Source: Lachnospiraceae bacterium (GTDB taxonomy: Bacteria; Bacillota; Clostridia; Lachnospirales; Lachnospiraceae). Taken from it: a DNA stretch of 64,000 nucleotides. The notes below the pieces were generated by a model that saw only the letters and a list, made by a program, of their open reading frames with translations, was not told where the DNA came from and did not search any database. The position numbers and the translations under genes are program-made. Of this stretch, positions 1 through 64,000 are shown piece by piece. The DNA lies in assembly GCA_900771995.1 (NCBI GenBank), contig CAAGQC010000007.1:2852-66851 (forward strand), read 5' to 3'. Numbering within the stretch: position 1 is the first letter of the stretch; each line of letters starts with the position of its first letter.

Positions 1-116
1 TCGCCCTTGCAGGGAGCAAAGTCACGCAAGCGTGACTTATACAAATGCTGTCGCATTTGAGGTTATGCCGGATACGGCATTATGTTCGTAACAAGGGGAC
101 TTTTTTACAGCCCCTC
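1..116. repeat. End of a hairpin-rich intergenic repeat/MITE-like element (truncated by window edge)
   Basis: Consecutive perfect stems: CCCT/AGGG (4-14), AAGTCACGC/GCGTGACTT (19-38), CAAATGC/GCATTTG (42-59), ATGCCG/CGGCAT (65-80). Ends in TTTTTTACAGCCCCTC, which resembles IS1182-type terminal repeats. Confidence 0.55.
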
Positions 117-154
117 TGCACTATGTTAAATATTACAATTTGAATCCAAAGAAG

Positions 155-736
155 TTATGATTGTATCATTTTCAAACATACTTGATACATATTAAACAAA
201 TGCATATTATCTACTGTCTCTATTGTCTTCCAAATACACACCTCAACTCGACCATACACATAAACTGACATATCTCCAGCAAACCCCAATAGTCTAGGTC
301 TATTTACACCATAAAGTTTCTTTGGTTTTGATAAGTAGCCCCAATATATGTTGGGATTATTCTTAATAAATACTTCTCCAAAATACGCCGAAATATCAAC
401 TGCTATCATAATTGTATTTAGCGACAGCTTTCGTCTATCGCTCATAATATGTGCTTTTATCCAATTTGGACGCATAGCTAATTCCAGCATTAATTCTTGT
501 TCATCTTTTGTACACACCTCAATATGATTTGAAAACCAATCCCATAATTCAATTAACGAATTGGGCGTTTTATCTAATACCCTATGCGTCCCCGTTAAAT
601 TAATATACTTTTCTAAATTCTGTATCCTCTGCTCTATGGTATCAATATACCATACAAAATATTGTTCAGCTTGCTTTTTCTTCATATCTTCAAATGGTAT
701 AAGTTCAAACGGCGGGGTCATTCCATTATATTGCAT
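155..736 (-). CDS. Hypothetical protein, candidate orphan immunity protein
   Basis: AT-rich ORF; GAGGTG RBS before ATG 736 (MQYNGMTPPF...); lies directly downstream of a toxin-like C-terminal stub. Confidence 0.7.
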   Translation of the reverse strand: MQYNGMTPPFELIPFEDMKKKQAEQYFVWYIDTIEQRIQNLEKYINLTGTHRVLDKTPNSLIELWDWFSNHIEVCTKDEQELMLELAMRPNWIKAHIMSDRRKLSLNTIMIAVDISAYFGEVFIKNNPNIYWGYLSKPKKLYGVNRPRLLGFAGDMSVYVYGRVEVCIWKTIETVDNMHLFNMYQVCLKMIQS

Positions 737-757
737 ACATGTCACCTCTTATAACTA

Positions 758-841
758 TTAATGAATAACATACTGAATTCCATTTTGTGTCAAGAACTCA
801 AGCAATTGCTGAGTTGCACCACCCCGACCAGTAATATCACT
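758..841 (-). pseudogene. C-terminal stub resembling a polymorphic (Rhs-type) toxin tip
   Basis: Startless frame reads SDITGRGGATQQLLEFLTQNGIQYVIH*, matching the S..TG..G....L...L...GI.Y.IH* ending I recall from REase-like toxin domains. Confidence 0.45.
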
Positions 842-876
842 TTTCGCCAGTTTCCATGTCCATTGTGTTATGACAT

Positions 877-1239
877 TTAATACATTGATATTGAAGGAAA
901 TGCAGTAGACCTGATTCCATTATCCATTGCCAGCTTCATAGAATTAAAATAGCAGTTAGCAAGAAGCTCCTCTTCTCTATCTCTGCCTCCATTCCATATC
1001 GGTCCTACAGTATGAATAACATAATCGCATGGTAAATTATAGGCTTTTGTTATCTTTGCTTCTCCAGTCACGCATCCGTGAAGTGTCCTACACTCAGCCA
1101 GAAGTTCCGGTCCTGCGGCTCTATGAATCGCGCCATCTACACCGCCTCCGCCAAGATGAGAGTTATTTGCTGCATTAACAATTGCCTGCACATCTGTTAC
1201 TTTTGTTATATCTCCTTTTACTGTCTTAATCAAATACAT
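877..1239 (-). pseudogene. Macro domain (YmdB-like O-acetyl-ADP-ribose deacetylase), 3' truncated
   Basis: [19 protein letters not shown] and VIHTVGP motifs; stops at FPSISMY* where the family continues FPSISTG.YG.P for about 45 more residues. Confidence 0.8.
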
Positions 1240-1259
1240 CTTTCTTACCAGCCTGTTTA

Positions 1260-1619
1260 TTATATTACCTCTGCCCCAAATGGCATCAGAGACAATTTAG
1301 CAATTTTGAAAAACTGCTTTCCGAAAGGAATTCCGATAATTGTTATACAACATATCAGACCTGCCACAGCATTTCCAACTGCCATAGGGATTCCTGATAC
1401 AATCAGCCAGATAATATTTGCAATTAAGCTAACTGCACCGCCACCATATACCACTTCTTTTCCAAACGGAAAAAATGCCAAACCTGCAAACTTAAAACAT
1501 TGTAAGCCTATCGGTATTCCTATTATGGAAATGCACCACAGGCAACCTGCCAAAACCCATGACAGTCCACTCAACAATCCACCACATATAAACCAAAGTA
1601 TATTTCCTAATATGCTCAT
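1260..1619 (-). CDS. YccF domain inner membrane protein
   Basis: Two repeats of GN.(L/I)W...G ... IIGIP.G.Q.FK.A.L...PFG. Confidence 0.9.
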
Positions 1620-1620
1620 A

Positions 1621-1839
1621 TCAATATTCCTTCTCTATCTCTCCATCTATTCCATACATTTTCTTGAATGCATCAGGGTCTGCCTGATTTTTAATCAGCA
1701 TAACCTCATCTATCTTACCTGTATGAATGTCCTTAAAGCCTGCAACCTGCTCACCATTACATATGCTCGCCTTGATTACTGGTTTCTTATTTTCTTTATC
1801 ATATGTCTTCGTAACTATCTTTTTCTTAAATAGTCCCAC
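1621..1839 (-). CDS. Conserved small hypothetical protein
   Basis: KPVIKASICNGEQVAGFKD..TGK..EVMLI motif; GAAGGTG RBS before GTG 1839. Confidence 0.75.
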   Translation of the reverse strand: MGLFKKKIVTKTYDKENKKPVIKASICNGEQVAGFKDIHTGKIDEVMLIKNQADPDAFKKMYGIDGEIEKEY

Positions 1840-2137
1840 TCTGAGCACCTTCTTTTGACTTTGCCATCAGTATAAGTTTTTCAAAGGACTGTGCAAAACG
1901 TACATCATCTTCTTCTGTACGCTTTCTCGGGTCTCCGCTTCCGCTCCGGTCCGCGCAAAGCCGATGTCCACCGGACATCGTGCGCCCTTTCATATGATTC
2001 TTATGAGAGCTGCGTCTTGCCTTCTTGTTAAGATGTCGTTCCATAAGCATCTGATCTATGTTATCATTCGTGTACCACTTGCCAGATTGGTGAATAGCAT
2101 ATGCACCTTTTCCAAGAGCCATAGCAGCGACACCATA
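1826..2137 (-). pseudogene. YaiI/YqxD (DUF188) family 3' remnant with in-frame 54-bp insertion
   Basis: YGVAAMALGKGAYAIHQSGKWYTNDNIDQMLMERH...KG[18 aa insert]PRKRTEEDDVRF; 5' half missing. Confidence 0.75.
1931..1984. mobile_element. 54-bp GC-rich palindromic insertion element
   Basis: GC-rich island in AT-rich gene; 8-bp stem CGATGTCC-acc-GGACATCG (1962-1980); removing it restores GGG CCG (K-G-P-R-K-R). Confidence 0.7.
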
Positions 2138-2232
2138 TATTCCTCATTCTCAATAATTAAGCCAAGTGATTTTAAATTTTCTATTTGCTCGTCTATTGTC
2201 ATCGGTAATTGATGTTGCTTTAATTTCCCCAT
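2137..2232 (-). pseudogene. Abi_2/AbiD/AbiF-family abortive infection protein, N-terminal 32 codons only
   Basis: MGKLKQHQLPMTIDEQIENLKSLGLIIENEEY matches the T.(D/E)EQI..LK..GL.I..EE N-terminus of Abi proteins; then fused to the YaiI remnant. Confidence 0.7.
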
Positions 2233-2247
2233 GTATTTTCCCCCTAA

Positions 2248-2300
2248 AATTAAAAGACCCAACGTGGTCCGCATCGTTGAGAGGCGTGTTGGGTTCTGTT
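2248..2300 (-). ncRNA. abiF-like structured RNA leader
   Basis: 5'-GAACCCAAC-ACGCCTCTCAACGATGCGGACCAC-GTTGGGTCTTTT-3': closing stem, internal loop and U-tract between a sigma-A promoter and an Abi gene start. Confidence 0.6.
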
Positions 2301-2306
2301 ATTTTT

Positions 2307-2335
2307 AGTATATTCTATATGTTGTAAAATTACAA
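2307..2335 (-). promoter_or_regulatory. Sigma-A promoter for abiF-like RNA/abi
   Basis: TTGTAA-N17-TATACT. Confidence 0.65.
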
Positions 2336-2440
2336 TGATTATTTCAAATTGCTCAACCCTTTTTTCTTATACCCACAGTCACAATAAGGTCCACCGGAAG
2401 CCAGGGTGTATTCCCTGACGAAATTCATGACGCCGCCTGC

Positions 2441-3430
2441 CTATTCCTCTGTATTTCCCGCCTTGCTGTGCTTGTGTCTCTTGCGCACTTCCCGCGCATG
2501 ATCCCTGCGGGCGGCAATAGCCTCCGCGTCTTCCTTGGAGATCAGCTTCGTGGTCTTTACAATATATACACCACCATCATAAGCCTTGCGTACCCGGATC
2601 TTACCCTTAAGATAACCGTGCTTTTCACAGTAGGCCACACAGTAATAATGCCTGCCGTTGGCGCTGAACCATTTGATCCGCTTGCGCAGGTTCCGGTGGC
2701 AGAGGTAACATTTGCTGGACACAACCTCCTTGTCCGCAAAAGCTTCCGTCTTATCCTTGAACTCTCTGGAAATATATTTTACATAGGTGTCAAACTGTGT
2801 CTTGACCTCATCCTTGCGATCCTTCGGCGGGCAGAACGTGTCATAGGACAGGTTCACCAGTACCTCCGGGTGCTCCTCCAGAATCCGGATCAGGATCTTG
2901 GCCGTATAATAGGCATCGCTGAAAGCCCGGTGAAAAGGAATGTCCTTCTCAATCTGCAGGAAATCAATGGCATATTCCAGATTCCGGCGGATCTTGCGCT
3001 CCTCGTAGGCGATGGCAAACAGCTTCTGCACGTCGAGAAACGGCAGCGGTCCCGGTGCCAGAAGCGGCATGTCATAATATGCCATATTCCGCTGTAACTC
3101 CGTCAGATCCAGGGTTCCCCAGGTACAGAACAGGTGCTCCTCCGATCCGCACCAGGTGACAAAATCGCCCCCGACTTCCGGGAAAGGTCTCCCCCGTTCC
3201 AGCTCCTGCATCTGAATATGGATCAGTTTGCTGGTGATCTTGTGCATCTCATGGTAGACCTGCGGTTTAACCAGTTCATTGAATTCACTGACCATGACCC
3301 GTTCGTTATTCAGTTTGATGGCTCCGATTTCAATGATTTCAAAGGGAAGCTTCTCCACAGCGTCCTCTTTGCCGGTGTTACTCTGATTCCATTCCAGATC
3401 CAGAACGATATATTCCATGCGTTCCTCCAT
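2441..3430 (-). CDS. DEDDh 3'-5' exonuclease with Cys/His-rich C-terminal extension
   Basis: IVLDLEWNQ, EIIEIGA, TWG..D, HRAFSDA motifs. Confidence 0.9.
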   Translation of the reverse strand: MEERMEYIVLDLEWNQSNTGKEDAVEKLPFEIIEIGAIKLNNERVMVSEFNELVKPQVYHEMHKITSKLIHIQMQELERGRPFPEVGGDFVTWCGSEEHLFCTWGTLDLTELQRNMAYYDMPLLAPGPLPFLDVQKLFAIAYEERKIRRNLEYAIDFLQIEKDIPFHRAFSDAYYTAKILIRILEEHPEVLVNLSYDTFCPPKDRKDEVKTQFDTYVKYISREFKDKTEAFADKEVVSSKCYLCHRNLRKRIKWFSANGRHYYCVAYCEKHGYLKGKIRVRKAYDGGVYIVKTTKLISKEDAEAIAARRDHAREVRKRHKHSKAGNTEE

Positions 3431-3447
3431 AACTAAATTATTTGTCC

Positions 3448-4533
3448 CTACAGTCTCGGCAAAGCCACATCCAGTACTTCCTCATGCCAGCAATGGTCTC
3501 CCTCTCTGACATCATGGATCGGATATTCTTCCTTCCCATACAGCCGGTAAGCCTTCCGCACGATATCCAGCTGCTCCGTCACATTCTGCAGTCCTCTGGG
3601 ACCGTTCAGATGATCGTCCCGGCAGGACTGGACTGCCAGCGGTCTCGGCGCAATAAGGGAAGCAATATCCCCCATATCAAAGTGTTCCCACAGATGGGGA
3701 ACATAATTACAACTGCAATTTCCATTGAGCAGCAGCAATGCATCCCGATAACCATAGAGATACCCGCTGATAATGCATTTTTTCACGCGATCATCCAATG
3801 CCGAGATCCACAATGTCTGCATACCGCCGCCGGAAAATCCCACGACACCCAAATCGTCCGTATCCCATTCGTCCCGCTCATAGACATAATCGATCAGCCG
3901 GGAAGCATCCCATGCGCACATGCCCGCCACGGTCTCTCCCAGAGGCTCCGCCATATGTGCCAGCTGAAAACAGGTACTGGTCAGAAAAGACTTCTCATCC
4001 GTTCCCTTCTGTAATGCCTCATCCCTGCGCTCTCCGAAGCCTCTGCAATCCGGACAGATCGCCACATAGCCCCGCTTTGCCAGCTGCATACCGTAATCAT
4101 AATGGTAGAACTCGATCATCCGCTTTACCGCCGGAATGTCGTCACGGCCTGCCACGCTGAATTTGCCTGCGCCCTGATGGCCCGGAAGGGCAAGAAAACA
4201 TTTCTGTTTTCCTTCACCCTGCTTTGGCGGGATCAGGATATACATGGGCATATACACTTCCGGCTCTACCTGAAGGATCACTTTTTCCCGGCGAATGCCG
4301 TTTTCCAGTTCTACGACTTCTTCCACACGGGGTTCCAGATTGCAGGTCTCCATGTATTTCCATCCCAGAAGTTCCTTCAGCGTCTCCCGGGAAGTCTCTT
4401 TCCAGCTTTCCCATTCCTCTCTGGTGGATCCGGTGAAAGCATCCTGTCTTGCATAGTTATCGAATTTCTTCTGCATTCCCTTCAGGCTTCCGTAGAAGCG
4501 AGGGATCTGAATGATCGTATCTGCCTGTTTCAT
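3448..4533 (-). CDS. Alpha/beta hydrolase (dienelactone hydrolase/esterase-like)
   Basis: GFSGGG nucleophile elbow, PDCRGFGER, IAPRPL, C-terminal His (GDH). Confidence 0.85.
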   Translation of the reverse strand: MKQADTIIQIPRFYGSLKGMQKKFDNYARQDAFTGSTREEWESWKETSRETLKELLGWKYMETCNLEPRVEEVVELENGIRREKVILQVEPEVYMPMYILIPPKQGEGKQKCFLALPGHQGAGKFSVAGRDDIPAVKRMIEFYHYDYGMQLAKRGYVAICPDCRGFGERRDEALQKGTDEKSFLTSTCFQLAHMAEPLGETVAGMCAWDASRLIDYVYERDEWDTDDLGVVGFSGGGMQTLWISALDDRVKKCIISGYLYGYRDALLLLNGNCSCNYVPHLWEHFDMGDIASLIAPRPLAVQSCRDDHLNGPRGLQNVTEQLDIVRKAYRLYGKEEYPIHDVREGDHCWHEEVLDVALPRL

Positions 4534-4581
4534 GACTGCTCCTTGCATTTCCTATCCGTTTTTCTTATTACTTTACCGCAC

Positions 4582-5448
4582 TTACCACTCTCTGCCCTGT
4601 GCGTGCAGTCCGTCTTCCACGTCTCCCGCGAACAGACTCTCCAGCCAGGTATGGGCCAGTTCGATCCAGGATGTACATTCCTCCTGCACTGCTCTGCCGT
4701 CGTTGGTCTCTGTCAGCTTATTGGCCAGTGCCAGCCCATGGGCTCCCTTCTGGTACATGTGGAATTCCGTGGGAACTCCTGCCCTGCGAAGGGCGCTGAC
4801 GAACAACAGGGAATTCTCCACCGGCACGGACTGATCCGCAAAGGTATGCCAGATAAAGGTCTTCGGCACTTTATTTGTCACCTGTTTTTCCAATGACAGC
4901 TTCTCTCCCAGTTCTTCCTGTCTGCTGCCTAACAGATTCTCAAAGGAGCCTCTGTGGGCAAACTCTCCGGAAGTAATAACCGGATAGCATAACAGCAGTC
5001 CGTCCGGACGCAGCATCTCATGCCCGGAGGCGGAAAGTCCCTGACTCTCTGCCAAGAAATCTTCATCCCAGAATACTCCAAGGCTGGCTGCCAGATGTCC
5101 TCCCGCAGAACATCCCTCCACTACGATCTTGTGGGGATCGATATGCCACTCTTCTGCATGCTCCCGCAGGAATTTAATGCTGTAGGCCAGTTCTTTTAAA
5201 GAAGTGGGATATTCCGCCGGTGCGCAGGAATAACGTAGTACTGCCGCATGGTATCCCATGGCCAGAAACTTCAGTGCCATCGGTTCCGCCTCTCTGTCGG
5301 AGGTTCTGGTATAACCGCCTCCCGGGCACAGCAATATCAGAGGTCTGTCATTAATGGCCAGCGCGTCGGAATCATCCTGAATATAAGTAATCAGTTTTGC
5401 TCCCGGCAGGGAACCTTCCTGATGCAGTTCAAAGGTATTATAGATCAT
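4582..5448 (-). CDS. Alpha/beta hydrolase (acetyl/feruloyl esterase-like)
   Basis: CPGGGY oxyanion motif, GCSAGGH, D..VP, HGL catalytic His. Confidence 0.9.
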   Translation of the reverse strand: MIYNTFELHQEGSLPGAKLITYIQDDSDALAINDRPLILLCPGGGYTRTSDREAEPMALKFLAMGYHAAVLRYSCAPAEYPTSLKELAYSIKFLREHAEEWHIDPHKIVVEGCSAGGHLAASLGVFWDEDFLAESQGLSASGHEMLRPDGLLLCYPVITSGEFAHRGSFENLLGSRQEELGEKLSLEKQVTNKVPKTFIWHTFADQSVPVENSLLFVSALRRAGVPTEFHMYQKGAHGLALANKLTETNDGRAVQEECTSWIELAHTWLESLFAGDVEDGLHAQGREW

Positions 5449-5556
5449 CTTTTTTCCTCTTTTCCGAGCATCTTATTACATTCTATGAAAAAACAAGACG
5501 CAGACCCTGTAGCAATACTACCGGCCTGCGTCTGCATCTGCCTTATAAAAATTATC

Positions 5557-6990
5557 TTAGTATGCTCTTCCCCAGTATACCATCTTTTTCGCAGGTTTTC
5601 CACAACATACGCAGGTATCTGCGATCTGTTCCTGTTCAAAAGGCATGCAGCGGCTGGTAACAGCAAGCTTTTCCTTGATCTTGTCTTCACATTCCTGACA
5701 TCCGCACCACATAGCCTTGACGAATCCGGACTTTTCGTTGAAGATCTGCTCGAACTCTTCCATGTTGTGTGCCACATAAGTATGGCTGTCACGGTGTGCT
5801 CTTGCTCTCTCCAGCATCTCCTTCTGCATGGTCTCCAGAATCTCAGCTGCCTTGGTCTCCAGGTCTTCCAGAGCCACTTCGATCTTCTCTCTGGTATCAC
5901 GGCGGCAGATCACGCACTTGCCTGCCTCGATGTCCTTGGGGCCGATCTCCACACGGATCGGGTAGCCTCTCATCTCAGCCTCTGCGAACTTGAAGCCGGG
6001 AGTCTTGTCGCTGTCGTCTACCTTGACACGGAAATCTTTTGCCAGGCGGTCTCTCAGTTCATAAGCCTTGTCAAGGACGCCTTCCTTCTTCTGCATAACG
6101 GGTACGATACAGATCTGGATGGGAGCTACACGGGGAGGGATTACAAGACCTTCGTTATCACCGTGTACCATGATCAGTGCACCAATCAGACGGGTGGTCA
6201 TACCCCAGGAAGTCTGATGTACATATTTTAAAGTATTGTCCTTGTCTGCAAACTGAATGCCGAAAGCTTTGGCGAAACCGTCACCGAAGTTATGGCTGGT
6301 ACCGGACTGCAGAGCCTTACCGTCATGCATCAGAGCTTCTACAGTATAGGTTGCAACTGCGCCTGCGAATTTCTCCTTCTCGGTCTTCTGTCCCTTGATA
6401 GCGGGAATCGCCAGAACTTCCTCCAGGAACTTCGCATATACGTTCAGCATCAGCAGAGTTCTCTCCTGAGATTCTTCTGCAGTAGCATGTGCGGTATGTC
6501 CCTCCTGCCACAGGAACTCTCTGGAACGCAGGAAAGGTCTGGTCTCCTTCTCCCAACGTACTACGGAGCACCACTGGTTGTATACCTTGGGCAGATCTCT
6601 GTAGGAATGAATGTCATTCTTATAAAAATCACAGAACAGTGTCTCGGAAGTAGGTCTGACACAAAGTCTCTCGGGCAGTTCATTCAATCCACCCTGCGTA
6701 ACCCATGCTACTTCGGGAGCAAAGCCTTCTACATGATCCTTCTCCTTATCTAATAAGGACTCGGGAATAAACATGGGAAGATATACATTCTGTACTCCAA
6801 CCGCTTTGAATCTTGCATCCAGTTCTTTCTGGATCAGCTCCCAGATGGCATAGCCTGCGGGTTTGATGACCATACATCCCTTTACGCTGGTGTAATCACA
6901 CAGCTCTGCTTTCTTCACTACATCGGTATACCACTGGGCGAAATCTTCTTCCATGGAAGTAATCGCTTCTACCATTTTCTTGTCTGCCAT
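5557..6990 (-). CDS. proS: Proline--tRNA ligase (archaeal/eukaryotic-type, no insertion editing domain)
   Basis: [34 protein letters not shown]-terminal Cys cluster and GRAY end. Confidence 0.97.
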
Positions 6991-7034
6991 TTTCTCTCTC
7001 CTTTTCATTTTCTGCAAATATACTGCTTTTCATA

Positions 7035-7312
7035 CGATCTACGGAAACGAAAAACGCCGGGTCATCGCTCCCGAAAAAAGGGACCGATCACTCGGCGGTA
7101 CCACCCTGATTGATACAAATTAAGTATCCTGCTCTGACACCGTTAACGCCGGTTCTACGCTGTGCTTCGCCGTTCCTATAGCATATCCGTCTCGCACAGG
7201 ACTCCAAGGGAGGTTTCCGATCGTCTGTCATAAGGGGTTTCCAGCCGCACATTACCGTGTCCTTCCCCTCTCTCTGGGATGCGTCTCGATCGTACTGATC
7301 CTTTTCATCGTC
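7035..7312 (-). promoter_or_regulatory. T-box riboswitch (Pro specifier)
   Basis: GATGAAAAGGATCAGTA start, AGAGAG and GCTGGAAA stem I motifs, GAAA-CCT-CCC specifier loop, T-box AGGGTGGTACCGCC, terminator with U-tract before proS. Confidence 0.9.
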
Positions 7313-7329
7313 ATTGTCGTATGCAAGTA

Positions 7330-7359
7330 ATTGTAGTGCATGTTTCCGGGATTTGTCAA
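7330..7359 (-). promoter_or_regulatory. Sigma-A promoter of proS leader
   Basis: TTGACA-N18-TACAAT. Confidence 0.7.
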
Positions 7360-7369
7360 GGTTCTTTCC

Positions 7370-7807
7370 TTATTCCAGTCCTAATTTTTCCCGGATGCTG
7401 TCGGCTGCGATATTCCAGTCGCCCATTTCTTCGTATGCCGCATCCATTTTCTCCTTTTCTCTGGCAGCCCGCTCCGTATCGCCGGTCTGAAGAAATGCCT
7501 TATACATGGACGCCGCCTCAAAATATCTCGCCACACCATAGCATTCTTTTTTCGTTCCGGACAGTAAGCCGCCGTACACCATGTCCTCGTGATAATTTAC
7601 TACCAGGTAGGCATAATTTTCACTTTGTACATTATTCTCCATCCAGTTGGTCTTCGCAGGACGGGAAAAAGCGTAGTTTAATTCCCGGAACATATGAATG
7701 GTTCCCCCAAACAGCACCAGGCACAAAGCTATGATCACTATATTCATAACGAGCAGTGCTCCTCTCTGCTTTTGTGCCTGTTTCAGCTTACTCTTCAGAT
7801 TTGCCAT
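7370..7807 (-). CDS. Hypothetical single-pass membrane protein
   Basis: Basic N-terminus, one hydrophobic helix, overlaps upstream gene. Confidence 0.75.
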   Translation of the reverse strand: MANLKSKLKQAQKQRGALLVMNIVIIALCLVLFGGTIHMFRELNYAFSRPAKTNWMENNVQSENYAYLVVNYHEDMVYGGLLSGTKKECYGVARYFEAASMYKAFLQTGDTERAAREKEKMDAAYEEMGDWNIAADSIREKLGLE

Positions 7808-8576
7808 AACCCATCACCTCGCCTTTTTGTTCCAAAAATAAGATTTTTTGTGCATTTGACATCGTACCGAAATTCTCTGCCTCTTCCGGTGTCATGTCAA
7901 AATAGGTCTGCAGCAGTGCCTTCATATTCTCTTCCATCCGGAGCATGGCTTCCTTCTGCTCCTCCGGCAGCTCCCGATATTGTTGGGCTCTATACTCATT
8001 ATCCACAGGATACAGAAGCCTTTCCAGCTGCTCGTAATAATCCGAAACATCTTCATACAGACCGGGAAGTATGGATACATTGCCGGAACTGATAGTAACT
8101 GCCTTCATCAGGCTTTCATAAAAGTAACGATACGCTCCGCTGGCTTCCATGAGCAGCTGATATTTTTCATAAGTATTATTACTACTATAAGGCCGGATAT
8201 AATGCTTGTCACAAAAAGCTGAAAATCCTATGTAATCCTCGTCTTCCAGATACTGTTCCATCTGTTTCATATAGCTGGTCTGCCGGATTTTGGCATCAAA
8301 CTGCATTAATCCCCTGTGAATGCTCCAGCTGTGGGAGGCTATGATAAATACGGCCACGCATAAGATTATCAGTACCGTGATAATTACCGTATGTGACATG
8401 ATCTCTGTATTTTTCTCCGCCACTTCATAGACATCACTTTTGGTATCCTCAAAGTTGCTCTTATAATGCTCCATGTCCTTGACATGCTGCTCTGCTTCTT
8501 CGTTTGGTCTTCCGCAATGAGGACAATAGGCCTGTTCCAATGTCAGATTGCCCCCGCAGTACTTACATTTCATCAT
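7788..8576 (-). CDS. Zinc-ribbon domain membrane protein
   Basis: CKYCG...CPHCG, then one TM helix and a helical C-terminal domain. Confidence 0.8.
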   Translation of the reverse strand: MMKCKYCGGNLTLEQAYCPHCGRPNEEAEQHVKDMEHYKSNFEDTKSDVYEVAEKNTEIMSHTVIITVLIILCVAVFIIASHSWSIHRGLMQFDAKIRQTSYMKQMEQYLEDEDYIGFSAFCDKHYIRPYSSNNTYEKYQLLMEASGAYRYFYESLMKAVTISSGNVSILPGLYEDVSDYYEQLERLLYPVDNEYRAQQYRELPEEQKEAMLRMEENMKALLQTYFDMTPEEAENFGTMSNAQKILFLEQKGEVMGYGKSEE

Positions 8577-8597
8577 GATGTTTCCGGTCCTTTCCCG

Positions 8598-9365
8598 TTA
8601 TTTATGGTTCCTGATGTATTCTTCACAGTCTTCATATCTGGGGTAGCCATAATTATTCCTCAGACTGTCCTCAAATTTCTTCTCTTCTTCTGCCGTAAAT
8701 GTATATCGGTCTGCCATACTGTTCAGCGTTGCTTCCACATAGGGGCGGATATACTCTTTGTCTTCCTCCGACAGAACGAGTCCACCGTAATCCAGCCCCC
8801 GCAGGATCCAGTAATCATCCAGAAGCTGTACCTGCTGATATTCAAGCAGGGTCTCTCCGCTCTGTTCCAGTTCCAGATATTCTCTCGCATTTTTGCAGCT
8901 CATGAGCCTCGTGAAAATGCCGCTATGTTCCCACCTGTCTATCAATCTGTCTTCTACGATGGCCTGTTCATAAAACTCCGTCAGCCCTTCAAAATCCTGC
9001 TCCTGATACAAGCGATCCAGTATCGGAAAATTTTCCTTTTCCCACAGGTAATCCTCCTTGGCATCCCTGGGTTCTGTATAACGCACCCGGAACACGATCA
9101 CTGCAAATAACGCTGCCAGCACCGCAACTACGATAAATATCTTAGCTACAAATTTCTGCTTCTTTTTCAATTTTTCCTTCAGTTCCCGCTCCGGTACCTG
9201 TTCCAGCTGCTGCATATCCTGCCGCACACCTTCCAGTTTCCCCAGATACTCCGCTTCGGCGCCCTTATAGTTCAGGCTTCCGCAATAGGGACATTTCGGA
9301 AGCGTATCCTCAAACTCCGCACCGCAGGAACTGCACACGATCTTTTTTACTGTGGTATCTGCCAT
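8598..9365 (-). CDS. Zinc-ribbon domain membrane protein
   Basis: CSSCG...CPYCG, then Lys-rich segment, TM helix and C-terminal domain. Confidence 0.8.
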   Translation of the reverse strand: MADTTVKKIVCSSCGAEFEDTLPKCPYCGSLNYKGAEAEYLGKLEGVRQDMQQLEQVPERELKEKLKKKQKFVAKIFIVVAVLAALFAVIVFRVRYTEPRDAKEDYLWEKENFPILDRLYQEQDFEGLTEFYEQAIVEDRLIDRWEHSGIFTRLMSCKNAREYLELEQSGETLLEYQQVQLLDDYWILRGLDYGGLVLSEEDKEYIRPYVEATLNSMADRYTFTAEEEKKFEDSLRNNYGYPRYEDCEEYIRNHK

Positions 9366-9636
9366 AGTAGGGGTCTCCTCTTGATCCGGGCTTATTGCCC
9401 TGCTTATTTATGTTTATTCATTCCCCTCATGGGAAATCCTCCTTGCCTGCAAGCAGACCAGACTTCCGATGGACGAATTTATTCTCATCATACAACACAA
9501 AAAAGCAATGCGCAATCTGGGAATCTCTTTTAGCACACATCTTGAGGTTTTTGTCTCTTTCCTGTAAAATAAACTCAGTCGAAAAATCTGCCTGCGGCTC
9601 AACGTTTGCAGATTGTTGAAAGGAATGGGTATTCAT

Positions 9637-10605
9637 ATGTATGAGAACGGTTTTCTGGACCCGGCTTATATCACACCGGAAGAACAACAGATTTTAAATG
9701 GTGATCTTTCCGTTCAGAAGAATCTTTATACCAGCAAAAAAGACTTCGTCGTGGAGAGTGATAAATTTTTAGAGCATTCCGAAGATGATATCACCTTGCG
9801 TCGTCATACCCGTTTTGTAGATTTTCCGAAACATAAACATGATTATGTAGAGATTTTCTATTGTCTCTCCGGTTCTGTCACGCATGTCATAAATGAGGAG
9901 GAGATTCGCCTCCGTCCCGGAGAACTATTATTCATGAACCAGCATATCGAACATGCTGTCATGGCCTGCGGCAAGGAAGACCTCGGCATTAATATCATTA
10001 TCCGTCCAGCCTATTTCCAAAATATCCTGACCTTGATCAATAAGGATAATATTCTGGCAGATTTCATCATCAATGCGTTGGAAGGTGACAGTTGTGTCGG
10101 TCAATATCTGTACTTTACCGTCTCCGACAACCCCTGCATCCAGAACCTCATCCATAACGCCGTGTTCCTACTGTTGCAGCAGCCTCAGAACTGGCATAAG
10201 CTCTCGGAGCATACTTTTGCCCTGCTGTTCATGCACATCTTAAGCAATGCGGAAAATATTTTATTGGATCAGAAAGATGAACAAAGCAACGTCCTGATGG
10301 TGGTGGTCCGCAGATACCTCGCGGATCATTACGACACCGGAACCCTTCACGAGCTGGCGGCACAGATCGGATATACCCCATCTTCCCTGAGCCGTATGAT
10401 CAAAAAATATTCCGGCACGACCTTCAAGGAAATACAGACAAAGCAGCGCATGCGGGTCGCTATGAATCAGCTGTCCCACACGGCGCTGCCCGTGTCTGAG
10501 ATTGCCCTGTCCGTAGGCTATGAAAATCAGAACTTTTTCTACAAACAGTTCAAAAAAATGTATGATATGACGCCGAATGAGGCCCGCTTAAAATCCCGCC
10601 GATAG
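9637..10605 (+). CDS. AraC-family regulator with cupin domain (probable rhamnose regulator)
   Basis: HKHDYVEI cupin motif; C-terminal IALSVGYENQNFFYKQFKK HTH; convergent with rha operon. Confidence 0.85.
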   Translation: MYENGFLDPAYITPEEQQILNGDLSVQKNLYTSKKDFVVESDKFLEHSEDDITLRRHTRFVDFPKHKHDYVEIFYCLSGSVTHVINEEEIRLRPGELLFMNQHIEHAVMACGKEDLGINIIIRPAYFQNILTLINKDNILADFIINALEGDSCVGQYLYFTVSDNPCIQNLIHNAVFLLLQQPQNWHKLSEHTFALLFMHILSNAENILLDQKDEQSNVLMVVVRRYLADHYDTGTLHELAAQIGYTPSSLSRMIKKYSGTTFKEIQTKQRMRVAMNQLSHTALPVSEIALSVGYENQNFFYKQFKKMYDMTPNEARLKSRR

Positions 10606-10623
10606 CGTCAGGTATTCCCCAGA

Positions 10624-10655
10624 TAACGGTTCGAGTCCCTCGGATCGTTATTTTT
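10624..10655. terminator. Hairpin between convergent araC and rhaD
   Basis: ATAACGGTTCGAG-tcc-CTCGGATCGTTAT followed by T-run. Confidence 0.55.
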
Positions 10656-11469
10656 CGTATAAGAACTCTTCGGGAAGGGTCACACCGAAATCCTTTGCCA
10701 GATGACGGAAATCATCAGGAGTGATGGTCTGTCTCTTATTGGGCTGCATGGACAGCATCTTCACCAGAATCTCTGCGGACTTTTCTACAGTATGCATCAG
10801 CCCGAAGGTCAGGTCGAAATCCTTGCCTGCGGCAAAGGTTCCGTGATGTGCCCAGATTGCCAGATCGTACTTCTTCATCAGTTCGGAGGTTGCTACCGCG
10901 ATCTCTCTGCCGCCCGGTACCATCCAGGGCACAACTCCTACGCCATCCGGGAATACTACGGGACACTCGGTGGCCATCTCCCACAGTTCTCTGGTGAATA
11001 CCTTATCCTCCAGAGGCAGTACGAAGGTCAATGCGATAATGTTGGTGGTGTGTGCATGATATACCACACGGTAATCGGGATCCTGCAGTTTCTTTACTTC
11101 CAGGTTCATCAGGTGGCTGGGAAGCTCGGAGGTAGGTCTGCCGCCATTTACCAGGCCCCATACGATACGGTAATTCTCACCCTTGTCATCCAGTTCGATC
11201 ATGCAGATGGAATCCTCCGGCTTAATGCTAACATTGCGGAAATATTTGCCGCTGCCGGTTACCAGGAAATACTCTCCTGCCAGTGCGGGAACGGTGGTGC
11301 CAATGGGCTGGAACTCCTTTGGCTCAAAGTTCTCCTTTACCAGTTCTACCTCTTCCGGCTTCACGCGGTAAGACAGGTTGCCGCCGTTGCGCTCATGCCA
11401 GCCCTGCTGCCATCCATCGTCTGCCATTCTGATAAATCCCTGTACAAATTCTGCATCTAAAAATTTCAT
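10648..11469 (-). CDS. rhaD: Rhamnulose-1-phosphate aldolase
   Basis: GWHERNGGNLS, VTGSGKYFRN, PTSELPSH, H.H.T, W..HG metal ligands. Confidence 0.95.
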   Translation of the reverse strand: MKFLDAEFVQGFIRMADDGWQQGWHERNGGNLSYRVKPEEVELVKENFEPKEFQPIGTTVPALAGEYFLVTGSGKYFRNVSIKPEDSICMIELDDKGENYRIVWGLVNGGRPTSELPSHLMNLEVKKLQDPDYRVVYHAHTTNIIALTFVLPLEDKVFTRELWEMATECPVVFPDGVGVVPWMVPGGREIAVATSELMKKYDLAIWAHHGTFAAGKDFDLTFGLMHTVEKSAEILVKMLSMQPNKRQTITPDDFRHLAKDFGVTLPEEFLYEK

Positions 11470-11563
11470 GATAATCCCTAACCTTTCCGTTGTCTGCAAG
11501 CCCTCCGGCACAGACATATTTTTCAAAACTATAATCGTATTCTCGTTTATTACGCCAATATCA

Positions 11564-12991
11564 TTACCGTGTGATCACATCTACCGGTACGTTCAATATT
11601 TTAGCAACCTTTAAAATGGTGTCAATATGTCTTCCGGCTGCAGCTGCCATGTGATGGGTAGGGCCTGCCTCACTCCAACGGTTCACGAACTCTCTGCAAG
11701 GAATAGAGAATTTGGTACGCATATTGGTATCGCCGAAAGTGAAGATCGGTCCCGGCTGATTCTCGCCTTCTGCCACAACGAACTTAAAGTTGCCGTCCTT
11801 ATCCTGCGTGATAGCCAGATAGGTTACAGGGCCTACAGGAGGATAGAACTGGGTCAGATATCCGCCGCCCACCTTGCCGTGGAATACTTTCACGATCTTC
11901 ATGGTAGGCTTATGTGCCAGAGAGATATCCGCATCGCCGGATCCGGAATGACCGATGATGCAGATGTCCTCGTTGAAATCAATGGAGTACATCTCGGACA
12001 GCTGTCCCATACCGGAAATGGTCTTCAAAATGGACATTGCCATGGCCACCTTCATGTCGCCTTCTACGGCACATGCGGTGCCCTGCTTGATCAGCATGGA
12101 AAATGCGGGGATCAGCATGGAGTCCAGTTTACCGGCTACGCCCTGGGCCTTGCCGGCATAATGGGAAGCGATCATGCTTAAATCTTCATCCTTTGCCCAC
12201 TGTTCAAAAGCAAGGACATGTTTTGCCATATCCATAATATCTTCGTCATCTGCGGTAGCGCCGCCCTCTACTTCGAAGGTATCGATGATATCCTGTGCCT
12301 TTGCCTTGATGGCTTCGGTATCGGTGATATCATCCGCAATGGCCCACATATCTTCCCAGTCAAACTGCTTGGTATACAGGCCCATTCTGTTGTAAAGATT
12401 GGTCTCATCGATATAGAGATCCATCATGCCGGGATAAGGACGGCCAATCTGGGCGATATTGGTCTGGCGGAAACGTCTGCGGACCTGGGCTGCCTTACAC
12501 CAGTCAGCGATTTCTGCTGCCACCTCCGGGTCACCGCCTTCTACAACGCCGGTGATCACAGCATGTCTCTTGCCCGCACGTTCCAAGTCTGCCACAGCCT
12601 CACCTACGGCACCGCAGGCATACAGGTCTCCCAGCCAGATGGGAATGTCTGTGTTCGCATAGTCCGGAGCCAGCTTCTTCTGCACATTGATGCACACTAC
12701 GGGAACATCCAGGTCACGAATGGCAGGAAGTACGTTATAGGAAGTTGCATAGGTCAGCAGCTGTAAAAATACCAGATCCACATCTGCCGCACGGAACTTG
12801 TCGCCTGCTGCCATAGCCTGTTCCTTGGTGGTCACCATGCCGCCGTCAATGATGTCTACGGTATCGGGAATCGTCTTCTTGAAATCCTCATACTGCGCCT
12901 CGAAATTAGACACCAGCTGGGGAAACTGGGGCAGATATGCTCCCAGAGCGATGGAAAATACACCGATCTTTGCCTTTGTGTTTACTAACAT
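11564..12991 (-). CDS. L-fucose/L-arabinose isomerase family protein (putative L-rhamnose isomerase)
   Basis: EGD, GHSG, GPTHH motifs of the FucI/AraA fold; sits between rhaB and rhaD. Confidence 0.85.
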   Translation of the reverse strand: MLVNTKAKIGVFSIALGAYLPQFPQLVSNFEAQYEDFKKTIPDTVDIIDGGMVTTKEQAMAAGDKFRAADVDLVFLQLLTYATSYNVLPAIRDLDVPVVCINVQKKLAPDYANTDIPIWLGDLYACGAVGEAVADLERAGKRHAVITGVVEGGDPEVAAEIADWCKAAQVRRRFRQTNIAQIGRPYPGMMDLYIDETNLYNRMGLYTKQFDWEDMWAIADDITDTEAIKAKAQDIIDTFEVEGGATADDEDIMDMAKHVLAFEQWAKDEDLSMIASHYAGKAQGVAGKLDSMLIPAFSMLIKQGTACAVEGDMKVAMAMSILKTISGMGQLSEMYSIDFNEDICIIGHSGSGDADISLAHKPTMKIVKVFHGKVGGGYLTQFYPPVGPVTYLAITQDKDGNFKFVVAEGENQPGPIFTFGDTNMRTKFSIPCREFVNRWSEAGPTHHMAAAAGRHIDTILKVAKILNVPVDVITR

Positions 12992-13062
12992 TTATGATTT
13001 CCTCCTTTTTAGGTCATGATTTATGTAACTGTTCCGCCTGCGCATTGGCAAGCTGCTTTCTA

Positions 13063-14472
13063 TTACTTTGCCGGAACAAATGTCTTGATCTCAAAAGACT
13101 CCCGGACACATTTTCTGGCACTCTTCAGATCCGCCAGTTCTTCCGCATGGATCATCTGCGCCAGCAGATTACCGATAGCCGTGGCCTCTCCGGGGCCTGC
13201 ATATACGGTCTTGCCTGTAGCATCCGCCGTCAGCTGGTTCAGATATGCGGCATTGGAACCGCCGCCGATGATATGGATGCTGTCGTAGGTCTTCCCTGCA
13301 ATTTTTTCCAGACCGCTTACCGTCTCCCCATAGGACTGTGCCAGACTGCGGTATACCACGGAAGCCAGTTCGCCCACGGTTTCCGGCACTGGCTGTCCTG
13401 TCTTCTGACAGTACTGCTTTATCGCTTCCACCATACTGTCCGGAGAGAGGAAGCTCTGGTCATTCACATCCACTCTGGACGGGAACTCCTTGCTTTCCTC
13501 CGCCATATCGCACAGCTGTGCAAAAGAGTAAGCGTCATTATATTCATGTCTTACGGACTGGATCATCCACAATCCCATAATATTTTTCAGGAAACGGAAC
13601 CGGTGATCGTAGCCGCCCTCATTGGTAAAGTTGGCTGCTGCCGCATCCTCGTTGATAATGGGTGTCAGTGATTCGATTCCCATGAGGGACCAGGTTCCCG
13701 AACTGATATAGATGCCGTCCCCCTCTGTCTGGGGTACTGCCATCACGGCAGATGCCGTGTCATGGCTTCCGCACAGCACTACTTCCAGATCATATCCAAC
13801 TTCCTTCTGAATCTCGGGAAGCAGCTGTCCCACTTTCGTTCCGGGCATCTGCAGAGGCAGGAAAATATCCTCCGGATAGCCCAGCTTCCGGATCAGGTCC
13901 GTATCCCACTGGAAAGTGGTGGGATTCACCAGCTGTGTGGTGGAACCGTTGGTATACTCCGATAATTTATGACCCGTCAGACGGAATCCGAAATAGTCCG
14001 GCAGCATGAGAAGTGTCTTCGCCTGCTGTAAAAGTTCCGGGGTCTGCTGTTTTACTGCCATCAGCTGATACACGGTATTGAAGATCTGCTTCTGGATACC
14101 GGTTCTTGCATACAGCTCTGTCTCCGGCAGGATCTTCGCCACTTCTGCGTCCATACCGTCCGTACGATGATCGCGATAACCGTAAGTATCTCCCAGGACA
14201 CGATCCTGCTCATCCAGCAGCACATAATCCACCGCCCAGGTGTCGATGGCCATGCTTACCGGGATCTTTCCCAGTTCTTTGCATTTCTTCATGCCGGCAA
14301 CGATCTCGCCGAACAGGCGGTTCACATCCCACAGAAGCTTGCCGTCCTTATGATCCATACCGTTCTCAAAACGGTAGATCTCTTCCAACTCTATTTTGCC
14401 ATTCTCCAGATGTCCCAGAATATGTCGTCCGCTGGAAGCACCGATATCCACGGCCAGATAATATTTTCCCAT
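13063..14472 (-). CDS. rhaB: Rhamnulokinase
   Basis: LAVDIGASSGR, IDTWAVDY, SHDTASA, ISSGTWSL, TNEGG, LKNIMGLW. Confidence 0.93.
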   Translation of the reverse strand: MGKYYLAVDIGASSGRHILGHLENGKIELEEIYRFENGMDHKDGKLLWDVNRLFGEIVAGMKKCKELGKIPVSMAIDTWAVDYVLLDEQDRVLGDTYGYRDHRTDGMDAEVAKILPETELYARTGIQKQIFNTVYQLMAVKQQTPELLQQAKTLLMLPDYFGFRLTGHKLSEYTNGSTTQLVNPTTFQWDTDLIRKLGYPEDIFLPLQMPGTKVGQLLPEIQKEVGYDLEVVLCGSHDTASAVMAVPQTEGDGIYISSGTWSLMGIESLTPIINEDAAAANFTNEGGYDHRFRFLKNIMGLWMIQSVRHEYNDAYSFAQLCDMAEESKEFPSRVDVNDQSFLSPDSMVEAIKQYCQKTGQPVPETVGELASVVYRSLAQSYGETVSGLEKIAGKTYDSIHIIGGGSNAAYLNQLTADATGKTVYAGPGEATAIGNLLAQMIHAEELADLKSARKCVRESFEIKTFVPAK

Positions 14473-14491
14473 AAGATATCCACAGCCTCCC

Positions 14492-14809
14492 TTATCTGAA
14501 ACTGAATACCTGTGTCAGAAGCGGCTGTGCTCCCGTGACAGGATCCTTCTCCATGATCAGAATATCTTTCATATATTCATCCCATTTTTTCACGACGTCG
14601 CTCTCCGCCTGCACTTTTGCGGCATATTCCACGCCTTTTTCACATTCGTAATATCCAAACAGTTCCTCACCCTGCATCCAGATGGAATAGTTCACGATTC
14701 CGGCATTTGCCAGAACTTCCTTCATCTCCGGCCAGATATTGTCGTGTCTCTTCTTATATTCATCCTGCATTCCCGGTACAATTTTTCCGCGCCATGCGTA
14801 TTTTTCCAT
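14492..14809 (-). CDS. rhaM: L-rhamnose mutarotase
   Basis: EYKKRHDNIWPEM, NYSI, LFGY motifs. Confidence 0.92.
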   Translation of the reverse strand: MEKYAWRGKIVPGMQDEYKKRHDNIWPEMKEVLANAGIVNYSIWMQGEELFGYYECEKGVEYAAKVQAESDVVKKWDEYMKDILIMEKDPVTGAQPLLTQVFSFR

Positions 14810-14976
14810 AGTTACCACCATACCTTTCTTCGTATTCCGATGTGTCCTGCGGGCGGACAGACCGCCCCTTTTACGCTGATTCTGTATTTATTGTAGCCCC
14901 GGACTGTTGATTATGAAATGACATTATTTGCTCCGGGCACTGTCCGATTTTGCCCGAATGGGGTATAATGTTTTTC

Positions 14977-15894
14977 ATGGAAAGAACACTTACTTATACC
15001 ACTGAAAATCTCATAACGCCCCTGCCGGTCAATCATTTTCTGAAGCAGAAGGGCTTCTCCTCCCAGAATCTGGTGCAGCTGAAAAAGAACCCTGATGCCG
15101 TGCTGGCAAACGGGATTCCCTGTTTTATGAATCATATGCTGCAGCCGGGTGATACCCTGACACTGCACATCCGGGAAGATCATTCTTCGGAAAAGATTCC
15201 TCCTGTGGATCTGCCGTTAAACATTGTCTACGAGGATGCAGATCTCATGGTGATCAATAAACCGGCCGGCATGCCGATCCATCCTTCCATGAACAATTAT
15301 TATAATTCCATGGCCAATGCCCTGGCTTATTATTTTGAGCAGCAGAACTGTCCTTTTGTCTTCCGCTGCATCAATCGTCTGGACCGGGACACCTCCGGCC
15401 TGACCATTGTGGCGAAGCATTATGTCAGCGCCGGAATGCTGTCTGCCATGATCGCCAATAAGGCAGCTTCCGGCATCACACGGGAATATCTTGCCATTGC
15501 GAAAGGTTCGGTACAACCGCCTTATGGTACGATCACTGCGCCTCTCGGGCGCAAGGCGGGCTCCATCATTGAGCGTACCGTAGACTTCGAAAAAGGGGAA
15601 TCTGCTGTTACGCATTATAAAGTATTGGACGAAAAAAACGGGCACAGCTTGGTCTCTCTGATCTTAGAGACCGGCCGCACCCATCAGATACGGATCCATC
15701 TGAAATATCTTGGTTATCCCCTGATCGGAGATTATCTGTATAACCCGGATATGAAATGGATACAGCGGCAGGCGCTGCATGCCTGGAAGCTGTCCTTCCG
15801 TCATCCCATTACCGGGGAAACACTTGCCTTTACTGCGCCGTTGCCGGAAGATATGGCGGCGATAGCGGGCGATACCCCATGGAGCATCTCCTGA
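14977..15894 (+). CDS. RluA/RluD-family pseudouridine synthase
   Basis: INKPAG, NRLDRDTSG, ETGRTHQIR, GDYLY, QALHA. Confidence 0.95.
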   Translation: MERTLTYTTENLITPLPVNHFLKQKGFSSQNLVQLKKNPDAVLANGIPCFMNHMLQPGDTLTLHIREDHSSEKIPPVDLPLNIVYEDADLMVINKPAGMPIHPSMNNYYNSMANALAYYFEQQNCPFVFRCINRLDRDTSGLTIVAKHYVSAGMLSAMIANKAASGITREYLAIAKGSVQPPYGTITAPLGRKAGSIIERTVDFEKGESAVTHYKVLDEKNGHSLVSLILETGRTHQIRIHLKYLGYPLIGDYLYNPDMKWIQRQALHAWKLSFRHPITGETLAFTAPLPEDMAAIAGDTPWSIS

Positions 15895-15933
15895 ATCTGC
15901 CTGATCTGTCGGCAGTCAGCCCATGGTTTTGTA

Positions 15934-16641
15934 CTACATCCGCAGTTTCTTCAGCGCTTTTTCCCGGATCAGACATTCGCCATGTTCTTCCAGATATCGT
16001 ACTTTCTGTTCATCCGCAGCATACAGCCCTGCGAATTCCATCGCCTGGATGCAGGCTCTGCTGTAACGCTCGTAAGAAGCACCGCCTTTTTGTACATAGA
16101 CATAACAGGTGCCGTCATCCATCCGGTACAACGTACTGTTGATCCGTAAGTTCGCCGGTAATACAGCGGCGTATTCAATCACTCTGCCAATATTGCGGAA
16201 AGCGAAGATGGCAAGCTGGGGCTTTGCCGCTTCCTCGGCCTTTCCTTTCTTCTTTCTGCCTTTTCCGGCATTTCTCTCCGCTTCTTCTCTGGCCTGCTTT
16301 TCCAGCGTAGCGTTGATCTCTGCCTTCTTCTCCTCGAAGACCCGTTTCATCTCCTGTAAAGCCTGCATCAGCTGCGCTCCGCTCTTGTTCTCCAGCGGCT
16401 CTTTCTCCGAGAATACCAGCACCAGTCCCTCATCCGGCAGCATCATGATCTGCAGATCAAAGGCGTACTTCGGCGGCTTGTAGCCCACCTCTTCCTCTGC
16501 CTGCTCGATGATCTCCTGTACCACCTCTTTGGCCTTATCACTGCGGGTCACAAAATCTTTATAATCAATATCGTACTCTTCCAGCTCCTCGTTGGAAAGA
16601 AAGCACTTGACTGTCTTGTCATCAATTCGTTCTATTTTCAT
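15934..16641 (-). CDS. mecA: Adaptor protein MecA
   Basis: MKIERID..TVKCFLS.EEL N-terminus; C-terminal YLEEHG..LI...AL..L. Confidence 0.85.
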   Translation of the reverse strand: MKIERIDDKTVKCFLSNEELEEYDIDYKDFVTRSDKAKEVVQEIIEQAEEEVGYKPPKYAFDLQIMMLPDEGLVLVFSEKEPLENKSGAQLMQALQEMKRVFEEKKAEINATLEKQAREEAERNAGKGRKKKGKAEEAAKPQLAIFAFRNIGRVIEYAAVLPANLRINSTLYRMDDGTCYVYVQKGGASYERYSRACIQAMEFAGLYAADEQKVRYLEEHGECLIREKALKKLRM

Positions 16642-16706
16642 AGCTATCACCTCTTACTGTTATATGTATGATAGCATAAAAATGTTGTGATTTCTACTGT
16701 CCAAAT

Positions 16707-16946
16707 TTAAACAATTCTTGATTTTAACGGAACCATCACGACTGCTGTTCTTTCTTTTATTGCAGGATTGCATTGGTTTTGGTATGGGCATCCGGTAATC
16801 TGTGTTCCGGCTCCGTTTACCTGAAATTCTCCAAGAATCTCGCGTGGTTTACGTCCAAGTAGTCCTACTGTCATAAGACGAATGTTTTTCCCGGATGCCA
16901 GTTTTGTATTTTCTTCACCTGCATAGGCACCATCGGTAATGAGCAT
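16707..16946 (-). mobile_element. DDE transposase fragment (IS remnant)
   Basis: LITDGAYAGEEN DDE-like motif and CP..QC remnant; no start or ends. Confidence 0.65.
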
Positions 16947-17176
16947 GACAGATGTATCCGGTTACAATTACTCAGACATAATAATATCTCTTAAATCTAC
17001 AAGAATAATATTCTTGGCTTAACATCATAGAGGAAAGCAAAAACACTTGCATTTTGCCTGGACACCGTTTTTCTGCAGAATAATGTAACAAATTATTTGG
17101 CATTATTCCGAAACAAATTGATATATTTCCTTTTATCGGTTATACTATAGACAATCACTCTAGGGAGGTATCAGAG

Positions 17177-19036
17177 ATGGATGAAATGATGAGTGTCAAA
17201 GAAGCTGCAAAGCGTTGGAATGTAACAGAACGGCGGATTTCTGCTCTTTGCAAGGATGGCAAGATTCCGGGAGTCAGAAAAGAGGGCCGCTCCTGGTTGA
17301 TTCCTGCTGATGCCAAAAAGCCTGCAGACAATCGGATAAAGACAGGGGCTTATGTAAAAAAAGTGCGTTCTGCAAACCTTCCGCTACCCATTGGTGTCTC
17401 TGATTATCGTTTGGCTTGTTCAGAATATTACTACATTGATAAGACCATGATGATTAAGGACTTCCTTGACGAACGTCCCATGGTTTCCCTTTTTACCAGA
17501 CCCCGCCGGTTTGGCAAGACCCTGAATATGGATATGCTGCGTACCTTCTTTGAAAAAACCGATGAAGATACCTCTATCTATTTCAAAGATAAGAAAATTT
17601 GGGCCTGCGGCAAGAAGTATCGGGATTATCAAGGCAAGTATCCGGTCATTTTTGTGACTTTCAAGGACATTAAGTTTGACACCTGGGAAAAAACTTTCGA
17701 TGCAATCAAGAACGTGTTTGCAAAGGAGGCCAGACGACACAGCGAGCTGCAAACCAGCGACAAATGTGATATTTACAGCAAAAATGCCTTCAGCAATTTG
17801 CTGAGTGGGAATGTGAGTGAAGTTGAATTAACTCAGGCGTTACAGGATCTCTCCATGATGCTTCATCAACATTACGACATTGCTCCCATCATTATCATTG
17901 ATGAGTATGACATACCCATTCATCAGGGATATATGAAGGGATATTACGATCAAGTCATACTCTTCATGCGAAATCTGTTTTCCGGCGGTTTGAAGGATAA
18001 CAGGCATCTGTCCTTTGGATTCCTGACCGGCATCCTGCGTGTGGCAAAGGAAAGCATTTTCAGCGGTCTGAACAACCTGACCATCAACTCCGTGCTGGAC
18101 CAAAAATACAGTGCTTACTTTGGATTTACCTCTGATGAAGTCAGAGAAATGGCGGCGTACTACGGTGTACCTGAGAAATATGATGACATCTGCCAGTGGT
18201 ATGATGGCTATTGCTTCGGCAGAACCGAGATTTTCAATCCCTGGTCTGTCATCAATTATTTCAATAATGGGTGCGAACCAAGAGCCTACTGGCAATCTAC
18301 CGGCAGCAACGACATTATCGGCGAAGTCATATCCCAGGCCGACGAGGAAATCTACACTAAGCTGACATCTTTAGTCAACGGAGAAACCTTCACCACCTAC
18401 ATTGACACGGGCGTTATCTATCCGCAGATCAAGAATAACCCCTCTACCATTTACAGCTTTCTTTTGGTAACAGGTTATCTGAAGGTGCTGAAAACCACAC
18501 CGTCCTTTAACGGAGATTTTATGTGTGAGGTTGCCTTACCCAACAAGGAAATCTCACTGGTATATCACAAGGAAATCCTGCAACAGCTGGACAACATCAT
18601 TTCTCAGGCAACCGCTATTTCCATTCAGGAAGCGATTTTCTCGGGAGATAACAGGAAACTGCAGGTAATGATTCAAACCCTGCTCACCCAGTCCATCAGC
18701 TCTTTTGACACCGCAGGGGAGAACTTCTACCACGGCTTTGTTCTCGGTCTGTGCGCTTTGCTTGGGGACTTCTACATCACCTCCAACCGGGAATCCGGGG
18801 ATGGTAGATACGATATTCAATTAAGGCCCAAGAAGCACCATCTTCCCGGCATACTGATTGAGTTAAAGGCCGAAAAGAGCTGCAGCCATGAAGCCCTGAA
18901 AAAGCTCTCGAAGACAGCTTTGCAGCAGATCAATGATAAAAAATACGACACAAACATGATTTCCGAAGGTGTCCAGACCATTTATAAATACGGCGTCGCT
19001 TTTAGCGGAAAAAATGTCGAGGTTTCTGTAGGATAA
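17177..19036 (+). CDS. AAA-ATPase-like protein with N-terminal excisionase-like HTH and C-terminal PD-(D/E)XK nuclease
   Basis: MSVKEAAKRW HTH; LPIG..D, YYIDKT, RPRRFGKT Walker A, IIDEYD Walker B; SNRESGDGRYDI...IELK. Confidence 0.92.
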   Translation: MDEMMSVKEAAKRWNVTERRISALCKDGKIPGVRKEGRSWLIPADAKKPADNRIKTGAYVKKVRSANLPLPIGVSDYRLACSEYYYIDKTMMIKDFLDERPMVSLFTRPRRFGKTLNMDMLRTFFEKTDEDTSIYFKDKKIWACGKKYRDYQGKYPVIFVTFKDIKFDTWEKTFDAIKNVFAKEARRHSELQTSDKCDIYSKNAFSNLLSGNVSEVELTQALQDLSMMLHQHYDIAPIIIIDEYDIPIHQGYMKGYYDQVILFMRNLFSGGLKDNRHLSFGFLTGILRVAKESIFSGLNNLTINSVLDQKYSAYFGFTSDEVREMAAYYGVPEKYDDICQWYDGYCFGRTEIFNPWSVINYFNNGCEPRAYWQSTGSNDIIGEVISQADEEIYTKLTSLVNGETFTTYIDTGVIYPQIKNNPSTIYSFLLVTGYLKVLKTTPSFNGDFMCEVALPNKEISLVYHKEILQQLDNIISQATAISIQEAIFSGDNRKLQVMIQTLLTQSISSFDTAGENFYHGFVLGLCALLGDFYITSNRESGDGRYDIQLRPKKHHLPGILIELKAEKSCSHEALKKLSKTALQQINDKKYDTNMISEGVQTIYKYGVAFSGKNVEVSVG

Positions 19037-19080
19037 AATATTGCGTACCAAAACACCGGCAGACGGAGAAAAACCAACTG

Positions 19081-19455
19081 CAGGTATCCTATTATAAAGC
19101 AATCGGAAAAGACAAACTGCTGAAAGCCGCAGAGCGCTTCGCCGACTATGTAGCAGACCACTTTGGCACCGCCGAGGGAAAATGTAAAGGGTATTCAGGC
19201 CATGAATTACTGGTGGATCCAGATATGCAGCCGGAGATCGTATCCGGTAAAATCTGTGAAACAAAAGTACCTGTGGTCGAGGTCAACGGATTCCGCAAAA
19301 AAGCAGCCTCCTCCACTGGGGAAAAGGCTGCCTCGCTTTATCGTACCTATGAAGCTCCTGTAAAAAACAGAGTAAGACTTCATTTCATTCCATATTATAC
19401 CTGGGCAAACCGTGGTGAAAACGAAATGCAGGTATGGACCCGCATATCGGATTAG
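19081..19455 (+). pseudogene. GH127 beta-L-arabinofuranosidase remnant with large internal deletion
   Basis: VSYYKAIGKDKLLKAAERFADYVADHFG..EGK.KGYSGHE joined in frame to C-terminal LHFIPYYTWANRGENEMQVW; no start codon. Confidence 0.75.
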
Positions 19456-21191
19456 ATGACTTCCGCATCCACTCTGGTGACGATTTCCTGGGTTCCCTTG
19501 CGGATGTGGTATTTCACTGCAGGGATCTTGGTCTTGGTGTAGAGCAGGTTGGTGTTGGGATCTACGGTGATCATGTGACCCACGGGCGGCTTGTCTTCCA
19601 TCTCGTTGGTCTGTGCATTTTCACCCGGTACCGCACTGACGGTGCAGCTGCAGAATTCGTTGCTGGCCTGGGCGGATGCGCCGTCCACCTTTTCTGCAAA
19701 ACCGATCTCTTCAAAATCGCCTCTGCTGACGGCAAATCCACAGTCGTATGCCACGCAGTCGATATCACTGGTGATCTTGTGCACTCTGGTGTGGCCGCCT
19801 GCATCCGGGGTGATGGTGGTCTCTACCGTGATGCCGGGATAGGGGCTCCATTTCGACCAGACTCCGGTCTCCGTGATCTTCGATGTCTCGCAGATCCGGC
19901 GCACATAGACATAACCGTCGATCCAGAACGCCAACATATTGTCTGGCGCATTCTCATGCAGTTCGTAGCAGGATTTCGCCACGCTGATGCTGAACCGGGT
20001 ATCGTAGGCGAATTTTCCGTATTTTGCCACGATCTGTCCATGTCCGTTGGGGCTGTAGACACCCGGTGCAAATGCCGTGGTGTGATTGCCGTAATGGTAG
20101 ACGAACAGGTCGGCGTATTTCTGGGGGCAGGCCGGTGTCAGCTTCGGCAGCGGCGCTTCTTCCGCGCTCCAGAAGGGATGATCGTCGGGAAGCAGTAAAA
20201 AGGCGAATACTTTCATGCCCCAGTAAGGAGAACCGGGAGCATTGTACCGCTCTGCCATGGTCAGATTCGGGTAACCGTAGCCGATGGTCAGCACATGATC
20301 TCTGTCGAAAATCGGACGTTTCAGCCAGGTGCGCAGATGTCTTGCGATCAGGCCCTTCATTACGGGAACTGGGAACGGCTCCAGTCCTGCCAGCAGGCAG
20401 ACACTGAAAAAGCTTACCTGAGAGAAACGATAGGTCAGGGATCTGCCGAAAGGAATAGCCTCGCCCTCTTCGTCGAACCAGTAGATGAACTGCTTTGCGA
20501 ATTCCATGGCTCTCGCCTTGTATTTTTTCGCCCGCTCCGGGTCATCTTTTTCCATTATTACCGCATAGATCAGGCTGTAGAAATGGATAGCGAAGGAGAT
20601 ATAATAGTCCTTCTGTCCGGAATCTCCGTCCTGATACCAGCCTTCACCCAGATAGAAGGTCTCCAGTCCTTCCAGATATTCCTCCAGCATCTCGGGGCTG
20701 TACCGGCGTCCTACCTTTTTCATGGCAATGTTTACCAGTACGGCGAACAGGATCCAGTTGCAGACCGGCAGGGGATGCTCATTGATCTTGTTTAAGTAGT
20801 TGCAGAGATTCTCTTTTTGCTCTTCCGTGAGGGGATCCCATACCACTTCGGGAGCAAACATGATGCCGTAGGAAATGGCCGCCATCTCTACGAATCGCTG
20901 GTCAAAGGAAGTGCACTCTCCCCAGTATTCCGGGTTCTTCTCATCGGTTCCGGCCGTCAGGCCCTTGCGATAGATTTCTTCGAATTCCGGCTCTTTTCCG
21001 CCACCCGCCCAGAAGGGCACCAGTCCCCATAAAGGACGGGAAAATGCTTCCATCCAGGTGGCACCGATGTCATAATGCGCCATGGTAACCCCCAGGGTCA
21101 GTCTTGCCTTTTCCTCACTGTAATAAGGCTTTAACGGCTCTAAGATAGATAACATACAGTCCTGAAAATCTTTTTTGGTATGTAAGTTCAT
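19452..21191 (-). CDS. DUF2264 protein (GH154-like glucuronidase candidate)
   Basis: EAFSRPLWG, DQRFVEMA, NWILF, GWY.DG, DYY..FAIH, GRSLTYRF, E.Y..PGSPYW. Confidence 0.85.
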   Translation of the reverse strand: MNLHTKKDFQDCMLSILEPLKPYYSEEKARLTLGVTMAHYDIGATWMEAFSRPLWGLVPFWAGGGKEPEFEEIYRKGLTAGTDEKNPEYWGECTSFDQRFVEMAAISYGIMFAPEVVWDPLTEEQKENLCNYLNKINEHPLPVCNWILFAVLVNIAMKKVGRRYSPEMLEEYLEGLETFYLGEGWYQDGDSGQKDYYISFAIHFYSLIYAVIMEKDDPERAKKYKARAMEFAKQFIYWFDEEGEAIPFGRSLTYRFSQVSFFSVCLLAGLEPFPVPVMKGLIARHLRTWLKRPIFDRDHVLTIGYGYPNLTMAERYNAPGSPYWGMKVFAFLLLPDDHPFWSAEEAPLPKLTPACPQKYADLFVYHYGNHTTAFAPGVYSPNGHGQIVAKYGKFAYDTRFSISVAKSCYELHENAPDNMLAFWIDGYVYVRRICETSKITETGVWSKWSPYPGITVETTITPDAGGHTRVHKITSDIDCVAYDCGFAVSRGDFEEIGFAEKVDGASAQASNEFCSCTVSAVPGENAQTNEMEDKPPVGHMITVDPNTNLLYTKTKIPAVKYHIRKGTQEIVTRVDAEVI

Positions 21192-21192
21192 T

Positions 21193-22365
21193 TTACCAGT
21201 ATTCCCTCCAGTCTTTTAACAGTCTGGTCAGTGCCTCCATGTAGAAGTAGTCTCCCCAGGAATTGCACTCGTCCACGCCGTAATGATTACAGGTATTATA
21301 AGGAGAATGGTTGGAGTAAGTGCTGTGCAGTACCAGGCCGTTGGATTCCTTGGGATCCTTTACGGCATAGCCCACATAGACAGACCGCATGATCTGTTTT
21401 GCCAGCGTAGTATAATGCTCTGCCTCTTCCGGCTCCAGATATTTTGCCATCTCCAGCATACCGCAGGCTGCGATGGAGGCGGAGGAAGAATCTCTCGGCT
21501 GGTCATCCCCATCGGTAAACTCCAGATCCCAGTAAGGTACCAGATCCTTCGGCAGATGTGCCAGGAAATATTCCGTTACATGGCGGAACAGGTCTATATA
21601 TTCTTTTCTTCCGGTATAACGGTAAGCCAGTGCCATACCGTAGACACCCCAGGCCTGGCCTCTCGCCCAGGCGGAACCGTCGCGGTAACCCTGACAGGTG
21701 GCGCCATGATCCGGCGCTCCCGTCTTCATATCGAAGAAGAAGGTATGCCAGGTGGAATAATCCTCCCGGATCACATTGGCTACTGCCGTATGAATGTGCT
21801 TCTCTGCAATGTCACGATACTTCGGATCCCCGGTCTCATCGGATGCCCAGTACAGCAAAGGCAGATTCAGCAGGCAGTCAATGATCAGGCAGTAATTCTC
21901 CGGGGCATCCATGGGCCCCCAGGCCTGAATGAATTCACCTATGGGATGATAGCGGGTGATGAGCTGGTCTGCTGCCTTGATGGCCGCTTCCCTGCCCTCC
22001 CTGCTGCCGATCAGCTTATAGGCTGCCACGCAGGAAGGGGAATACAGAAATCCCATATCATGATGGTCTACTTCGATCTTATTGTCAATACGGTCCAAAA
22101 AGCTCTTGACCTGAACCTCGCCCGCTTTTTTCAGGCGCTCGTCCTGTGAATATTCGTAAGCCAGCCAGATCTCTCCGGTCCAGAATCCGCAGGTCCAGTA
22201 ATTGTTCGGAATGGGCTGGTAAAAACCGTTCTCGCTGTAGGCCTTCTGGAACTGGTCGGTAAACTCCGGCAGATCCCGGATCACCTGCTCCGTGGAAAAC
22301 TGCAATGCCTCTCTGATCTCCGCATCTGTGATCTGCGGATATTTCTTTTCGTCAAATGTTATCAT
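21193..22365 (-). CDS. GH88 unsaturated glucuronyl hydrolase
   Basis: WTCGFWTG, HHDMGF, IIDCLLNL, WARGQAW, RDSS, WGDYFY.EAL. Confidence 0.93.
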   Translation of the reverse strand: MITFDEKKYPQITDAEIREALQFSTEQVIRDLPEFTDQFQKAYSENGFYQPIPNNYWTCGFWTGEIWLAYEYSQDERLKKAGEVQVKSFLDRIDNKIEVDHHDMGFLYSPSCVAAYKLIGSREGREAAIKAADQLITRYHPIGEFIQAWGPMDAPENYCLIIDCLLNLPLLYWASDETGDPKYRDIAEKHIHTAVANVIREDYSTWHTFFFDMKTGAPDHGATCQGYRDGSAWARGQAWGVYGMALAYRYTGRKEYIDLFRHVTEYFLAHLPKDLVPYWDLEFTDGDDQPRDSSSASIAACGMLEMAKYLEPEEAEHYTTLAKQIMRSVYVGYAVKDPKESNGLVLHSTYSNHSPYNTCNHYGVDECNSWGDYFYMEALTRLLKDWREYW

Positions 22366-22441
22366 AATTTTTCCCTTTTCTTTATTATACAAGCCTGTGA
22401 CATGGAACCGGCACAGGCTTGTGAAAATACATTGTTATCCG

Positions 22442-23281
22442 TTATCCCTTCAGTCCCGTAGAAGCAACTCCTTCTACGAAGTATTTCTGCAATACCAGGA
22501 ATACGATCAGTACCGGGATCAATGACAATACTGATCCTGCCATGATCAGACCGTAATCGGAGGAATACTGGCTGATGAACATTTTTAATCCCAGCTGGAT
22601 GGTCTTCTTCTCCTGGCTCTTCAAGTAGATCAGGGGTCCCAGATAGTCGTTCCAGGTAGCCACGAAGGTGAAGATCGTCAGTGTGGACAGTGCCGGTTTC
22701 GACAGCGGCAGCATGATGCTGGCGTAGATCCGGTACTCACTCATACCGTCGATTCTGGCGGCTTCGCACAGATCGTCGGGAATGCCTTCATAGAACTGCT
22801 TCATCATAAATACACCGAAAGCGGAGAACGCCTGCAGGCAGATCATAGCCAACAGCTTATCATTCAGTCCCATTTTTCTCATCATAATGAACTGGGGCAC
22901 CATGTATACCTGCCAGGGCATTGCGATGGTCGCGATGTATGCCAGGAACAATCCGGTCTTATGACGGAAGTCCAGTTTTGCGAAGGAATATGCTGCAAAA
23001 CTACTGGTCAGTAACTGTAAGAAAGTAACGATCAAAGTTAAGTATACCGTATTTCCCACAAATCTGCCAAAAGGAATCTTCGTCCAGATGGTCAGGTAGT
23101 TATCCCACTTGGGGTTCGCCGGAATCCACACAAACGGATTCATCTGGAATACTTCTCTGTCGCTCTTGATGGATGCGGAAAGCATCCACAGGAAAGGAAT
23201 GATCATGACCACTGCGATCAGAATCAGAATCGCATATACGATCACTTTGCCTAAAACGGCTTTTTTATGTGCTGATTTCAT
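22442..23281 (-). CDS. Carbohydrate ABC transporter permease
   Basis: EAARIDG motif, WNDYL.P, six TM helices. Confidence 0.95.
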   Translation of the reverse strand: MKSAHKKAVLGKVIVYAILILIAVVMIIPFLWMLSASIKSDREVFQMNPFVWIPANPKWDNYLTIWTKIPFGRFVGNTVYLTLIVTFLQLLTSSFAAYSFAKLDFRHKTGLFLAYIATIAMPWQVYMVPQFIMMRKMGLNDKLLAMICLQAFSAFGVFMMKQFYEGIPDDLCEAARIDGMSEYRIYASIMLPLSKPALSTLTIFTFVATWNDYLGPLIYLKSQEKKTIQLGLKMFISQYSSDYGLIMAGSVLSLIPVLIVFLVLQKYFVEGVASTGLKG

Positions 23282-23295
23282 AATCTGTGCGCCTC

Positions 23296-24087
23296 CTAAC
23301 GTTTTACCCTGCCGTACACTTCAATCTGACTCAGTGCCGGGAAGGGGGATGGATCTTCTGCTTTGATCAGGTTACAAAGCTCCAGCCAGGTAATCTCTTT
23401 CTCGGGGATTGGCAGTACATGTGCCCTGCTGCTCTTCTCCAGCGAGAACTCCTGCTCACTGCCATCGGAGAATCTTATGGTTACCTGCTGCCACCAGTTG
23501 TCATGGGGAAAATCGGATCTGGTGTACAACACGATCTTGTCTGCCAGTACCGGTCTGCCGAAGTCCAGCTTCATGGCTGCGTCATCCTGCATGTTGATAC
23601 CCCAGGATTCGTAGGGCCATTCTCCGTGGGAGCGGTTCGCCCGGACACCGTCGATGGCATTTTTCGCTGCGAATACGCTCTCGCCTCTGGTCTCCACATT
23701 GGCTGTGGCGTGCGGATAACAGGGGACATCCATATGCTGGTCTGCCGGATTTAGTGCCAGATTCCGGTAAGCTGTGATCTCATCTTCTCTTGCCACTTCC
23801 GCATAGAGATAATGCTTATTGCCGGAAAATACCTTGGGGGACATGCTGATCCTTTTTTCTCCGAAGGGAACATAATAGGATACGTTATCGGTTATGTATA
23901 CGAATGCATCTCCCAGTGCATCATCCACCTGTAAATGTACATGTATGTTTTTCTCGTCGGTCTCCAGTACGATCCGGTCACCCTCTTCATAGGTGTGGGT
24001 GCAGACCAGATCCACGAAGTCCTCACCGCTGCTGACGCAGATGGTGTTGCTGTCCTTATCGAGGACCTTCAAAGCCAAGATTGCCAT
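23296..24087 (-). CDS. Uncharacterised galactose-binding-like (beta-sandwich) protein
   Basis: NLAL, A.NAIDG, LDFGRPV....I.LY.R.D, L..IEVYG resemble F5/8-type C fold; no signal peptide. Confidence 0.7.
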   Translation of the reverse strand: MAILALKVLDKDSNTICVSSGEDFVDLVCTHTYEEGDRIVLETDEKNIHVHLQVDDALGDAFVYITDNVSYYVPFGEKRISMSPKVFSGNKHYLYAEVAREDEITAYRNLALNPADQHMDVPCYPHATANVETRGESVFAAKNAIDGVRANRSHGEWPYESWGINMQDDAAMKLDFGRPVLADKIVLYTRSDFPHDNWWQQVTIRFSDGSEQEFSLEKSSRAHVLPIPEKEITWLELCNLIKAEDPSPFPALSQIEVYGRVKR

Positions 24088-24986
24088 TATGCTTTCTCCC
24101 TCTTCGCCTGACCACGGAACTGGATGATCGTTACGAACAGTACCATCAGGAACAGTACCATTGCTACAGAACTGGAGTAGCCCAGATCCCAGTCGATAAA
24201 TGCTTTCTGATAGATGTAGTATACGAGAACGGTTGCGGATGTGGTCAACTCACCGCTTCCACCACCCGCCAGCATGATGGCGATATCGTACACCTTAAAA
24301 CAGTTGATGGTCAGCATGACTACTACGAAGAAAGTCGTGGAGGACAGCTGCGGCCAGGTCACATAGCGGAATTTCTGCCAGGTGTTTGCACCGTCCAGGC
24401 TGGCTGCTTCATACAGTTCGGAGGAAATACCCTGCAGGCCTGCCAGATAGATGACCATGTAATAACCCATGTATTTCCATACACTGAACAGGATCATGGA
24501 GAACAGTACCAGTCCGCCGGTGAACCACTGAGGAAGCTGATCCTGCGGTACGTTGAATACATTTAACAGGATGTTGTTCACAGGTCCCTTGGAGGGGTGG
24601 AACAGCATTTTCCATACTGCGGTGATTGCTACCAGAGATGCTACATATGGGAAAAAGGAAAGAGTTCTGAAAATGCCTCTTCCTATTACTTTCTGATTTA
24701 ACACGATAGCCAGTGCCAGAGATGCGATCATGGTCAGAGGCACGGTACCGATACAATAGATAATGGTATTTTTAAATGCTGCGATAAAGAAGGTGTCTTT
24801 CCACAGTCTTGTAAAATTGCTGAGGCCCGCCCACTGGATCGGGTTACTTCCGTCCCATTTCATAAAAGCAAGGGCAAAGGCAAAAATAATGGGGATCAGG
24901 GTAAATACGCAGAAACCGATAAAGTTAGGTGCAATAAAGGAGTAGGCCACCAGATCTCTTTTGGTTTGACGGCTTAATTTCCGCAT
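24087..24986 (-). CDS. Carbohydrate ABC transporter permease
   Basis: LAGLQGI..ELYEAASLDGA..WQ.F..VT.P. Confidence 0.95.
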   Translation of the reverse strand: MRKLSRQTKRDLVAYSFIAPNFIGFCVFTLIPIIFAFALAFMKWDGSNPIQWAGLSNFTRLWKDTFFIAAFKNTIIYCIGTVPLTMIASLALAIVLNQKVIGRGIFRTLSFFPYVASLVAITAVWKMLFHPSKGPVNNILLNVFNVPQDQLPQWFTGGLVLFSMILFSVWKYMGYYMVIYLAGLQGISSELYEAASLDGANTWQKFRYVTWPQLSSTTFFVVVMLTINCFKVYDIAIMLAGGGSGELTTSATVLVYYIYQKAFIDWDLGYSSSVAMVLFLMVLFVTIIQFRGQAKREKA

Positions 24987-25041
24987 AACAATTCTCCTTT
25001 CAAACGCTTTTTGTGTCATCTTTTGCGTCTTTTTTGATAAG

Positions 25042-25068
25042 AAAGGGGCCGTAGGTACGACCCCTCTG
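25042..25068 (-). terminator. Hairpin after solute-binding protein gene
   Basis: AGGGGCCGTA-gg-TACGACCCCT inverted repeat. Confidence 0.5.
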
Positions 25069-25124
25069 TCTTATTCAACATTCAACAAACATTCCATACT
25101 TTAACTTTATAAGAAAGATCTTAA

Positions 25125-26489
25125 TTACTGAGCCTGGATGTCAGCAACTGCCTTGTTCATTGCTTCGATACCTTCGTCAATGGTCATCTCACCGGTCATG
25201 ATACTTCCATGATAGGAATCCAGAACGGAGTTGATCTCAGATACGTTAGGAGCATAAGGAACTTCCAGGTACAGGTTGGATACAGTCAGAGCCTCTTTGC
25301 TGGCTTCGTCGGTAGGGAATCCTTCCAGGCCGGAGATCATATCTACTACTTCGTCAGTCATGATTGCAGGGAAGTTACCGCTGGAAGCCATAACTGCTGC
25401 ACCTTCTTCACCGCTTACCCACTTAACGAAATCCCAGGATGCATCGGGAGTATCACTTGCAGTGGCAACAGCCAGGCCAGTGATAGTACCCAGAGTAGAA
25501 CCTGCTTCTACGCCATCAGCATGAGGATACTTAACAATACCCCAGTTACCGCACAGGCTGGAATCATATTCGCCGGACTGTAAGTTGGTGATCATGGTTC
25601 CGATGAACCAGGAACCCATGTTCATCATAGCTACATCTCCACCGGAGAATGCTGCGGAATAGTGTAAGCCTTCGGTCTTCAGATCCGTGTACTTTCTGCA
25701 TACGCCATCAGCTTCCTGATTCAGAACCATTTCATAATAAGGCTTGAAGAAATCATAGTTACCATCCAGAATGGTGTGTTTACCGTCCAGAACACCGAAC
25801 AGCTGAACTGCACTTCTCCAGGTGTGATAATGAGCGCCGTATACCTGAGAACCGAAGGTGGTATCGGTCATCTCTCTTGCCAGAGCATCGTACTCTTCAA
25901 AGGTCATATCATTGGTAGGATAAGCAACGCCCTTAGCATCGAACAGATCCTTGTTGTAGAACAGTACCCAGAAGTCATTTCTGAAAGGCAGTTCATACAG
26001 GCTTCCGTCTACAGTTACCTGATCGGTAACACCTGCGTATTTGCTTAAATCTACGCCATCTTTGGAGATGTAGTCATCCAGAGCGAGGATGGAACCCTTC
26101 TGTACCAGAGTTGCATATCCAGGTACATCCTTGATGGTTACTACATCGAAATCAGATCCGCTACCGGAAAGCTCGGTGGCCAGAACGGTCATGTAATCGG
26201 TAGAACCAAGGTCAACCATCTCAATGGTTACACCGGGATGAGATGCTTCATATGCATCCTTAATGTCGCCCCAGTACTGTGTGGTCTCCTGATCCCAGAT
26301 AGCCCACTTTAAAGTAACTTCTTCTGCGGGTGCTGCTTCGGTGGAAGCTGCTGCAGCCTCGGTAGTTGCTGCTGCGGGTGCCTCACCGGTGGAAGCTGCT
26401 GTGCTGCCGTTGTCGGAGCTGCCGCATCCTGCAAGCATGGTAGTCATCATTGCTGCTGTCAGTACTAAACTTAATACTTTCTTTTTCAT
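25125..26489 (-). CDS. Sugar ABC transporter solute-binding lipoprotein
   Basis: MKKK signal, LAGC lipobox, Ala-rich linker, LFYNKDLFD. Confidence 0.95.
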   Translation of the reverse strand: MKKKVLSLVLTAAMMTTMLAGCGSSDNGSTAASTGEAPAAATTEAAAASTEAAPAEEVTLKWAIWDQETTQYWGDIKDAYEASHPGVTIEMVDLGSTDYMTVLATELSGSGSDFDVVTIKDVPGYATLVQKGSILALDDYISKDGVDLSKYAGVTDQVTVDGSLYELPFRNDFWVLFYNKDLFDAKGVAYPTNDMTFEEYDALAREMTDTTFGSQVYGAHYHTWRSAVQLFGVLDGKHTILDGNYDFFKPYYEMVLNQEADGVCRKYTDLKTEGLHYSAAFSGGDVAMMNMGSWFIGTMITNLQSGEYDSSLCGNWGIVKYPHADGVEAGSTLGTITGLAVATASDTPDASWDFVKWVSGEEGAAVMASSGNFPAIMTDEVVDMISGLEGFPTDEASKEALTVSNLYLEVPYAPNVSEINSVLDSYHGSIMTGEMTIDEGIEAMNKAVADIQAQ

Positions 26490-26750
26490 GTAAACCCTCC
26501 TGTTAATTTGATACTTCGTTGTGTGTCCCGGATCCGTTTTATCGGTTCCTTGACTGTAACTAAAGTATAACGAAAAAGGCCGGGACATGACATGGAAAAA
26601 TTTATAATAGTATTCACAATTTTTTATAATTTCTTTATATTTTTTCTGAAAGCGCTTACTGAAAATGTATTTTTTTATTTTAATATGCACTTTTTTTAGC
26701 ATCTTATTTTTCCAACTACCTTTTTTCCTCCGTTATGTTATACTGAATGC

Positions 26751-28562
26751 ATGAAAAAGACTGTTTATCACTCAAAAAGCATCCGAAATCGCATATTGCT
26801 TTTCACTTTGAGCGCGATCCTTGGCATGTGTCTGTTGATCAGCCTGTTCAGCTACTATATTTTCCAGCATTATTTACAGAACACACTGATCCAGTCCACC
26901 GAGACCAGCCTGCGGCTGTTGTCGGAATCCATGGATTCCAGTATTAATGATGTCTATCGTCTGGTCCGCTATTGCCAGACCGATTCCAGCATCGCAAAGT
27001 ACATAGAGCATAATCCCAATCCCGGATCCGTATTATCAGTATCTACTTATGATTCCTTTAACGAGGAATGCAGCCGTAATGCTTCTTATAATTATATGCC
27101 TCGAATTGCCATTGTCTCGCAGGAGCATTATCTGCAGGTAGTTGCCACGACTTATTCCTCCACGGCAGATCTGGCGGAACAGATTCCTCTTCTTCCTTAT
27201 TATGAAGAATTACTGGCTGCGGATGATTATGATTTTTCTCCGGGAATCGTTGCGGATCCTTTTCACCGGGCCGGGCGGAAGGTGCTTCCCATTATCCGCC
27301 CCATCACCTACCAGTACAACAACAAGCAGGCCGGCTACTTATTTATAGAAGTCTCTGCGGATCTGTTTACCGTTCCGTTAAAAGACTACAGTTGTCCGGA
27401 GGACAGTTATCTCTATCTGACCATTGCAGATCATACTTATATTTTTGAAAATAATACTTTGCGAGAGTTTACACCGGACTACAGCCTGAAGGAAGATATG
27501 AGCGGCTCCTCCCTCACCGGCGACACCCGGATCTCCCGGATCCACAGTAACACCCGCGGGGAGCAGATCCTGGTGACCGCTGCCCTGGACATGCCGGACT
27601 GCTACTTAAGTCAGAGCATTTCCCATGCAGAGCGTACGAATCAGGCCGTTCTCTTCGTCGGGATCCTTGTGGGTATTCTGGTGGGTATCGTGTCCATCGG
27701 TATTGTGCTGATGCTCCTGATGAACCGTATGATCACCGTTCCCGTGTCCCATCTGCAATCCCGCATGGTACGAATCGCCGGGGGTGATTTCTCCAGAGAT
27801 CCTTCTATCGAATGGGATCACGAACTGGGAGATATCGGTCGGGGAATCAATGATCTGTCGGAAAATGTAGGTCAGCTCATGGAGCGACGGCTGGAAGATG
27901 AAAAGCAGAAACAGGATCTGGAATACAAGATGCTGCAAAGTCAGATCAATCCCCATTTCCTGTACAATACGCTGAATTCCATCAAATGGATGGCCACCAT
28001 ACAGGGAGCCAACGGCATCTCCGAGATGACGACTTCCCTGTCCCGGCTGCTGAAAAGTATCTCCAAGGGCACCAGCCTGTTAATTGATATCCGGGAAGAA
28101 CTGTCGCTGTTGGAAAATTATTTCACCATCCAGAGTTATCGTTACGGCGGCACCATTACCATGGATATTCAGGTGGATGACGAGAGCTTATACAACAGCC
28201 AGATCATCAAGTTTACATTACAGCCTCTGGTGGAGAATGCGATCTTCCACGGTATCGAACCCAAGGGCTGTGCCGGACACATTCAGATCCATGTAGGTTA
28301 TGAATCGCCGGACAGCACGGAAAACATCCGCATTGATGTGACGGATGACGGCGTGGGCATGACTGCGGAAAAGGCCGCACAGGTCTTAAGTTCCAACAAT
28401 GACAGTTCGGCAGATTTCTTTCGGGAGATCGGTGTCAGCAATGTACATAAGCGCCTGCAATATCAGTTCGGCGCAGAATACGGCATTACCATAGAAAGCA
28501 AAGAAGGCGAATATACGACCATGTCCATCCATATCCCGAATCGCCCTCTGGATCAAAAATAG
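26751..28562 (+). CDS. YesM/LytS-type sensor histidine kinase
   Basis: Two TM helices, HAMP, LQSQINPHFLYNTLN, LQPLVENAI.HG, DDGVG. Confidence 0.95.
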   Translation: MKKTVYHSKSIRNRILLFTLSAILGMCLLISLFSYYIFQHYLQNTLIQSTETSLRLLSESMDSSINDVYRLVRYCQTDSSIAKYIEHNPNPGSVLSVSTYDSFNEECSRNASYNYMPRIAIVSQEHYLQVVATTYSSTADLAEQIPLLPYYEELLAADDYDFSPGIVADPFHRAGRKVLPIIRPITYQYNNKQAGYLFIEVSADLFTVPLKDYSCPEDSYLYLTIADHTYIFENNTLREFTPDYSLKEDMSGSSLTGDTRISRIHSNTRGEQILVTAALDMPDCYLSQSISHAERTNQAVLFVGILVGILVGIVSIGIVLMLLMNRMITVPVSHLQSRMVRIAGGDFSRDPSIEWDHELGDIGRGINDLSENVGQLMERRLEDEKQKQDLEYKMLQSQINPHFLYNTLNSIKWMATIQGANGISEMTTSLSRLLKSISKGTSLLIDIREELSLLENYFTIQSYRYGGTITMDIQVDDESLYNSQIIKFTLQPLVENAIFHGIEPKGCAGHIQIHVGYESPDSTENIRIDVTDDGVGMTAEKAAQVLSSNNDSSADFFREIGVSNVHKRLQYQFGAEYGITIESKEGEYTTMSIHIPNRPLDQK

Positions 28563-28600
28563 ACTTATAGATATAAGAAATAAGGACACAAGGAGTTACC

Positions 28601-30199
28601 ATGTATCAGCTGTTAATCGTAGATGATGAACCTCTGGTTCAGGCAGGGATCCGTTCCATGCTGAACTGGAACGAAATGAATATCGAGATCTGCGGTACCG
28701 CCATGAACGGTCAGGCCGCGCTGAAGATCATCGAGGAGAAATCTCCGGACATTGTGATCACGGATATCAAAATGCCGGTCATGGGCGGTCTGGAGCTGGC
28801 GAAAGTATGCAGGGAACGCTACGGGGAGAACTGCCCTTATTTTATCATTCTCACCAGCTACGAGGATTTCCAGATGGCAAGGGATGCTCTGTCTTATCAG
28901 GTCTCCGATTATCTGGTCAAGCTGGAACTGACCCCGGAGGTACTGAAAAATGCCATTGACCGGGTGCTTTCCCAGATCTCCCAGTCCCGCAAAAAGCAGC
29001 TTTCCGCCGTGAATATCCATCCCTTTTATGATAAGTTTCTGATCAGTCTCCTGCATGATCTGTTCGAATCTGAAGAGCAGTTCCAACTGCAGAGCCGGGA
29101 TCTGAATCTGAATTTTGACTACGGAGCTTATATATGCTGTTACGGCGAGATTCTCAGCCCTCAGGCAGACCAGTTATCTGCTGAGCAACAGATTTCCCTG
29201 TTCACCAGTTCCCTGCAGATGATCCGGGAACTGGGTGGAAAATATCTGCCCCTATACGCACTGTCCCTGGATCTGCGGCATTTTGCACTGATCTTCTGTT
29301 TTGCAGATTCCGCAGATACCGAGGATTATGTGGAAAGTCTGACGGACATTCTGCAGAACATCAGCGGCACCCTGCAAAATTATTATAATGTCACTCTGCG
29401 CTGTGGTATTGGTCTGCCGGTGCAGACTCCCGGCACGATCTGCGACTCTTACCAGTATGCAAGACAGATCTTCCAGAACACAGAAAGCAATGCTTCCATC
29501 GTTGCCTTCGGTATGGATCATTCCCGGGAAAATGCGAAGAATTCCTTTAATATCAGCCTGTTCAAGAACGATCTTACCCGGGCTTTCGAGGAATACGATC
29601 CGGATATTCTTAAGAACACGATCCAGTCCCTCTGTGATCTGTTCCGGGATCATCCGGGGCATTATGTACAGGCGCTGGATGCCGCCAGCAATATCCTGTA
29701 TCTGTCTATTTCCCTGCTGCAGAACGGAGAGACGACGGTCTCCGGCTTCTTTGCTGAGGATCCGGACGGCTACCGCTCCCTGTATAAGCAGTCCAACGTG
29801 GATCATGTGATCCAGTGGCTGCAGTTTTTCTGCGAAAAACTGTGCGAATTGTTCCAGACCCGTCGGAAAGATTACAAGAACCACATTGTGACCAACGTCC
29901 GGAAATACATCAACGAGCATGTCCGCGAGCGTCTGTCCCTGAATGAAGTGGCGGCGGTCTTCGGCATCAGCCCGAATTACTTAAGCCAGCTGTTCAGCAA
30001 ATACAACGATACCGGATTCAGCGAATATATCAACATCTGCAAGGTCACGGAAGCCAAGCGGCTGCTGGAAGAGGAAAATATGAAGGTCTATGAGGCCGCG
30101 GAGGCTCTGGGCTTCGAGAGTGCCTTTTATTTCAGCAAAGTGTTCAAACGGGTGGAGGGTGTCTCCCCCACAGAATACGTCAACAGCAAATTCAATTAA
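28601..30199 (+). CDS. YesN-type response regulator (receiver + AraC HTH)
   Basis: IVDDE, TDIKMP; C-terminal YLSQLF...GF.SAFYFSKVFK. Confidence 0.95.
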   Translation: MYQLLIVDDEPLVQAGIRSMLNWNEMNIEICGTAMNGQAALKIIEEKSPDIVITDIKMPVMGGLELAKVCRERYGENCPYFIILTSYEDFQMARDALSYQVSDYLVKLELTPEVLKNAIDRVLSQISQSRKKQLSAVNIHPFYDKFLISLLHDLFESEEQFQLQSRDLNLNFDYGAYICCYGEILSPQADQLSAEQQISLFTSSLQMIRELGGKYLPLYALSLDLRHFALIFCFADSADTEDYVESLTDILQNISGTLQNYYNVTLRCGIGLPVQTPGTICDSYQYARQIFQNTESNASIVAFGMDHSRENAKNSFNISLFKNDLTRAFEEYDPDILKNTIQSLCDLFRDHPGHYVQALDAASNILYLSISLLQNGETTVSGFFAEDPDGYRSLYKQSNVDHVIQWLQFFCEKLCELFQTRRKDYKNHIVTNVRKYINEHVRERLSLNEVAAVFGISPNYLSQLFSKYNDTGFSEYINICKVTEAKRLLEEENMKVYEAAEALGFESAFYFSKVFKRVEGVSPTEYVNSKFN

Positions 30200-30259
30200 C
30201 GGTTGTTACAGTTTGTCCCTTATGGGGAATTACGAATATGGAAGGATAGGATCAGGAAA

Positions 30260-32191
30260 ATGAATTCACAAACGGTAAATATAGAAAAGCGTTTTTTAGA
30301 GACAGCAAAAACATTTCACGGAAACTGCCACCCTTTTCAGCCTTTTCCCAAGGCTGCGGATCGGAAGGCTTACGAGGCACTCCCGGCAGCCCTGAAGGAA
30401 CGTCTGACACAGGCCGGAGAGGCAAAGCTGGGCTATGCATTCCCGGTGATCCGCGCCACGGATTATATGCGATTTAAAAAAGATGGCGACCGTGCCGCCT
30501 TCGAAGCGCTCTATTTCGGCAAACGCAATGCGCTGAACGATCTGATACAGGCCGAATGTGTAGAGCATCAGGGTCGTTTTCTGGATGACATCCTCAACGG
30601 CATCTATTCCATCTGTGAAGAGACCGCCTGGCAGCTTCCGGCCCACAATTCCTATATCCGGGACACGCCGCAGCTGATCCTGCCGGATGTCACCAGACCC
30701 GTCATGGATCTGTTCGCCTGCGAGACCGGCGCACTGCTGGCCTGTGCGGCTTATCTGCTGGAGGAGGAGTTCAACGCTGTCAGCCCCTTTGTGCTGACCT
30801 GTATAGAAGATAATCTGAAACGCCGGATTCTGCTGCCCTATCTGACCGCCCATTTCTGGTGGATGGGTCAGGGGGCGGAGCCCATGTGCAACTGGACCGT
30901 ATGGTGTACACAGAATGTGTTGCTGACCACGTTCCTGATGCCCTGGAGTGAGGAGATGTCTTCCCTGCTGACGGCTCCGGTGGGGGCTCTTTGCGGGAAT
31001 GTTCCATTGTTCCTGCCGGAAGGGGTATCTGACACATCTGTCACATTACCGGCTATTTTGTGTAAAGCCGCAGAAAGCTGCGATTATTTCCTCAAGGATT
31101 ACGGTACCGACGGTTGCTGCGAAGAAGGTGCCCAGTACTATCGTCACGCAGGCCTGTGCCTCTACGGTGCCATGACCGTACTGAATACCGTTACCGACGG
31201 ACATTTTGCCTCCCTGTTCCAATGGGAGAAGGTGAAAAATATTGCAGCCTATATTCTGAATGTGCATGTAGATGATAAGTATTATTTTAATTTCGCTGAC
31301 TGCTCTCCCATCGCCGGTCGTGCCGGGGTACGGGAATATCTCTTCGGCAAGGCCACCGAGCAGGAGGACCTGTGCCTGTTCGCCGCAAAAGATTTTCAAG
31401 CAGGACAGGGACAGCTGATCACCGATGAAGTGAACGGCGGGAATCTGTTCTACCGCATGCAGACCGCATTTCATTATGAAGAATTGATGGCACAGGATAT
31501 TTCTGCCACATTGCCCCACCGGGATGTCTATTACCCCAGTGTCGGACTATTCCTCGTGCATTCCGATACTCTGGATCTGGCAGTCAAGGCCGGGGACAAT
31601 GCTGACAGCCATAACCACAACGACACCGGAAGCATTACCTTATATAAAAACGGTCTGCCGATTCTGGTGGACATCGGTGTGGAGACTTACACCCAGAAGA
31701 CCTTTTCTCCCAGACGTTACGAGATCTGGACCATGCAGTCCGGTTATCACAACCTGCCTACGATCTGCGGTACGGATCAGAAGGACGGAGAGGAATACCG
31801 TGCAGAAAATGTAATTACGGAACTGCGTTCCACAGAGCCCTCTGTTTCCATGGAACTGGCTGCTGCCTATCCCGCCGCGCAGGCCACTGTGCCGGATCTG
31901 ACCTATGTCCGCAAGGTGATTTTAAAAAAGACTTCCAACACTGTCGTATTGGAAGACCGCACAAATGCAGAAGATGTTATTCTTAATTTTATTACTTATG
32001 AAAAACCTGTTATTCTTTCTGACGGTAAACTCTCCATCGGAGAAGCGGTTGCCTCCTTCGAAGGGGCCGAGCTGCTTACCACCGAGACCCTGCCCATCAC
32101 CGATGCCCGCCTGAAAACCGCATGGGATCATGATCTGTACCGGATCCGGCTGAGAATGTCCGGAACTGATTTTAAACTTATCATAAAATAA
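30260..32191 (+). CDS. Heparinase II/III-like polysaccharide lyase (PL33-like candidate)
   Basis: ICEETAWQLPAH, DLF..ET, NWT.W, DG.C.EG..Y, SHNHND.GS, D.G...Y, S.YHN.P; no signal peptide. Confidence 0.85.
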   Translation: MNSQTVNIEKRFLETAKTFHGNCHPFQPFPKAADRKAYEALPAALKERLTQAGEAKLGYAFPVIRATDYMRFKKDGDRAAFEALYFGKRNALNDLIQAECVEHQGRFLDDILNGIYSICEETAWQLPAHNSYIRDTPQLILPDVTRPVMDLFACETGALLACAAYLLEEEFNAVSPFVLTCIEDNLKRRILLPYLTAHFWWMGQGAEPMCNWTVWCTQNVLLTTFLMPWSEEMSSLLTAPVGALCGNVPLFLPEGVSDTSVTLPAILCKAAESCDYFLKDYGTDGCCEEGAQYYRHAGLCLYGAMTVLNTVTDGHFASLFQWEKVKNIAAYILNVHVDDKYYFNFADCSPIAGRAGVREYLFGKATEQEDLCLFAAKDFQAGQGQLITDEVNGGNLFYRMQTAFHYEELMAQDISATLPHRDVYYPSVGLFLVHSDTLDLAVKAGDNADSHNHNDTGSITLYKNGLPILVDIGVETYTQKTFSPRRYEIWTMQSGYHNLPTICGTDQKDGEEYRAENVITELRSTEPSVSMELAAAYPAAQATVPDLTYVRKVILKKTSNTVVLEDRTNAEDVILNFITYEKPVILSDGKLSIGEAVASFEGAELLTTETLPITDARLKTAWDHDLYRIRLRMSGTDFKLIIK

Positions 32192-32195
32192 CAGA

Positions 32196-32234
32196 ATCCC
32201 GAGTGCTTCTTTTCGAAAGCACTCGGAATTTTTC
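32196..32234. terminator. Hairpin between convergent genes
   Basis: CCGAGTGCTT...AAGCACTCGG followed by T-run. Confidence 0.7.
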
Positions 32235-32256
32235 TTGTTTTACTATTCCATTGCAT

Positions 32257-33609
32257 CTACTGAAGTACACTCAGATCAATCGAGTAAATATATTCTTCTA
32301 TTTTCTCTTTTTCCAGAAATCCGATCATATAAATCGGCAAATACGTGACTTTTCCCAGGGAACTAATATTCTCATTACAAAATACCAATGCCTGCGGAAT
32401 TGCATATCTTTCGTCTTTCAGTACATTGTCCAAAGCATTATGCCTTGTGTACGCTTTCCCTGACTTTATCTCCAGCGGCAGTACATTTCCCTGATATTCT
32501 ATGACAAAGTCCAATTCTCCCTGCTTCTTATTGTTAAAATAATACAGTTCAAATCCATGTGCCTTTAACTCCTGTGCCGCAACATTTTCATAAATGGCGC
32601 CAAAGTTAATGTCTTTTTCCCTGTTTAATATCTTAAGCTGTAACCCATCCACATACATGGATGCCAACAATCCGACATCTGACAGGAACAATTTAAACAG
32701 GTTCGTAGATTTCGAAAGAAGCAACGGTATCTCCGGTTCCTGCACACAATATACGGGGAGTGCCACACCGGCTTCTTTCAGCCAGATAAAGCTGTTTTCG
32801 TATCGGGAGAAACGGAAATTCTCATTGAGATCCTTCATAATGAACCGTTTATTTTTATTATTCAGTTCACTGGGAATCAAAGTAAATATTTCATCCAGAT
32901 ACAGTTTATTATCTTTATCATATTTTTCGATATCCTTGTAATAGAGTTGTACAATTCCCTGCTGGATCCGCAACACTTCCTTTAAATTATTCGTGCGTAT
33001 ATAAGCGTTAACCACAGCCGGCATTCCGCCTACGATCAGATACAGCCGAAACAGTTCCATCATTTTTTCATGGATCAGATCATCCACCGGCTGCTTTTTT
33101 TCAAAGCATTCTTTCAGATTATCCATGACTGTCTGTGACACTCTGTTCGCCTTACAGAATTCCTGAAAATCCAGCGGATACATTTCCAGAATAGACAAAT
33201 ATCCAACCGGTACCGAACGGATATCCTTTAGTTCCACACCGAGCAACGATCCGCTCAGGATATAACGGTATTGTCCGTCTTCTACCAGAAACTTTATTGC
33301 CGTTACGATCTCCGGGCATTCTTGTACTTCATCGAAAAAAATCAGTGTCTGTCCGGGAATCATTGGTACATCTGTCAATACTGAAAGTCGAAGCAAAATG
33401 TCTTTGCTGTCCGTAATATTTTCAAACAGTTTCACTGCCTGATGATTCTCCACAAAGTTGATCTCTACAATATTCTTATAAATCTCTCTGGCGCATTTCC
33501 GGATAATATAGGTCTTTCCTACCTGTCTTGCTCCGGTGATCATCAATGCCTCTTTCCGGTCACTTTTGAGAAAATCCCGGATTTCCTGTCCTATACGTCT
33601 CTCCAGCAT
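32257..33609 (-). CDS. AAA_14 + DUF4143 ATPase
   Basis: GARQVGKT, FFDEVQ, SGS, PLDF.EF, VGGMP, D.GL, ENV, ELDF...P.EIKSG; lower GC than neighbours. Confidence 0.92.
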   Translation of the reverse strand: MLERRIGQEIRDFLKSDRKEALMITGARQVGKTYIIRKCAREIYKNIVEINFVENHQAVKLFENITDSKDILLRLSVLTDVPMIPGQTLIFFDEVQECPEIVTAIKFLVEDGQYRYILSGSLLGVELKDIRSVPVGYLSILEMYPLDFQEFCKANRVSQTVMDNLKECFEKKQPVDDLIHEKMMELFRLYLIVGGMPAVVNAYIRTNNLKEVLRIQQGIVQLYYKDIEKYDKDNKLYLDEIFTLIPSELNNKNKRFIMKDLNENFRFSRYENSFIWLKEAGVALPVYCVQEPEIPLLLSKSTNLFKLFLSDVGLLASMYVDGLQLKILNREKDINFGAIYENVAAQELKAHGFELYYFNNKKQGELDFVIEYQGNVLPLEIKSGKAYTRHNALDNVLKDERYAIPQALVFCNENISSLGKVTYLPIYMIGFLEKEKIEEYIYSIDLSVLQ

Positions 33610-33664
33610 CAGCCTTCACCTCTTCACCCTTACTTTTTGAAGCTTTGATAATATCAGTATGCCA

Positions 33665-33747
33665 TATTTTCCGTTTTTCCACAATAATTTAATCCGATTT
33701 TGTACACTTTTCCAACATATTTTTAGTTCTTTTTGTACACTTTTCCA
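33665..33747. repeat. Three direct repeats with a 33-bp period upstream of the DUF4143 ATPase
   Basis: TTTTGTACACTTTTCCA at 33698 and 33731 (identical); degenerate TATTTTCCGTTTTTCCA at 33665. Confidence 0.8.
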
Positions 33748-33756
33748 TCCCAATTA

Positions 33757-33790
33757 AAAACAGGACCGGTAAATGCCTGTCCTGTTTCTG
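33757..33790 (-). terminator. Terminator of the IclR-controlled operon
   Basis: AAACAGGAC...GTCCTGTTT inverted repeat just after yhcH-like stop. Confidence 0.6.
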
Positions 33791-33802
33791 TTTTCCGCCT
33801 TG

Positions 33803-34264
33803 TTATAATGCGATCTTGAATACCGCTTTTTTCACTTTACCGGCTTCGCCTGACCGGACGCAGGGTTTGTGCGCCTCTCCCGGGAGGAGTATGGCCAGTT
33901 CCCCTGCACGCAGATCCAACAGGGATGCTTTGCCATCCTTCCAGAACCGGATATCTGCCTCCGGATCGTACTCGGTATCCGGCGTGGGAAGTGGCTGCTC
34001 TGTTACCCAGATCTGCTCCCTTCCCTGCAGAATACACTGGATATCCGCATATCTTTTATGTGTCTCAAAGCGGCAGTCCCCGCAGGGCTTTGTCTCGTAC
34101 TCCTGGATGCTGACATAGATCCGCTCCCCGTCGATAACGTATTTTCCGCAGGACAGTGCCGCCAGATCCCGGGAGTTTACATATTCGCTTATCTTCTCTA
34201 TGCACTCTGCCGGTATTCCGGCTTCGGAATACTGCAGCAGAGCGTCCATATAACCTTTGACCAT
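33803..34264 (-). CDS. YhcH/YjgK/YiaL (NanQ/TabA-like) protein
   Basis: FE.H..YADIQ..L.G.E, YD...DI.F, PGEAHKP, VKKAVFKI. Confidence 0.9.
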   Translation of the reverse strand: MVKGYMDALLQYSEAGIPAECIEKISEYVNSRDLAALSCGKYVIDGERIYVSIQEYETKPCGDCRFETHKRYADIQCILQGREQIWVTEQPLPTPDTEYDPEADIRFWKDGKASLLDLRAGELAILLPGEAHKPCVRSGEAGKVKKAVFKIAL

Positions 34265-34285
34265 TGCTTATCCCTCCCGGCCGTT

Positions 34286-36082
34286 TTATTTATACATGGG
34301 ACCGTATGCAGCACAGGCACGATAATCCTGTCCCTCTTTGTCCATTCCGAAGGCATTCCAGGATGCCGGACGGAAGATCTTCTCCTCCGGTACGTTGTGC
34401 ATGCTTACCGGGATACGCAGCATGGAGCACAGGGTGATCAGATCGGCACCTACATGTCCGTAGCTGATGGCTCCGTGATTGGCTCCCCAGTTGTTCATAA
34501 CATCATAGGCACTCTTGAAAGGTCCCTCTTTTCCGTTGCATCTGGGTGCGAACCAGGTGCAGGGCCAGGTGTAATCCGTGCGCTTCCATAAGGTGTCTGT
34601 CACTTCTTCCGGCAGCTTCACCGTCCAGCCTTCTGCGATCTGTAAGGTGGGGCCGACGCCTTTGACCAGATTCAGACGGATCATGGTCACGGGCATCTGT
34701 GCCTCTGTCACGAAACGGGAGGAATAACCGCCTCCGCGGAAATAGCCGAAATCTGCCTCACTCCAGGTCGTTGCTTCCAGCATTGCCTTCTGATCCTCTT
34801 CCGTTACTTCGTACCAGGGCTTCATGACAGAGTTACCCTCCGCATCCCTGGCCTGTCCGCTGGCATCCAGACATGCCGCACCGGAATTGATCAGATGGAT
34901 AAATCCGCCTGCTTCCTTCGCCACTCCTTCGACATCATAACCGGTTGCTTTCTTCACGGCCTCCGGACTCCAGTAAGTACGAACATCCGCAAAAATCTGT
35001 GCACGGTTGGTCAGAAGCTTCAAGAACAGCATTCCCAGTCCGTTTAATACGTCATTCTCCGTCGCAAGGATATAAGGCTCTCTTGCACCGTTCCAGTCAA
35101 AAGTAGTATTCAGCATTGCCTCGGCAAAATCCGTATTGGGATAGTAATCTGTCCACTGTCTCTGTCCCTGGAAGCCTGCGGCAATGGCATTGTGTCCCAC
35201 CATTTCCTCTTCTCTTCCGGCGGGTAATCTGTCATTACCGTTCATCAGATCCTTGATGATGCACATGGTCTTTACAACGAATTTCCAGTCCTTTTCCTTC
35301 TCTTCGGGAGTCTTCTGGATCTCTGCCGGATTCTTGTCCAGCCCGTCCGGACAATGTTCTCTCGTCCACTTATAAGCCTTTTCGAACTCATCCTTGTCAT
35401 AAATTTCCTGCTGGATACGGCGCAAGATCTCCACTTCATCCACGGATTCCACGCGCATTCCCAGGTATTCCTCAATGAATGCAGGATCGATAATGGATCC
35501 GCCGATACCCATGCAGATAGAACCGATCTGCAGATAGGATTTGCCTCTCATGGTAGCCACAGCTACGGCTGCACGTCCGAAACGCAGCAGCTTCTCCTGT
35601 ACGCCTTCCGGAATCTTGGTAGCATCTGCTTCCTGCACATCATGTCCATAGATGCCGAATGCAGGCAGTCCCTTCTGGGCATGTGTTGCCAATACGGATG
35701 CAAGGTATACGGCACCGGGTCTCTCCGTACCATTGAATCCCCAGACACCCTTTATCGTGTTAGGCGACATATCCATGGTCTCCGCACCGTAACACCAGCA
35801 GGGTGTCACCGTCAGAGTAATGGCAACGCCCTCTGATTCAAAATAGTCTGCACATTTTGCCGCTTCTGCCACACGTCCGATGGTGGTAGGAGAAATCACT
35901 ACCTTTACCGGCTCTCCGTTGCTGTAACGAAGATTTTCTTCGAACAGCTTTTTCGCAGAAGAAGCCATATTCATGGTCTGTTCTTCCAACGAGCCTCTTA
36001 CATTCAGATAACCCCGTCTCGCATCGATCACGGGGCGGATTCCGATCACCGGATATTTTCCTATGTATCTGTTTTCAGCCAT
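34286..36082 (-). CDS. fucI: L-fucose isomerase / D-arabinose isomerase
   Basis: [63 protein letters not shown]. Confidence 0.95.
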
Positions 36083-36181
36083 ATTGTCCTCTTTTCTGCG
36101 CTGCCTCTTCATTCCATTCTGTTTCTTCTCTGTTGCTGCCATGGGACTGCGGTATCAGCGCCGGTACAGTCCAAAGGTTTC

Positions 36182-37108
36182 TTAGCGGGCGATTCCCAGT
36201 TCGGCCTCTACCTCTGCGGACAGGCGGATAAGCTGTTCCGCCTCCATCCGCTGTGCGACAGTCAGTTTCTTCCAGTCTACTCTTCTGCTGTGCAGCGTCA
36301 TGGGAACTCCCATTTTCTGTAAGGCGTATTTCGCATTCACGGGATAGTTGCTGTTCTCGATCAGAGAGCACATAGTCAGCAGATCCGTCACTTTCCGGGC
36401 TTTTTCAGGCTGTGCGGCGTAGTTTTTGCACAACCAGCTGTACAGTCTGGGATGGAAATTCGCCATGACTCCGCTGTATCCTGCGGCTCCCTCCTGCAAT
36501 GATTCCAGTAATGTCGCAGTATTGGCATTGTAAAGCTTCAGATTGCTTCCCTGGATCAGCTGCAATTTTTCGCTCATGCTCGCCATATCGCAGCTGGTAT
36601 CTTTCAGGAAGTAGAATCTCTCACTGTCTACCAGGAACTTCACCACTTCTTTGCTCAGCACTCTCTTGTAGGGATAAGGACATTCATAAAATCCAAGAGG
36701 CAGATCCTTCGGAAGCTGTTCCATCAGTGTCTGCAGCCTTTCGATCATTACCTGATCGGACTCCTGCTGTGCGGCAGGCCTGTTGGAGATCAGGATCAGC
36801 GCGTCGATCCCCGTGTCTGCCATGTGCTTCAGTTCTTCCACCTGATCCTCCATGGAATCAGAAATATGTCCGGATGCGATCACCGGTTTCCCGTTCGCAT
36901 ACTTTTTCACAGCCGTTGCAATTTTGCAGCGTTCTTCCAGTGTCAGCTGGAACATTTCGCTGGACTGACATACCGCAAACAGTCCGTCACAGTCATTTTC
37001 AAAATACCATTCTGTCAGTTTCTCCAGTGCCGGATAGTCAATTTTATTATCCTCCGTATAAGGAGTCAGCATCACCGGCCATACTCCATTAGGAAATTCG
37101 TTTTTCAT
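36182..37108 (-). CDS. DHDPS/NanA-family class I pyruvate aldolase
   Basis: PVMLTPY, GLFAVCQSSE (variant of GxxGE), YECP, LKDTS Schiff-base Lys. Confidence 0.88.
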   Translation of the reverse strand: MKNEFPNGVWPVMLTPYTEDNKIDYPALEKLTEWYFENDCDGLFAVCQSSEMFQLTLEERCKIATAVKKYANGKPVIASGHISDSMEDQVEELKHMADTGIDALILISNRPAAQQESDQVMIERLQTLMEQLPKDLPLGFYECPYPYKRVLSKEVVKFLVDSERFYFLKDTSCDMASMSEKLQLIQGSNLKLYNANTATLLESLQEGAAGYSGVMANFHPRLYSWLCKNYAAQPEKARKVTDLLTMCSLIENSNYPVNAKYALQKMGVPMTLHSRRVDWKKLTVAQRMEAEQLIRLSAEVEAELGIAR

Positions 37109-37152
37109 TGTATCTCCCATCTGCCCGCCCTGCGGACTTCTTTATTTGTATC

Positions 37153-40100
37153 TTACCTTTCCATCAGTACCGGTGCCTTAAGGATTCCGTAGGGTTCCAC
37201 CTTATATTCCGGTGTATATTTTTCACCGCTGGTACGAAATACAGAATCATTCGTCACTTCCGGTCTGCCTCCTGCGAAGTGAAAAGGACCGAATAAATTC
37301 CGCAAAGAACTGTAAATTTCTATCTCAAGGTGATTGTCACCTTCTTCTAATGCCTCTGTAATGTCGATCATTCCCGCTGCTCTCCAGGGAACTTCATAGG
37401 AAGCCATTCCCAGTCTGACCGTAGCGCAGGTACCCTTGAAATCTTTCAATTTCAAATAGATCCGGCTGTCCGGTCTCCTTTTACAGCTTGGATTCCATCG
37501 AAAATCATACAGATATTTCACGCTGCCCGCATAATGGTACAATCCCTGGGCCGTCCAGTCTCCTACCATCAGCGTGGTCGGTTGTTCCGTAATCTTCCGG
37601 TCTGTGTTTACGCCGAACTCTCCGCAGAGATAACAGTTTTCCAGTTCCATGGAATTACGGTAACGACAGATCAGCCGCAGCCTGTTCTCTCCTTCTGCCC
37701 AGCCCGGAAGCGGAATCCTCTTGATTCCTCTGTCATACAGGCATCCCGTGATCCGTTGCTCCACCGGCTGTCCGTTCAGATAGATCTGAAAATTTTCCGG
37801 ATGTTCGATTGCAAGTTCCGTGTAACCTGTAATTTTTTTCACCGTCTCAAATGTAAATTCCAGTGAGACTTCCGTTCCGTCCGCAGGATGAGGTTCTCTT
37901 ACCCAACGGTAACGCTGTTCTTTTCCAAGGGCTGCTATGGAGCGCATTCCCAGTCCTGTGCGGATCTGTTCCTGTGCCTCCCATACCTGCATCGGTTCCG
38001 ACCAGTGCCCCTCCTGTACACGGTATCTGCAACTATCCAACGTATACAGGTTGGGATCGGTCAGCCGGATCGTTGTCCGTTCCGACAGCACCTGAAGTTC
38101 TGTTTCATCGGCCTCTGCCGTCACTACGCCTGTGCCGGCTGCCTTCCCCGCGGTTTTCTCCATTTTGTCCATTTTCTCCAAGAAAAACAGGCGTGAAGTC
38201 TGTGCTTCCAGCCGTGTCTGAAAAACGGTCTGTCCCTGTCCGGTCACGGCCTCCACCGTTTTATGATTTCCGGTGAGTGCATCCCACTCTTCCACAGAAG
38301 CCTCCACAGGTACGCGAATCTCTACCGCACAGTCTTCCGTCCGGTGATAGTTTGTCACGAACAAAAGCTGTCCTTTTTCCAGGAACTTCTGCAATGCGAT
38401 ACAGCGGGTCTCTTCCCCGTCTCCGTTCCGGATGCTTACGGTCCGCACCCCCGCGTTCTCCAACACTTTTATAAGTTCCTCATCACTGTGTACCGCCACA
38501 CTATTTTTCGCGGTGAACAGTTCTGCAGGGAGGTCACTTTCCATGGCATCCAACAGAATCGGTCCCGGATCTGTCACGATCAGCTGACCGCCCTGTTCCA
38601 CAAATTCTTTCAGAAGTCTGTAGGTACTGCCCAGCATGGTACGGATCTTCGGCAGAACCACTGTCCGGTACTGCATTTCACCCAGAAGCAGTCTGCCCGG
38701 TTCTACAGATCCATACTTCGCCAGCAGGATCTCATCTCCCAGATCGGGGTCCAGATGATGATTGCAAAGCTTTTCCAGCAGCGCATTATATTCCCATCCA
38801 TATTCGTTGACCTTCTGCAGATCACGCTCTTTGCGACGCACAGGATTGCCGTAGGGGCTGGCTCCCATCATGCTCCAGGCCGTAGTCGACGGATGCAGCA
38901 ACAGATACTGCTGGCTGGGAGAACCTTCTTCCAGAGCGGCACTCAGTCGCCCGAAATAGTCTTCCACCACATGATCTTTGCTCCACCAGGGGATATTGTA
39001 GCCGAAGCCCGGAGGACAGTCTCTCTTCCTGCCACCGGTCAGAGAATACAATGACAGGTGCTGGCAGCGCTTATTCACGCCCAGTGCGTATTGCCAGTCT
39101 CCGATATGCCGCTGTCCTTCGAAGGTAAAATCCCATCCGGTCACGCCATAGGTCTCGGAGATGACATTCTTTTTCCCCATCTGGTGCGCCACGCTGACGC
39201 ATTGCTTCACGGTGAGAAATTCTTCCGTCTTGTCCTGGAGGATATCCACTCCGGGAATATCCTCATATTCATACAGCGGCATCGTTGCTCCGCTGACTCT
39301 GGTAGACAGTCCCAGCTTATCCTCCTGAAGAAAATGTCCTGTCATGAGCAGATGGTGCTCTCTGCACCATGCGGCGATCTGTCCGGAATAATTCTCGCTG
39401 AACCGCAGGGCGATGGCATGCCAGTAATCATGTCTTATTTTCGCACTGCCCTCTCCTTCGAAGAAAAACAGCGGGATTCTGTCAACAGGATCATAGCCGT
39501 TCTTCTCCCGGAAATACTCTGCAAATCCATAAGTCCAGGGAATCCAGCTCCGATCCGCTCCAAAAGCGGAATGTGTATCCGCCAGACTGGGTTCATCTGT
39601 AAAAATTCCGGGAATCGTTTTACCGAATTCCTCTCCAAACCGTTCCAGATATTTATCATGGGTCAGATGCAGGAATCTCTGTACCGTATCCGGATTCAGG
39701 TTGTCCACGGGAGTTTCCCCGTTGAACCATTCGCTCTTTGCCGATATTTCCAGGCGCAAAATGAGAAATACCTGTCTGCATCCGGGATGCTGTTTTTTCT
39801 CTTCCGGCTCCGGGACCTCTGTCATGGCAGCTTCCAACCGTTTCAGAAAATAAATGGCATCTCCCTGTACCAATGCGGTAAATACTGCAATAAGGTGTTT
39901 CTCCTGCCATACCGCAGGATCACAGGTATCGCATACCTGCAGAGTCAACCCTTTCAGGCGATAGGCATCTCCTCCGGCCGCCACCATTCCTCCGGCATTA
40001 CCGGAGGGCCAGCGGTCATCATCGTACAGCCAGGCCGCTATGCCCAGCTGTTTTGCTTCATCCACCGCTGCCTCCACGCAGTCCATCCATTCTCTGCCCA

Positions 40101-40299
40101 GATAAGGAGTCTCCAGACCATCCCGGGAGTGAATAAAGAATCCTCCTACTCCCTGCTCATAAAGCTCTCTTACCTGCCGTCTGACTTCTTCCGGGGTCAT
40201 TTCCGCATTCCAGGACCAAAAAGGAGTTCCCCGGTATTCTCTTGCCGGATTCTGAAATTTTCTGTAGATGTCTTCCTTTGTCCTGTTGCTGTCTTTCAT
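37153..40299 (-). CDS. GH106-like glycoside hydrolase (alpha-L-rhamnosidase candidate)
   Basis: F.NP..EYR..PFWSWN, GGFFIH.R.G, WLYDD..WPSG.AGG, GIFTDEP; no signal peptide. Confidence 0.8.
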   Translation of the reverse strand: MKDSNRTKEDIYRKFQNPAREYRGTPFWSWNAEMTPEEVRRQVRELYEQGVGGFFIHSRDGLETPYLGREWMDCVEAAVDEAKQLGIAAWLYDDDRWPSGNAGGMVAAGGDAYRLKGLTLQVCDTCDPAVWQEKHLIAVFTALVQGDAIYFLKRLEAAMTEVPEPEEKKQHPGCRQVFLILRLEISAKSEWFNGETPVDNLNPDTVQRFLHLTHDKYLERFGEEFGKTIPGIFTDEPSLADTHSAFGADRSWIPWTYGFAEYFREKNGYDPVDRIPLFFFEGEGSAKIRHDYWHAIALRFSENYSGQIAAWCREHHLLMTGHFLQEDKLGLSTRVSGATMPLYEYEDIPGVDILQDKTEEFLTVKQCVSVAHQMGKKNVISETYGVTGWDFTFEGQRHIGDWQYALGVNKRCQHLSLYSLTGGRKRDCPPGFGYNIPWWSKDHVVEDYFGRLSAALEEGSPSQQYLLLHPSTTAWSMMGASPYGNPVRRKERDLQKVNEYGWEYNALLEKLCNHHLDPDLGDEILLAKYGSVEPGRLLLGEMQYRTVVLPKIRTMLGSTYRLLKEFVEQGGQLIVTDPGPILLDAMESDLPAELFTAKNSVAVHSDEELIKVLENAGVRTVSIRNGDGEETRCIALQKFLEKGQLLFVTNYHRTEDCAVEIRVPVEASVEEWDALTGNHKTVEAVTGQGQTVFQTRLEAQTSRLFFLEKMDKMEKTAGKAAGTGVVTAEADETELQVLSERTTIRLTDPNLYTLDSCRYRVQEGHWSEPMQVWEAQEQIRTGLGMRSIAALGKEQRYRWVREPHPADGTEVSLEFTFETVKKITGYTELAIEHPENFQIYLNGQPVEQRITGCLYDRGIKRIPLPGWAEGENRLRLICRYRNSMELENCYLCGEFGVNTDRKITEQPTTLMVGDWTAQGLYHYAGSVKYLYDFRWNPSCKRRPDSRIYLKLKDFKGTCATVRLGMASYEVPWRAAGMIDITEALEEGDNHLEIEIYSSLRNLFGPFHFAGGRPEVTNDSVFRTSGEKYTPEYKVEPYGILKAPVLMER

Positions 40300-40301
40300 A
40301 T

Positions 40302-41345
40302 TCAGTCCTCTAATGTAAAGCTTACGTACACGATCTTTTCCCGTTTCCAGGTATAAGTGATCATAATCTTATTGTCGTCGTTGCAGATTACGGAAGGATA
40401 GCAATAATCGCCTCTCTGATCTTCCAATGTACAGATGATCTCGAAGGTCTCTCCGTTGTCTCTGGACAGTGCAACACTAAGCGGGGTTCTCGGTCCCTTG
40501 TAATAACCGGGCAGATTCTCTCTGGGATTATAGACCAGCACCAGATCGCCGTTCTTTAATTTGACCAGATCGATACCGCTGTTATTGTTGGGAAGCCCGG
40601 TGTCATATGCCAGACACCATGTCCTTCCGCCATCCTCGGAATCGCTGCGGATGATCCGGGAGCTGCTACTGCGACAGAGCATATGTACTTTTCCATCCCG
40701 ATCCTCCCAGAGGGTGGGCTGAATAATACCTTTTCCATAGATATAATGTCTGTCATAAGGTCTGTCGATCACCTGCACGTTATGAACGCCTTTGTCCGTG
40801 ATTGCCAGTCTGTGCAGAGGTACCAGATCGCTTCTCTCCCAGGTGCGGCAGTCATCTCTGGAGATATCCACAAATCCGTCCCACAGTTCCCCTTCCAGGG
40901 ATCCGGGGGCCAGAACGGTACCGTCACTTAACCGGATAGGTTTATTCTTGACAGGGCCTCTGCCTCCGATATCTCCGGGTACCAGTTCCTGCGGCTCTGA
41001 GAAGGTGTGTCCTTCGTCTTCACTTTCCATATACCAGGTCACCCATTCCGAGATCAGCTTACCGACCTTATAGAAGAGGATAATTTTTCCATCTTCCTTG
41101 CGGAAAAGTACGGGATTCCACATGGCAACTCCTCTTACATCCGCTACCTTTACCGGTTGTCCCCAGCCATCCATATCACGTATCGCTGTCCAGATCGCTA
41201 CATCCGGGTTCTTTTCCCATGCACCGCCAAACCATGCCGCCAGAATGCCGCCGTCCTTTAATTCCAGCAGTGTTGAGGCATGGGCACTGTCAAAAGGTTT
41301 GTTATCATCTGTGATAAATTCCTGTGTATAATTTGTAATCTTCAT
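40302..41345 (-). CDS. BNR/Asp-box sialidase-like protein
   Basis: Asp boxes SEDEGHTF, SRDDCRTW, SEDGGRTW, SRDNGETF; RTPL, Y.YPS; lacks FRIP (AHAST instead); no signal peptide. Confidence 0.88.
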   Translation of the reverse strand: MKITNYTQEFITDDNKPFDSAHASTLLELKDGGILAAWFGGAWEKNPDVAIWTAIRDMDGWGQPVKVADVRGVAMWNPVLFRKEDGKIILFYKVGKLISEWVTWYMESEDEGHTFSEPQELVPGDIGGRGPVKNKPIRLSDGTVLAPGSLEGELWDGFVDISRDDCRTWERSDLVPLHRLAITDKGVHNVQVIDRPYDRHYIYGKGIIQPTLWEDRDGKVHMLCRSSSSRIIRSDSEDGGRTWCLAYDTGLPNNNSGIDLVKLKNGDLVLVYNPRENLPGYYKGPRTPLSVALSRDNGETFEIICTLEDQRGDYCYPSVICNDDNKIMITYTWKREKIVYVSFTLED

Positions 41346-41453
41346 ACTGTCAGTCACACCTTCCATTGCCTGATTCTGTCTTTTTAGCAGAATGAACGGG
41401 TAACATGCCCGTTCACTCTGTGTTATGTTCTGTTACTTTTCTTGTCCGATGAC

Positions 41454-43136
41454 TTATTTGGTCTCTGCTACAGCACGGGCTTCTGCGTCATTCCACAGCT
41501 GCTCCAGTTCTCTTACGCCCATGTCCTCAGCCTTCTTGATCAATGCATCCCAGTTATCGATGGATTCCTTGCCGGTAATGTACTTATCGTATTCCTGCGT
41601 GAAGAAGGTATCCAGATCGGTGGTCAGTTCCTTCACACGGTCTGCTTCTTCGGTAGTGAAGGAGGGTGCAATGTGGGGCTGTACATAAGCGTCATCATCA
41701 TTGATGATCTTCCAGTAATCTTCTGTCAGATCGGACCAGCTTCCGGTGATCATCTGGATCTCACGCTGGGTCTTGATGTTACATGCATACATGGAGAAGT
41801 CCAGTTTACCTGCTCCGATATCTGTCCAGCATGCATAGTAGTCAGAAGGAGAGGCATCCTTGAACTGCATTACATAATCGGAAATATATTCTGCCTCACC
41901 GTCTGCATTGTACTGGAAGGTCTCACCCTCGATACCGTAGTTGGTAATGTCGGAAGCCTCCATGGAGTACATCCAGTCGATGAATTTAATGATCTGATCT
42001 TTGTTCTTGGCATTTGCATTGATTGCATACAGCTTACCGAATCTTGTATCGTAGGATACGGCACGTCTCTCACCCAGACTGTTCTCGGGAATCGGCAGTA
42101 CCTGGAAAGTAGCATTCTCATTACCGTCGATCTTGCGCAGTTCGTTGGTGTAGTTCTGACCGAATCCACTATTATCCACGAAGAAGAAGGACTGACCGCT
42201 ACTGCACTTAGTCGTCATGGAATCAGAGTCGGTCGTTGCATATTCCTGATCCAGAACGCCGGTGGTATATGCCTTGTTCAGAAACTTCAGTACTTCTTTG
42301 AAATTGGTATCTGCGGGACCGTATACATACTTGCCCAGATCCTCATCCCAGTACATACCGGAACTTGCGGATACGGAGCCGAAGCCGGAGCCTAACATAT
42401 AGGAAGTGGTCTTTAACAGGTTAGCGGTTCCCTTTCTGATTGCCCAGGGAGTGCTGTCAGGATAGATCTCCTTTAACTGTGCCAGTGCATCCAGTACTTC
42501 ATCCCATGTGGTAGGAGTTGCGATGCCGTTCTCTTCCAGAAGGTCGGTACGGATTACGGGGCCGAAGCCGTTTGCCCACTCATCACGAAGTACTACGGGG
42601 AATACATACATTTCACCGTCTACCATGTATCTCTGCATTTCAGGATACTGCTCCCAGAACTTGTAGAAGTTCGGCATGGTCTCTTCGTTGATATACTGGC
42701 TCAGAGGCTCGAAGATACCCTCGGATGCGAAATCGGAAATATCACTTGCGCTTCTCAGATAAATAATGTCCGGGAAGTTCTGTGTGGACAGTGCAATATT
42801 TTTCTTCTCATCATAGCTGCTGGAAGGAACGATCTGGAAATCCAGCTTTACATTGGTTGCTTCAAAAATTGCCTCATGGGACTTGCTGTCCTGTGCCATG
42901 GGCTGCTGGCTGGAATCCATGACCATAATACTGATCTCCAGCGGCTCGTCGCTGATCCAGGAAGGATGCTCGCTGTTTGCTTCCTGTGTGCCTGCACTTG
43001 CAGTGCTCTCCTGCGCATTATTTGTTGCGGCATCATTACTGCCGGAAGCATCGGAACCACATCCTGTCAACAGAGATGCGCTCATTGCTGTTACCGCCAA
43101 TAAGGCTGTCAGTTTTTGAAATGCTTTCTTTTTCAT
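41454..43136 (-). CDS. ABC solute-binding lipoprotein (LplA-like, uronate oligosaccharide type)
   Basis: LTGC lipobox, IRTDLLE..G...PTTWDE, YGIEGE.F. Confidence 0.92.
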   Translation of the reverse strand: MKKKAFQKLTALLAVTAMSASLLTGCGSDASGSNDAATNNAQESTASAGTQEANSEHPSWISDEPLEISIMVMDSSQQPMAQDSKSHEAIFEATNVKLDFQIVPSSSYDEKKNIALSTQNFPDIIYLRSASDISDFASEGIFEPLSQYINEETMPNFYKFWEQYPEMQRYMVDGEMYVFPVVLRDEWANGFGPVIRTDLLEENGIATPTTWDEVLDALAQLKEIYPDSTPWAIRKGTANLLKTTSYMLGSGFGSVSASSGMYWDEDLGKYVYGPADTNFKEVLKFLNKAYTTGVLDQEYATTDSDSMTTKCSSGQSFFFVDNSGFGQNYTNELRKIDGNENATFQVLPIPENSLGERRAVSYDTRFGKLYAINANAKNKDQIIKFIDWMYSMEASDITNYGIEGETFQYNADGEAEYISDYVMQFKDASPSDYYACWTDIGAGKLDFSMYACNIKTQREIQMITGSWSDLTEDYWKIINDDDAYVQPHIAPSFTTEEADRVKELTTDLDTFFTQEYDKYITGKESIDNWDALIKKAEDMGVRELEQLWNDAEARAVAETK

Positions 43137-43184
43137 TTAACCTCTCCTTTTCTTAAATACGTTCTTCCTTTATAATTTGTTTCT

Positions 43185-44072
43185 TTATCCCTTAACTGCT
43201 CCGACCATAACACCCTTTGTGAAGTACTTCTGTAACAGAGGGTATACAAGCAGAATAGGTACGATGGAAATAATGATCACCGCATATTTATAGTTGGTTG
43301 CGATGATGTTGACACTTCCTGTGATCTCGGAGGTGTCACCCTGTATTACGATGTCACGCATGACAACCTGTACAGGATATTTTTTCTGATCATTCAGGTA
43401 CAACATGGAAGGGAAGTAGCTGTTCCAGTGGTACACGGCATAATATAATGTCATGGTTGCGATGATCGGTTTGGACAGCGGCAGGACGATCTTGCTGAAG
43501 ATCGTAATGTCGTTTGCACCGTCCAGATATGCGGATTCTACCAGGGAATCCGGGATCGCCTGGAAGGAAGTTCTCATGACAATCATATTGTAGGTACTGA
43601 TGGCGGGCGGCAGAACGATGGCCCACATGGTGTTGATCATATGAAGCTTATTGATTACCAGATAGGTAGGGATCATACCACCGTTTACGAACATTGTGAT
43701 CATGATCAGCACGGTAAATATCTTACGTCCGTAAAAATCCTTTCTGGAAAGAGGATAGGCACACATTGCGGTAAGCACCAGACAGATCAGTGTTCCCAGA
43801 CCTGTGTATAAAAAGGTGTTCTTATATCCGCTCCAGATTCTCTGGTTCTCAAATACTGCCTTATAGGCATCGAAATTGATTCCTCTGGGGAACAGTGTTA
43901 CCAGTCCCTGATTGATATACTGCGAAGAACTGATAGACACAATAAATACATAAAACATCGGGTAGAACATAATGAATCCGAGGATTGCCAGCAGAAGGTA
44001 GTTCACAACATCAAATATTTTGCTGCCGATTCCCTGCGGTTTTTTGCTTTTTATTTTTACTTTCTTAGTCAT
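43185..44072 (-). CDS. ABC permease (LplC-like)
   Basis: GGMIP.YL, ESAYLDGA, WNSYF, YP.LQKYF.KGVMVGAVKG. Confidence 0.95.
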   Translation of the reverse strand: MTKKVKIKSKKPQGIGSKIFDVVNYLLLAILGFIMFYPMFYVFIVSISSSQYINQGLVTLFPRGINFDAYKAVFENQRIWSGYKNTFLYTGLGTLICLVLTAMCAYPLSRKDFYGRKIFTVLIMITMFVNGGMIPTYLVINKLHMINTMWAIVLPPAISTYNMIVMRTSFQAIPDSLVESAYLDGANDITIFSKIVLPLSKPIIATMTLYYAVYHWNSYFPSMLYLNDQKKYPVQVVMRDIVIQGDTSEITGSVNIIATNYKYAVIIISIVPILLVYPLLQKYFTKGVMVGAVKG

Positions 44073-44082
44073 TTCTGTCCTC

Positions 44083-44988
44083 CTACCACAAGCTGCTGTC
44101 ACTGAGTTTTTTCGATATCTGATTGGATGTTACCAGCAGGATCACACCAATGACGGACTGGAACAGACCCACCGCTGTGGAATAACTGAAGTCCGCACTC
44201 AGAATACCTCGTCTGTATACATAAGTGGAAATTACATCCGCAGTCTCATAAGTAGATCCGTTATACAGCAGGATGATCTTCTCATATCCCAGGGACATCA
44301 GTCGTCCGATCTGCATGATCAGCATAATGGAGATGGTCGGTGCAATAGAGGGAAGCGTTACCGATTTAATTCTCTGGAAACGGTTCGCTCCGTCGATCAT
44401 TGCGGCCTCCAGGATCTCCTGGTCCACAGAGGTCAACGCGGACAAATAAATAATGGAAGTCCATCCACAGGTCTGCCAGATACCGGATGCGGTAAATATG
44501 GTACGGAACCATTCGGGCAATACCATGAACTGGATCTTGTCAAAACCGAATGCGGCGATAAGCTGATTAATGATTCCGTCCAGGGACAGGAAGTTCATTA
44601 CCATACCACAGACAACCACGGTGGAAATGAAGTGAGGCAGGTAGCTGACAGTCTGGATCACTCTCTTGAACTTGGCATTTGTTACCTCGTTCAACATCAG
44701 TGCCAGGAGGATCGGTACCGGGAAGCCCCACAACAGTCCGTAGATATTTAACAGTAATGTATTTTTCACCAGTTTCCAGAAATAAGGATCCGTCAGGAAC
44801 TTCTGGAACCATTTGAAGCCCACCCAGGGGCTTCCCCATACACCCTTTGCGATCTTGTAATCCTTAAATGCGATCAATACCCCGTACAAAGGCAGGTAAT
44901 GGAACAGGATGTAATAGATGATCGGAAGTAACATCATAATATACAGATATTTGCATTTCTTGATCTTCTTCCACGGCGATGTTTTCAT
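44083..44988 (-). CDS. ABC permease (LplB-like)
   Basis: SPWVG.KWF, SYLPHFIS.VV, EAAMIDGA, DVISTYVY. Confidence 0.95.
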   Translation of the reverse strand: MKTSPWKKIKKCKYLYIMMLLPIIYYILFHYLPLYGVLIAFKDYKIAKGVWGSPWVGFKWFQKFLTDPYFWKLVKNTLLLNIYGLLWGFPVPILLALMLNEVTNAKFKRVIQTVSYLPHFISTVVVCGMVMNFLSLDGIINQLIAAFGFDKIQFMVLPEWFRTIFTASGIWQTCGWTSIIYLSALTSVDQEILEAAMIDGANRFQRIKSVTLPSIAPTISIMLIMQIGRLMSLGYEKIILLYNGSTYETADVISTYVYRRGILSADFSYSTAVGLFQSVIGVILLVTSNQISKKLSDSSLW

Positions 44989-45024
44989 GTTGTCTCTCCT
45001 TCTGTGCAATCATTGTTTCTTGTT

Positions 45025-45041
45025 GTTCTGTATTGGAGAAC
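45025..45041. promoter_or_regulatory. Putative IclR operator upstream of catabolic operon
   Basis: GTTCT-GTATTGG-AGAAC inverted repeat; 16/17 identical to 45997-46013. Confidence 0.7.
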
Positions 45042-45065
45042 TCCGTTCTCTAAAATATCTTTTTG

Positions 45066-45095
45066 AAAAGGATTGATTTCTCAATCCCCTTTTTC
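45066..45095 (-). terminator. Hairpin after iclR
   Basis: GGATTGA-tttc-TCAATCC flanked by A and T runs. Confidence 0.6.
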
Positions 45096-45107
45096 ACATT
45101 TTTTAAC

Positions 45108-45869
45108 TTAATAAAGAATGTTTTGTAATTCCCGTATTTTGTTTTGTAATTCCTTTGCCAGTGACTGGATCCGTTCATCATAGAATCTCAGGGAAGGTCC
45201 TGTGATACTCACTCCCGCCACCACCTGGCCGTTTCTGCCAAGTACCGGAACCGCTACACATTTTACGCCAAATTCATGTTCCATATTATCTATTGCGTAA
45301 CCGCGCTGCCGGATCTCTCTAAGTTCCTTCAACAGTGCATCCCCGTCCGTGATCGTATAATCGGTATAGGCTTCCAGCTTTCTGGCTGCGTAAGCCCGTT
45401 GTTTCTCCTCCGGAAGATATGCCAGCATTGCCTTGCCCAGTCCGGTACAATGCATCTGTGCATGCTCACCCATGATCGGCCGCATAAGGTCAATGGAGGT
45501 CTTCGGATAAGCAGAGGTCACGTAGATGATCTCCTGTTCATGCGGGATTGCAAGATAGACTCTCTCGCCAGCCATATCTGCAAGTTCCTGTAAATACGGA
45601 GCTGCTACACTACCAATGCTTAAGTTCTGTCCCAGAGAATAACACAGGGAGTACACGCTGAGTCCCAGCTTGTATCTGCCACTCTCATCATCCTGATCCA
45701 GATACCCCATTGCTTTGAATGTAGACAAAATATTATGTACGTTACTTTTATTCAGATCCAGCTGTTCGCTGATCTCTGTCACACCCCAACTGCTTTTCTT
45801 CGTAAAGCAGTTCAAAATTTCAAGAGCTTTCTGCAGGCTCTTTACTTTTACTTCTGCCTCATTTACCAT
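45108..45869 (-). CDS. IclR-family transcriptional regulator
   Basis: SL.KALEIL, HTH, HCTGLGKAMLA, IR.RGYA.D..E...GV.CVAVP. Confidence 0.95.
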   Translation of the reverse strand: MVNEAEVKVKSLQKALEILNCFTKKSSWGVTEISEQLDLNKSNVHNILSTFKAMGYLDQDDESGRYKLGLSVYSLCYSLGQNLSIGSVAAPYLQELADMAGERVYLAIPHEQEIIYVTSAYPKTSIDLMRPIMGEHAQMHCTGLGKAMLAYLPEEKQRAYAARKLEAYTDYTITDGDALLKELREIRQRGYAIDNMEHEFGVKCVAVPVLGRNGQVVAGVSITGPSLRFYDERIQSLAKELQNKIRELQNILY

Positions 45870-45874
45870 CTTGT

Positions 45875-46013
45875 GTTCTCCATTTGGTAATCGCGTTCTT
45901 TATTTCGTAACATCATTATATATTTTTTGCAGGCTAAAAATCAATAGCACATTTTGATAAATTAGCCTCGTAACTTTTGTCTATAATTAACTTCTCGTTC
46001 TGTATGGGAGAAC
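45875..46013. promoter_or_regulatory. iclR promoter with putative operators
   Basis: Minus-strand TTGATT-N18-TATAAT (-10 at 45915-45920); GTTCTnnATnnnGwAAy boxes at 45875, 45895 and 45997. Confidence 0.6.
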
Positions 46014-46128
46014 TATTCACATCAAAGAATCCATTCTGTGTAATGATATAATGATGGTGTATTTTCTTTCATTGTGATATGATGGAACAAGACAGTGTTC
46101 GACATTTTTCCACGAAAGAGGTGCCCTT

Positions 46129-47496
46129 ATGACAATATCCTGGTTATCCCTGTTCTGGCTGTTTTTCTTCTATTCCTTTATCGGATGGTGTATCGAAGTC
46201 TGTGCTGCGGCGGTGCAGCACCGGAAGTTCGTCAACCGCGGTTTCGTGGCCGGACCTTTGTGTCCGATCTACGGTTTCGGCGCCGTGTTGTTCGAGATCT
46301 TCCTGCCGGAGTTGACAGAAGATCCCTTCTTCCTGTTCCTGGGTGGCTTTGTGCTGGCTTCCCTGCTGGAATATTTCACGGGAATGTTCTTCGAGAAAGT
46401 CTATAAGAAAAAGCTGTGGGATTATTCCCGATTCCGTTATAATGTGGGTGGCTATATCTGCCTGCCTTTTTCCCTGCTGTGGGGTCTGCTCAGCGTTGCG
46501 ACCGTAATGTTCGCGGATCCGCTGTTATGCAAGCTGTCCAACCGCATTCCCCACCTGCTTTCCGTAGTACTTCTGCTGGTGCTGGGCGGGCTGCTCCTGT
46601 TAGATGCCATCGGTTCCACGCTGTCCACGGTAAGTTTGCAGGTACAGGCAAAGCATCAGGCCGAATCCGCACTGGAGAAACAGACCGCCCGTCTGGATCA
46701 GATCACAGAAGGACTGGGACAGACCTCCCGTTTCCTGGAAAATGCCATGACCCGGCACATCCAGAAACGTCTGCAGAAATCCTATCCTGCCATCAATCTG
46801 GAGACACTGATCAAAGAACGGACAGAGCGCAAAAAATCCACTGTTTTTGCCGAGGGCTGCTGCTTTTACAAGCTGTTTTCCCTCTTTTTCATCGGTGCTT
46901 TTTTAGGGGATATTACAGAAACGATCTTCTGCCGCATCACTGCCGGTGTCTGGATGAGCCGCAGCAGCGTGATCTACGGGCCGTTCAGCGTTGTCTGGGG
47001 GCTGGGCTGTGCCTTTCTTACCCTGCTGCTCTACCGCTACCGCAATAAGAGTGACAGTACCATCTTTCTCGCCGGTACTCTGTTGGGCGGTGCCTACGAA
47101 TATATCTGCAGTGTCTTCACGGAAATGGTCTTCGGTACGATCTTCTGGGACTACAGCGGGTTTGCCTTTAATCTGGGCGGACGTATCAACCTGCTGTACT
47201 GCTTCTTCTGGGGCATTGCCGCCGTGGTATGGATGCGGCTGATCTATCCGAAGCTGTCTGACTGGATCGAAAGGATCCCAAAGAAGCCCGGCACGATCCT
47301 GTGCAATCTTCTGGTCGTATTTATGATCCTCAATATGCTGATCTCCGCCCTGGCTCTGGCCAGATACACAGAACGTAACGACGCTTCCTATTCCGCAGAG
47401 ACCACAGAGATGAACGGCTTAGAACAATTTCTGGATGAACATTATCCGGATGCCCGGATGGAGCGCACCTATCCGAATGCCAAAATGGTGAACTAA
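46129..47496 (+). CDS. Membrane protein with duplicated DUF1113/CmpB-like domain
   Basis: Two copies of F..Y(S/G)..GW..E / GP....YG.G / LEY / WDYS / N.GG.I.L. Confidence 0.85.
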   Translation: MTISWLSLFWLFFFYSFIGWCIEVCAAAVQHRKFVNRGFVAGPLCPIYGFGAVLFEIFLPELTEDPFFLFLGGFVLASLLEYFTGMFFEKVYKKKLWDYSRFRYNVGGYICLPFSLLWGLLSVATVMFADPLLCKLSNRIPHLLSVVLLLVLGGLLLLDAIGSTLSTVSLQVQAKHQAESALEKQTARLDQITEGLGQTSRFLENAMTRHIQKRLQKSYPAINLETLIKERTERKKSTVFAEGCCFYKLFSLFFIGAFLGDITETIFCRITAGVWMSRSSVIYGPFSVVWGLGCAFLTLLLYRYRNKSDSTIFLAGTLLGGAYEYICSVFTEMVFGTIFWDYSGFAFNLGGRINLLYCFFWGIAAVVWMRLIYPKLSDWIERIPKKPGTILCNLLVVFMILNMLISALALARYTERNDASYSAETTEMNGLEQFLDEHYPDARMERTYPNAKMVN

Positions 47497-47541
47497 CTGC
47501 TTTTAAAAATGTCTGAATGAACAACGGGAGACCAACGGACT

Positions 47542-48201
47542 ATGCAGATCGATGACTTGACAGCAGGGTTATCCCTTAGCTTTCTGATCCACTTAAATAC
47601 CGAACAGCTTCAATTCGAATCCCGGATCCTCGAAGTATACTCCCGCAGACACACACTGCTGGCTGAGGGAGTATTTGCCGATGGCAAAATCATCTCTTTC
47701 CGTGGAAAAGGACTCGTGGCCGACCTTATCGTCACCCTCCCGGATGAGAAACCACAGCTGTTTAAAAATGTCACCACTAATGTGGTAAAACGCTCCGATG
47801 GAACCCTCTGTTATACGGTTTACAGCATTGCCGGAAGCAAGACCTATAACCGCCGCCAAAGCTATCGCTGCTATGTCGGCATTGAGACCGCCATACAATG
47901 CGGTTTGAACCGTGCAGCGCACGATGCCATTATCAAGGACATCAGTTACAACGGATTTTCCGTGGTCAGTAAGGAAGATTTGCAGCTTGAAATCAATCAG
48001 ACCGTCCACGCTGTTCTGAACGACCATATGGATGAAACTGCGGAGAACTTTAACTTTCATCTCTATGGCCTCGTGGCCCGGATACAGGAACTGGAAAACG
48101 GACTGTTCCTCTACGGCTGCCGCCTGAACAATCCGGTGCCGGGTCTGGAACAGTATATCGTGAAAAAAGAACGGGCTGTCCTGCGAAAAAGACAGATATA
48201 A
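47542..48201 (+). CDS. PilZ-domain (c-di-GMP effector, flagellar brake-like) protein
   Basis: NRRQSYR (RxxxR) and KDISYNG (DxSxxG). Confidence 0.85.
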   Translation: MQIDDLTAGLSLSFLIHLNTEQLQFESRILEVYSRRHTLLAEGVFADGKIISFRGKGLVADLIVTLPDEKPQLFKNVTTNVVKRSDGTLCYTVYSIAGSKTYNRRQSYRCYVGIETAIQCGLNRAAHDAIIKDISYNGFSVVSKEDLQLEINQTVHAVLNDHMDETAENFNFHLYGLVARIQELENGLFLYGCRLNNPVPGLEQYIVKKERAVLRKRQI

Positions 48202-48204
48202 CGC

Positions 48205-48238
48205 AAAAGACCGCTGCCCTCACGGGCAACGGTCTTTG
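48205..48238. terminator. Bidirectional terminator
   Basis: AAAGACCGCTGCCC-tcac-GGGCAACGGTCTTT. Confidence 0.75.
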
Positions 48239-48251
48239 TCTGTTTCAGGGA

Positions 48252-48716
48252 TTATCCCTCGATAGCGATGTATTTGTTGGTCTCAACCGCAGGCTTTGCT
48301 TCCTTCTTAGGAACGGTCAGGGTCAGGATACCATGTTTGAACTCGCCCTTGATATCCTCCTGGGTCAGATTGTCGCCTACATAGAAGCTACGCTGGCAGG
48401 CACCGGCATAACGCTCCTTACGGATGTATTTACCGGATTTCTTCTCCTGCTCATCCTCATCCAGACCCTTGGCAGCCTCAATGGTCAGATAGCCATCCTC
48501 CAGAGATACTTTGATCTCATCTTTCTTGAAGCCGGGCAGATCAACGATCAGCTCATAGCTGTCATCGGTCTCCTTGATATCGGTCTTCATTACGTTGTGT
48601 GCATGTCTGCCATACAGTTTCTTCTCTATCTGATTCTCTGCTCTGTTGTCAAAGAAAGGTACATCATCGAAAAAGTCATCAAATAAGTTCTCTCCAAAAA
48701 TGCTAGGTAATAACAT
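48252..48716 (-). CDS. Hsp20/alpha-crystallin small heat shock protein
   Basis: MKTDIKE, DLPGFKK, ERY.G...RSF, GILTLTVPK. Confidence 0.95.
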   Translation of the reverse strand: MLLPSIFGENLFDDFFDDVPFFDNRAENQIEKKLYGRHAHNVMKTDIKETDDSYELIVDLPGFKKDEIKVSLEDGYLTIEAAKGLDEDEQEKKSGKYIRKERYAGACQRSFYVGDNLTQEDIKGEFKHGILTLTVPKKEAKPAVETNKYIAIEG

Positions 48717-48868
48717 AAGTCATCTCTCCTTTTCTATTAAACATATGTCTGTATCCTGCGATACATCTTACCTTTTCCATCCTCCGGCAACTACCGGAGA
48801 ACTTCGGAACCTGTCAGAGATTCTCGATCAATCTCTTGATCTTTCTTCCTCTCCCTTGTTCTAGTTGT

Positions 48869-48897
48869 ACTATAACACCTATATATTAGTCTGTCAA
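48869..48897 (-). promoter_or_regulatory. Sigma-A promoter of hsp20
   Basis: TTGACA-N17-TATAGT with extended TG. Confidence 0.7.
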
Positions 48898-48940
48898 TTA
48901 AGGAAAAATTATATAATTATAAATTAAAAATAAACAGTAA

Positions 48941-48984
48941 AAAAGACCGGAGCACTGCGATCCACAGTACTCCGGTCTTTATTT
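48941..48984 (-). terminator. Terminator after lipoprotein gene
   Basis: AAAGACCGGAG...CTCCGGTCTTT. Confidence 0.75.
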
Positions 48985-49005
48985 CACTAAATAGTATGGT
49001 TGATG

Positions 49006-49581
49006 CTATTTATCTTTTGCGGTAAAGAATACGAAGAATACATCTCCCTCAGTATCATTGGAGAACTGCTCCAGATAAGAGATGGAATAATCCTTGGAAT
49101 CTTCCGGTACTTCAAATACCAGCAGGCCGGTTCTCTCGTCGTTGACGCCCAGATCATACTCTTCCGGCAACTGCTCGTCGCTTACGGTGTTACCGTAGTA
49201 GGTAATAGGTGCATCATATGCGTCATCGTTATCGTCATCGCCCCACTGAATCTGGAAATCGGTATCGTACATGGTAACGGTAGAACGATCGGTATTTTTA
49301 ATGGTTACTTCTGCAACTAACAGCTTGTTTCCTTCGGAAGGAGTATATCCTTCGTACTCGCTGCAGGTATATGCACTGTTTACAGTGTAGTTGAAGAAAT
49401 AAGTCTTCATGACATCTCCGATACGTCCTTCTGCATAACCGTCATCGTCTGCGGTTACCACATTGCTGCCGCTGTCAGAAGATCCTCCGACAATGTTCTG
49501 AATGGCGCTGTCTACAGGGCCACAGGCTGTCAGGCTGAATGCCAACATGGTTGCTGCAATAATTCCAACAATTTTTTTCAT
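49006..49581 (-). CDS. DUF4352-like lipoprotein
   Basis: LTAC lipobox; P.EGN....A.VTIKN, G.LVFEVP. Confidence 0.8.
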   Translation of the reverse strand: MKKIVGIIAATMLAFSLTACGPVDSAIQNIVGGSSDSGSNVVTADDDGYAEGRIGDVMKTYFFNYTVNSAYTCSEYEGYTPSEGNKLLVAEVTIKNTDRSTVTMYDTDFQIQWGDDDNDDAYDAPITYYGNTVSDEQLPEEYDLGVNDERTGLLVFEVPEDSKDYSISYLEQFSNDTEGDVFFVFFTAKDK

Positions 49582-49700
49582 TTTCTTTCTCCCTCTCATA
49601 AACCCTTATTGTACATGCAGTCATCTGCACGCCAAGCCAGTATAACACACAAAATGACAGTTTGCAACGCTTTATCACACTACTTTGTGAATGTAAGCGC

Positions 49701-50165
49701 TTACTCTCTGGTTAATCGAAGAATTACTTCCCTGTGTTCCGGGTATTTTTCCAGCAGATCCTTCCGGTCGAACAGTTCAAACTCTTCATATTTAAAGCAG
49801 GGCGATACCATACAGCCCACTAGACTGAAACCTTCTTCCTCCATGGCAGAACCGAAGATCATTCCCTTCGGCACCAGTATCTGCGGAACCTCGCCCTTTT
49901 CCAGATCCAGTCCCAGCTTCGCCGCCGTAAGCTTCCCCTTCTCATCGATCATATAGATTGTCAGGGCATTGCCATCATGGTAATACCATACCTCGTCCGA
50001 TTTCAGACGATGAAAATGGGACACTTCCCCTTTAGCCAGCATAAAATAGATACTGCTCCACAGATTCCTCTCTTCTTTTTCCAACAGACATTCCTTGAAA
50101 TAACCACCCTCCACATGGGGCTCCATTTCCAGATGCTCTATATAATATTCCGCTGAATGCTTCAT
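49701..50165 (-). CDS. Cupin superfamily (DUF985) protein
   Basis: PH.EGGYF.E, SIYF.L, S.FHRL.SDE.W, VGC.VSP.F. Confidence 0.9.
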   Translation of the reverse strand: MKHSAEYYIEHLEMEPHVEGGYFKECLLEKEERNLWSSIYFMLAKGEVSHFHRLKSDEVWYYHDGNALTIYMIDEKGKLTAAKLGLDLEKGEVPQILVPKGMIFGSAMEEEGFSLVGCMVSPCFKYEEFELFDRKDLLEKYPEHREVILRLTRE

Positions 50166-50269
50166 ACTCTTATCCCTCCGGCTATTTTCTTTTCTACCAA
50201 ATTAGTGTATACTATGCAGAGAAAAAGCGCAATTATTAACCTGAAAGATTGTGCGGAATGGAGAATATC

Positions 50270-50749
50270 ATGGAAAAAATAGCTAGCTTCACCATTGACC
50301 ATATCAAGCTTCAGCCCGGTGTCTATGTATCCCGTAAGGATCACATCGGCGCAGAGGTCATCACCACCTTCGATCTGCGTATGACCAGCCCCAATGAAGA
50401 ACCGGTGATGAATACTGCGGAAGTACACACCATCGAGCATCTTGGTGCGACTTTCCTGCGCAATCATCCGGAATATAAGGACAAGACCGTCTACTTCGGC
50501 CCCATGGGATGCCGCACCGGCTTCTATCTGCTGCTGGCCGGAGATCTCTCTTCTAAGGATATCGTTCCTCTGATGGTGGAAATGTTCGAGTTCATCCGGG
50601 ATTACAAGGGTGAGGTTCCCGGTGCTTCTCCCAAAGACTGCGGCAACTATCTGGATATGAATCTGGGTATGGCCAACTATCTGGCAAAGCGTTATCTGGA
50701 TAACGTGCTGTACGGCATTGATGACAGCCGTCTGGTATATCCGGAATAA
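50270..50749 (+). CDS. luxS: S-ribosylhomocysteine lyase
   Basis: SFTIDH, HTIEH, GPMGCRTGFY, CGNY. Confidence 0.97.
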   Translation: MEKIASFTIDHIKLQPGVYVSRKDHIGAEVITTFDLRMTSPNEEPVMNTAEVHTIEHLGATFLRNHPEYKDKTVYFGPMGCRTGFYLLLAGDLSSKDIVPLMVEMFEFIRDYKGEVPGASPKDCGNYLDMNLGMANYLAKRYLDNVLYGIDDSRLVYPE

Positions 50750-50799
50750 TCCGCAGGCATCATAGATTATATTATTGTAGGAAAGAACAGGAAAAACAC

Positions 50800-51498
50800 A
50801 TGAAAAAAATCGGAATCATCGGTGCCATGGAGCTGGAAGTAGAGACCCTCAAAGCTCACATGACCACCGCCAATATCACCACCAAGGCAAATATGGAATT
50901 TCACGAGGGTACCCTGAACGGTACTCCCGTAGTTATCGTCCGCAGCGGTGTCGGCAAAGTCAATGCCGCTCTCTGCGTACAGATCCTGGCCGACCTCTTC
51001 CAGGTCACTGCCATCATCAATACCGGCGTAGCAGGCTCCTTAAATGCCTCTCTGGACATCGGAGATATCCTGATCTCCAAAGATGCCCTGCACCACGATG
51101 TGGATGCCACCATTTTCGGTTACAAGCCCGGCGAAGTTCCTCAGCTGGGATGCCGGGAATTCCCTGCCGATGAGCATCTGATCGAAGTTGCTGCCAGCAC
51201 CTGTCAGGAAGTCAATCCCGACATTCACGTTCATACCGGACGCGTGGTCAGCGGCGACCAGTTCATTTCCAGCAAAGAGGTCAAGGAGCGCCTGATCAAA
51301 GAGTTCCAGGGGGACTGTGCCGAGATGGAAGGTGCTTCCATCGCCCACGGCGCTTACTTAAACGGCATTCCTTTCGTCATCATCCGTGCCATTTCCGACA
51401 AGGCCGATGACAGCGCCGAGATGGACTATCCTACATTTGAAAAGGCTGCCGCACTACACTCCGCCAAACTGGTAGAGGCTATGATGCCCCGGATCTGA
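50800..51498 (+). CDS. mtnN: 5'-methylthioadenosine/S-adenosylhomocysteine nucleosidase
   Basis: IGIIGAM..E, GVGKVNA, INTGVAG, SGDQF, EMEGA, RAISD. Confidence 0.95.
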   Translation: MKKIGIIGAMELEVETLKAHMTTANITTKANMEFHEGTLNGTPVVIVRSGVGKVNAALCVQILADLFQVTAIINTGVAGSLNASLDIGDILISKDALHHDVDATIFGYKPGEVPQLGCREFPADEHLIEVAASTCQEVNPDIHVHTGRVVSGDQFISSKEVKERLIKEFQGDCAEMEGASIAHGAYLNGIPFVIIRAISDKADDSAEMDYPTFEKAAALHSAKLVEAMMPRI

Positions 51499-51577
51499 TC
51501 CGGACAGCTGCGTATTGATTGAGAAATAATGCCTGCTGCACAGACTCTGCAGGTAACAGAAAGGCATGATCCTTAAC

Positions 51578-52612
51578 ATGAAAAAAGAAAAGAAATACAT
51601 CGAATATATTTTAAAACAGGCCGAAGCCCTGCTGGCTATCGACAGCCCCTCCGGTTTCACCGAAAAGGTAACAGATTATCTCTGTGAAGAATACAAACGC
51701 CTCGGCTACAAGCCGGTCAAGACCAAAAAGGGCGGCGTCCTCGTAGAGATCGGCGGTAAGGGCAATGCAATCCTGACCATGGCTCATGTAGATACTCTGG
51801 GCGGTATGGTCGCAGAGATCAAGAGCAACGGCCGTCTCCGTCTGACCAAAGTCGGCGGCCTGAATGCCAACAATATTGAGACCGAGAACTGCCGGATCTA
51901 CACACTGGAGGGCAAAGTATACGACGGCACCGTACAGCTGACGGATGCCTCCATCCATGTCAATGGCGATTACCAGAAGTCCGAGCGTACCTTCGATTCT
52001 GTGGAAGTCCTGCTGGATGAAAAGGTTTCTTCCAAGGAAGAGGTCAAAGCCCTGGGGATCGAGAACGGTTCTTTCGTCTGCATGGATCCCCGGACCCGTA
52101 TCACGGAATCCGGTTACATCAAGAGCCGTTTTCTGGATGACAAGCTCAGCACCGCTATTTTACTGGGCTTTGCAAAATATGTAAAAGACGAGGATCTGAA
52201 GCTGTCCCGTAAGGTCTATCAGCACATTACCGTCTTCGAGGAAGTTGGCCACGGCGCCTGTGCTTCTGCTCCGGAAGATGTGGAAGAACTACTGTCCGTA
52301 GATATGGGCTGCGTTGGAGATGGTCTGGAATGCACGGATCGTCAGGTATCCATCTGCGTGAAGGACGGCCACGGCCCTTATCATTATGACGTGGTCAAAG
52401 GACTGATTCAGGCAGCAAAGGAGAATCACGTCGACTACGCTGCAGATGTCTATCCCTACTACGGCTCCGATGCTGATGCCGCATTAAGCGCCGGTATTGA
52501 CGCAAGACACGGACTCATCGGCCCCGGAGTATACGCTTCCCACGGATACGAGCGTTCCCACAAGGATGCCGTTGCTGCAACACTGGAATTATTGAAAGCT
52601 TATCTGGCATAA
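51578..52612 (+). CDS. M42 family metallopeptidase
   Basis: SPSG, AHVD, LDDK, EEVG, SHGYER. Confidence 0.92.
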   Translation: MKKEKKYIEYILKQAEALLAIDSPSGFTEKVTDYLCEEYKRLGYKPVKTKKGGVLVEIGGKGNAILTMAHVDTLGGMVAEIKSNGRLRLTKVGGLNANNIETENCRIYTLEGKVYDGTVQLTDASIHVNGDYQKSERTFDSVEVLLDEKVSSKEEVKALGIENGSFVCMDPRTRITESGYIKSRFLDDKLSTAILLGFAKYVKDEDLKLSRKVYQHITVFEEVGHGACASAPEDVEELLSVDMGCVGDGLECTDRQVSICVKDGHGPYHYDVVKGLIQAAKENHVDYAADVYPYYGSDADAALSAGIDARHGLIGPGVYASHGYERSHKDAVAATLELLKAYLA

Positions 52613-52631
52613 CAGAGAACAACATGCACAG

Positions 52632-52683
52632 AAAAAGCAGTCCGAATACCGGCAGATTTCCTGCCGTTTCCGGGCTGCTTTTG
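52632..52683. terminator. Long bidirectional hairpin
   Basis: AAAAGCAGTCCG..CGGCAG..CTGCCG..CGGGCTGCTTTT. Confidence 0.65.
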
Positions 52684-52707
52684 TGTTACTTTCTCATATC
52701 GATATAT

Positions 52708-53160
52708 TTATTTGGTCTCTTCCGCTTTGCCGTCTTTTTTCTTGTTGAATACGAACAGCTTACTGAAGACATAGTTGCCGATGATGACCAGAACTGCGGA
52801 GATCAGGGTTGCTACCAGCAGATTTACGCCGATTGCGGTCAGTACCTGCATCACTACCATATCCAGGATCAGTGTGGATACTCTGGAGAGTACGAATTTC
52901 GGTGCCTCCGACAGCATCGGGGCATTACTCTTGAATACGAATCTGCGGTTGGTAAAATATGCGAAAATAACACCCGCCGTCCAGTTGATAATACTTAATA
53001 CGATGTTCTGGAAGGGTGTGGGGTACATTGTGTTGTCAAATAGCAGGAAGTTTGCCAGGAATTTTGCTGCCCAGGATACAACCGTGGTCAGTCCGCCTAC
53101 AATCAGGTATGCAATGATCTCTTCGTACTTGACCCACAGTGCCTTTATTTTTTCTACCAT
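52708..53160 (-). CDS. GtrA family membrane protein
   Basis: YLIVGGLTT, FAY.TNR.FVF, NYVFSKLFVF. Confidence 0.9.
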   Translation of the reverse strand: MVEKIKALWVKYEEIIAYLIVGGLTTVVSWAAKFLANFLLFDNTMYPTPFQNIVLSIINWTAGVIFAYFTNRRFVFKSNAPMLSEAPKFVLSRVSTLILDMVVMQVLTAIGVNLLVATLISAVLVIIGNYVFSKLFVFNKKKDGKAEETK

Positions 53161-53353
53161 ATTGTTCCTCATTTCTCTGTGCTTGAATTAACGAAACTAT
53201 TCTGAATAGTTAACTACAGATAACAAATATACACAAATATCCACTGAAATGCAAGCATTCCAAAGACATTTGTGTATATGCTATCCACTATTTATGAAAT
53301 TCTACATCTCACCTGATATACGTTTGCTTCGTTGACACGCAGCTTTTGCAATC

Positions 53354-54316
53354 TTACAAATTTACTACATTCCTGTTCTCACCGCGCATGAATGCCTTAA
53401 TGTTCTCATAGACACCCTGCACACAGCGGGTACGGGCTTCCACACTGGCCCATGCCAGATGCGGTGTAATGATCAGCTTGTTGCTGTCCTTTAATTCGCT
53501 TAAAGGATTGGACAGTTCCAACGGTTCCTTCTCCAGAACATCCAGGCCTGCTGCCTGAATTTCTCCTGCCACCAGTGCTTCGTAGAGATCCGTATTGTTT
53601 ACTACGGGACCTCTCGCCACATTGATGAGGATCGCCGTTTTCTTCATTTTCCGGAGAGCTACCTTGTCAATAAAATTGCGGGACAGGTCGCTCAGCGGAC
53701 AATGCAGGGACAGGAAATCACTCTCTCTTAACAGAGTCTCCTTGTCCACCTGCGGATAATCCGTACAGGTGCTCTTACCGGTGATGGAATAGAAGATTAC
53801 CTTACAGCCGAAAGCGGTTGCGATGGCTGCCGCTCTCCTGCCGATATTCCCCATTCCTACAATGCCCCAGGTCTTGCCTTCCAATTCATAAAAAGGCCGG
53901 TCAAAGTTGGAAAAGCGATCCTGTGCACTGTAAGCGCCGGACTTCACATAAGTGTCATAATACGGAAGCTTCTGGCTTAGAGCCAGTGCCAACGCAAAGG
54001 TATGCTGCGCTACCATAGCAGTGGAATAATCCACCACATTGGCCACCTTGATCCCTCTGGACTTACAATATTCCAGATCACAGTTGTCATATCCGGTGGC
54101 AAGCTCACAGATCAGCTTCACATTGGGACAGTCCTTCAGGGATTCTTCCCGCATGGGTGCCTTGTTGCAGACGATGACATCCGCATCTCCCACACGCTCT
54201 GCTACTTCTGCCGCGGTAACCGTGTTGGGGTAGCTGGTCACTTCTCCCAGTTCGTTAAAACAGTCCACCGGCACATCCGTGCCGGCGCTGTTTCTCTCCA
54301 GTAAAACTATTTTCAT
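53354..54316 (-). CDS. D-2-hydroxyacid dehydrogenase (glycerate dehydrogenase-like)
   Basis: ATGYDN, G.GNIG, LHCPL, INVARG, TPH.AW. Confidence 0.93.
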   Translation of the reverse strand: MKIVLLERNSAGTDVPVDCFNELGEVTSYPNTVTAAEVAERVGDADVIVCNKAPMREESLKDCPNVKLICELATGYDNCDLEYCKSRGIKVANVVDYSTAMVAQHTFALALALSQKLPYYDTYVKSGAYSAQDRFSNFDRPFYELEGKTWGIVGMGNIGRRAAAIATAFGCKVIFYSITGKSTCTDYPQVDKETLLRESDFLSLHCPLSDLSRNFIDKVALRKMKKTAILINVARGPVVNNTDLYEALVAGEIQAAGLDVLEKEPLELSNPLSELKDSNKLIITPHLAWASVEARTRCVQGVYENIKAFMRGENRNVVNL

Positions 54317-54339
54317 CTTAAGTACCTTTCCGATCTGTC

Positions 54340-54412
54340 GTAACTATTCATCCCTTCGCAAAATCACGCTTTCAGAGTTTTGCTTTTGCCTGCGCAGGCT
54401 CTGAACAATTAC
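54340..54412. repeat. Short MITE/REP-like element with GTAACTATTCA terminal inverted repeats
   Basis: Left GTAACTATTCA, right TGAACAATTAC (9/11 to the perfect complement), internal GCCTGCGCAGGC palindrome. Confidence 0.55.
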
Positions 54413-55758
54413 AGTCTCTTCAGCAGTTCTTCTCTCTGTGCCTCGTAACCGGGCTTGCCAAGCAGAGCGAACATGTTCTTCTTGTAGCTTTCCACACCGG
54501 GCTGGTTGAAAGGATTTACGCCCAGCAGATAGCCGCTGACACCGCAGGCAAACTCAAAGAAGTAGAACAGTTCACCAAGGTAGAACTCGTTTACTTCGGG
54601 AACTGTTACCATGAAATTGGGAACCTGACCGTCGGTATGTGCCAGAATGGTTCCGTTCATAGCGCTCTTATTAACGAAATCAACGGTCTTGCCTGCCAGA
54701 TAGTTCAGACCATCCAGATCCACAGGCTCCTCGCCGATGGTAAGCTCCTCTCTCGGAGTCTCAATGTTGATAACAGTCTCGAACATTACACGGGAACCGT
54801 CCTGAATGAACTGACCCATGGAATGCAGATCGGTGGTCAGATCCACGCTTGCGGGGAACAGGCCTTTGTTGTCCTTACCTTCGCTCTCGCCGAACAGCTG
54901 CTTCCACCACTCACTTACATAGTGAACAGCGGGCTCATAGTTCGCCAGAATCTCCACGCTCTTGCCCTTGCGCAGTAAGATGTTACGCAGCGCTGCATAT
55001 TGTAAAGCATCGTTCTCTTCGAAATCGTTCTCCAGTGCACGCTTTCTTCCGCTGGCTGCACCTTCCATCAATTTATCGATATCCGCACCGCTGACAGCGA
55101 TAGGCAGCAGACCTACAGCGGTCAGTACAGAGAAACGTCCTCCTACATCATCGGGTACTACGAAGGTCTCGTAACCTTCCTCATCAGACAGATGCTTTAA
55201 GCTTCCCTTTGCCTTATCGGTGGTAGCATAAATTCTCTCTGCCGCACCCTTTTTGCCGTATTTTGCTTCCAGCTTCTCCTTGAAAACACGGAAAGCGATG
55301 GCAGGTTCGGTGGTGGTGCCGGACTTGGAAATCATATTGATGGAGAAATCTCTGTCGCCTACTACATCCATCAGATGCTTCAGATAGGTGGAGCTGATGG
55401 AGTTACCGCAGAAGTAGATCTCCGGAGTCTTCCGTACACTCTTATCCAGTACATTGTAGAAGCTGTGGCTTAAGAACTCGATAGCTGCTCTGGCTCCCAG
55501 ATAGGAACCACCGATACCGATGACTAACAGTACGTCGGAATCGCTCTGGATCTTCTTTGCTGCTGCCTTGATGCGGGCAAACTCTTCCTTGTCGTAATCG
55601 ACGGGAAGGTCGATCCAGCCCAGGAAATCATTGCCTGCACCGGTCTTGGACACCAGGGTCTCCTTCGCATCCAGGGTAAGCTTCTTCATGTAACCGATCT
55701 CTTCCTCAGAGATAAAAGAGCCGGCCTTGGAATAATCAAATGTAACTTGTTTGCTCAT
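54409..55758 (-). CDS. pgi: Glucose-6-phosphate isomerase
   Basis: [49 protein letters not shown]. Confidence 0.97.
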
Positions 55759-55915
55759 AATGCTCCTCCTTATATCTTGCAGATATATCACGCATTCTTG
55801 CGTTACTTACTTAAAAAATCCGTTTTTATTTTAACAAAGTTACATTCTATTTTCAAGACATATCTATCGATCTGAAAATGTTTTCTGGATTCTTACGGAT
55901 GTCCGGCATTTTCCA

Positions 55916-56734
55916 TTATACCGTCAGCAGTTCCTGAAGCAATGCCTGTAGTTCTTCCTCCGTAACTCTGGCGGGATCCTCCGGTCTCTTTGGCAGCACT
56001 TTTTCTTCCGGCTTTTCCTGCGCCGCATTTTCTGTGGAAAATGCCTCTCTGTCCAGGTTGTCCGCCTCATCCTCTGGCTGCGCCGTCCGGCCGCGGATTG
56101 GCATCAGTTCCACCGTCCGTCTGCCGGAAGTCCGCTGCCTTCTTCCCGCTTTTCCGCCATTTGCAACCTCTTCTCCCAGGCTTCCCGGCCCGTACAGTCT
56201 CTCGTAGTCCTGCTCCGTGACAGAGATCCGGCCCGACAGATGATTTTCCAGATAATCAATGAGGTTCGTCTTCAGCACCCTGCGCTTTCCCTTGATATCC
56301 ACCATGGCTGACAGGGAAAAATAGAGATACATCCCTAAGAAGCTTACTATGTAAAAAGGCAGGATCTCCCCCAGCATCCTTCCGTCCATGATTCCCTTGC
56401 AGATCCCGACACCGGCGAACACGACGGAAAACAGCATGCACTGACCGGACAGATGGTACCAGGCATCAAAGGACAAATGTCCGAAGGTCAGACGGTTCAG
56501 GAACTTGTCCACAAACACCGGGATATTTGCTACTCTGCCATTTAACTGATAGCAATTTGCGAATTTCACTTTGCATTGTTTCAGCAGGCGGTTATTGGTC
56601 GTCGCCATATTATCCGTCTCTTTTATCATCGTATGGTAGAATCCTGCCAACAGCAGCCGCACCAGTATACTGAGTCCCAAAAACACCAGAATCCCGGCCG
56701 TGATCACCTTTTCTTCCTTGAAAATCGTAAACAT
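55916..56734 (-). CDS. Hypothetical membrane protein
   Basis: Three hydrophobic segments and an acidic, low-complexity C-terminal tail. Confidence 0.75.
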   Translation of the reverse strand: MFTIFKEEKVITAGILVFLGLSILVRLLLAGFYHTMIKETDNMATTNNRLLKQCKVKFANCYQLNGRVANIPVFVDKFLNRLTFGHLSFDAWYHLSGQCMLFSVVFAGVGICKGIMDGRMLGEILPFYIVSFLGMYLYFSLSAMVDIKGKRRVLKTNLIDYLENHLSGRISVTEQDYERLYGPGSLGEEVANGGKAGRRQRTSGRRTVELMPIRGRTAQPEDEADNLDREAFSTENAAQEKPEEKVLPKRPEDPARVTEEELQALLQELLTV

Positions 56735-56950
56735 AACCCGCGCTCCTTTCTCTCGCTTCTTTATAGTATAACGTATATATATCTTATTTTGTACGTTTTT
56801 CCATCGTCATTCTTCTACATTGTCAGACAAAAAAAGTGCTTCCCTTACATTTTTATAGTTAAGAAAACCTCTCGCATATTATTGTATAAATGTCGGAAAT
56901 CTGCTATAATCACTCCTTAGAAATTTAATTTGAAAAGGACGGTTTTACAT

Positions 56951-57193
56951 ATGATATACAAGACAAAGGGTACTTGTTCCACTTCGATTGACGTAGAATT
57001 AAAGGATGGTGTCATTGATTCCGTAAAATTCACCGGCGGATGCAACGGTAATCTGCAGGGAATCAGTGCTCTGGTAAAAGGAATGAAGCCGGAAGAGGCC
57101 ATCAGCCGCCTCAAGGGAATCCGCTGCGGTTTCAAGCCTACCTCATGTCCCGACCAGCTGGCTCATGCCCTGGAGGAAATGATCGCAAAATAA
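56951..57193 (+). CDS. TIGR03905 family TSCPD-domain protein
   Basis: GTCS, GGC.GNL, GI.CG..PTSCPDQL. Confidence 0.92.
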   Translation: MIYKTKGTCSTSIDVELKDGVIDSVKFTGGCNGNLQGISALVKGMKPEEAISRLKGIRCGFKPTSCPDQLAHALEEMIAK

Positions 57194-57218
57194 TCTTACC
57201 GACAAGAAGGATTTTATT

Positions 57219-58298
57219 ATGAAAAAGATCGTATTGACCGGCGGCGGAACTGCCGGACACGTCACACCCAATATTGCTTTATTACCGGCATTACAGGCCG
57301 CCGGATACGAGATCTCTTATGTCGGTTCCTATGAAGGCATCGAGAAAAAGCTGATCGCTGATTTCAATATTCCCTACACGGGAATCTCCACCGGTAAATT
57401 CCGCAGATACCTGGACCCGAAGAACTTCTCCGATCCTTTTCGTGTCATGAAGGGGTTTGTGGAGGCAAGAAACTATCTGAAAAATTATCAGCCGGATGTC
57501 GTCTTCTCCAAGGGCGGCTTTGTCAGCGTCCCGGTAGTGCGTGCTGCGGCTTCCCTGCATATCCCCTGCATCATCCATGAATCGGATATGACACCGGGAC
57601 TGGCCAACAAGCTGTGCATCCCCGTAGCGGAAAAGGTGTGCTGTAATTTCCCGGAAACCATGAAAAATATCCCGGCAGACAAGGCCGTCCTCACCGGTTC
57701 CCCCATTCGTGCAGAACTGGCACAGGGCAGTAAACTGGCCGGACTGAATATGTGCGGCTTCACCGCCAACAAGCCCGTGATCATGGTCATCGGCGGAAGT
57801 CTGGGCGCAGCCAATGTGAACAAGGCTGTCCGGGATGCTCTGCCGAAGCTGTTAGAGGATTTTCAGATAGTCCATCTCTGCGGCAAGGACAAGATCGACA
57901 ACCTACTGTTAAATACCCCCGGATATAAACAGTTCGAATATATCAAATCGGAATTAAAGGACATTTTCGCCATGGCTGACGTGGTGATCTCCCGTGCCGG
58001 AGCCAACGCCATCTGCGAACTTCTGGCGCTGAAGAAGCCCAATATTCTGATCCCCCTGCCTGCTGCCAGCAGCCGCGGAGACCAGCTGCTGAACGCCGCT
58101 TCCTTCGAGGCGCAGGGTTATTCCATTGTGCTCAATGAGGATGACATTACGACGAATCTGCTGGTGGATAAAGTACACGAGCTGTACTTCAACCGCCAGA
58201 AATATGTGGAAGCCATGAGCCGCAGCCACCAGATGGACGCCATCAACACGATCATGGCGCTGATCAATGAGGCGGCAAACAAAAGTCATAAGCAGTAA
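57219..58298 (+). CDS. murG: Undecaprenyldiphospho-muramoylpentapeptide beta-N-acetylglucosaminyltransferase
   Basis: TGGGTAGH, KGGFVS.P, HESD..PGLAN, GGSLGA, SRAGA, DQ..NA. Confidence 0.96.
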   Translation: MKKIVLTGGGTAGHVTPNIALLPALQAAGYEISYVGSYEGIEKKLIADFNIPYTGISTGKFRRYLDPKNFSDPFRVMKGFVEARNYLKNYQPDVVFSKGGFVSVPVVRAAASLHIPCIIHESDMTPGLANKLCIPVAEKVCCNFPETMKNIPADKAVLTGSPIRAELAQGSKLAGLNMCGFTANKPVIMVIGGSLGAANVNKAVRDALPKLLEDFQIVHLCGKDKIDNLLLNTPGYKQFEYIKSELKDIFAMADVVISRAGANAICELLALKKPNILIPLPAASSRGDQLLNAASFEAQGYSIVLNEDDITTNLLVDKVHELYFNRQKYVEAMSRSHQMDAINTIMALINEAANKSHKQ

Positions 58299-58326
58299 TG
58301 TCATGTATTGATTGAGGGGAATTATT

Positions 58327-59073
58327 TTGAAAGGATTATTGGAAATCTGCTGCGGCAGCTTCGAAGATGTGAAAACCGCCTGGCAAAATGGTGCAGACCG
58401 GGTAGAGCTTAACAGTGCACTGTATCTGGGTGGTCTCACACCTTCTACGGCCAATCTGATCTGTGCAAAAGAGCAGTGCAGCATCCCTATTGTAACAATG
58501 GTCCGTCCAAGAGGAGGCGGCTTCTGCTATTCACAGGATGAATACGAGACCATGCTCTTAGATGCCCGCATACTTTTAGAGCACGGAGCTTACGGTATTG
58601 CTTTCGGCTTCCTGACAGAGGACCATGCCATCCATAGGAACCGGACACAGGAAATGATCGACCTCATCCATAGCGCCGGAAAAGAAGCTGTATTTCACCG
58701 GGCGTTTGATTGTGTTGCACAACAGGAACGTGCGGTGGAAGCATTAATCTCCCTTGGCGCGGACCGGATTCTCACCAGCGGTGGCGCACCTGATGTATGG
58801 TCGGGAAGAACGCAATTGCAAAAGCTGCAAAGCCAATACGGTAAAGAAATCACATTTTTAGCAGGAAGCGGCGTGAATGCACAAAATGTAAAAGCTCTGA
58901 TGGAATATACGAGGATAGAGCAGGTTCATACATCCTGCAGAAACTGGCAGCCGGATGTGACTGCCTCCCTGCAGGACGTGGACTTCTCTTATGATATAAG
59001 CCGAAAGAATGCATATGAAGCAGTAGATGCCGTAAAGATAAAGGAAATGCGGGCAGCAATGCCTATATTGTGA
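58327..59073 (+). CDS. cutC: CutC copper homeostasis family protein
   Basis: LEIC, DRVELN..L..GGLTPS, MVRPRGG.F.Y, FHRAFD, RILTSG. Confidence 0.92.
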   Translation: MKGLLEICCGSFEDVKTAWQNGADRVELNSALYLGGLTPSTANLICAKEQCSIPIVTMVRPRGGGFCYSQDEYETMLLDARILLEHGAYGIAFGFLTEDHAIHRNRTQEMIDLIHSAGKEAVFHRAFDCVAQQERAVEALISLGADRILTSGGAPDVWSGRTQLQKLQSQYGKEITFLAGSGVNAQNVKALMEYTRIEQVHTSCRNWQPDVTASLQDVDFSYDISRKNAYEAVDAVKIKEMRAAMPIL

Positions 59074-59839
59074 TCAGCCCGTGTTCTAAACAAAAATCGT
59101 AGACTCCGTCTTCTTCCACCGATCTGCACGTGCAGGTGGCGTGGGCTTTGATCTCATCCTTCGCATTCCCCATGGCCACGCCGGTGCCGACTGCTTCCAG
59201 CATCTCGATATCATTGAAGCCATCTCCAAAAGCGATGGCTTCTTCCTTCGTAAAGCCAAAATGCTGAAGTACCGCGCGCACAGCGTTTCCCTTCCCACAT
59301 TCCAGGGGAATGATATCAGCCGCTCTATCCCACCATGCTGTGATCTGTGTATGATGCGTACCCTCCAGAATCCGCTCATACTCTTCTTCCCGACAGGAGC
59401 ACATCATCTGATAGATATCCTCATGAACCCGTTCATCGAATTGTTTATCGATTTTCAGCATCTCGCTACCGAATCTGAAATACTGCTCCAGATCCGGATC
59501 TGTACCGTTGGTGATGATAAAATGTTCGTTACTGATTGCTAACGCCCTATGCATGTCTTTCAGATTATGAAGGATCTGAAACTTGTCCATCCGATCAAGC
59601 GGGCACTTAAAAATAATCTCGTCTCCGACTGTCACATAAGAACCGTTAAAGGTCAGAAGCGCATCGAAATCAATCCCCGGAAAACGCGGCGCCGACAGAT
59701 ATCCTCTTCCGGTCGCCATACACAGCTTCACCCCATTCTGCCGAAGAGAAATTAATGTATGCAGCGTCCGCTCACTTAATTCTTTATGACCCATCTTCAG
59801 AAGCGTCCCATCAACATCAAAAAATGCGATTTTAATCAT
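59063..59839 (-). CDS. Cof-type HAD-IIB hydrolase
   Basis: FFDVDGTL, ATGR, K, FGDG.ND..M, AMGNA. Confidence 0.93.
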   Translation of the reverse strand: MIKIAFFDVDGTLLKMGHKELSERTLHTLISLRQNGVKLCMATGRGYLSAPRFPGIDFDALLTFNGSYVTVGDEIIFKCPLDRMDKFQILHNLKDMHRALAISNEHFIITNGTDPDLEQYFRFGSEMLKIDKQFDERVHEDIYQMMCSCREEEYERILEGTHHTQITAWWDRAADIIPLECGKGNAVRAVLQHFGFTKEEAIAFGDGFNDIEMLEAVGTGVAMGNAKDEIKAHATCTCRSVEEDGVYDFCLEHGLITI

Positions 59840-59859
59840 GCCTGCCACCTCCGCCTGGC

Positions 59860-60330
59860 TCACAGGATATATTCCATCTGCCGTTCTTTTGTCTTCATTC
59901 CCATCTTTTCATAAAAGTGCTCTGCTGAAGTGTTGCCTGTCCAGACGTTCAGGGTTACTTCATAACAGCCCAGTTCTTTTGCCTGCTGCTTCACATATTC
60001 AAACAGGCTTTCCCCGATATGCTGACCCCGTGTCTGCTTGTCAACGCAAAGGTCATCGATAAACAATGATTTAAAGGGTACCATATTCGTGGAAAAGGGC
60101 TGCTCCCTGAGTTGACAGAATGCATAGCCCATGCACAGATCGTCCTCGTCTACGGCAACATAGATCGGGTGATCCTCCTGTTCCAATAGCTCTGCTAGCT
60201 CGCAGGGGGTGTATTTCGTAGTACCCGGTATAAAAATATCCGGACGGATCTCTGCATGTATCTGTAATACCTGCCCCAACAGTGCAAGAATTCTTGGAAT
60301 ATCCTTTTTCTCTGCCTTGCGAATCTTCAT
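59860..60330 (-). CDS. GNAT N-acetyltransferase
   Basis: IDDLCV....RGQHIG, N..A..FYEKMG. Confidence 0.92.
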   Translation of the reverse strand: MKIRKAEKKDIPRILALLGQVLQIHAEIRPDIFIPGTTKYTPCELAELLEQEDHPIYVAVDEDDLCMGYAFCQLREQPFSTNMVPFKSLFIDDLCVDKQTRGQHIGESLFEYVKQQAKELGCYEVTLNVWTGNTSAEHFYEKMGMKTKERQMEYIL

Positions 60331-60492
60331 TTCTATTTCACTCTTTCTCCTTCGTTAACTTCAAAGTTTCTGTTCCATATATAATATACCTAATTTTTCG
60401 TAAGGGCGCAAAGAGACAGCGGAGACCAAGAAAAATTTTTACAGGTATCATTATAATGCAAAAGTCATAGGAAAAATATTTCTTTTCCGCCA

Positions 60493-61404
60493 TTACCTAT
60501 CACTATTCTGCCATTTTTTCCTATATTCTATGGGTGAACAATGTGCATATTCCCGAAAAACCTTTCCAAAATAACTGCTGCTCCCTAAACCGCACTCATG
60601 GCTGATAACAGTAACAGCTTCCTGCCCCTTTGCCAACATCTGACAGGCAGCTTGCAGACGGTAAGCCGTTATATACTCTACGGGTGTCATGTTCAGACAG
60701 TCACGAAACTCTCTATAACACTCCCTTTCACTTAGATATGCTGCCGCAGCAAGTTCCGGAATAGATATTTTTTCTCTGTAATGTTCATGAATATATATCA
60801 TCATCCGTTTTATCTTATCATTGCTTTTGCTATGTTCCCCTTTCTTTTCACGCATAGAATGAGAAAGTTCAAAAAGCATGAGCCATATTTCCGTCAGGGC
60901 TTCCCGCAGTTTAATTTCATATCCAAATTCATCACTGGATAAACGAAATGAATCAGCAAGCAGTTTCAAAATCTTTTCTTCTTCTGTATTGCCCGGAAAA
61001 AGCGGGATTACCTCAATCTGCGGGGCTGTTATGACAGGCGCAATATATTTTTGTTCAATCCTGCTTCCCTGTTCTCCGGCAAGTAAGGAAACATCGAAAA
61101 TATGAAGTAGCTGTATATTCTTTTCTCTCTGCGATCTTGCTTTTGTCATATGGAGTACATTGGGATTTATCATGCCGCCGCTTCCAGCCGGAAACACTAT
61201 TTTCCCTCCTGGCGTATCATATTCAATGCTGCCGCTTTCCATATAAAAAAGTTCCACTGCCCTGTGCCAGTGCCACGGTACATAGCACCCCATATACTTG
61301 TCAAGTTCTGCCCTCGAAGCGATATAGGGAAAATCTTTTTCAAAACCGGGAAGCAATTCTTCCTTGCTTTCGGTATAAAATTCAATGCTATGGATATTTT
61401 TCAT
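60493..61404 (-). CDS. AraC-family regulator with cupin domain
   Basis: PWHWH..VE; CG..SSSYFGKVFR. Confidence 0.92.
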   Translation of the reverse strand: MKNIHSIEFYTESKEELLPGFEKDFPYIASRAELDKYMGCYVPWHWHRAVELFYMESGSIEYDTPGGKIVFPAGSGGMINPNVLHMTKARSQREKNIQLLHIFDVSLLAGEQGSRIEQKYIAPVITAPQIEVIPLFPGNTEEEKILKLLADSFRLSSDEFGYEIKLREALTEIWLMLFELSHSMREKKGEHSKSNDKIKRMMIYIHEHYREKISIPELAAAAYLSERECYREFRDCLNMTPVEYITAYRLQAACQMLAKGQEAVTVISHECGLGSSSYFGKVFREYAHCSPIEYRKKWQNSDR

Positions 61405-61525
61405 GTCTGTTCACCTGCACATCTGGGAGTTTGCATCTGCTTTATGGATTAAATATACTGAAATAGCTCGGTAATTGTCAATCAATCAAAACAGATTCAT
61501 CCATTCTTCACTAACTTTTCACCTA

Positions 61526-62545
61526 CTACCGGTTCCAAAGCTTCAGCAATTGTTCGCGAATCGGTGCATAATGTTCCCCAATAAGTCCGAAATCCATCTC
61601 CTTATAAGTCCAGACAGCACAACCGATACCGAACTGCCGGAATACGGTATCCACATCCGTGAACCAGCGCAGGGTATCTTCTACAGGAGCCTGATCAATA
61701 ACACCGAATTCTCCACAGTACAAAGTCACTCCGGCATTTTTTGCAGCAGTAACCGCTTCCATCACCATTTCCGTGATAAATTCTGTTCCCATAGTCTGTG
61801 ACTGTGCCTTACATACCACTTCTCCCTGATATCCGATGGGCAGCGACTTTGTACGATAATAGTCCATTGCTTCCGGATAATAGATATCTTCGGTCTGGCT
61901 GATGGTCGGTACCCAGTGTGCTTTCTGATGGGTAAACAGCAACGGCTCATAGAAATGGAACGTGAACAATATATTTTCATCCTTGGGCTTCTCTAACAGT
62001 TTCAATGTCTTCACACTGTTCCATTGAATTCCGCCGTATATAATAATGGTATCTCTGGCTATTCGGCGAATAGCGTCCACCGTTTCCGTAATGAGCAGAT
62101 TCCACGCTTCCGCATTTTCCTGCTCTACCACTTCATTCAGCAGCTCAAACGCAACATGAGTCTCGTTCGCATAATGCTCTGCAATCTTAATCCACAGATT
62201 TACGAAACGCTTCTGCACCATTTTATTTGTAAACAGAATATTTTTCTCCTTATCTCCGGCATTATTAAAATCATAGCCATACGCTTTATGCAGATCCAGT
62301 ACAATGTTCAATCCCTGCCGTTTACACCATTCCACCACTCTGGTCACATAGGCAAAGCCCTCTTCTCTGGTTCTGCCATATTCATCTTCCAGTACTTCAT
62401 AATCAATTGCCAGACGTACATGGTCAAATCCCATGGAAGCAATCTTACGAATGTCTTCCTCCTGAATAAATGCATCGTAATGTTCTGTGCTATGCACACA
62501 CTGAGATAAATAGCCACCTAAATTGATACCTCTCTCTAATTTCAT
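61526..62545 (-). CDS. GH5 glycoside hydrolase (intracellular cellodextrinase/endoglucanase-like)
   Basis: GINLGG.LSQ, GFDHVRL, LDLH, FELLNE, FHFYEP, YCGEFG, W.YK; no signal peptide. Confidence 0.92.
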   Translation of the reverse strand: MKLERGINLGGYLSQCVHSTEHYDAFIQEEDIRKIASMGFDHVRLAIDYEVLEDEYGRTREEGFAYVTRVVEWCKRQGLNIVLDLHKAYGYDFNNAGDKEKNILFTNKMVQKRFVNLWIKIAEHYANETHVAFELLNEVVEQENAEAWNLLITETVDAIRRIARDTIIIYGGIQWNSVKTLKLLEKPKDENILFTFHFYEPLLFTHQKAHWVPTISQTEDIYYPEAMDYYRTKSLPIGYQGEVVCKAQSQTMGTEFITEMVMEAVTAAKNAGVTLYCGEFGVIDQAPVEDTLRWFTDVDTVFRQFGIGCAVWTYKEMDFGLIGEHYAPIREQLLKLWNR

Positions 62546-62634
62546 GCTCTTGCCCTCCTGATCCTTTGCCACGGAAAATTTATAATCCGGCAGTTCTTCT
62601 TTTCTCTATCATATAATTTGAAATAAAATTCATA

Positions 62635-62666
62635 TATCGTTTCTATATTATTTTTATCGTTTTTAT
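62635..62666. promoter_or_regulatory. Putative AraC-type direct-repeat binding site
   Basis: TATCGTTTCTAT (62635) and TATCGTTTTTAT (62655), 20-bp period, between divergent GH5 and araC. Confidence 0.5.
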
Positions 62667-62771
62667 GCTATATTATTTTTAGCATCAGTGTGACACTATC
62701 TTCACTCCACAAGGGAAAGAATCGCATAGCGGTTTTGAAAAACACTTTCATAATTTCAGAAAGGTATCCAC

Positions 62772-63515
62772 ATGAACATTCCTCAGGAACTTCTCTATCA
62801 ACAATATGTCCACAGAGAATTAGAGATTTATCGCGCCCCTTATGATCCGGAACTGGAATTCTACAACTATGTCAAACAGGGAAATACTGAAAAAGTAAAA
62901 GAATTATGCCGTGAATCTTTTCAGGAAAAGAAAGGCCTGGGTGTCCTCTCGGATTCTCCTCTGCAAAATCTGAAATACCACTTTACCATCACTGCTGCCA
63001 TGCTGGCAAGATACTGCATCGAAGGAGGTATGGAAGTCACAGAGGCTTATGATCTCAGCGACTACTACATTCATAAAGCGGATCTAATGAAATCTAAAAA
63101 AGAAATTTCCGCCCTGCACCCGCAGATGTGTCTGGATTACACTACTCGTATGGAAAAATTGCATAGAAATCATGCCTGCTCCCGTCCGGTTGCCCAGTGT
63201 CTGGAATATATCTATGATCATTTACATAATCGTATCACTGTCCCGATACTCGCCGCTCATGCCGGCATATCTCCGGGTTATTTAAGTCACCTGTTCGCAA
63301 AAGAGATGGGAATTTCTGTCAGTTCCTATATACAGAACAAAAAAATAGAGACCGCTCAGAATATGCTTTGCCATTCCGATTATGCGATCTCTGTAATTTC
63401 TACTACCCTGGCGTTTCCCAGTCAAAGTTATTTCACATCTGTATTTCGGGAAAAGACCGGGAAAACACCAATGCAGTATCGTGCAGAACACTTCCGCACT
63501 TCCGGCATCCAATAA
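62772..63515 (+). CDS. AraC-family transcriptional regulator
   Basis: R.CIEGG....AY.LSD.YI N-terminal domain; YLSHLF.KE.G, F.SQSYFT.VFR. Confidence 0.92.
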   Translation: MNIPQELLYQQYVHRELEIYRAPYDPELEFYNYVKQGNTEKVKELCRESFQEKKGLGVLSDSPLQNLKYHFTITAAMLARYCIEGGMEVTEAYDLSDYYIHKADLMKSKKEISALHPQMCLDYTTRMEKLHRNHACSRPVAQCLEYIYDHLHNRITVPILAAHAGISPGYLSHLFAKEMGISVSSYIQNKKIETAQNMLCHSDYAISVISTTLAFPSQSYFTSVFREKTGKTPMQYRAEHFRTSGIQ

Positions 63516-64000
63516 AAAGCCGGAAAGGTTCTTATCTCTGCTGGCTATATGCTCCGCATTGCCTGCTGGGAAGCGGAGAAGAATTTAACAACTACTGTTT
63601 CCTTTTATCAAAAAAGGTAAGAGATAAAACGGTTCTAACAATAGATTTTCTTCCTTTCCTGCATCTTTCTGTGATATTAAATATTCCTTCAATTCATATA
63701 TTTTATATTATGTGCGTTTCTTCAATATTTATCGCAGTGGTTTTGTGCTTATATTCAAAAAATTCTGTGGTTGTGGTAAATAATTTTTTTCTTTCTCGTC
63801 GGATTCTTTTTTCCATGCAAAAATAATTGTTGTATCATCCCTATAAATTGGAAGTTGTCTATTGTTAAATATTTGTAACAAATTCTTCTATCAAACTATT
63901 TATCTGTTCAGGTTTGTCTGTATTAGAATTATGTCCAGCTCCTTCAATCCATGTTAAAGGAATTTTCGTGTTTCTATGCCACGCTTTGTTATACCGTATG

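Follow-up and report, generated by a model that had tools for sequence, protein, structure and literature searches.

We identified a nine-gene operon in a gut Lachnospiraceae bacterium that probably serves the IclR-repressed catabolism of glycosides of Kdo (3-deoxy-D-manno-octulosonate), an acid sugar common to all Gram-negative LPS and also present in plant RG-II and many capsules. The window is the whole stretch of DNA analyzed, 64,000 nucleotides in length. As the original prediction had claimed, it contains nine co-oriented ORFs on the minus strand in the order iclR, permease, permease, solute-binding protein (SBP), propeller, GH106, aldolase, fucI and yhcH, and all nine were found at the predicted coordinates. 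Taking the likelier starts, the intergenic gaps are 2-119 bases. The genes are:

45108..45869, minus strand: IclR-family regulator (PF01614 and PF09339)
44083..44988, minus strand: ABC permease, LplB type (PF00528; 44988 is the likelier start, with a ribosome-binding site)
43185..44072, minus strand: ABC permease, LplC type (PF00528; likelier start 44072)
41454..43136, minus strand: solute-binding lipoprotein, LplA type (PF01547; lipobox-like LLTGC in the translation)
40302..41366, minus strand: cytoplasmic sialidase-fold propeller, candidate Kdo glycosidase (PF13088; alternative start 41345)
37153..40299, minus strand: predicted GH106 alpha-L-rhamnosidase, Ram106B type (PF17132; signature residues)
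36182..37108, minus strand: CQSSE-subfamily class I aldolase, candidate Kdo aldolase (PF00701; likelier start 37108)
34286..36082, minus strand: FucI, L-fucose/D-arabinose isomerase (TIGR01089 passed; likelier start 36082)
33803..34264, minus strand: YhcH/YjgK/YiaL-family protein, candidate anomerase or ring-opening helper (TIGR00022 passed)

Over 12.2 kb, a locus of Waltera hominis matches the cluster at 95.6% identity. The ORF list and profile scan of the cluster revealed no nanK, nanE, fucK, fucA or fucU, as had been claimed, and no ABC ATPase. The claim that the enzymes lack signal peptides also agrees with a crude hydropathy test (not SignalP), in which a hydrophobic N-terminal stretch was absent from the aldolase, the GH106 protein and the propeller (best 11-residue value ≤0.89); the values were 1.1 for FucI, 1.45 for YhcH and 1.88 for the lipoprotein.

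We infer all substrates, the order of the steps and the kinase as follows. The ABC system, with its ATPase supplied in trans, would take up a small rhamnosyl-Kdo oligosaccharide, for instance Rha-(1,5)-Kdo from side chain C of pectic RG-II with galacturonate still attached, or a piece of bacterial LPS or capsule. The GH106 enzyme would strip L-rhamnose, which would pass to a rha operon 20 kb away, and the sialidase-fold propeller would release Kdo. YhcH would accelerate Kdo ring opening, the CQSSE aldolase would split Kdo into pyruvate and D-arabinose via a Lys173 Schiff base, and FucI would convert D-arabinose to D-ribulose. Phosphorylation of D-ribulose would fall to a kinase encoded elsewhere, either RhaB in combination with a solitary FucA-like aldolase, or a different kinase of the FGGY family. 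The original prediction held that one model explains every gene, but not every step is accounted for: a D-ribulose kinase is absent from the Kdo locus, and a search of the host genome, which is 88.5% complete, gave no AraB-type ribulokinase; this completeness bounds all genome-wide absences given here. The genome does contain a lone FucA-like aldolase gene and, within the window, a separate rhamnose operon:

10648..14472, minus strand: RhaB kinase, FucI/AraA-fold isomerase and RhaD aldolase

RhaB is one candidate for the D-ribulose kinase. The operon is likely the sink for released rhamnose, a link to the Kdo locus that we infer.

The aldolase matched PF00701 with 102 bits. It scored below both curated cut-offs for NanA (45 against 281 for PRK04147; 33.8 against 382 for TIGR00683), below that for the HTPA synthase DapA (96.8 against 206) and below that for KdgD. 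Another DHDPS-family gene is present in the same genome, on C81. Identity to solved structures was at most 24%. The predicted structure (pLDDT 90.6) has the TIM-barrel fold of the DHDPS/NAL family and superimposed on NAL, DHDPS, HOGA and YagE with TM 0.80-0.83 and Z 27-34. Residues K173 and Y145, invariant in 20/20 sequences, align with the Schiff-base Lys and catalytic Tyr of DHDPS, and a YECP motif is present in 103/103 relatives. The G-S/T-T-G-E carboxylate-binding motif is replaced by CQSSE, which is found in 99 of the 103. Judged by sequence, CQSSE marks a separate subfamily, and the aldolase is still inside the DHDPS/NAL class I aldolase superfamily.

The substrate specificity of CQSSE-subfamily aldolases is assigned wholly by association. 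We surveyed the 103 loci of aldolase relatives over ~10 kb around the aldolase and found FucI at 18, an FGGY kinase at 9 and either at 20. Three of the nine FGGY kinases were scanned and all three passed ribulokinase cut-offs, and FucA, FucK and AraD were absent from all 18 FucI-bearing loci. Eight other loci carried a ribokinase-like kinase and/or a SIS protein, mostly with RbsD/FucU; the best solved relatives of the SIS proteins include arabinose-5-phosphate (A5P) isomerase (5uqi, 2xhz, 3etn). A third module, at a Klebsiella locus, consists of a distant FucI-like protein and a TIGR01315 pentulose kinase. L-fuculose offers ribulokinase no primary hydroxyl at C5, and fucose is unusable by A5P isomerase. 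These three unrelated modules have D-arabinose as their common substrate, which points to Kdo as the substrate of the aldolase. The E. coli aldolase locus, present in 574 of 5426 genomes, has a ribokinase-like kinase as its only module gene, which is consistent with a host already equipped with the isomerases.

Linkage of aldolase and fucI in other genomes, the absence of which had been set beforehand as refuting the prediction, was found at the 18 loci above and was matched by co-occurrence in randomly sampled genomes. Among 300 Lachnospiraceae genomes, FucI was present in 18/18 with the aldolase versus 57/282 without it (p = 3e-12); in Paenibacillaceae the counts were 16/16 versus 111/185 (p = 7e-4). 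This co-occurrence could partly be due to shared diet and kinship, and the search for FucI was negative in four of the eight genomes having the kinase/isomerase module. No locus had both FucI and the kinase/isomerase module, a zero overlap that is not significant (p = 0.15), and the module types are intermixed on the aldolase tree. The three D-arabinose modules and the presence of FucI in all sampled aldolase genomes favor the predicted conversion of Kdo to pyruvate and D-arabinose with FucI as the isomerase, as candidate activities. Neither D-arabinose module was found within ~10 kb at the thresholds used in 75 of the 103 loci, six Lachnospiraceae copies of the aldolase are isolated amid housekeeping genes, and one Paenibacillaceae genome has five aldolase paralogues with differing partners; the family may therefore act on several substrates.

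The commonest other glycosidase partners were rhamnosidase families, at 22/103 loci, with GH78 in place of GH106 at some. The GH106-like protein of the window scored 60.8 bits against PF17132 (cut-off 29), and GH106 structures were the only matches in a profile search (best E 2.6e-23). Its residues D235-E236, H322, D352 and E382 are invariant in 13/13; the latter three were placed by alignment to 5mqm, and D235-E236 by position just upstream of that alignment. They fit the Ram106B signature of Asp-Glu, His, Asp and base Glu at BT0986 positions 458-459, 538, 561 and 593 (PMC6828813). The protein thus has the signature of a Ram106B-subfamily alpha-L-rhamnosidase; the family match and signature support the original assignment, with activity predicted from sequence. 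Ram106B rhamnosidases (TM1074 and relatives) are intracellular and lie beside ABC importers (PMC6828813). The window's GH106, likened to them by signature residues, is likewise intracellular, near an ABC importer and has the full signature; it differs in its linkage to a ulosonate lyase.

The propeller matched BNR_2 (PF13088) with 241 bits. Its model (pLDDT 90.7) has a propeller fold with Asp boxes, with Z 36.5 and an rmsd of 2.2-2.3 Å over 306 residues to the M. viridifaciens sialidase (1eut/1eur). Residues Y323, R232 and R293 aligned to pneumococcal NanA motifs and are invariant in 25/25; we take Y323 to be the Tyr nucleophile and R232 and R293 the second and third Arg of the GH33 triad. The GH33 catalytic Glu position, which pairs with the Tyr, is occupied by an invariant Q216. 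The F/Y-R-I-P motif is lacking, and an invariant H29-A-S stands at the expected place of the first Arg, beyond reach of the motif alignment. R136 is nearly invariant, and the invariant E51 and E158 are possible substitutes for the missing catalytic residue. The earlier description as Asp-box sialidase-like is borne out by the fold and Asp boxes; with one GH33 catalytic position altered and apparently a second, the protein is sialidase-like only, and its role as a Kdo glycosidase is uncertain. The propeller is present at 37/103 aldolase loci, including 12 of the 13 with tricarboxylate-type importers, whose cargo may be monomers. Propeller-aldolase fusions are common, and some proteins fuse the propeller to a GH127 domain.

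A variant of the best explanation, with the same Kdo core, is a real possibility, though short of probable: the glycan could come from bacteria (LPS core, or debris of a Rha-Kdo capsule), and/or the propeller could act on free Kdo forms (lactone, anhydro-Kdo). GH38 occurs with the aldolase at 6/103 loci, three of which also carry a ROK kinase plus a GmhA-like isomerase, the set that heptose- or mannose-Kdo would be expected to require; other partners are GH4 (2/103), GH20-like proteins (5/103) and GH29 (2/103), and GH78 was not found in the 88.5%-complete host genome. These observations favor a bacterial glycan, whereas rhamnosidase, propeller and aldolase recur together in Paenibacillaceae and Clostridium of the soil, a habitat rich in plant RG-II. 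A propeller that is not a glycosidase would suit Q216 at one catalytic position, H29 apparently at another, and the tricarboxylate-type importers, but the invariant Tyr and two Arg, and E51 and E158, argue for hydrolysis. B. thetaiotaomicron BT1013 is a GH33-type Kdo hydrolase. Sialidase-like Kdo hydrolases do exist, as with KdhA (PMC3573668). The window's propeller, likened to these two by description and not by sequence, would share the sialidase fold and action on Kdo ketosides; it differs in being a single free-standing domain in the cytoplasm, in which Gln and apparently His occupy catalytic positions.

FucI passed TIGR01089 and PRK10991, scoring 953 against a curated cut-off of 850 and 1028 against 775, and its best structure matches tied (3a9r D-arabinose isomerase, 838 bits; 4c21 L-fucose isomerase, 834 bits). 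A true FucI is common to this locus and the L-fucose/D-arabinose pathway (FucI-FucK-FucA-FucU); the locus differs in lacking FucK, FucA and FucU, and its relatives pair FucI with ribulokinase. YhcH passed the family cut-off TIGR00022 (117.5 against 45.5) and failed the NanQ equivalog NF040884 (92.4 against 160). It is unlikely that FucI acts on L-fucose of a rhamnose/fucose glycan and the aldolase on Neu5Ac, KDN, legionaminate or pseudaminate. In support of fucose, the window's FucI nests among FucIs of fucose operons, a GH29 fucosidase adjoins the aldolase at 2/103 loci (one of them next to FucI), and the genome's RhaB-type kinase and FucA-like aldolase could complete fucose catabolism. Nan clusters typically encode YhcH and a protein of sialidase fold, and the separate nanA/nanE/nanK cluster of W. 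hominis is not present in this genome, which would suit another ulosonate. However, GH29, GH95-type and FucU genes were not found in the 88.5%-complete genome, nor was NanE, so ManNAc would have no route; the aldolase falls far below the NanA cut-offs, and ribulokinase and A5P-isomerase partners are unsuited to fucose or mannose-type products. Aldolase-linked FucIs occupy about six separate positions in the FucI tree, and two genomes with such a FucI retain a second one in a fucose-type context.

The Kdo model does not account for a 2-hydroxyacid dehydrogenase that lies directly beside the aldolase at 17/103 loci, 16 of which lack a D-arabinose module. The aldolase might cleave another 2-keto-3-deoxy acid, such as Dha of RG-II side chain D, with the dehydrogenase loci showing the true downstream step; several aldolase paralogues per genome and the GH127 fusions would also fit. 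We consider this quite improbable, because two FucI loci lie inside the well-supported dehydrogenase clade of the aldolase tree, the dehydrogenase-type Lachnospiraceae genomes all have FucI elsewhere, the window's locus carries FucI but lacks the dehydrogenase, and Dha cleavage would yield a four-carbon acid aldehyde, which FucI would not take. A role for the aldolase at the end of oxidative L-rhamnose breakdown, splitting 2-keto-3-deoxy-L-rhamnonate into pyruvate and lactaldehyde, is very improbable: rhamnosidases are frequent beside it and a lactonase-like amidohydrolase or a Zn-dehydrogenase occurs at some loci, but the window's locus has no dehydrogenase or dehydratase, the genome has the RhaB/RhaD route, and the FucI, ribulokinase and A5P-isomerase partners would be left unexplained.

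A palindrome, GTTCT-N7-AGAAC, lies upstream of iclR and upstream of the first permease and is a candidate shared operator. A matrix trained on other genomes, then run over this genome, gave the scores below; the operator was not found at the rhamnose operon in this genome-wide scan. The sites are:

45997..46013, unstranded: candidate IclR operator, palindrome GTTCT-N7-AGAAC (third best site genome-wide)
45895..45911, unstranded: weaker copy of the operator, directly after the -10 box (score 13.4)
45025..45041, unstranded: candidate IclR operator ahead of the transporter genes (top site in the whole genome, 23.3 bits)
45915..45944, minus strand: promoter-like site, TTGATT-18-TATAAT (10 of 12 consensus matches)

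The promoter-like site is weak, because such sites are not enriched in the region (14 versus 17.1 in shuffles).

The Kdo locus follows the logic of nan clusters (sialidase, SBP importer, NanQ/YhcH, NanA, NanK, NanE), with the same folds: import, a propeller glycosidase, a ring-opening helper, a class I pyruvate lyase and aldose salvage. It differs in an aldolase ~20% identical to NanA with CQSSE for G-S/T-T-G-E, in lacking NanK and NanE, and in its D-arabinose-enzyme partners; moreover, W. hominis has its nan cluster apart from the matching locus, which speaks for Kdo. Ghalambor and Heath reportedly described Kdo aldolase activity (EC 4.1.2.23) in 1966 (cited in PMC12199768). One paper gives its reaction, Kdo to pyruvate and D-arabinose, and states that no Kdo aldolase is annotated in E. 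coli BW25113 (PMC10619137); the activity appears among orphans in a 2007 table (PMC1940265). Our literature search found no gene assigned to EC 4.1.2.23 or to Kdo breakdown. The window's aldolase resembles this enzyme in predicted reaction, not by sequence comparison.

The operon supplies a candidate aldolase gene for this orphan activity, suggests a candidate natural substrate for Ram106B rhamnosidases, and yields an unusual sialidase-fold enzyme and a candidate operator for regulon work. A broader reading, which we hold tentatively at somewhat less than an even chance, equates the CQSSE subfamily with the missing Kdo aldolase, whose range would extend from Lachnospiraceae of the gut and Paenibacillus of the soil to about one-tenth of sequenced E. 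coli. This aldolase would stand at the center of a modular system: a new His/Gln variant of the sialidase fold would release Kdo, exchangeable glycosidases would remove rhamnose (RG-II), heptose or mannose (LPS core) and further caps, and any of three alternative modules would recover the D-arabinose. If so, many "dihydrodipicolinate synthase family" and "exo-alpha-sialidase" genes would be re-annotated, such genes or FucI would be poor signs of mucin foraging, and a native Kdo aldolase would be useful for Kdo synthesis and for reading Kdo-probe labelling. B. thetaiotaomicron growing on RG-II secretes Kdo, and pathways for it are unconfirmed in other gut microbes according to a preprint (10.64898/2026.03.13.711244). 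If our reading is true, Gram-positive gut bacteria would feed on pectin Kdo discarded by Bacteroides and on their neighbors' LPS cores.

The nine-gene cluster, for which the original prediction had given an order running from iclR to a yhcH-like gene, was borne out by nine ORFs on the minus strand, from 45869 down to 33803. Pfam and NCBIfam assigned these to IclR, two ABC permeases, a solute-binding lipoprotein, a BNR_2 propeller, a GH106-like protein, a DHDPS-family protein, FucI and YhcH, with intergenic gaps of 2-119 bases. The closest named locus, in Waltera hominis (95.6% identity across 12.2 kb), was used solely for placing the family.

Features of the window referred to in the text
45997-46013: palindrome GTTCT-N7-AGAAC, candidate IclR operator
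45895-45911: weaker copy of the same palindrome, candidate IclR operator
45025-45041: palindrome GTTCT-N7-AGAAC, candidate IclR operator
40302-41366, minus strand: sialidase-fold BNR_2 protein (the propeller)
37153-40299, minus strand: GH106 protein
36182-37108, minus strand: DHDPS-family protein (the aldolase)
34286-36082, minus strand: FucI
10648-14472: rhamnose operon, including RhaB and RhaD

Of 29 other aldolase loci, 16 had a loose form of the palindrome 5' of iclR, in a pattern picked after inspecting the window; shuffles averaged 1.3 and never exceeded 6. With a matrix trained on other genomes, the sites at 45025 and 45997 ranked first and third genome-wide. The palindromes and these ranks indicate that the cluster, as judged from its DNA, is a single regulated unit. 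Promoter and terminator scans of the region gave counts at chance level. Between the binding-protein and propeller genes lies a ten-pair hairpin (41393-41415), possibly an mRNA stabiliser, in a region where hairpin counts are also at chance level. Immediately 3' of yhcH is an AAA_14/DUF4143 ATPase gene (32257-33609), at a site where the W. hominis DNA differs, and an AAA-ATPase/PD-(D/E)XK gene is found at 17177-19036. A second sugar cluster (19452-32191) holds DUF2264 and GH88/105-like genes, an ABC importer whose permease genes are separated by one for DUF7402, a heparinase II/III-like lyase and a two-component system.

The aldolase is predicted to fold as a DHDPS/NAL barrel (pLDDT 90.6), and the model matched NAL, HOGA, YagE and DHDPS similarly (Z 27-34). 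Lys173 and Tyr145 are retained, and CQSSE replaces the family GTTGE in 99 of 103 relatives. The protein scored below the curated cut-offs of NanA, DapA, KdgD, HpaI and archaeal KDG aldolase. Sequence and predicted fold point to a pyruvate lyase of a 2-keto-3-deoxy acid; specificity is not readable from them. Structure searches returned no close solved relative, and because the best identity was 24%, the substrate is not deducible from structure.

We therefore turn to the neighbours of 103 aldolase loci: 79 from a genome scan (drawn from the best 80 of at least 589 confirmed matches), 4 from a plasmid collection, 19 from a Lachnospiraceae sample (one duplicate removed) and one more. Many of these loci end at contig edges. 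The row for NanE, whose query was in an unconfirmed reading frame, was left out of the tally. The propeller was present in 37, a rhamnosidase family in 22, YhcH in 21 and FucI in 18. Nine loci had a ribulokinase-type FGGY kinase, so that 20 had FucI or this kinase; the three such kinases scanned all scored above ribulokinase cut-offs. None of the 18 FucI-bearing loci contained FucA, FucK or AraD, unlike typical fucose operons, which do contain FucA, FucK or FucU. Eight loci instead carried a ribokinase-like kinase and/or a SIS protein. The nearest models of the SIS protein were KpsF/KdsD/GutQ, with a score below cut-off because CBS domains are absent, and its nearest solved relatives were 5uqi (which we take to be E. 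coli c3406), 2xhz and 3etn. It is adjoined by RbsD/FucU and a kinase above the ribokinase cut-off. FucI with ribulokinase converts D-arabinose to D-ribulose-5-phosphate, as does a kinase with A5P isomerase, and neither pair accepts fucose or ManNAc. Kdo is pyruvate plus D-arabinose. Since the two routes meet at D-arabinose and the other product would be pyruvate, Kdo is the substrate that we infer for the aldolase, and this convergence of partner genes is the chief argument for it.

Individual neighbourhoods held further features. A Klebsiella locus encoded a pentulose kinase (TIGR01315) together with a protein distantly similar to FucI (E 4e-5). An E. coli island (L101:7728-11402) adjoining araC, with a ribokinase-like gene, a CQSSE aldolase and TctCBA, is a candidate Kdo salvage unit; it was present in 574 of 5426 complete genomes. 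In three Gram-positive loci (L039, L087, L096) genes for GH38, a GmhA-like isomerase and a ROK kinase accompany the aldolase, a set that would suit breakdown of the heptose-Kdo inner core of LPS, yielding sedoheptulose-7-phosphate. In another phylum (L200, L202, L203) it is flanked on one side by a HAD-IIA phosphatase and on the other by a sodium:solute symporter, an arrangement that would suit import of Kdo in phosphorylated form. A PF12831 FAD-dependent oxidoreductase was found in eight loci (L045, L052, L063, L071, L076, L080, L132, L148), seven of them lacking the propeller, to which PF12831 is often fused elsewhere. A 460-residue protein matching no Pfam family (weak Fn3 only) adjoins the aldolase in L050, L058, L067, L088, L256, L262, L263 and L269 and may be a new glycosidase. 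One locus, L099 of genome G301, is titled Alloprevotella; its gene content and relatives are Bacillota-like, and the title may be wrong.

The link between the aldolase and fucI also extended beyond the source genome, as the prediction had envisaged, and not solely through shared loci. Among 300 Lachnospiraceae genomes, one per genus, FucI was present in 18/18 with the aldolase and 57/282 without it (Fisher p 3e-12), and among 201 Paenibacillaceae genomes in 16/16 and 111/185, respectively (p 7e-4), p values that are inflated by kinship and shared diet. FucI was not found in four of the eight genomes with the ribokinase-like kinase or SIS protein, several of which are metagenome assemblies of unstated completeness. 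In a quick-method tree of the aldolase (104 rows), partner types were intermixed, with two FucI loci inside a clade of dehydrogenase-bearing loci. On a FucI tree (63 rows, FastTree) the aldolase-linked copies fell in about six places, and this scatter suggests that FucI was recruited to aldolase loci repeatedly. A FucI clade dedicated to D-arabinose was not seen on that tree. Two genomes have, in addition, a FucI with fucose-type surroundings.

Other observations weigh against Kdo. At the thresholds used, 75 of the 103 loci had neither set of D-arabinose partners, and mutual exclusion of the two sets was not significant (p 0.15). Six aldolase copies stand alone amid housekeeping genes, and one genome has five paralogues with differing neighbours. 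A 2-hydroxyacid dehydrogenase, present in 17 loci, falls outside the Kdo model; one guess would make it a pyruvate sink. Fucose, as the substrate of FucI, is favoured by the clustering of the window FucI with fucose-operon enzymes on the tree and by GH29 next to the aldolase in two loci, one with FucI also adjacent. The window FucI scored similarly against D-arabinose isomerase and fucose isomerase structures.

For the 1048-residue GH106 protein, GH106 structures were the sole structural matches. Ram106B represents an intracellular GH106 subfamily that acted on the rhamnoside only among the pNP substrates tried, and has Asp-Glu, His and Asp in place of BT0986 residues while retaining the base Glu (PMC6828813). 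The window protein has D235-E236, H322, D352 and E382, unchanged in 13/13 aligned sequences. GH78 occupies the position of GH106 in some aldolase loci; the source genome yielded no GH78 and no second GH106. The propeller has a predicted sialidase fold (Z 36.5), and a single-sequence structure search found no close solved relative. It keeps Y323, R232 and R293, but has Gln216 at the catalytic Glu position and, at the expected place of the first Arg, an invariant His29. Frequent fusion of the propeller to a DHDPS-family domain indicates, from gene architecture, that it functions together with the aldolase. It was also present in 12 of 13 TctA-bearing loci, and so its substrate may be Kdo in a free form or a small dicarboxylic disaccharide. 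Sialidase-like Kdo hydrolases are known (PMC3573668). A GH78-propeller fusion like the B. thetaiotaomicron Kdo hydrolase BT1013 was absent from the top 120 of the 421 longer relatives and from relatives reached via loci titled Bacteroidota.

The source genome (88.5% complete) has four FGGY kinases: glycerol kinase, xylulokinase, RhaB and an unclassified kinase adjoining AraD. The W. hominis ribulokinase had no match in this assembly. The genome-wide operator scan placed no site before rhaB, a FucA-like gene or any kinase, and thus did not pinpoint the kinase for the missing step. In Lachnospiraceae and Paenibacillus, fucose operons make use of RhaB-type kinases, and RhaB accepts D-ribulose; on these grounds we guess that RhaB and the FucA-like aldolase supply the step. 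The latter, a class II enzyme isolated from sugar genes (L108:7285-8007, contig C109), is a candidate for ribulose-1-phosphate cleavage. In the rhamnose operon, the RhaA slot is taken by a protein of 475 residues with the FucI/AraA fold, weakly matching SftI and AraA, which may be a non-orthologous L-rhamnose isomerase. Elsewhere in the source genome (L109:3674-7434, contig C30), xylulokinase, DUF4867 and a 494-residue FucI-fold protein follow one another, possibly a xylose isomerase unit without XylA. Genes for NanE, GH29, GH95-type enzymes and FucU were not found in the source genome.

Taken together, we conclude that the nine-gene cluster is a real, regulated catabolic operon. It works like a nan cluster, yet is not one; W. 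hominis carries a separate nan cluster, which the source genome lacks. The comparative evidence makes Kdo the probable substrate of the aldolase. Whether Rha-Kdo is the imported unit is evenly balanced. Chain C of RG-II is Rha-(1,5)-Kdo, and RG-II as the source is a tentative proposal. Full-text searches, with subscription journals mostly outside their coverage, found no paper that ties Kdo catabolism to genes; given that coverage and a Veillonella study reportedly dealing with a Kdo aldolase, novelty is not certain. Kdo aldolase is cited as an activity with none annotated in E. coli BW25113 (PMC12199768, PMC10619137), EC 4.1.2.23 is in a 2007 list of orphan activities (PMC1940265), and B. thetaiotaomicron secretes Kdo, with pathways in other gut microbes unconfirmed (10.64898/2026.03.13.711244). 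On evidence that is comparative throughout, the aldolase would bear on an orphan EC number and on a question of cross-feeding.
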